A stretch of 63,430 bases of DNA, counting the filler, from Neolecta irregularis DAH-3 (taxonomy: Eukaryota): the NCBI GenBank assembly GCA_001929475.1. It is 27 parts of 27 records of this genome, joined end to end, with 100 filler letters (N's around TTAATTAATTAA, not from the genome) between each part and the next. Parts side by side here need not be neighbours in the genome. Positions count along the whole stretch, not along the records: positions 52,694 to 54,648 come from LXFE01001988.1; 26 more parts are not named here. One strand, given 5' to 3'. Position numbers and translations under genes: made by a program. Shown here piece by piece: positions 1 through 63,430 of the stretch. The first letter of the stretch is position 1. Each line of letters starts with the position of its first letter. The notes below the pieces were generated by a model. That model saw only the letters and a program-made list of their open reading frames with translations. It had not been told where the DNA came from and ran no database searches.

Positions 1-622
1 CTATGATACCGCAACTTGGTTCCAATCGATTTGTTCAACTTCCTCATCGACTACCGGAGCATGAACGTCTATCTACTCAAGGACCTTGAACCACTAGGAT
101 GGCTTCATACTCAGAGCGGTGAAGTGTCTTATCTCTCTCTTCTGTTGACGCCACATTCCATGCTCGCTTGATGAAGGAGCACAAAGAATTGGACGCAAGG
201 ACTACTACGATGACGGTATCATTTGCGTCCGGAAGTGTCAGTTTAGCCGCCTATGCCATCACTCCCGAAGGTTAATGGGGTGCTAAGAATCAAGACATGG
301 GCGGCAATCCTCAAGGTTTTAGTCCTTCGATAGTATGTCGAATGTGCCTGCAACAAGGGCTGACTTTTCCAGGCTGACAAGTTCCAGCTTCTTATTTCCA
401 ACAGAATTATGGGTTATTTCCTTGTTCCGGTATGTCCAGTTTAGTCTTGACTTTTGGTCTTATGCCTTCAAAGGTGCTGTCTGGACCAAGATGCCATTTT
501 CCATGAAACTTGACAATCCAATTCCTTTCTATACCGCACCGCATCGTACAGGGCATTTCTTGTCATTTACTGGACTGGAAGAACAGGAAACGGAAGGAGA
601 CCGGAATGATGCATTTGCCTAA
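1..622 (+). pseudogene. PRP8: PRP8 C-terminal (Jab1/MPN-PROCT) duplicate, frameshifted
   Basis: Close copy of the reverse complement of 33559-34209, with the same intron (gtatgtcg...ttccag). It carries a 4-nt insertion (atgaac-gtct-atctac), further indels and an in-frame TAA (gaaggttaa). Ends ...[11 protein letters not shown]. Confidence 0.9.
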
Positions 623-838
623 GATATATAGTTTTGCGAGGCTTTGAAAGTTGTATGAAGCTTTTGTCAATGAATGTTGTTCACATTTGATTTCAAAATT
701 ACTGAAGTGGTTTTCACCGAGTCCCACGGGGAGATATAGATTGCGATTAAAACATCACGCTATTTTGTATATAACGACTGATAGATTCTATTCACTATTA
801 TATGATCTGGTTTGATACTACTTGTGTTGGTTTTGCAG

Positions 839-926
839 TCACTGCTACGACAGCAGCAATGCATTCAATCTCGACATCGACATTCTTTGGAAGTGTTTTG
901 CATTACACATGCTGTTTGGTTAACTT
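839..926 (-). pseudogene. 3' remnant of RidA/Mmf1 gene (last exon), co-duplicated with PRP8
   Basis: Matches the reverse complement of about 33255-33345 (LPKNVDVEIECIA), with indels. Confidence 0.8.
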
Positions 927-1072
927 GCGAGCATAGTTTTACTTTATTGTTTCTGGAGGCGGAGGAGGTACAGTAGGTGATGAGGGCAGCAATGGGGGCT
1001 ACCTAGTCTTTACCCGACAAGCATTCCGGGTGAGCAAGGGCTGGGGTGTTACCGTGCCAGGCGTATAGTTGG

Positions 1073-1106
1073 CTAAACCCTAACCCTATAACCCTAACCC
1101 TAAACC
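1073..1106 (+). repeat. Degenerate interstitial (CCCTAA)n telomere-like tract
   Basis: ctaaaccctaaccctataaccctaaccctaaacc. Confidence 0.7.
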
Positions 1107-1492
1107 TTTCCGGCAGGCGGGCGGGCAGGTAGGTGGCTCGTCTTTTTTGACAATTAGGATAGGTGCAATACAATACTCACTAAATAACCAAAATTACTAA
1201 CATAAAATGATTTCTATCTGGTCATTTCTTTTCATTGGTGAAGTATGCTTCACATACAAAGTTCACGCCGTATCATCCTGATCTATGTGTCACGTGATCC
1301 GTGACAAAACTTGCGAGTGCAATTTTCAGAAAATGGAAATCAATTCACAATTGAACTGCTAACCAACGTATTCAAACGAAAGAAACACTATCGGGATCAG
1401 AATTTAAAGGCAAAACTAATGGTCTTCCAACAAATTCAATACAAGAAAGTCAAAGGGAGACCTTTGAAGAAACATCACATGGAGGAAACCAG

Positions 1493-1592
1493 NNNNNNNN
1501 NNNNNNNNNNNNNNNNNNNNNNNNNNNNNNNNNNNNTTAATTAATTAANNNNNNNNNNNNNNNNNNNNNNNNNNNNNNNNNNNNNNNNNNNN
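1493..1592. other. Artificial contig-joining spacer (N-TTAATTAATTAA-N), first of about 26 copies
   Basis: The identical 12-mer, with stops in all frames and flanked by Ns, recurs throughout the window. Confidence 0.98.
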
Positions 1593-4221
1593 TCATATTG
1601 ATCTCGAGAAACCGCGAACCTCTAAACAACCTGCAATGGACATTAGCTCCTTGGAACCTAGTCTAACCCCATACATCCCCGAACCCATCGCTCCTCCAAA
1701 ATTGGTTGTTGCAACTAATGAAGAAATGGATTTCTTTGCCAAAGTCAAATCGCACATCAACAAGCAAACCACTTACAACGAATTCCTCAAGGTCTGTAAC
1801 CTGTATAGTCAAGACATCATCGACAAAAACACTCTTGTTGAGAAAGTCGAAGCATTCATTGGCCAAGACCAACGATTGATGGATTGGTTCAAAAAGTTTC
1901 TCGGATATACCGGGGAAGATCACATCATTGCAAATCAACCAACGCCCGGGCCACGAGTCGATCTCAATTTGTGCAAGGCATATGGTCCATCTTATCGCAA
2001 ACTTCCTCGACCAGAAGCCCAGTTGCCCTGTTCTGGCCGAGATGAAATGTGCTGGGCCGTTCTTAACGATCAGTGGGTGTCGCATCCTACTTGGGCCTCT
2101 GAGGATTCAGGCTTTGTCCATCACAAAAAAAATCAATATGAAGAAGCACTTTTAAAAGTGGAAGAAGAACGATATGAATATGATCTCATGATCGAAGCTA
2201 ATTACCGCACTATCCAACTGTTAGAACCCATCGCTGCGCGAATCTCGGGCATGACAAATGAAGAAAAGACAAATTTCCGATTACCGCTTGGTCTCGGTGG
2301 ACAAAGTGTCTCGATATATCAAAAAGTTATTAAACGCGTGTATGACAAAGACCGGGGTCAAGAATTTATTGACGCCTTGCACGAACATCCAGCTCATGCC
2401 GTTCCCGTCGTTCTCTCTCGTCTCAAACAAAAAGACGAAGAATGGCGTCGTGCTCAGGTATTTTTCGTTGCATTATCACCCACTAACTTTAGCGCGATTG
2501 GAATAAAATCTGGCGAGAATCAGAAGCTAAAGTATTTTACAAATCACTTGATCATCAAGGCGTCAATTTCAAATCGGTGGACAAAAAAGCGATGAATCCG
2601 CGGTCTTTACAACTTGAAATTGAAACAATCAGAAGAGAACAACTAGCCCAGCGAAGCCCATCAAAACGCAAAAAACCCCAATTCGTTTGTAAAATTGATG
2701 ATCCCGAGGTCGTTCAAGATGTTTCAAGATTTCTTGCCGTTTACATGGATACAAATAGTTATTCTTCTTCCGATCGGGATAAATTAGATCTCTTCATATC
2801 TAATTTTTTGCCCTTATTTTTCACCAGAGCTAGTGGCGATGAAATTAAAAGTCCCGTTAAAACCACGCGGAAAAGAAAACCGGAAAATAATTCAACGCTT
2901 CAGAATGTTCTTGGAAAACACCAGACAGGCAAAGAAAGTAAAGAAACTACTCCTGAAATGGGAGAATCGGAAATGGAGGATAGCGAAGCTGACGATGGAG
3001 TTTCTGAGATTGATCCAAGTATTGCGGAACGAGTTGGCGAAACTTGGATTACACATGGTGGAGAAAAACAATTGGAGACTGCATTGTCAAAGAAAGACGA
3101 TGGACCTAGAAAAGTATTCAACTTTTTTGGGAATTCTACTGTTTATATTTTCTTTCGATATTTTCAGGTATATTTTTTCGTCATCGTCACATGTCAACTA
3201 ACTACCCCAGACGATATATACCCGACTCCTTGAATTCAAAAACCTCGAAAGTTTTGCACAAGCAGAACGTGAAAGACGAGTGCCCAATCCTACGGCCGCT
3301 GATCTAGGTCTTCGAAATACCAGATTCGATGAAGTTGAAAGTGCCCTTGTCGCTAGTGGAAAAGCTTATGCATGGCTACTGGAACTATGCGACAAATTAA
3401 TTGAAAATGAATCTGATGCCAATTTTGAAGATTCATTGCGTGTGGTGTACGGTACTAGAGCATATAAAATGTTTACCATTGATAAAGTTGTCGGAATGTT
3501 ATGCAAACAGGTATCTATTTTAAATTGCTTGTGATTGATATTCTAGATTCTGACGATTCTTTCAGATACCAAAGCAGCTCAACTTGTTGTTCTTTTTGAA
3601 AAGGATAAAGGAATGGCGACTACCTCTACTCGACAACAAATGTTGTATCGACTTGAAGCGGAAGAGTTACTTGGTCCTGAAGAACAAGTATATCGCCACG
3701 AATGGGTTTGATATCTTGTCTTTTCACTTTCTGAACAGTAGAATGACGTGGAAAAAACTTTATCAATTCAGATGATTGACAAGGACGATCAAACGCTCAA
3801 TACAGCTGTTACAGCAGAAGACCGGTGGAATTATTATATCGAAACGTATGCACTTGCCTTGCCCACTGAAGGGATCCCTAGGAATCGCATGTCATGGCCC
3901 TTCCTACGCCGCTCCATTCCCGATCCAGAAATTGCATCAACTCGATCAAAATTTGCACACGATCAAATATCAAGTTCCCAAGGCCTCGAAATTAAAATCT
4001 GTTTAAACACTTTTAAAATTTTCTTTTTACCGAATTCAGAAGATTCATTCTTTAGAAAAAGAATGGTGCTGAGAAAGAGTAAAAAGAGATGTGAAGATTG
4101 GATTTCTTGGATTGATGTCCAGTGGAAAAAGGGACTCGATCAAACTACCATCGATAAAATCCTACCTAATGGATCAAATATTTTTGAAAAAGAGGATCAG
4201 GTTATGGGCGGAATGGATTGA
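1593..4221 (+). CDS. SIN3: Sin3 transcriptional co-repressor, 5'-truncated (PAH3, HDAC-interacting domain, Sin3a_C)
   Basis: GPSYRKLP, CSGRDEMCWAVLNDQWVSHPTWASEDSGF and KMFTIDK motifs. Introns at 2458-2492, 3168-3210, 3511-3546 and about 3706-3741 restore the frame. Confidence 0.95.
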
Positions 4222-4525
4222 TTGATAGATTTTCTTTTCCCCTCTTTTCATTTCTGTTTTCAGGTCTTGTGTGTGTTCAGATTGGTTGTTTCATTTTTTT
4301 CTATTTTTTATGTATGTATACGAAATATTCTCGTCGTAATGGCTGTTTACAGTTTTTGACAGGATATAAGCCTGTGAATTGATTACTGGCATTTAAATTG
4401 AATTTGTAGATAAATCAAATGTGGAGGTCTTAAGTTTCTTTCCAACTAATTTTATTGTCTTTTGTTTCTTTCGACATTGGTATATAAAAGTTCATATCGT
4501 TATTTTTCGCTCCAGATTGTATAGC

Positions 4526-5951
4526 TTAGAAACAGCTTTCAAGGCCTGTAATTCGGTTACCTTTGGCCAAATTTTCAACCATTGTTTTTGCTCCTCTGAT
4601 GCAATCGTTAATACCTACTCCAGCAACAGAGTTTCCAATCACACTCAACCTTCCATCGTACTCTTCAAGTATACGACCATGCGTTTCCTTCATCTTCTTC
4701 CAATACCCTACGTGATATTGAGGGATACAATCCTTGTGGTATGAAATATTAATTATGTCAGGCTGGCGTTTAATTCCGAGTTGTTGTTTGATAACAGCAA
4801 GTGATCTCCTTGTTACCTGTTCATCATCAGGTATTCGGTCAACTGTATCATAGTGATATCCACCCATCATAATAGTCAGTTTCGTTCCCCCCGGAAAGAT
4901 TGCGGAATCAAATATCACGCCGAGAAGGCACTCGGGATTTGGTTCCGAGGACGGGACAAGGTATCCAAAACCGTCAACTGGGACTAGATTTTCGGTAGAA
5001 TAATAGAGATTGATAACATGTACAGAGACGGTAGGAAGCCGAGGGAAACAAGGTACCAGTCGAGCTTGAGATAGACAGGGAAATGCGGAAATAACATGTG
5101 AAAAGCTTTTGCCATTGACATCAATCTATCAAAGTGAGTATATTCAAATAAGCTCACGTACTCCAGAGAACGACCTCGCAATATGTTTAACCTCTGTGCT
5201 CGTCTTGATATCTACAGTAGAAATGTTTCTTAGAGTCTCTGTCAGACGGTCCGGAAGAGTTTGCATCCCATCTTTGAACGAATAGATACTTGTATCTTCG
5301 AATCCTTGGATGGTCTTGCTCGTTGCTTTGAGCATACCTTTGATCACACTTCCATGCTCTCTTTCATAGTTCCATAAACTTGGAAAAGTCGATCGAACAC
5401 TGAGCTTTGTGGTATCACCAGCATAGACACCTCCGATGACAGCACTGACCAAATTACTTGCAATTCTGGGGTCAAATCTTCGTGATATGAAATCATGCAA
5501 ACTTTGGTCTTCAAGATTCGACCGAGGTTGAAAAGGTTCTAGAAAAACTGAAGCAAGACCAGCAAGAACAGGCATTTTATAATTTAGAATAATAGAAGCG
5601 AGCGAATGCGGAAGTTTGCAAAGCCGATCCTTGTACCAAATGAATCGATTTTGAGCAGCAGGATGACTTTTAGAAATTTTGACAACTTGGTCTTGTAAAT
5701 GTAATTGTCTTAAAAGTTGTACAGCGTTTTCTTCAGGTCGCAAGGTTCTTGGACCCAGCTCAAACTTTACTCCGTTGGTCGTTGTCGTTTGTATCCATCC
5801 GCCTAAACGAGACGACGATTCAAAGAGTGTTATGCAAGTTCTCGGGGACAGACAAGCAAGATAATAGGCTGCCGAAAGGCCGGATATACCGCCGCCTATC
5901 CCAATAAGTCCATGCAAAATACAATATACCTAAAATCGCTACGGATTTCAT
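4526..5951 (-). CDS. HEM14: Protoporphyrinogen oxidase
   Basis: Spliced N-terminus MKSVAILGGGISGLSAAYYL (intron 5896-5929). Motifs FELGPRTLRP, GFGYLVP, CIPQYHVG and GVGINDCI. Confidence 0.93.
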
Positions 5952-6724
5952 AACAGAACCAGCTAGCGATACCAGGATTCAAATTTGTGTCGCTCAAATA
6001 ATTATTTTGTAATTACGGAATAGCGAAGAAAAGTTCACGGGATCCCTCTACCAATTCTTGAATAATTCGTTGTCGACAATAGCCGATAACTCGGGTGTAA
6101 GCGTATACATACCTCTGGTACAACAGAAGGAAGGAAGATTTGAATTAATATTGCGGCAATTAAATTGTAGTATATAATATAGATAAGCGGTTCATACCTA
6201 GCCAAGTTGCCAATGCTTAGGCTAGAAACAATATGTCGCGCAGATTCCGGTTGTAGAGGTTTTCGGGGGAATTCCGATATATATCAGAATTGATTCTTAN
6301 NNNNNNNNNNNNNNNNNNNNNNNNNNNNNNNNNNNNNNNNNNNTTAATTAATTAANNNNNNNNNNNNNNNNNNNNNNNNNNNNNNNNNNNNNNNNNNNNA
6401 TATTTAAAATATTGACTCAGAATTTCTTCCTTGCAGAGAGGTGATCAAATTTTAATTGGCATCTTCGAAAGACTCGAGACAGAATTTTTAAGTAGGTAAA
6501 TCATCATAAACATGTCTTATAATATGAAAATGCCTATAAGAAAGGCAATCTCATAAGAACTAGTGACAACAGTGCCTCGAATGTCTGGTTATGATGATCC
6601 TGCCTCATGAACAGCTATCTCATTTGCAATGATCATCTCAATGGTTAATGAATTATGGGGATGCAGTGTATTTTCACTTCGACCGATTCTGAAGCAGGTG
6701 ATCTCCGATCTTCGTGGCACCCAG

Positions 6725-7330
6725 GCAACGAATTCCTCATTATAACGAACCCGACCACCTTCCAAAATCAATTTGTATAAGGTCTAACGTGATATCACGA
6801 TAGAACAAATCCTCCTGACAGTCGAGCCTTGCTATAGGGAACCTCCGTACAACGATTTCCTCCTTATAACGAACCCAACTGGTTTCCAAAATTAATTAGT
6901 ATGAGGTATTTTTCTATCATGATTAAATCAACCCACCTGATAACGAGATCAAGACCCTTGAACGCCACGTTCGTTAAAGCAACTTCGACAGTATAACGAA
7001 TATAGAGTTCAAGTGAACTCCACATTCATTATGTATTAGCAGGATCGACTTTATAACAAATTCGACACCCCTAAACACCACATTCGTTATAAGTTCGGCT
7101 GTATAACGAATGTGGCGTTCAGACGCGATGGTGGCCAGGCAAAGCAATCTATTGCTCATTTGTGATAGCAGAATGGCGTTTCATTGTATAATGAATTTCG
7201 CATTAATCTAACGAACTTCGTAGTAAGGTATTCATTCGTTAGACCTCACAAATTAATTTTGGAAGGCAGTTGGGTTCGTTATAAGGAGGAATTCGTTGTA
7301 TTGAGATTCCCTATTACCAGGTTCAAATAA
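6725..7330. mobile_element. Non-autonomous inverted-repeat element, pogo/Tc1-mariner-like
   Basis: A ~90-bp unit at 6819-6908 (cagtcgagcc...cctccttataacgaacccaactg...) is inverted at about 7237-7328, with a partial direct copy at 6725-6790. The TATAACGAA motif recurs. A related end lies at 31810-31860. Confidence 0.65.
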
Positions 7331-8385
7331 ACCAGGTTACGGTGGCTGATCTCATGCTTAATTAGGGAGCTTTCGCCAGCCACCACTTTGACCCAAATAT
7401 CATGATATTAGGTAATTTTGACATATTTCAATTTATCGTGGCGCCCGCCACATTAAATTCCAACGTTTTGTTGTGATACTTTTTTTTGTATCACCTATGT
7501 TCATCTTGTANNNNNNNNNNNNNNNNNNNNNNNNNNNNNNNNNNNNNNNNNNNNTTAATTAATTAANNNNNNNNNNNNNNNNNNNNNNNNNNNNNNNNNN
7601 NNNNNNNNNNCCGGTCTGGTCTGGTCTACTTGGACCGTCTACTTGGACCGTCTATTTGGTCCAGTCGGTTAGGAACACTGATTATATATGTTGTTTGGTA
7701 AAAGGGCTGGTGAATGCAGGCAGTATTTAAGAGTATATTATGCAATACATGAGTGGAAGGAGGGTATTTGTGCGATATTTGCATAAACAGAGTGTTTTGT
7801 GCTTAGTGATTTGGACGGCTTCCCGATTCGATTTAAGGGGAGAAATTATTTGCAGAACCAGGGTCAAACATCACTTGATTGCCTTGATCAGCCTGTTTTG
7901 TCCTCTTTCTCTGGAGAGCCAGCGCTTGGCCCCAGTCTTGCCTTTTGACTCGGTGATCCTTTCTCTCACTGCCTCCATGTCGTATGTTCCGCCAATTGTT
8001 TATATAAAAATTCGAAACTCCTCCTTTTTCACATATAGCTAGCCGAGTCCAGCATAGAGGCCTCTACTTCTGATTATTCAGCAGGTTCAAGCTTCCTGCA
8101 GACCTACAACACACGTAACTACATGTGGCTAGCTGACGGATCTAGCGCCTGTATCAGATCAAATATGTGGTTTAGGAAAATGGTGTTGCATTTAGCTTTT
8201 ACTGGGGTAGGAGGGGCAGGTAACGAATACGATTGTGACCCGTATAATAATCTAAAAATGCAACATATGAACTGATCCTGTCCTGCTCAAGTTTTGTCAT
8301 CGCCATACGGATATAGTATAGCTTCTCAGGGGAGTTCACTTCTTCCAGTCACTTGAAGTGCCTTGGAAAATCCCCAACTTCTTTA

Positions 8386-8703
8386 ATGACACGATATTTC
8401 CTGCGACGCTCCAAGCCATATTTCACACTCATATTCTTTTCACTTTTGATCAATTTCCTTTATGTGCATCTGTTTCATGAAAAGGAACCTTCTTCCAGGC
8501 TCCCTGTTCTAAATGGACAAGCAAATGTCAATTCCAAGCATCGGGCAAATGCTACTTTCGTTACACTCGCTCGAAATTCGGATTTGTATGGGTTAGCTAG
8601 CTCGATCCGACAAGTGGAAGATAGATTCAACAAAAATTTTCATTACCCATGGGTGTTTTTCAACGATGAGCCATTCACAGAAGAGTTCATTAATATTACG
8701 TCT
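8386..8703 (+). CDS. GT15 (KRE2/KTR) alpha-1,2-mannosyltransferase, 5' part
   Basis: Type II TM anchor followed by RANATFVTLARNSDL...VEDRFNKNFHYPWVFFNDEPF. Runs into a gap. Confidence 0.9.
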
Positions 8704-8929
8704 NNNNNNNNNNNNNNNNNNNNNNNNNNNNNNNNNNNNNNNNNNNNTTAATTAATTAANNNNNNNNNNNNNNNNNNNNNNNNNNNNNNNNNNNNNNNNN
8801 NNNCCAGAACTTACAGTGAAAATCCTACATATACACGCTCTCTGCATCTCGCCGGTCTGCCAACTCGCTACCTCTTACTGCGTTTCTCGCTCGAGAGTCG
8901 CGCACCCTCTCACCTCCTTACTCACTCAC

Positions 8930-9740
8930 CCTCCATCTTGCCCGATCGCGTTCCATCTCGCTGCTTGCCCGATTGCTCTCCCTCTGGCTGTGTGTCTGAT
9001 CGCGCTCCATCTGGCAGCTTGCCTAATCTCACTCACTACCTCTGGCCGCCGCTGCAGCTCCACTGCCAGCTCCAGTTCCATCGCATGCGCCAGCGCCATC
9101 GCCAGCTCCATTGCTATCACCCACTCCAGCGCCCTCACCCTTAGCTGTTCCAGCCGCATCTCCTGCTCCAGTTCCATCGCCCGCTCCAGCTATGTCGACC
9201 GCTCCAGCTACATCGCCCACTCCAGCTCAATCGCCCGCTCCAGCTCCATTGCCCGCTCCAGTTACGTCGCCCGCTCCAGTTCCATCGCCCCTCCTACCGC
9301 TCCCGTTCCACCCACCCCTTCCACCAGCCATCGCTCCTGTTCTGCCCGCTTGTCGCTCCTGTTCCGCCCGCCCGTCGCTCCCGTCCCGCTGCTCCCGCCG
9401 TTCCCATTCCGCCCGCCCCTCCTACCGGTCGTCTCTCCCATTCCGCCTGACTGTCGCTCCCGTTCCGCCTATCCTCCCGCCGCTCCCGTTCCAACTTTCC
9501 TCCTGCCGCTCCAGTTCCGCCAGCCCTCCCTCCACTACCACCCCTCCCACCAGCCGTCGCTCCCTTTCCACCGCTCCCATTGCGCCCCTCCCACCGCTCT
9601 CACCGCTCCCACCGCTCCCACCGCTCCCATCGCTTCTGTCGCTCTCGTTCTGCCTGTCGCTACCTCCGCTCCCATTCCGCCTATCCCTCCCGCTGCTCCT
9701 GTTCCACCTGTCCCTCCCTCCGCTCCCGTTCCACCTGACC
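8930..9740. repeat. C-rich low-complexity minisatellite (about 18-bp units such as cgcccgctccagctccat)
   Basis: Tandem gctcc-based units that open ORFs in several frames. Similar tracts lie at 50640-50880 and 58950-59095. Confidence 0.75.
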
Positions 9741-10004
9741 CTAACCATTATTCAGGACGTTTTTTTAGTAAAAGTCCTTGATTGATTGGCTCAATTCACT
9801 TTTTNNNNNNNNNNNNNNNNNNNNNNNNNNNNNNNNNNNNNNNNNNNNTTAATTAATTAANNNNNNNNNNNNNNNNNNNNNNNNNNNNNNNNNNNNNNNN
9901 NNNNTTCAGCAAGTTTGGTTAACTTCACATAACACTGATAAGCGTAACCGCAAAATACGTTTACAGCGGTTATATTCGCTCTTAAAAAATGGCGGCATCA
10001 CCTA

Positions 10005-11019
10005 ATGGGTTTACCGTTCGTTGTATTAACTGATCATGAACCTCTAAAATACTGGCGAACGCAAACCCATTTATCGCGAAGACAATTAAGATGGTTAGAC
10101 TTTTTAAGTGAATTCGACTTTGAAATACAATACATTGAAGGTCGAGTAAATATCGCGGCCGATGCCCTTTCCCGATACTCGGTAGAAGAAGAAACGTTGA
10201 CAACAGTCAACATAGAAGATATTTTCGACGAGACATCATCGGAAACTGGAAGCCGATGGTCAGAAGAGGAAAAGAGACCACTTACTTATAGATCACTATT
10301 CGGGGATACGCCTCTCGAAAGACCAAAACCGAGTAAGACAAACGTAAGCGAAATAACAAGGGGATCTAGAACCGTTTCCGAAAGTGTGGAGTTTCAAGAA
10401 GAAACCCCGACGCTTAGCATTGACGACCGAAGCGAAATAATCCCTAATTGTGATTCGGCACAGAGTATAGAATCTCCGGAAGAAACCCAGATGAATTATA
10501 TCAATAACCGAAGCGAGATTGTGATTAATTTCGCTTCGGTTGAAATATCTCCTGCAGAAAAAAGGGGAATCATTGCCACATACGCAGATGATCCGGTTCT
10601 CGGCCCCGTAAACGAAAATCTGGAACAATTCGAAAGTTATATAAAGAGGGACAGCCTACTTTATATCAGCAACCAGCTCTGTATCCCTAAGATTGCTTCT
10701 CTGCGATCCCGACTACTCCATGCTTACCACGATTGCCAGGGCCACTATAGCTTCGATAAGACGTATAAGGCCATACGTTGTCGACGAAATAACTCTTGGG
10801 TACTTNNNNNNNNNNAGTTAGACTTTTTAAGTGAATTCGACTTCGAAATACAATACATTGAAGGTCGAGTAAATATCGCGGCCGATGCCCTTTCCTGATA
10901 CTCGGTAGAAGAAGAAACGTTGACAACAGTCAACATAGAAGATATTTTCGACAAGACATCATCGGAAACTGGAAGCCGATGGTCAGAAGAGGAAAAGAGA
11001 CCACTTACTTATAGATCAC
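10005..11019 (+). mobile_element. Ty3/Gypsy pol fragment (RNase H end, spacer, integrase Zn-finger start), plus a second variant copy after the gap
   Basis: TDHEPLKY...RWLDFLSEFDFEIQYIEGRVNIAADALSR and LCIP...HAYHD...GH. Confidence 0.88.
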
Positions 11020-11673
11020 NNNNNNNNNNNNNNNNNNNNNNNNNNNNNNNNNNNNNNNNNNNNTTAATTAATTAANNNNNNNNNNNNNNNNNNNNNNNNN
11101 NNNNNNNNNNNNNNNNNNNCCATCGCCCAATCATCGAAAGGAGCACAGAGAGCAGCAAGGGCCGCAGCTCATCCCAGTCAGGCCGGTCACAAGCATCGCC
11201 ACCTTGCAAGGCAACAGAAAGGCGGGCAGGCAGATGACGGCAGCCCATGTGGCGAATCTGTATACAAGTAGCGCCCAGCCGGACTAGCTGGCTAGGCTTT
11301 CACCTGATATTCAATATACGTAGTTACTATTACTCATAGTATCTACGTCGGCATATCCAACCCAAGTCCACATCAGCACCCAACCCCAGGTCGTGTGCAG
11401 ACACAATCGGATCTCAAACTCCATGTAGGCAAATGTGCTTACTACCTTTCTACTTTTATTGCTATCTTATGTTATTCTAATGTATTATGTTGCTGTTCTT
11501 GCCGATGGGTTAATTAGTGGTCTTTCTTTATTATAGAGTTGTTACTAAGCTACGCCTTACACGTTGTATCTACGTATGTTGGAGTTACGGCTAAGCTTAC
11601 TTTGTATCTACGTATATTATAGACTGGTTCTAAGTTTCCTCTAGCTTTTCTCAGTAAAACATGCCGTAGTGGC

Positions 11674-13045
11674 ATGATGTCAAACTCCGCTCTTAACCTT
11701 ATGTTGCTATCATACCTCCGGTTACCGCCACAGCGGTTTGCATTTCCTGCAATTATTTCCAGCCTATGCTTTGTATTAACGGTGCTGTTTCTGCGCCTCT
11801 ATCCATCAGATGATCTGCAATATTCCAGGATCAACACCGACATCGATGCCCCCTTTATTTCAGGCTGCCAGGATCCAATTGCTGCTGCAAAAGCACATCC
11901 TCGAGAAAAAGCCGCAATTGTAATGCTTGCGCGGAATTCTGAATTTTCGGGTATTCTGCGGTCAATTGAATCTATTGAGCAGCGCTTTAATCGCTATTTC
12001 AATTATCCATATGTACTGCTCAACGACAAAAAATTCAATTCGACGATCCGCGCTGCAGTCCGAAACGCAACATCTTCGCTGGTTGAGTTTGGTCAGATAC
12101 CCGAGGCTGTTTGGAATTTTCCTTCCTGGACAAATCGGTCATTAGTCCAAGAAGCAATTGCATTGCAGGGTGACCGTTCTATTTTGTATGGGGGCATGGA
12201 GAGCTACCACAAGATGTGCCGTTTCTATTCGGGCTTCTTTTACAAGCACGAACTGCTTGCAAAGTATGAATGGTACTGGCGTCTCGAGCCAGATGTCTCG
12301 TTCTATTGCGATATCACTTAGTATGCCCTCCTATTCTGTCGTGCCAATACTCTAGCGACCCTTTTGTCTACATGGCTAAACACAACAAGGTCTACGGCTT
12401 CAATATCGCCGTAAAGGAATCAAGCGAGACTGTTCCGAGTTTGTTCCGCTATGTCACTTACTACAAGCGCAAACATAACATTCAGTCAAAAGGCCTGTGG
12501 GAAATGTTTATTACCGAAGAATCCAAACATGGATCTCATAACGACGATTTTGAAGCCATGGAAGCCATGGAAGGCGAATCATACAACTTGTGCCATTTCT
12601 GGAGCAACTTTGAAATTGCCCGCCTCGATTTCTTCCGCAGTCCCGAATACGAGGCCCTTTTTAACACCATTGAAGATAGCGGCGGCTTCTGGAATGAACG
12701 AGTATCTTTGTTTTATCCTACTTGTTTGCTAATTGTCAGTTTGGAGATGCTCCCATACATTCTCTTGCTACAGGATTATTCCTCTCGCCTTCTCAGCTCC
12801 ACTACTTTAGAGACATTGGCTATCGACATTCAGACATTCCTCACTGCCCTGCAAATACTCCCGGAAAACAACTTCCCAGACCGCCAGTCCCGCCAGGGAG
12901 CAATCACAATGCCGAACCCTGGGACAAACCCCGCAAAGGAGGCGTCGGTTGTCGTTGTCAGTGCCCCATAGATCTCCCAGAAATCGAAGTAACAAGTGGC
13001 TCGTGCATCAATCAATGGGTAGATGTAATAGGTGGATGGGTGTGA
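11674..13045 (+). CDS. GT15 mannosyltransferase, KTR5/KTR7-like
   Basis: MLARN, YGGMESYHKMCRFYSGFFYKH, YWRLEPDV, YNLCHFWSNFEIA and GDAPIHSLA. Introns at 12321-12355 and about 12702-12739. Confidence 0.92.
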
Positions 13046-13273
13046 TGAACTTTCTTATTTGGATATTGCCTGCATCAGACGGTTAATTTGCATTGACCTA
13101 GCTTCATGCAATTTTTAACACGCAAGTTATAAGCAATAGGTCACCATGTTTTTGTGGATACATGAGGAGTAATTTTCAGTTCACTAGTGATATTAATGGG
13201 AATATAATTGCTACCAAGGAAAGATTGGTTGGTATACACCACCATAAATTTAATATTTCTATCCTCACCAACA

Positions 13274-14463
13274 ATGGCCATCGGAATCAGCGCAGACATG
13301 CTAGCCACCATGCGCCCGTCAAAAACATTTACACAACATACAGACATAATCACCTCGATTGATTTCGACGATACAGGTGAATGGGCAATTACCTCTAGTA
13401 AAGATCTCTCACTTAATCTGTGGGACTGCAAACTCGGAAAGCATGACTCGTTATTTATATATATTTCTGACTAAAGACATAATAAAACGCTGTATAGCAA
13501 AAAATACGGCGTCCACTTAGCGAGATTTACACATCATTCGACAAACGTGGTTTACTCATCAACATTGGTTGATGGTATATCTTCAAACAAAGTATGCTTA
13601 GACCTAGACACTTTGCGATACCTTTCCCTTCATGATAATTCTTTTATTCGGTATTTTAAAGGCCACGCGGGACGCGTAAATAGTCTGGAAATATGTCCCG
13701 CAAACGATTTGTTTCTGTCAACTGCAGCCGATAATACAGCTCGTCTATGGGACCTTCGTTCTGCATCTTGTCAGGTACTTTTCCCCCAGTCCACCAATTT
13801 GACATGGAGGGCTTGTTAAATATCCCTGGACCGAATTTAGGCGCGTTTGATCCGAGTGGAATTATTTTTGCAGTGTTATCGCAATCACTGAATACACTCC
13901 TCTTATACGATCTGCGCAATTTCGACAAAGAACCATTTTCCGAGTTCAGTCTTTCAGATGATTCTTTTCTTCAAAAGTTTTCCTTTCCCGCTCGCATGCC
14001 CGAATTCCAGAGACTCGAATTTACGAATGACGGAAAGCACATTTTCGTGGGAACAACCGGAAAAGTACACTATTCTATCCATTCTTTTGAAGGGAATATC
14101 GTATCAAGGATGATAGGACATGAACCTGTCGAGACCGCTGAATTGAATGCCGGGAACAGCTGTGTTACGCCAGATGGGCGGTATGCTCTTGCAGGTAAAA
14201 CATATCTACAAAATGCATGATCTTACGATTATCAGCATCGAACGACAGACAGATTATGGTTTGGGATTTACACAGAAAAACCCCAGAAGTGAGGGAATCA
14301 AAATCTATTTCTACTAAAAGTGTCGGCATATGTGATTTGGTTGCATTCAATCACAAGTCTGCTTTGATGGTCACGACTTCAAAAGAAGCGCTGGTACTTT
14401 TCTCATAATTCTTTTCGTATTCATTTTTAGACATTTTGGCTTCCTGATGCTTCAGTATCATAG
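13274..14463 (+). CDS. SWD2: WD40 COMPASS/CPF subunit Swd2 (WDR82)
   Basis: [44 protein letters not shown] and TFWLPD. Five short introns, the first apparently GC-AG. Confidence 0.92.
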
Positions 14464-15545
14464 CATTCTACAATCTGATTTCCCCCGGTGTTGGATTCAT
14501 TCAGTGTTATCATGTTCTGTAATCTTGGTATGTATGGTTAATCTGGGACTTCAACTTGAACTTTTGTTTACCCGCTCTCTCAGCACATTCACCGTTTTCA
14601 ATTCTCTAGCCCTGATCTCACCTCTCTGAATCCTCATCTGACCCTGCTCTGCCCATTTACGAACACAACATATCTTAACCACGGGAGCGTCCCCTCGTAT
14701 TCTTCCATTAGCAGTACAGCGGCTTAGTTTCTCTATAGAGATACTGACTGTACCGNNNNNNNNNNTCCTGATCTCACCTCTCTGAATCCTCATCTCACCC
14801 TGCTCTGCCCATTTACGAACACAACATATCTTAACCACGGGAGCTTCCCCTCGTATTCTTCCATTAGCAGTACAGCGGCTTAGTTTCTCTATAGAGATAC
14901 TGACTGTACCGAATCTGCTTTTGCGTGAGTCATGTGTTCATCGATTAATCAGAGAAATCCATTATTTTATGATTCAAGTATCGGAGTCATTCTACAACTT
15001 CATCATACCTAAAACAATGTTTCTGAAGGAACCTCGAGGATGTAGTGGTCTCCTTAGGAGCCGTCCTTTTCTCATATATCAATGCATCTAGCAAAATGCG
15101 CTCAACAAATATTGATTTACCTTGCGTAGATATTTGTCTACTTAAAGTTTCTTACACTTTCTATTCCGCTACGGGACATGAAAGTAAAACTATTGTCAGT
15201 CCAGTGTCATCAGTTTACAAACGAAACAAAGAAATATCTCTACAGTCAGTCTGGAATCGAAAAATATGTTCATTCTTTCCCTNNNNNNNNNNNNNNNNNN
15301 NNNNNNNNNNNNNNNNNNNNNNNNNNTTAATTAATTAANNNNNNNNNNNNNNNNNNNNNNNNNNNNNNNNNNNNNNNNNNNNCACGCGCCCTTGTCTGAC
15401 TGGTCCTGTGCATTTCGCCTTCTCTCTGGATAGATTGCACCGCAACACTGGACTGTAAAGATAAACTGATAAACACCAAACATTCTCCATATCCTGTCTA
15501 TCTAGACCTTATCTACCGACAATCCCTTGAGCACAAAGCAGGCTT

Positions 15546-16895
15546 TCATAGACTCTGGTCGTTACTCGTTTGCCTCTGCTTGGCCCATGCCTCCACCAAT
15601 GCAATACCGCTATCTCGCGCCTGTGTTCGTAGACGGTCGAGGGCTTCTGCTTCGATCTTTCTTCGTTTCGTGTTGCCATCCAATACTTCTTCCCCATTCG
15701 AATCCAGTGATCTGCGACGCCGTTTGAGACTAGAAGCTCGGTGACTCACCTCAGCTTGAGTACCATGGCGAGACGCTTCACTTTCTTTCGAGACTGCGGC
15801 AACGGGCGGTGCGACTGCAGCAATCCCAGACTGTCGGTTTTGGATCCTCTCTTCAGTTGCAAAGCGAAACTCAACTGGGATAGTGGGACGGCGCCGGTGA
15901 CCCTTAGTAGGAGTTTCTCCTTTTTTGACTTGCGGGCCGTTCGTTTGGGGAGTATGTCGTCCTGCAGCTGTTACGTCCTTGTTCGGGGTGCTAGCGATAA
16001 GCTGTCGAGTCGGGTGTTGGGCCAAAGAAGCTCTAGGAGAACCAAAAACCCCCTTGAACGCCTTGCCGATCGAATTGAATATCGTATCCCTGTTGGTTGA
16101 AGCTGATCTCGGTGTTTCCACTTTGGAAGAAACAACGGCGCTCAAAGGGGACAACGCGTCCACTTTAGACAAAACACTTGTCGGGCCACCTGCAGGGAAA
16201 TTAACGCTAGCAACATCCCTTTCGTTCTTAGCGGCTCTGAGGGGAGTTTGTTGGAAGGAACCAGAATCCGGACTTGTTCTGGCTCTAGGGCACAACAATA
16301 AAGGGGCTTTTCGCTGATACGACGGTTGATGGGTGACTGGCCCCGAGTGCTCTGGCTTTGCAGGGAACGAAAACCCTTTGTGTAGAACAGCTTCTGATGT
16401 ACTCTGTTTTTTCTGACTTGATAAACCTGGCAAAGACTGGAATGGATTCGGCTCCGGACTTGCTTTCATTGTTCCCGCAACGGCTGGCAAAGTATACAAA
16501 CTGCCACCTCTCGAGTGATGAGCCGCGGATGAATATCTCGAGGCCTTCTTGTGGCTAGTTTCGATGCGTTCTCGTCGAGTTTGCGATACAATCTTCCTAA
16601 TTGGACTTTTCCAGGGAGATCTCGAAATAATCGGTTTCTTACGTGCAGAGAAGGTAATCTTGCGTGTGAAAGAGTCATCAGATTCATATGCAAATTCCAA
16701 TTCGGCGCCATGAACTGTTGGGTCATATTTGGGCGTCGCTTTTACATCATTTTGCCGGGATCGGATTGGAGTCCTTTCGTCTACTGGGTAAGCATTATCG
16801 TAAACAAAGGAAAGGATGATGCCTTTAGCTAGCAATGCAGCATGTTTGGATTTCATTAATGATTTGGACTTTTTCTTTCGGATAGAAGGAGACAT
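15546..16895 (-). CDS. Hypothetical basic, Ser/Pro-rich protein
   Basis: 449-aa ORF. The C-terminal PTIPVEFRFATEERI resembles TPX2-like microtubule-binding motifs (weak). The 5' exon structure is uncertain. Confidence 0.6.
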   Translation of the reverse strand: MSPSIRKKKSKSLMKSKHAALLAKGIILSFVYDNAYPVDERTPIRSRQNDVKATPKYDPTVHGAELEFAYESDDSFTRKITFSARKKPIISRSPWKSPIRKIVSQTRRERIETSHKKASRYSSAAHHSRGGSLYTLPAVAGTMKASPEPNPFQSLPGLSSQKKQSTSEAVLHKGFSFPAKPEHSGPVTHQPSYQRKAPLLLCPRARTSPDSGSFQQTPLRAAKNERDVASVNFPAGGPTSVLSKVDALSPLSAVVSSKVETPRSASTNRDTIFNSIGKAFKGVFGSPRASLAQHPTRQLIASTPNKDVTAAGRHTPQTNGPQVKKGETPTKGHRRRPTIPVEFRFATEERIQNRQSGIAAVAPPVAAVSKESEASRHGTQAEVSHRASSLKRRRRSLDSNGEEVLDGNTKRRKIEAEALDRLRTQARDSGIALVEAWAKQRQTSNDQSL

Positions 16896-17560
16896 GAGTA
16901 GGAGGAGTAAGGAAAGAAGGACTAATTAGATAGTCAACAAAAGAAGCCGCTACAACATTCTACGACCACCACGTGGTCCACCTGATGGCTCTTTATTTTT
17001 GTTTCGTAATTTATTATTTTCTGAATCTTCAATTACAATGTTTTTGATCCAGCATGATCTCAGTTTTGTATGGACAGTCTTACCAGACGCGTAAGCAAGA
17101 CATGGCAGCCTTTATGTTTCTACTCTTTGAATGATTATTAAAAGTATTCTTAATCACTCGTAAATAATGGCATCTTTCTAGAATGTGACCCCGCGTGGGA
17201 AATATTTATAACGTTGCAGGGTATATCAGAAACGTGCAGAGCTACATTTTATCCTTGCTTGGGCATTCGAAAACACGTTGATTGAATTCAACCTAGAGGA
17301 TAGCGCGGCAGCTTCTAGTTGACCAAGAGTAAACAAAGATATGTGCAAGGGGAGATCGCTGCATTTCAATGACTCTGTAAAGCAAAACAAGAGCGACAGG
17401 ACAAATACCACCTAAATTCGCAAGAGAATATAGTCATAAATCGGATATAAATGCAAGCATTCAAAATGTAGAGACCACACACAAAACAACACATCCGGCT
17501 GCGAATGCAATAACACGCTCAAGGTCATTCCGTGCTCCGATTTTACTCCAATACATCAAT

Positions 17561-20284
<2,724 letters not shown>

Positions 20285-20596
20285 TACAGTTCCGCAACGT
20301 TTAGAAACGGTTCAAAACCCGACCAAGGGGATTTCAGGGGGTTGATAAAGTCGGATCTGATATGCTGATCACAGAATCTGGTACTGAGGCTGGGGTAGCA
20401 GCAATACAAGTAGCGAACGGATGCTTTGAGAAGAATTGTGGTGGCGAGTCCAGATTTGTCAAACCCCACTCATTTTTAGATATGCAAAAGGGAAAGGGAG
20501 ATATGAAAGTGCAATTTGAATAAACGGATACAAGGTCACATTCTATACAAAACCAAGGCAAGAGGCCTAGACGACATAAATGGCAATCCATCCATT

Positions 20597-21370
20597 TTAA
20601 TACGGGCTGTATTGTGGCCGCCGTCCTCGATATCCGCCGCGGAAACCAGCTCGATATCCACCTCTGAAAGGACGGCCCCGGCCCCGTCCTCGACCTCGGG
20701 CGGACATTCCAGGCAAATTTGTTCGCTTGGCAACAACCTAGAATTAGTATGGAGAGAGACAGAGAATTAGTATGGAGAGAGAGAACTTAGATGGAGAGAG
20801 AAATTAGATGGAGAGAGAGAAATTAGATGAAGAGAAAGATATATAAAATACAAGGAAAAGAGAGGAAATACCTTCAAAAGACGCCCTCTGAAAAGACTCT
20901 CGTTTAAAACCAATGCTTGGGCAACGAGGTTTGGTTCCGAGAATTCTACATAGGCATAGCTAGCAGTTAGACGGGCATGAGGGCGATGATACCCCTTTGG
21001 ATGGCCGGTAAACTTGTCGCAGAGGATTGTAACGCGGTTTATAGTGCCGCAGGTTTGGAAATGGGTCTGGATTTCCTCTGGGGTGGCGCCATAGTCGACG
21101 TTACCGACGAAAATGCTTCTGGCATCGACATCGTCTTTGGACTCGCTGTCGATCTCCTCGTTTTCCTTGTCCAGATCTGCCTGCATTGCCCGCAGCTTTG
21201 CGGCTTCAGCCTCCATTTCTGCGACTCTTTGCTTCATTGCACGAAGCTCCTAAGCATGTTTTAACTCTTCTCTTTCTTTTCAGAACTGGATGGGTGGGCT
21301 GCACCTCTTCTTCCTCGCAGTTTTCCTCTATATCTGCTCTGCGTTCGTCGGCATGGGCATCCATCTGCAT
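20597..21370 (-). CDS. PAB2: Nuclear poly(A)-binding protein (PABPN1/Pab2/Sgn1 family)
   Basis: [18 protein letters not shown] ([31 protein letters not shown]) and an RG-rich tail ending RRPQYSPY*. Confidence 0.9.
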
Positions 21371-21667
21371 AAAAGAACAAAAGACGGATCGGAAGAAACG
21401 AGGAAGGGACCGGCGCTGTTTTTTGCGGGGTCACGTGACTGGGTGGAATTGGGCTGCTAACCGAAACAGACTCACCACCATCAACGCCCGAAGAAAGCTA
21501 ACGGACAATACGACGCCAGGCGATCCGATGGCCAATCAGCCTGCGCCAGCCAACACGATACCGGCGGNNNNNNNNNNNNNNNNNNNNNNNNNNNNNNNNN
21601 NNNNNNNNNNNTTAATTAATTAANNNNNNNNNNNNNNNNNNNNNNNNNNNNNNNNNNNNNNNNNNNN

Positions 21668-24600
21668 CATATGACTTGTTGTTGGGCAAGTCTTATATTG
21701 CATGGGGCAAAGTAGGGTTCAATACTGATGGCACGGGGAAGACATGGGTGTGGATTTATTCATTAGATGGGAAGCAGTGGGTAGTATTGTTAGGTGCCAA
21801 AGGCACCAGCTGTGTAGATCTTGAAGACAGAGTTCTTGCTTGTTCTTCTTACTTTGACTTGTTATGGGANNNNNNNNNNCCTGAAGTTTATTGGGACAGT
21901 CTCTATTATACCAAGTTCAGTAAGTTTTGGTTACTTCGCGTAACTCAATTAGTCATTATATCACATCTGTGTTATCTCACCTACAATGGTTAGCACTGCT
22001 TCTGGGGATGAACCATTCTGGTGCATCTGGTATGATGCAATGGACCATTCTTGAAACAACTGCCCCGACTTCCAGGAAGTGTTAAAGTCAGGTGCAGTTA
22101 GAATTAAAGAGGACAAGAAACTCGAAACCAAAAAGGGACTGGTCATCCCTCTATACTTTGGACATGGGGGACAGAAGTCCCACCCCCTACTAACATCAAC
22201 CCTTAATGCCCGACTGATTAAACTCAGGCCTTTCGCCTCAGAAGATGACCTAGTAATGACAACCATTGTAGACATCAACACTATGTCTGCACAACCTGAT
22301 TAGCATAGGTGGCAAATTCCAGTTACTGCTGCCCCAGAAAACCCTAGTAAACCGGCACCTTGATGGACTGTCAAGCCAGCTTCCATCACGAATGTTGAGG
22401 TGTCTCTGATCTTAGTCAAGCAACTCGAGGATACTCAATTTATGACTACTGTGGGCATTATCCTAGGGTTGTCTCCATTGGCATGAACAGCTTTCAGTAG
22501 AGAACTAAAGTCTTCACAAACTCCCACTTCCCAACTAGTGGATTTGATCGGACAAGAGATAGCTGCGCCTATGTCCAACGATATGGATCTGACTCATGAA
22601 GATATCCAGGAGATTCATACCCCCATTATTCCAGTTTGTGGGGTAAGCCAGCCAGGCAGTATGAACCACTAACCCTCAGGTCCGCACATATGGGCCTGGA
22701 GAAGGATAAGGAATTGGGTCATCCTCAGACCCAACCACTACATTTCACTGTTAAGTCCTCAACTATACAGGTCTTAATAAATGATACTCCAGTCACTGCA
22801 CTCTTGGACAATAGCTCGGAAATTTGTATCATTTCCATGAAACTCATTGAGGACCTTGGGTTGATGATGGATGATACCTTGAGCCTAAAGATGAGAGTTA
22901 CAGATGGCTGAAGTTCAAAAATTCTTGGAGTATGTGCCCATGTACCAGTGGCTTCATGATCCCAGTGCACAATGCAGTTATGGTGGATATGTCATATGAC
23001 TTGTTGTTGGGCAAGTCTTATATTGCATGGGGCAAAGTAGGGTTCAATACTGATGGCATGGGGAAGACATGGGTGTGGATTTATTCATTAGATGGGAAGC
23101 AGCGGGTAGTATTGTTAGGTGCCAAAGACACCAGCTGTGTAGATCTTGAAGACAGAGTTCTTGCTTGTTCTTCTTACTTTGACTTGTTATGGGATAGATC
23201 CCCACCAGCCTTCAATACTAGTACCCTCCATGAGAAGGTTGATCAAAAAGTAAAGCAGGTCAACCAAGCCTATACCCAGGGAGAAAAGCCTGAAACTTTG
23301 GATGCTACCACTGCTGCTTCTTGTAATAAAGGACTTGAGGTTAAAACTATCAACATTGGAAATGGAAATCTACAACCAGAGGAGATAGTTTGTATAGATC
23401 TGTCTTAGCTGAATTCCAAGATTTTCTTGCCTTTGTCGAAGCTGATAAAGGTAACCTAAGCCCCCATATTGCAGTTCCCACAAAAATAAACACTGTACCA
23501 CATGAACCCTGGCAATCAATAAATTACCCTATGAACAAGGTTAAGCAATTGGCAGCCATTGAAATACTCAAGGATCAACTCGCAAATGGACTCATGGAAT
23601 ACTTGTATGGACCCTATTGCAACACCTGGATTCTTGAAGAAAAGAAAGAGAAGGGTAAATACCAGTTGATAATAGACTGCCAGCCTTTGAATAAGGTTAC
23701 CATTAAGGATGCCTTTCAGCCTCCTTTGGTAGACCTCATCTCTGACGAATTTGCTGGCATACCTATTATCACCCTGGCAGATATCAAAGATGGATATGGG
23801 CAGAAAGAGATTGATTATGCCTATTGAGACCTTACCTCTATACATACCCCCATCGGATTACTACACTTGACTTGACTCCCTCAAGGCTGGACTAACTCAG
23901 TAGCAGACTTTCAACACTGCATGTCCAAAGTCTTGTTGGACTTGATCCTGAACACCTGCAGAGTATTTATTGACAATATTGCTATAAAGTTGCCTTCTGT
24001 CATTGATGAAACTTTAGATCATGGAGTCCATAGATATGTTGTCCAACATATCCAGATGGTCACCAATGTTTTATCTGAATTGAAGAAGGCTAATCTCACT
24101 ATAAGCATCTACAAATCACAGTTTGGGCATGATACTGTTAATTTCCTTGGTTACCAGGTTGGAAAGCATGATCAAAGTCCAATGCCTAAGAAATTGGACA
24201 AGATTGCTGCCTGGGAACCCTGTCATGATGTCAAAGCAGTTTGAGGGTTTATTGGGCTCTGTATATATTACAGGGTCAGGGTAAAGGAATTTTCTCAAGT
24301 CATGAGGCCTCTATATGACCTCACCAAGAAATTTGCAAGGTTTCACTGGGGTCCTAGCGAGCAGCGAGCTATGGACCACATGATGGAGCTGCTATGTAAG
24401 GCTCCTATTCTTCACACACTGGATTATGATTGTTGGAATATTATTATGACAGATGACAGTGAGCAAGGGTGGGGAGCCGTCATTCAACAGGAAGATGATG
24501 AACGGCACAGATATGCCTGTCATTATGAATCAGGGACCTGGAACTCAGCTGAACTAAAATATGCCTTGATCCAAAAGGAATGTCTTGGCTTGGTCAAGGC

Positions 24601-25618
24601 CCTGAAGAAATTTCACTACTGGATCTTGGGAAACAGGATTACTATTGAAACTGATGCCTGCACCTTACTATGGATGGTAAATCGATCACCCAAAGATATG
24701 CTGAATGCCATGATGGTCAGGTGGCTGGCCTTGATCTGCATGTATGACTTCAAGATCAAACATGTGCCTGGCCATAAGAATTCAGTAGTGGATTTCCTAT
24801 CATAAGAAGGGAACAGTGGCGAAGCTGAGTCTGAGGAAGAGGTGGACAAGTTCATAGATGCATCATTAGGTAGTTTTTATATTCAAGTTTGTAATTCTGG
24901 TATTGTAAATGAACCATTCACAGAAAGTCACTACAAAGGGAATATTTGGAAATTGGAAGATGGCTTAGCACACTGGTGGATATCCCAGGGTTTACAGTGT
25001 AGGAAATGAAACACATAAAGGACAAAAGCAAAAATTACTTGATAAAAAACTGCAAAATATATAAAAACAGTGATAAAAGAAGGGGGACACCCAAAAGAAT
25101 AATTGAGTGTAGAAAAGATATAAAGATATTGGGGTGTGCTCATGAGTAATTGGGCCACCGGGGAGTTGAAGCAGTTATGAAACTGCTCAACAGGAAATAT
25201 AAATGGAGAAAGATGTTTGAAGATATTCAGGCTCATGTAAACAGTTGCAACAAGTGTCAAAGAGGAGGACCAATCGGAATGTGGAGGAGTTACACCCGAC
25301 ATTTAGTAATTTGGTATGGGAGAAGGTCAGCATAGATGTAATTCACATGCCCATGAATAAGGGCAAGCACTATATTGTGGTTGCACATGACAACCTGATG
25401 GGGTGGGTGGAGGCTAGAGCATTGGCAAAAATAAACGCTGATGCAGTGGGCAAGTTCCTCTATGAGGAAATTATATCAGGTTTGGCTGTCCAGAAAGATT
25501 GGTAGTTGATGGGGGTCCTGAGAATAAAAGACTTGTATGAGAAATTTGTGAGATGTACAAGATAAGGGTTAGTGAAATTAGCCCTTACCACCCTCAATCC
25601 AATGGGATGGTTGAACTC
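21668..25618 (+). mobile_element. Degenerate Ty3/Gypsy gag-pol (protease ALLDNSSE, RT FIDN, RNase H, integrase)
   Basis: Domain order is PR-RT-RH-INT. Many stops and R->C/H/Q/* changes. The integrase PYHPQSNGMVE is interrupted at 25619. Confidence 0.9.
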
Positions 25619-26074
25619 TGTCAACAAAATACCTCTTGGGGGTTCCGAACCAGGTTATGTGAAGTTAACCAAACTTACTGAACCTGGAATGTTTTTTCCA
25701 GGACTCAATCCCTGACACAACCTATAAGAGCACTCAGATAACTTAACAGCAACCAGACTCAAAAGATCCTACTATAGAACCTCTCAGAACCCAATCACTA
25801 ACTTAGAACAAACCCCAGTAAGGGTTTATCAGCAACCAACTTCCAAGTACCTCAAGTCCTTTCAAATCACACAAGTAGTTCAACCAATATATAAAAGTGA
25901 TCTTGGTAACTCTTGATCAGTAGATAGGATCCCAAAGAGTAGACTGTGAGGTTTTGGATGTATAAAAAAAGAGGGACTTTTCTTAGGCAGCCCTCAATCC
26001 CAACAGATAACAATTAACCAAGAAGTCTGGTTCAACCAAAATGTACAGATGTAACTTTGGCATCTCTAGATCTA
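25619..26074 (+). mobile_element. Probable LTR inserted into the integrase
   Basis: Starts with TGTCAAC exactly where integrase homology stops. Shares gttaYgYgaagt..accaaacttactgaac with the reverse complement of 21880-21965, which starts TGTGAT. Confidence 0.55.
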
Positions 26075-26751
26075 NNNNNNNNNNNNNNNNNNNNNNNNNN
26101 NNNNNNNNNNNNNNNNNNTTAATTAATTAANNNNNNNNNNNNNNNNNNNNNNNNNNNNNNNNNNNNNNNNNNNNACCAACTCAGATTCCCAGATATTCAA
26201 CAAATCATTCACTTAATCCTCAAGGATAATTCAGGAGTCTCTGTTAATACCATTTATGAAATTTATATTCAACAAATATTTGCAAGGCAAGGGAAACCAA
26301 ATATGATACTCAGGGATCCTCAGGTTAAAGAAGTCATGGTTTTTATCTCTAGGCAGGAATTTTTGGAAGACTATTGGAATTGGGTTGTAAATAAAAGTAG
26401 GAAATGATAGTAAAAGTTTTGGTGGTAAGTTTGAAAAACCAAAAAATTAGGAAAAGTAGAATAACAAATATGGTTATTAATTAAGAGGAGGGAAAAACAA
26501 GTATGAAATAATTAAGGGCATGTATATAGTATATAAGGGGCTTATCCCTGACCTTAGGAAAACAATCTAATCATCAAAGAATATTGTAATTTGAAATATT
26601 ATCAACTCTAAAAAAGTCCAAGAAGAAGCTGGGAGTTTGGTCCTAACTCAACTCTACAAATTCAACAAAAATAAAGTTAACAATCAACAAAATCAAAATA
26701 ACAAAATCAACAAAGATCCAACACAGGCTCCTAATCTCAAAATACCAACAT

Positions 26752-28040
26752 ACCTAGGTTGTCCAGTTAGTTCAACTACAAAGCCCCTGCACCCCCTGAA
26801 TTCATTTTCAGTTCACAACTTCACAGAATCGTTATGTTGCATACTGGAAATAATTTATATATTATTGCCTGAGGCTAGTAGACCAAGGCAATGAAGAAAT
26901 TGTCCATTTTGATGCCCTGCAAAGAAAACAACTTGAATTAATTTCAGAGCTACTTCAGAACTCTCACACAAATAAAGATAAACTTATTCAAAATTTCCTT
27001 ACAATATCAGCATTGTTTTTAATGCAAAAACTTGAAGGAAAAATATTTAACAATCTTATTATTCATTTCATGGCAATAATGGGAATCGATGAGTGAGTAG
27101 GTCAATTTCATCAGGCAGTTCATTATACCTATATATTGGCTGGGCTATTATATTGTACAAGAATAATCATTATTGGATGGATAATTCATTTGGAAAAACA
27201 GGAACAAGTATTTGAGCCTGTTAAACAACTTCAGAAGATACACCAAAAATGGCTTGTTGATAGTTCTGACACACTTGTCAGTACTATGATTAGTAGGTTG
27301 GCATATGGGAAAAAAATTGCAAGGGAAACTGGTAGCAGAGTAACAGTTCACTGGTCAGAAAATTCACAAATTTTTTATTTCTGTGGCAAACCAATTGCAA
27401 TGGACTATTTTCTGGGTTTTTTATGAAATTTAATTGATGACGCAGAAAATCTACTCTGGGATGAACTTTTTTTTGCTACAACTGATAGCCACCACTTTAC
27501 AATTGACTTGAGTAATGTTTAAGATAATATGACATCTACCAAAGTGGGAGAGTCATTTATTTCATTTCAAGATAACAAATTTTATCATGGTGAGGAAATA
27601 GTACTTCAGAATTTACTAGCATCACAAAAAAGATGAATTATGCTTGATATTGGCTAATGGAAACTTACAGGAAGAAAATATTACCATTCTCGAGTTCAGT
27701 AATTTTTAGAGTGGTTACTAATTTTAATGCACATTACTGGAGGTCAACCAGCTCAAGATACTGAAATTACAGCTCTCTGACATAGTAATTGTATCACACA
27801 AGATCGGAATATTTTTATCATTGATGGGAAAGTTGCTTTTATTATGCTATATCATAAATCACAAGTAATATTTCGATCTTCAAAAGTTATCCCACAATTT
27901 CTCCCTAATAAGGTTGGACAACTACTAGGAATTTATTTAATATATATTTGGCCATTTTTTGATTAGATAAATAACCTAGGCTGTCTAGTTAGTTCAACTG
28001 CAAAGCCCCTGTACCCCCTGAATTCAATTTCAGTTCACAA
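26752..28040 (+). repeat. Pair of 67-bp direct repeats (26752-26818 and 27974-28040)
   Basis: acctaggYtgtcYagttagttcaactRcaaagcccctgYaccccctgaattcaWtttcagttcacaa, 5 mismatches. Confidence 0.9.
26880..27965 (+). pseudogene. Relic of a fungal telomere-linked RecQ / DUF3505-type element protein
   Basis: LAGLLYCTR, SRLAYGKKIA, HITGGQPA(Q)DTEI, RNIFIIDG.V..YHKS and IPQFLP..VGQLL..YL.YI.PF. Many stops and nearly no CpG. Confidence 0.75.
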
Positions 28041-28230
28041 TGACCTGTTGAGTGGCTATCCTGGACCTGTAAGGGATGGCAGCACCTGTGGTGTGAACAC
28101 CTGTACAAAGACCTTTACATTATACCTGTGNNNNNNNNNNNNNNNNNNNNNNNNNNNNNNNNNNNNNNNNNNNNTTAATTAATTAANNNNNNNNNNNNNN
28201 NNNNNNNNNNNNNNNNNNNNNNNNNNNNNN

Positions 28231-28300
28231 CCCTGTAAGTTCTAGGACTTTCACTGTAATTCCAGATTTCCCTGTAAGTTTAAGAACTTTCACTGTGCAG
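28231..28300. repeat. Array of AACTTTCACTG-type motifs, same family as 43949-44080
   Basis: actttcactgta units at about 20-bp spacing. Confidence 0.7.
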
Positions 28301-28959
28301 GTTGTGCAATAGCTGCATGCTGTGACAACAGACAGTTCATAGTTGACAAGGGTTGTGACACAGCAGTGCACTGGTGTGGGGCAGCAGTACAGGGAGGTGA
28401 TGAGCACAGGAGTGAGAGGAATCAATTGGGTCAGGCATGCAAGGGAGGGTTAAAGTTTTCTATTAAGCTTACTAGCCATTTGTACTCAGTTATCACGTAG
28501 TCTTTTTTTTATCTTTTTCCAAGCCAATAGAAGGATCCAGAACCGCCAGCAATGCCCAGAATAACAGGAAAACAAGAGACAGATTCTCTTTCTGCGAAAC
28601 CAGCTGCTGCGTTTGTCCAGGAGCTGGATAACAGGGAGAAGGGTGTGGCACTGGGAGAGACCGCGCGTACGGGATCATGGTTTATTACAGCGCGCAGACC
28701 GGAGTGGAACCTTATTGTTTTCGCCTTGTTAAATTGGAGACGACAATAGCTTCTGGGGGGGGCGGGGTAGCTAATTCCTTTTTTTTTGAGGGGGCGTGGA
28801 ATGGGGAGGGGCAGAGAGGAGCAGCGCGCTGGATGGTGTGTGGATGGCGTAGGGCGAGCCGTCGATGATGGCCTCGACGAGGATGTTTGTGTCGGTAGGA
28901 GTGATGTATGTATGAGTAGCGGTGATGTCTGTGTCTGTGTCTGTGTCGGTTGGCCTGGA

Positions 28960-52693: not shown

Positions 52694-54648
52694 GCTAAGA
52701 ACCGAAATCAAGGACCTGGTGCAAAGGGGATTTATCAGACCAAGTTCATCTCAATACGGGGCAGTTTGTAGGTTTACAAAAAAGAAATCTGGTGACTTAC
52801 GAATGTGTGTTGATTACCGTGACTTGAACGGCAATACTGAAAAGAACTCAACAGCAATGCCACGGATTGACGAGATGATCGATCGCATCGGCAATGCACG
52901 ATGGTTTTCGAAACTCGACTTGGCATCTGGATACTATCAGCAGAGAATCTCACCGAACTCCATACCTTTAACTGGCTTCAAGACCCCTATTGGTCATTTC
53001 GAATGGTTAGTACTACCTTTTGGACTTGGAAATGCGCCGGCGACATTCATCCAGATGATGAACCGCGCATTGAACGGACTCGATTATTGCTGCAATATCT
53101 TCATGGACGACGTATTAGTTTTTTCACCAAGTAAAGAGCAGCATACCATTGATTTAAATAATGTCCTCAAGAGATTAAGGAGTCAGCAACTATTCGTGAA
53201 ACGGAAGAAGTGCGAGTTCGAGAAACAGACTATTGAATGGGTCGGTTTCACTATATCGGCACAGGGCGTTGAGGTCCAGGAAGCTAAGGTATCGGCGATC
53301 AAGGACTGGCCAGTGCCGAAAACCGTCAAAGAGGTCCAAGGGTTCTTGGGCCTCGCTGGATACTATCAAGGGTTTGTCAGTGACTTTGCAACAATTGGTG
53401 CACCTTTATCTGAGCTTACTCGGAAGGATATCCCCTGGACTTGGGGGGTTGAACAAGAACAGGCCTTTGAAACCCTAAAGGTTAAACTTATTTCAACCCC
53501 CGTATTAGTGCAACACGATCCTGAGAAACCATCAGTACTTACTTGTGATGCTTCGGGGATCGGTGTTGGTGCTGTACTCTCTCAGGTAGGGGATGATAGT
53601 CAAGAACATCCAGTGATGTTTATGTCGAAAANNNNNNNNNNCTTCAACCCCTGTATTAGTGCGACACTATCCTGAGAAACCATCAGTACTTACTTGTGAT
53701 GCTTCGGGGATCGGCATTGGTGCTGTACTCTCTCAGGTAGGGGATGATAGTCAAGAACATCCAGTGATGTTTATGTCGAAAAAACTTGATCAACATCAAC
53801 TGAACTGGATGACCCATGATAAGGAGCTATTCGCGATTAATAAAGCACTAGAGAAATTTCGACCATACCTTCATGGGACGAAATTTAAAATTCGAACAGA
53901 TCATCAGGCATTGCAGTATATCCTGAAACAGCCGAAGTTAAATCCTAAGCAAATTCGAATCCTGGCGTTTATGGCGGAGTTTCCTGAGTTTGAAGTGGAA
54001 TATATACCAGGGGCACTAAACCTGGTATCCGACGCACTATCGCGCAAGCCGAGCTTTGAGTGTCAAGCTGTCAGGCTGCAGCAAGACCATACTTGGCTAA
54101 GTCAAGTTAGCCAAGAGTTAAAAGATAGTGAATGGACCTCAACACTAACAGAACTCCAAAACGGACGAGTTATCCCAGACTTCGAATTGGATGATGATCT
54201 GCTGCTCTGGAATAACCGAATTTGTGTCCCAAAAGGATGCAGATTAGCATTACTCCAGGCTTACCATGACGACCCCTCGAGTGGACATCCAGGTCCCAAG
54301 AAAATGATCACATTAATATCGTGACAGTTTTATTGGAAGAAGATGTCAGCACAAGTCACAGACTTCTGTAACTCATGCTCACAATGTGCGCGAGTTAAGG
54401 CCGATACCCGAGGGAAGTTAGGACTCCTAAACNNNNNNNNNNGCATTAATGTCGCGACGGTTTTATTGGAAGAAGATGTCAACACAAGTCACAGACTTTT
54501 GTAACTCATGCTCACAATGTGCGCGAGTTAAGGCCGATACCCGAGGGAAGTTAGGACTCCTAAACCCATTAGACTTACCCGATTCGCGATGGACAGATAT
54601 TACCATGGACTTTATAACTGGACTCCCAGCTAGTGATGGCTTCGACGC
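52694..54648 (+). mobile_element. Relatively young Ty3/Gypsy (Tf-like) pol: RT, RNase H, integrase start
   Basis: LRMCVDYR, LPFGLGNAPATF, FMDD, TCDASG, TDHQAL, HDDPSSGHPG, CSQC and MDFITGLP. A mosaic of copies across 10-N gaps. Confidence 0.95.
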
Positions 54649-54778
54649 NNNNNNNNNNNNNNNNNNNNNNNNNNNNNNNNNNNNNNNNNNNNTTAATTAA
54701 TTAANNNNNNNNNNNNNNNNNNNNNNNNNNNNNNNNNNNNNNNNNNNNCCCACTCCCACAAAGCAACCGCCATACGAC

Positions 54779-54935
54779 CAGTGTTGGGCCCGCGCCATTG
54801 GCTTGGGCTTAGCGCCCATGGGCATAAATAGGCAGTGTGATCAGGGCAGTTACCTAACCTACCTGCCTGTCGACTGTCAATTCAGGCCCATGGGCGCTAA
54901 GCCCAAGCCAATGGCGCGGCCCATGCCCACCACTG
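54779..54935. mobile_element. 157-bp hAT-type MITE with 8-bp TSD
   Basis: TSD CATACGAC at 54771-54778 and 54936-54943. Ends CAGTG...CACTG, with ~45-bp inverted repeats. Confidence 0.92.
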
Positions 54936-55414
54936 CATACGACCCATGATAACACATAGCACCAAAATGTTAGGGTTAATCTATACCTTTGGATGCGGAA
55001 TGATAATATCTATCAGGATTTGAAAGTCACTTTCCCAGTCTGTCATTGAACTCAGATAGCCAGTCACTAGTCTCAGAGCGTAAGTCTACAAACCAAAGGC
55101 TCGAATGCTTGCCAATACTGCAAAAAGGCATAGGAAAATACTGTGGCAATTAAATAAGTGCATATAAAGGAGGAACATACTTGTACTTGGTTTAAATTAA
55201 CAACGCTTAGGCTAGGTACGTCGCTAGAAGTTATACTTGGGCTAGATATTTATTTATCTGTACGTTGGTTACATCACTTGCAATCTTTTGTGGGGAATAG
55301 AGGTAAAGCCCTATTAATTCCACATCAACAATCAAGTTATAACCATGCTATGACTCATATAACAAATAAACTTGCTACATGATATCCTACTAACTGCTCT
55401 CGCTCAGCATTCAA

Positions 55415-55864
55415 TTAATAGGTAAGACCATTCACTATTGCCCAAAACTCAACCTTTGTGCAATTGCCCGCATACTTTTCCTGTTGATAGATACCCTTCG
55501 ACCCCCCACAATCGTAAAATAGACTTTGATTGCCGGCCTTCAATTGAATCAAGGCGGTATAAGGGATGTGGTGTAAACTAAAGGCCGTTTTAGGGACCTG
55601 GGTATCCAAATACGGTGTCGCCACAAGCTCCCCAACATCCTTAGTAAAGTACACCTCATCAGTGGACGTTGCGAGAAATGGGCCCTTGACTTCAAACGAA
55701 AGTGGAGTATTAGACGAAGTGCTAAGCACAGAACTGCCGTCTTCTGCAAAACCGAGGGCATTTCCCCATTTTTTGGAAGTTGGATAATGCGGATTGAGTG
55801 TGAAAGTATCCTGGATGGAGTATGCAGCGACGGCAAAAGTAAGGAGAATATAAAAGAGAGACAT
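55415..55864 (-). CDS. Small secreted protein (149 aa, two C-terminal Cys)
   Basis: Signal peptide MSLFYILLTFAVAAYS. The C-terminal FYDCGGSKGIY...GNCTKVEF resembles fungal cell-wall PhiA/Cwp-like folds (inference). Confidence 0.75.
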   Translation of the reverse strand: MSLFYILLTFAVAAYSIQDTFTLNPHYPTSKKWGNALGFAEDGSSVLSTSSNTPLSFEVKGPFLATSTDEVYFTKDVGELVATPYLDTQVPKTAFSLHHIPYTALIQLKAGNQSLFYDCGGSKGIYQQEKYAGNCTKVEFWAIVNGLTY

Positions 55865-56155
55865 TGTGAATGAGACGAGACATATTGTGCTACCATGTCT
55901 TTTATAGACAAAAGCCCATCCAGTCTCGAACCGTATAGGCTGTTGAACAAAAGATTTGTAATAAACTTGGTTGTTCAATCATTGGTATCTGATTAGTTAG
56001 ATACTATTTTCCATTTACTCATATCCGTAANNNNNNNNNNNNNNNNNNNNNNNNNNNNNNNNNNNNNNNNNNNNTTAATTAATTAANNNNNNNNNNNNNN
56101 NNNNNNNNNNNNNNNNNNNNNNNNNNNNNNACAATAAAAGTAATGTAGGACAGAT

Positions 56156-56610
56156 TCAAACCCAAGCATTCATTCCAAGAGAAATCACCAATCCCAGAGT
56201 CAACAGACTGACACATACCTCGACGGTTCCAACATTGTTTTTAGAGGGTTTTAATGGTGCAGAGGGGTTATTAGTGCTGTTTGCATGGATAGAACTCAGA
56301 GCAGCGGTTAAATTTCCTGTTGTACTTATAGAGTTAGCTTCAAGCGACATTGTTTTCATTACCAAAAAGTGCTATAGGCCTCAAATATCTGAATAATCTG
56401 TGAAGGAAGCTGGTCCTTTTGAGCGCACGATTGACAGGTCTTTGCATTCGACTGATTCTTATCACTGCAGACACAAGATACAGGCGTAGTTGATGATTGA
56501 CAATTGTGGATTGCGTCCTTGAGTGAGTTACAAGTGATCTGGCATGTTGCATCGCTCTGAGCGGCTGCAAAAGAGAGAAGGAAAGCGATAATGAGGGTTG
56601 AAAAGCGCAT
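56156..56610 (-). CDS. Small Cys-rich, probably GPI-anchored surface protein
   Basis: Signal peptide MRFSTLIIAFLLSFAAA. Eight Cys after splicing one short intron (TG|gtaatg...ataag|T). Ser/Thr linker and hydrophobic C-tail. CFEM-like but not canonical spacing. Confidence 0.8.
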
Positions 56611-57426
56611 ATGTTGATAAAGATGAAGGAAATGCAGGTCGGAGGTGAAAGATATCTCGTTTGGCCGATTGTGGAAAGAAAATTACGACCTCGAAGAAGA
56701 GAGAACTTGTTTGTTTGGTGCAGACGGATTGTCTTATGGCAAAGATCTTCAACATTTGTACCAGTTGCAATTCTTCAACAATTTCTCCGGGGACTATATA
56801 CATATTGCACTCGATGGTGTATTCTTGATAGGAGTTGCGCCACCAGCCTCACGAACGCCAAATTGCATCGTCAATCTGATCTCTTGGGATTTACAACAGT
56901 CAGGGATGTAGTAACATTAGACTAGTTCTCCTTGTTTCATACAACCCTCCGCTCAATGCCCCTAAACAGATTTTCAAGCTATCAGCACGAGATCTTGGGT
57001 ACATTTAGTTCGTTGTGAACTACTCCTGCGTCAGAAAAGAACACGACAGCGGTTGCGAAGAGTTCTAGACGTCCATACAGTCTACTGTTGACTTTTCTAT
57101 AATAACGGTGTTCAGAGGAGCAAATAAAAGAATTAGTGTACCGTCCAAGTATACTAGTGGGACTCAAGTTCAAACTGTGATGTGTACAGTGAAATTTCAG
57201 CAGGAGGAGAGAATCGTGCAGGAGAAGAGTTTGGGGAAGAGTTAACGGGCATTATCGATTGCATCACCAACGCTTTCGTCCCAAGCGTGTCGAGCCAAAA
57301 GGTTGTAAAGATCGTCGGGAATCTTCNNNNNNNNNNNNNNNNNNNNNNNNNNNNNNNNNNNNNNNNNNNNTTAATTAATTAANNNNNNNNNNNNNNNNNN
57401 NNNNNNNNNNNNNNNNNNNNNNNNNN

Positions 57427-57684
57427 CGAGATAGAAAACTTAAGGGAGCCATTAAATCAATCAATCGAGCTTTGCTAACGACTATCGGCGCGCGTGGTGA
57501 TATTGCAAGAAATGTATGCTTGACTAGTACACCTCATCCGCTACACTCTGAAATACTCGAGTTTGCTACAAGATTGAGCAAGCATCTGGAGCCTGCGACC
57601 TCAGCATACCACGAAATTTGGCTTACAGATGATTCTGGAAAGAAGCAACAAGTTGCTGGAAATGCTGTCGTCGACATGGAGCCT
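57427..57684 (+). pseudogene. Sulfite reductase beta (Met5/Ecm17) fragment
   Basis: INRALLTTIGARGDIARNV...SAYHEIWL...VAGNAVVDMEP. Homology stops at a small palindromic insertion. Confidence 0.8.
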
Positions 57685-59280
57685 AATGCTTACTTGCTTA
57701 TTTTTGTCCACCGGACTTGCTTGCTTACTTGCTTATAAACAAGTAAGCAAGCAAGTTTTACTTGAACAACTTGCTTGTTAGCAAGTCTGGTCCTAATGCC
57801 TCGTTGTCAACGTCAATATCATATTCGACAGGCCAGAGAATACCACTTGGTGGGTAGGTCTTATTCCTCTTCATTTTTGTTATCTTAGCCAAGCACACAG
57901 TTGCAGTGGGTAACATAACTCGCGGTCCCGATATGCGCCATCAAATCGTCCTATCCGGTCCAGAGCTTGTTAGCACACAGGTTCCAAACTTCCAATCAGA
58001 GTTTACAGTGAGTTTTGACCGCTTTGACAAAGTGTAGGCTCGTGGTAAAAAAATGGGGTTGAAGCTTTGTTGTGCGAGGCGGGGTCTTGTAGCGAAGAAT
58101 CAAGTTATCAAAGAAAAGACTTGACTCGCTATTCAGACAGTATCCTCGTCTATATAAAAGAAACCTTCGCAGTCCTTTTTATCCTATCCGCAGAACACAC
58201 CCTATTCCAAGTGGCTTGGAAAAACAAAGATGATAAAGTAAGTAAGTAAAAATAAAAGATAAGAACTTCTCTAAACTAGATCCAGTGATACAACCGGCTG
58301 CATTTCCCCTACACAAGAGACCTAGGTCGAGCCAGACCGATCCAATGACCTAGTTCTTCAAAGTTAAAATGTAGAAACGCGTAGTTGGTTTTGGCTGACC
58401 GCGTGNNNNNNNNNNCCCAGTGATACAACCGGCCGCATTTTCCCTACACAAGAGACCTAGGTCGAGCCAGACCAATCCAATGACCTAGTTCTTCAAAGTT
58501 AAAATGTAGAAACGCGTAGTTGGTTTTGGCTGACCGCGTGCTGTAGACGTCTAAAAATGCCGCGCAGGATAGTTGATGTATATGATTTGACGATATGGGA
58601 TGGAGAGCGAGGAGCGTTTTGAAGGAGTGGGAGGGGATAACCGTCGGGGTAGATAAGGACACTGGTAGAGGGTAGTGGTGAGGGCGGAGATGAGGTCTGT
58701 CGCTGTAACGGGAAAGTGAAGAAAATGCGTGTTTTCATGTTACTTGCGACAGGCTAGTGTGTTAGCGGGGGATCCGGGGGGGTAAGGGCAAAGGCAAGGG
58801 TTCTTGTGGGCTCTGGTTGGAGGATGCACTTGAAGAGATCATGCTGCNNNNNNNNNNNNNNNNNNNNNNNNNNNNNNNNNNNNNNNNNNNNTTAATTAAT
58901 TAANNNNNNNNNNNNNNNNNNNNNNNNNNNNNNNNNNNNNNNNNNNNAGAGCGGGGTAGAAACAGGCAGGGGAGTGAGACGAAGCGGGTAAGCGAGAGGA
59001 AGAAGGTGAGCGAGAGGAGGCAGGTGAGCAGGAGGAAGCGGGTGAGCAGGAGGTAGCGGGTGAGGGTGAGCAAGAGGAAGCAGGTGAGCGAAACTACAGG
59101 GTCAGTATGAGCGCAGGTTGCAAACATAGTGGAAGCAAAAGATTGGAAGAGTTGTTAAATGGCTGATAATGAGTCATCTGGACCAAGACTTGATAATGGT
59201 GTGTAGGAAGGGTGTTGTGGAAAATCACGGATGTCGCGTTGATTCTGTAGAGGCTGCACATGCATAGCAATTGGTATATC

Positions 59281-60407
59281 CTATAACATAGTTAGTACTG
59301 TAAACAAAATTGAAGGTGTATGTACAGGTTGTTTTCCATTAATAATGGGACAATTGTCCCATGATTTGATGCATTGAAGCATCTCGCCAGTTGCTGCCAG
59401 TAGCCTATTCCGCCGATCAGTAAAATCCCGCTGAGCTGATGAGAATAGCCTCTCAGTAGAAGCCTCCATTGCTGGAGCTGACAGGATATCAATTGCCATT
59501 GTTGAAAGAGAAGGAAATCTGCGTCTCTGAGCTTGATCCAGCCACCAAAGTAGAGGCCCTTGGTGTCCAGGTGGTACTGCATTTGTCCGTAGTAATGCTT
59601 CACTGCAGTAAACATCATACTCACTTTCTTCACTAGTTGTTAGATCATCCATTTGGCTATCCATCCATAGGTTAAATTGATTAGTTGAAGGGCCAGATTG
59701 TTGCTGTTGTAGTATGGCCTGTGTAATAGCCGGAGTTGTTGTTGAAACTTCATAATTAGTATTCCAAAATTGTCGCACCTGCTCTTTGCTATGAATTATC
59801 CATTCTGGGCGATCTTTCCATCTCCTTTCAAAATATGCCCACTTCCATCTTGGGTCAAGAACAACTGCAGCAGCATATGCTGGTGAATCATCAGTTTTGG
59901 TATAATATTCATTTAGCTTATTCCAGCCAGCCTCAATACAGTTGATGAGAATAACATCCCCTGCCCATTTTACCCGATAATTTTCGAAATGTTGTAGTAA
60001 ATATTCAAGAGCTGGAATGACTCGATTAATGCAGTGGTCAGAGGATTCACAAGCCTTAGTTGTATGTAGGAATGGCTCCAGAAATTCGCATATACTCGAA
60101 AGCATTTTCCAGTTCATAGTTGAGAGAAAATCATTTGCTAAATCCGGTTCTTCATCAATAGTATCTTTAATTGCTTGCATAATTTCTGGTTTTAGTGCCC
60201 ATGAAATCATATTATACCATGAATTCCATCGTGTTGAATTATCCCTTTTTAAGATATATCCCTCTTTGGTTCGAGCACGAAAAGCTTGAATTCTCTGGGG
60301 ATTATGCATAACCCAAACAATAATATTATGGAGCTTGCCAAGTGGTCCATATGCATGCCAGTCTTTGATACTATTTAAATCAATTTCTCCTGTATTACAA
60401 TAAGGAT
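59281..60407 (-). mobile_element. hAT transposase, C-terminal part (5' end interrupted)
   Basis: GPLGKLHNII, DNSTRWNSWY, AAVVLDPRWK and the dimerisation domain WW...FPSLSTMAIDILSAPA...ERLFS. Confidence 0.92.
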
Positions 60408-60849
60408 CAGTGCTGTATAGAATCCGTATCAGATTCGATACAGATTCATTGATTCGAATCTGGATTTGGATTNNNNNNNNNNNNNNNNNNNNNNNNNNNN
60501 NNNNNNNNNNNNNNNNTTAATTAATTAANNNNNNNNNNNNNNNNNNNNNNNNNNNNNNNNNNNNNNNNNNNNTGTGTAATTCTTCTAGTTCAGTCTTGAG
60601 TAATATGCAGTCTTTGGAAATTGCACCTGCGATATTGACTCGACTATCAAAGTTGAACGTAATTGTATCGATTTTTGACGTTATTACCGTATTATATCAC
60701 GCGTGATTATTACGGTATTATACGTTAATATCTCTAGTTTGCAAAAATATATTATTCTCAATCTGACACCCTCTACAAAATGTGCAACAAATAATCTGTT
60801 CTCCATCCCTACAACCACAATTCAGAGCTAAACCACGATAACAGTCCTT

Positions 60850-61332
60850 TTATATACTTTCGACTTTTATCTTGGTAGAATCACAATCGCCGAGGCCCGA
60901 GGTTGTGTACATGAAGCCACCGTTACATTTCTCGAAAATTTCCCAGACATCTTTCTTAATTTGGACTGAGAGGTGATGGTCGCCATTGCTTTCGTCAACG
61001 ATCTTGAATGTTGCAGGAGTTGAGCTGATGTCGTGCTGTTCGGAATCGGCAAACAAAATGAAAGTATCTTTCGACGTCGGATCCGTCACAATATGCGCAG
61101 ATATCTTACTAGTTTTCGATTTATCGTACTTCACAAGTGAAGTATCCTCAAAGTAAAAGGTGTCTCCGGCCGCCTCACCATTATCTGCTAACCAGAATGC
61201 ATCGTGATAATTTGTGTTTTGCCAAAGACTAAGCGCGTCGCAGAAAACCCCCGCGCGAATGGCGCATAATTTGTATAATGTCTGGGCCGATTCGACAAAG
61301 GGCAATACAACGAGAAGAATGGAAAACTTCAT
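60850..61332 (-). CDS. Small secreted protein (160 aa)
   Basis: Signal peptide MKFSILLVVLPFVESA. The C-terminal FEKCNGGFMY...GDCDSTKI pattern resembles 55415-55864. Confidence 0.75.
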   Translation of the reverse strand: MKFSILLVVLPFVESAQTLYKLCAIRAGVFCDALSLWQNTNYHDAFWLADNGEAAGDTFYFEDTSLVKYDKSKTSKISAHIVTDPTSKDTFILFADSEQHDISSTPATFKIVDESNGDHHLSVQIKKDVWEIFEKCNGGFMYTTSGLGDCDSTKIKVESI

Positions 61333-62264
61333 TGGTGACGAGAAAACTGCTAGCCAAAGGTGTTTTATCATGATGGCTACACAAACAACCTTATGTGATA
61401 GCCCTCAGGTCCGACATCGTTCAGTTGGCAGAGATCGCAAGTTTTGATACTCAAAGTACAAATAGACCAGATTTAAAGTACTAGCCTAAATGTTGCATCC
61501 AGGGAAAGTATCTAGCCTATATGTTATATCTTAGGCTTCTAATTACATCATGTTTTATCCATAAAGGCCTATTCCGCGCCTCTTGATTCATTGGTAAGGT
61601 GTACACAAGAGGTACATCCGTGCAATCTCCTGGGTCGTCTGACGAAAGCAGGGACAAAGATGAGGATTAGAAATAAGGATGGTGCAACTGGTTCTCTGGT
61701 CATCGGTCTANNNNNNNNNNNNNNNNNNNNNNNNNNNNNNNNNNNNNNNNNNNNTTAATTAATTAANNNNNNNNNNNNNNNNNNNNNNNNNNNNNNNNNN
61801 NNNNNNNNNNGCGGTCTCTTGCTCGGTGAGGTTCTTAGTCGGATATGTGAGTAGCAAGTCTTGTTATTATGCAACTCCGGTGAGGCCTCGCGTTGTATAA
61901 TTATGTTGAGTGGTCACTTGTTGATAGTAACTACTCGTATTGTGATTATAAGTGGTAGGCCTGGTGCGCCCAGGCTCTCATTAAATACCCATCAAAGACC
62001 GCCGCCTTCTCCGTTCTCCCTGCCCATTCCGTCCCTTCCTCTGCTTCCGGGTTCGTAACTTCTATTCGTATTCGGTATTGCCGCCGCAAACCAAACTGGT
62101 GCTCTGTTGCTTTGCTCCGTGTGGGCCGCATAGCACCCACAGTATATCTCTTAGAATAGGTAGTTGTTAGAGAATAGCCTTTCATGATTAGCGCGCAAGG
62201 GCCCAAACACCCGTTCATGCCCGTGTCTCCCAGGCCTGAGCTCCGTAATTTCCCGCAGACCTAA

Positions 62265-62655
62265 CAGCCGGTTCCGCATCCGTTATTGGGTCCGCTTCCC
62301 TTATCTGGTTAGGCTGCCTTTATCCGGTTCCGAATTCCCAATCTGGACGACAGCCACCAATTTCCCCGGATTTGATAACAACCTAGTTCCGCTTCCCTTA
62401 TCTGGTTCTGCGTCCTTTATCCGGTTCCGCTCTCTTAATCCGGAGACAGCCACATTATTTGGTCCTCATCCAGTAGATTGGCTCATATGCCTGCAATCAT
62501 ATACCCATACCAATGCAGTAGGTGGCGGATAAAAGATATAAGGGACATTAGATAGAAATGTATATAAAGGCTGCTTATTCTAAGCTCACACGCCTACAAG
62601 CTTAGATTAAGGAAATATAACCTGATCTTATTGTACTCGAGCTCCAACACTTACA
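62265..62655 (+). repeat. LTR-like sequence with internal tandem repeats
   Basis: Repeated ggttccgcttcccttatctggtt units, a TATATAAA near 62561 and an ...ACA end. The last ~65 bp recur at about 51058-51126. Confidence 0.5.
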
Positions 62656-62656
62656 A

Positions 62657-63424
62657 CTACTCGCGCCGGACTTTTGCGGCATAAGTCCTGCGGTATCCGT
62701 CATCAGTTCCAAGAAGCCAATCGACAGAGGGCAGGCCATAAGCACCGTTGGTAAACTGGTGGTGCCAGTCATGAAACCTGATGCCCGGGATGCCTGGGAT
62801 GTCGTACCCGGAGTGGTGGATGGTAGAACTGAGCAGCGAGTATGAGGCACACAGCCAGAAGGTGATGATGTGGCTGCGGATGATGTATGCACCTGCGATG
62901 ATGGGGAAGACATTGGACAGTAAATGATCTACTGGATGGGCAAACTGTGTGGCGATGGCCACGGGCGCAGTGAACAGGTGGTGCATCTTGTGGAAGCGCC
63001 GATACATGTATTTGGTGTGCAGCAGGCGGTGTGAGCAGTAGAACAGCGCCGGTTTGACAACGAAGCAGATCGCGAGGTCGCGGACCAGCTCGGCGGGTGC
63101 CGGGAGGAGGGCGGAGACGCGGAGCAGCGGCGCGCGTCCAGCCGCGCGCCCGCCAAGGAGGAGGGCGACCTGGAGCGGAGTGGTGACCAGAAACTGGTTC
63201 GTGAAGGCGACGCGCAAACAGCGGCGCATATCTGCGAGCGAGAGCTCGACGTTCGGCTGGATCTTGTACGCGTACAGCACCCGCGGGCGGAACACGTCGA
63301 CCAGGAAAAACAGCAGCGCGGGCAGCCAAAAGCACGTCAACTGCACAAGCTGCGAGCCTGCGAGGACAATCACGGCGGGGTCGTGGTGCGCGACAAGCGA
63401 GGCCCAGGTGGATGCAACCGTCAT
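62657..63424 (-). CDS. Fatty acid hydroxylase / sterol desaturase family (ERG25/FAXDC2-like)
   Basis: His boxes HRLLH, HKMHH, FAHPVD, HHSGY and HDWHH. Intronless. Confidence 0.9.
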
Positions 63425-63430
63425 CGCGGG

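Follow-up and report, generated by a model that had tools for sequence, protein, structure and literature searches.

In this analysis we ask whether the differences between near-identical sequences on either side of short gaps in a fragmentary Ty3/Gypsy element of Neolecta irregularis DAH-3 fall mainly on CpG dinucleotides, as a preliminary description had proposed, and which process could have placed them there. The element forms scaffold 21 of the window, by which we mean the whole 63,430-nucleotide stretch of DNA analysed, a chain of 27 small scaffolds from a Velvet assembly built from short-insert reads of fruiting bodies collected in the field. To our knowledge, Taphrinomycotina are usually treated as a lineage lacking DNA methylation, fission yeast has a DNMT2-type enzyme only, no methylase has been detected in Pneumocystis, and Neolecta cannot be grown. 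That the host is an early-diverging ascomycete, which the preliminary description had left conditional, is supported by the following fragment.

1594-2592: Sin3 fragment on scaffold 2, 100% identical to a Neolecta irregularis DAH-3 protein

A flank alignment recovered near-identical flanks at all six 10-N gaps (10806, 14756, 21870, 53632, 54433 and 58406), each of which is exactly 10 N long; Velvet writes at least 10 N where contigs are estimated to touch or overlap. At four of the gaps (14756, 53632, 54433 and 58406) the flanks are dovetail overlaps, in which the last bases of one contig recur as the first bases of the following one, while at 10806 and 21870 contigs of 202-204 bases are wholly contained as variants of the inner part of a neighbour. 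The doubled flanks are unmerged overlapping contig ends, or variant contigs of about 200 bases, from sequence present in several versions, and not the adjacent genomic repeats that had been read as variant copies flanking the gaps. They resemble other short-read scaffolds with unmerged overlaps at minimal gaps in the assembler, the 10-N gap length and the end-to-start duplications at four of six sites. Faced with reads from versions of an element that differ slightly, whether paralogous copies or alleles, the assembler failed to merge them and left their overlapping ends on both sides of the gaps, where the differences become visible. We also considered a 29-base stretch shared by scaffolds 6 and 9 as a possible assembly-graph link and rejected it, as it contains one mismatch and lies on opposite strands.

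The scaffold that raised the question contributes two such pairs.

52694-54648, plus strand: scaffold 21, Ty3/Gypsy pol fragment with reverse transcriptase, RNase H and the beginning of an integrase zinc finger
53492-53631, plus strand: last 140 bases of the left contig, dovetailing with 53643-53782 across the gap at 53632-53641
53643-53782, plus strand: second version of these 140 bases, at the start of the middle contig
54311-54432, plus strand: end of the middle contig (122 bases), which recurs in variant form as 54444-54565 beyond the gap at 54433-54442
54444-54565, plus strand: second version of these 122 bases, with an intact open reading frame

Scaffold 21 consists of three contigs and two 10-N gaps, has 45% G+C and a CpG observed/expected ratio (o/e) of 0.85, and matches the Pfam families RVT_1 (1.2e-31), RT_RNaseH (1.7e-35) and Integrase_H2C2 (3.5e-05). 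Its pol is about 50% identical to its best relatives in a protein search, which are gypsy polyproteins with a chromodomain, mostly metagenome proteins, none of them labelled Neolecta. The 140-base versions differ at five positions, comprising four CpG transitions (53501, 53512, 53564 and 53565) and a G/T transversion that is itself at a CpG (53517), with two synonymous and three non-synonymous codon changes. At 53564-53565 versus 53715-53716 the two versions have TG and CA in place of a single ancestral CG, which implies two independent hits on opposite strands; we counted this double site as two CpG transitions. The 122-base versions also show five differences, of which two are CpG transitions (54322 and 54326) and the other three are transitions outside CpG (aatAtcg/aatGtcg, tcaGcac/tcaAcac and cttCtgt/cttTtgt), and a TGA stop at 54322-54324 stands opposite CGA in the other version. 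The six CpG transitions listed in the preliminary description for 53490-54560 are therefore real, but that list contained these alone, and the actual share is six of ten differences.

Four further pairs complete the set.

10094-10296, plus strand: internal stretch of scaffold 6, which covers a Ty3/Gypsy RNase H and integrase region (Pfam RT_RNaseH, 9.5e-15)
10817-11019, plus strand: matching part of the short variant contig 10816-11019 (204 bases), behind the gap at 10806-10815
21668-21869, plus strand: scaffold 9 variant contig of 202 bases, before the gap at 21870-21879, matching the inner stretch 22993-23194
21880-26074, plus strand: main contig of scaffold 9, with a degenerate Ty3/Gypsy element whose protease, reverse transcriptase and RNase H lie in broken frames (Pfam and tblastn)
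58282-58405, plus strand: last 124 bases of a scaffold 24 contig, a variant of 58417-58540 across the gap at 58406-58415
14611-14755, plus strand: control dovetail on scaffold 7, which carries host genes, paired with 14767-14911 across the gap at 14756-14765

The pairs of scaffolds 6, 9 and 24 contain three differences each, and the earlier counts of CpG transitions among them (three, two and two, respectively) held. On scaffold 6 a CGA at 10173 corresponds to a TGA at 10896 in the short contig; on scaffold 9 each version keeps one CpG, at different places; and the scaffold 24 pair region has no Pfam match and no similarity to gypsy elements. The control pair, which the preliminary description had omitted, lies on a scaffold with a Glyco_transf_15 gene and a WD40 repeat (Pfam) and shows two differences, both transversions, with no CpG transition.

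Taken over all six flank pairs, 936 aligned bases contain 21 differences, a small core sample made up of 18 transitions and three transversions. CpG transitions account for 13 of the 21 differences and 13 of the 18 transitions, compared with an expected CpG-type share of 21% of sites (394/1872; binomial p 4.6e-6), so that differences between repeat versions do fall mainly on CpG, as proposed. Expressed as rates, the 86 CpG positions carry 13 transitions and the remaining 342 C/G positions five, so that the rate is 10.3 times as high (Fisher p 1.4e-6) at CpG sites, which are strongly hypermutable in these versions. Once the CpG transitions are removed, transitions and transversions remain at 5:3, which places the whole excess at CpG. 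The other transitions fall on CpA (one), CpT (two) and CpC (two), and the trinucleotides of the 13 CpG sites (TCG 4, CCG 4, GCG 3, ACG 2) reveal no preference. Paired versions diverge by 1.5-4%, and C>T and G>A changes are mixed within pairs with no strand polarity. Three of the five pairs with CpG transitions lie within Ty3/Gypsy elements, and scaffolds 6 and 21 contain nine of the 13 transitions. The bias is present in four separate scaffolds (6, 9, 21 and 24) and at least two unrelated gypsy families; the pol sequences of scaffolds 9 and 21 share only 28-31% identity. Codon changes in the gypsy open reading frames number 11 non-synonymous against five synonymous and include two CGA>TGA stops; these frames are decaying neutrally.

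A second look at scaffold 21 drew on 45 contigs of run X1, which form four identity classes (17/6/14/8), with at least three versions covering 53845-54023. They contain 118 variant places (81 transitions and 37 transversions), and CpG accounts for 12 of the 31 transitions among the 40 of these that were listed, compared with an expectation of 22% (p 0.028). In the pairs diverging by 1.5-4%, 62% of differences are CpG transitions; among these more distant variants the share drops to 30% (12 of the 40 listed), as saturation of a small class of fast sites would predict. Low-coverage sequencing error is unlikely, given that both letters at 54318 and 54326 occur in independently built contigs with word depths of 910 and 249; the version with G at both places has 910 of a total depth of 1159, and at 54326 this more abundant letter is the one that bears the CpG.

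Within the window, a gene-derived duplicate offers a larger comparison outside transposons.

1-926, plus strand: 3' end of Prp8, a frameshifted extra copy (blastn) with PROCT and JAB domains and frame breaks

This copy is 88% identical to the intact one at 34209-33255 (minus strand, scaffold 12). The two differ at 63 positions, 42 of them transitions, and 13 of these 42 (31%) are at CpG versus 22% expected (p 0.12). Since the non-transposon controls are small, with two differences in the scaffold 7 dovetail and 63 in the Prp8 pair, the latter with a non-significant excess, we hold only loosely to the claim that the bias is confined to repeats.

Base composition extends the comparison to whole scaffolds. 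Two scaffolds enter here in addition to those above.

26175-28130, no strand assigned: scaffold 10, with 33% G+C, six CpGs in 1956 bases and a CpG o/e of 0.11
58948-60472, minus strand: scaffold 25, hAT transposase fragment (Pfam Dimer_Tnp_hAT, 4.4e-18), with a CpG o/e of 0.50

Across the window, the comparison of CpG o/e between repeats and genes came out divided. The repeat-like scaffolds 9 (0.16), 10 (0.11) and 25 (0.50) are depleted, the Neolecta origin of scaffolds 9 and 10 being putative, whereas the gypsy scaffolds 6 (1.40, with 42% G+C) and 21 are not CpG-poor; the host-gene scaffolds of at least 4 kb (2, 7, 8, 12, 13 and 14) range from 0.84 to 1.06. In the depleted scaffolds the CpG deficit is matched by a gain of its products, with 162, 47 and 33 CpGs missing and 165, 52 and 45 extra TpG+CpA in scaffolds 9, 10 and 25, respectively. 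Scaffold 9 retains 31 CpGs in 4397 bases, and its sliding o/e of 0.10-0.30 is even along the length. Nearly all CpG losses are common to its two versions, and double sites of the TG/CA kind are absent between them, which indicates that the loss predates the split of the copies. A word-based protein search found no relatives of the scaffold 9 element, and a full protein search returned 40142, with best single-stretch identities of about 45%; no protein family was found for scaffold 10 in Pfam.

We consider it fairly probable that Neolecta transposons carry, or recently carried, 5-methylcytosine at CG, and that its deamination gives rise to the CpG decay. Two explanations compete with this reading about equally, and both seem unlikely to us. 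The first dispenses with methylation and attributes the pattern to a modest intrinsic CpG mutability and small-sample noise, as seen in allelic differences among nuclei or individuals that were pooled with the fruiting bodies. It draws on the 21 differences sampled, on the use of several fruiting bodies, on the two differences of the host-gene dovetail, which reveal sample-level variation outside transposons, and on the Prp8 pair, where the non-significant excess points in the same direction. However, a ten-fold rate difference with p of about 1e-6 is far above noise, and it exceeds by a wide margin the approximately two-fold CpG effect reported for unmethylated yeast. An o/e of 0.11-0.16 with an equal gain of TpG+CpA, found beside genes with a ratio of about 1, further calls for a strong, long-lasting and CpG-specific process. 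Nor can alleles account for the run X1 variants, which reach under 90% identity in one sample.

The second explanation holds that foreign DNA makes up the transposon scaffolds, or scaffolds 9 and 10 at the least, and derives from another organism in the field sample with a methylated genome, such as a basidiomycete, plant or animal, in which case the CpG signature would say nothing about Neolecta. Collection of the tissue in the field is compatible with this, as is the lack of a close named relative for either gypsy element in protein searches, and short scaffolds may tend to collect foreign sequence. The window moreover contains scaffolds of 54-62% G+C, compared with 44% in the N. irregularis genome paper. 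On the other hand, foreign sequence can make up little of the 14.5 Mb assembly reported there, which includes 96% of core genes. Scaffold 21 has 45% G+C and many X1 contigs with word depths of 356-573, and the recurrence of the bias in four scaffolds and at least two unrelated gypsy families also argues against an outside source.

The process invoked beside methylation in the preliminary description, which had spoken of "methylation-driven or RIP-like" decay, fares less well. RIP in Neurospora crassa prefers CpA, needs RID, comes in heavy strand-polarised bursts and raises A+T content. The changes described here share with it C:G to T:A transitions in repeated DNA and stop codons in transposons, but not the CpA preference, the strand polarity or the A+T-raising indices. 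Across the 27 scaffolds TpA/ApT is 0.55-1.06 and (CpA+TpG)/(ApC+GpT) is at least 1.08 except in scaffold 6, whose indices are borderline (0.88 and 0.85) but which is CpG-rich, not A+T-rich; the CpG-poor scaffolds give 0.77-0.83 and 1.40-1.44. Clear RIP indices, meaning high TpA/ApT with low (CpA+TpG)/(ApC+GpT), were found in none of the 27, and dense strand-polarised clusters were seen neither in the pairs nor in single X1 variant contigs, one of which, covering 53037-53111, combines three C>T with three G>A. Classical RIP is thus not seen, whereas the methylation half of the proposal fits the CpG loss in the other repeat-like scaffolds. A premeiotic RIP-like or MIP-like process, in which a DNMT4/RID-type enzyme mutates duplicated DNA at CpG and not at CpA as in Neurospora, would likewise change C:G pairs to T:A in repeated DNA. 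In PMC10538959, supplementary files 1 and 7 list DNMT4 (RID class) for Saitoella complicata and Taphrina deformans, of the same subphylum, with Neolecta absent from these supplements, and a passage of PMC4352252 states that RIP may also affect CpG in some Aspergillus species. Composition alone cannot separate this process from slow deamination, since the TpG and CpA products are identical. The evidence is mildly against a CpG-aimed DNMT4-type system in Neolecta, and we rate it as distinctly improbable: CpA accounts for a single transition of 18, clear RIP indices are absent from all scaffolds, mutations are sparse, at 1.5-4% between versions, both directions of change are mixed in single contigs and pairs, the shared CpG losses of scaffold 9 predate the split of its copies, and the 950-base Prp8 duplicate, at 88% identity, has no significant bias. 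If such a system did exist, the origin of repeat-induced mutation would date back to the base of the Ascomycota and would precede the CpA preference found in Pezizomycotina.

Under CG methylation of transposons, the reading that we favour, methylated cytosine would deaminate to thymine and be poorly repaired, and the conversion of CpG to TpG or CpA would outpace changes at other cytosines about ten-fold. Young elements, such as those of scaffolds 6 and 21, would still have many CpGs left, with decay just beginning and CGA-to-TGA stops appearing; in older ones (scaffolds 9, 10 and 25) the loss would amount to between half and nine tenths of all CpGs, and genes would be spared. The enzyme would be CG-specific, such as one of the DNMT5 type. 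No DNA cytosine methyltransferase occurs among the open reading frames of the window. CpG-targeted mutation in this lineage is less surprising than the preliminary description held. A preprint (10.1101/2023.05.12.540427) reports, in its methods, PF00145 (DNA methylase) proteins in N. irregularis and Saitoella complicata, their class not being stated in that passage, and BLAST searches with these proteins that matched SNF2 ATPases of Pneumocystis; such matches would fit a DNMT5-type protein in Neolecta. The preprint's first version stated that a methyltransferase gene is absent from all Taphrinomycotina, and supplementary file 1 of PMC10538959 lists Dim2, DNMT5 and DNMT4 for Saitoella complicata. 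In the literature searched we found no report of 5-methylcytosine or of a methylome for Neolecta.

Similar footprints are known from other fungi. Tuber melanosporum has Dim-2, RID and DNMT5 according to PMC7862722. In this ascomycete transposon copies change mainly at CpG as they do here, and PMC4352252 and PMC4165359 describe C-to-T changes mainly at CpG, with CpG-preferring methylation and genes spared. Unlike the present case, which concerns a member of Taphrinomycotina, is argued from sequence and has one of 18 transitions at CpA, Tuber belongs to Pezizomycotina, has methylation measured by bisulfite and carries a CpA signature. The CpG-only C-to-T transposon signature of Microbotryum and rust fungi (Basidiomycota, Masc2/DNMT1-type), ascribed to deamination of 5-methylcytosine in PMC4352252, is also alike, but these fungi belong to another phylum, and Microbotryum prefers TpCpG, in contrast to the even trinucleotide distribution found here. 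The closest resemblance to a CG-only footprint is the mechanism of Cryptococcus neoformans, where, according to 10.1101/149385, DNMT5 maintains CG-specific methylation limited to transposon-rich repeats; a DNMT5 in Neolecta would follow from the preprint methods and from Saitoella.

The footprint suggests that at least one branch of the Taphrinomycotina kept a CG-methylation defence against transposons, which bears on the repertoire of the ancestral ascomycete and on how often the methylation system was lost.

For users of the assembly, a sequence doubled across a 10-N gap should be treated as an overlap to merge and not as a tandem repeat. Word depths of X1 contigs on scaffold 21 (356-573 per contig, with sums of 140-2400) were dropped as a measure of copy number, as the genome paper, which states both 33.8 Gb of reads and 199-fold coverage, fixes no baseline. 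One X1 contig joins 53388 to 53647, with a short side of 30 letters.

Pairwise alignment revealed near-identical flanks at all six of the 10-N gaps within scaffolds, and the 21 differences among 936 aligned bases comprised 18 transitions and three transversions. Thirteen of these differences are CpG transitions, in which CpG in one version corresponds to TpG or CpA in the other, and they are distributed as follows.

CpG transitions among all differences, by gap (window position)
10806: 3 of 3
14756: 0 of 2
21870: 2 of 3
53632: 4 of 5
54433: 2 of 5
58406: 2 of 3

A context-blind expectation assigns 21% of transitions to this class, compared with the 13 of 18 observed (p 4.6e-6), and transitions were 10.3-fold more frequent per site at CpG (0.151, 86 positions) than at the remaining C/G positions (0.0146, 342 positions; Fisher p 1.4e-6). 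Because the remaining transitions and transversions stand at only 5:3, the entire transition excess sits at CpG, and no preceding-base preference was apparent at the 13 sites (TCG 4, CCG 4, GCG 3, ACG 2). The bias is genuine and well outside chance. A preliminary description of 53490-54560 had proposed that repeat copies differ mainly at CpG through methylation-driven or RIP-like decay; its examples and counts were correct on realignment, including the six CpG transitions listed there, but it passed over three non-CpG transitions and one transversion in that interval and, while the gap pairs it cited hold, left gap 14756 unmentioned.

The flanks are not tandem repeats in the genome. The window is not a continuous chromosome but a series of 27 scaffolds, each 1.0-6.2 kb long; they are unrelated, and adjacency across their spacers (44 N + TTAATTAATTAA + 44 N, e.g. 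1493-1592) has no biological meaning. The six further gaps, inside scaffolds, are each exactly 10 N, the minimum that Velvet writes where contigs overlap in this way. At four gaps the contigs overlap, 122-145 bases at the end of the left one recurring as the start of the right one and reaching the contig ends, and at the other two a 202-204-base contig is a variant of the inner part of its neighbour. The assembler left these overlaps and side branches unmerged because the reads stemmed from slightly different versions. The genome (14.5 Mb, 44% G+C, 7101 contigs, 12.8% repeats) was assembled with Velvet from paired reads with 300-base inserts, using DNA from field-collected fruiting bodies (PMC5309816). 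The organism is Neolecta irregularis: the Sin3 fragment at 1594-2592 (scaffold 2) is 100% identical to a protein of strain DAH-3, and the next best hits are to Saitoella, Pneumocystis and Protomyces (64-70%).

On balance we favour, as the likeliest cause, CG methylation of transposon copies followed by deamination of the methylated cytosines, made visible by these overlaps. Ty3/Gypsy pol fragments were identified on scaffolds 6, 9 and 21, of which 9 and 21 represent different families (28-31% protein identity), and the closest relatives of the scaffold 21 element are chromodomain-bearing gypsy polyproteins (~50% identity). Scaffold 24 yielded no recognisable content by Pfam search and gypsy comparison. 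Within the gypsy frames, 11 differences are non-synonymous and five synonymous, and CGA has become a TGA stop at 10896 and 54322, so the versions are in decay and not evolving under selection. Scaffolds 6 and 9, otherwise unrelated, share a 29-base stretch on opposite strands (28/29; 9905-9933, the start of scaffold 6, and 25654-25682, the integrase region of scaffold 9).

Contigs of coded run X1 were also aligned to scaffold 21; they do not constitute independent support, because X1 may be the sample behind the window assembly. Forty-five contigs fit (17 at 99% identity or above, six at 95-99%, 14 at 90-95%, eight below 90%), with at least three versions covering 53845-54023, and since a divergence above 10% is too great for alleles, the element is multi-copy. 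Among 118 variant places (81 transitions, 37 transversions), the 40 listed include 12 CpG transitions out of 31 (22% expected, p 0.028). Both letters occur at 54318 and 54326, where the G (CpG) form predominates (910/1159), and C>T and G>A co-occur within single variant contigs. A second organism in the same study, coded run X2, has a related element: one of its contigs (1926 bases) matches 89 bases of the integrase zinc-finger region (54330-54418) with eight differences.

A methylation-free CpG bias combined with small numbers is an unlikely explanation. Two controls, both small, were examined. Gap 14756, within a scaffold carrying host genes, shows two differences, both transversions. The second control is a pair of Prp8 copies.

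1-926, scaffold 1: frameshifted extra copy of the Prp8 3' end (blastn, domains)
33255-34209, minus strand, end of scaffold 12: intact Prp8 copy

These are 88% identical across ~930 bases, and the two contigs share their start point, from which the first 66 bases are identical. Of 63 differences, 42 are transitions, 13 of them at CpG (not significant, p 0.12), and nine of these 13 represent CpG lost in the pseudogene. The copy at 1-926 duplicates part of a core gene that is otherwise single-copy.

CpG depletion varied among the repeat scaffolds.

CpG-poor scaffolds (9 and 10 may not be Neolecta DNA)
Scaffold 9, degenerate gypsy: CpG o/e 0.16, 162 CpGs missing, 165 TpG+CpA extra
Scaffold 10, no protein family match: CpG o/e 0.11, 47 CpGs missing, 52 TpG+CpA extra
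Scaffold 25, hAT: CpG o/e 0.50, 33 CpGs missing, 45 TpG+CpA extra

Host-gene scaffolds of at least 4 kb (2, 7, 8, 12, 13, 14) have CpG o/e of 0.84-1.06. The comparison of repeats with genes proposed in the preliminary description, made within the window, thus shows low values in scaffolds 9, 10 and 25 but not in 6 (1.40) or 21 (0.85), which fits young families. Each of the two versions at scaffold 9 retains one CpG in 200 bases, in different places, and these sites make up two of their three differences. Scaffold 25 carries an open hAT transposase fragment (59284-60471, minus strand; 396 residues, dimerisation domain) and has lost half its CpGs. Scaffold 10 (26175-28130; 33% G+C, six CpGs in all) has no protein family match and carries a 67-base sequence twice in direct orientation (26752-26818, 27974-28040; 92.5%).

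That the repeat scaffolds are of foreign origin is similarly improbable. Four scaffolds (8804-9804, 28231-29340, 43949-45231, 61811-63430) have 54-62% G+C compared with 44% for the genome and may derive from other organisms in the field-collected tissue; two have long ORFs with no Pfam match, and 61811-63430 encodes a fatty acid hydroxylase domain. Less probable still is a RIP-like process targeting CpG; dinucleotide composition revealed no CpA-type RIP signature in any of the 27 scaffolds, and CpA/CpT signatures have been ascribed to RID, while the CpG signature in Tuber, Microbotryum and rust transposons was ascribed to methylation followed by deamination (PMC4352252).

The interest of the bias lies in the lineage, mostly regarded as lacking DNA methylation. 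As first posted, a preprint on Pneumocystis centromeres states that no Taphrinomycotina have a DNA methylase (PMC10327204); a later version reports PF00145 proteins in N. irregularis and Saitoella complicata, which in BLAST matched Pneumocystis helicases and SNF2 ATPases (10.1101/2023.05.12.540427), matches that would fit a DNMT5-type protein. Supplementary file 1 of PMC10538959, whose species do not include Neolecta, gives S. complicata the enzymes Dim2, DNMT5 and DNMT4, Taphrina deformans only DNMT4 and S. pombe only DNMT2. The literature searched contained no joint treatment of Neolecta, transposable elements and CpG; one unrelated paper aside, it had nothing on Neolecta and repeat-induced point mutation, and on Neolecta and DNA methylation it had the Pneumocystis preprint and one unrelated paper only.

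Among the host genes, a second Glyco_transf_15 (alpha-1,2-mannosyltransferase) fragment lies on a 1.1-kb scaffold (8317-8703), with no DNA similarity by blastn to the fuller gene of scaffold 7 (11623-12968). A 1-kb scaffold (45388-46336) carries further parts of Prp8, namely RRM_4 and the site that binds U5 snRNA.
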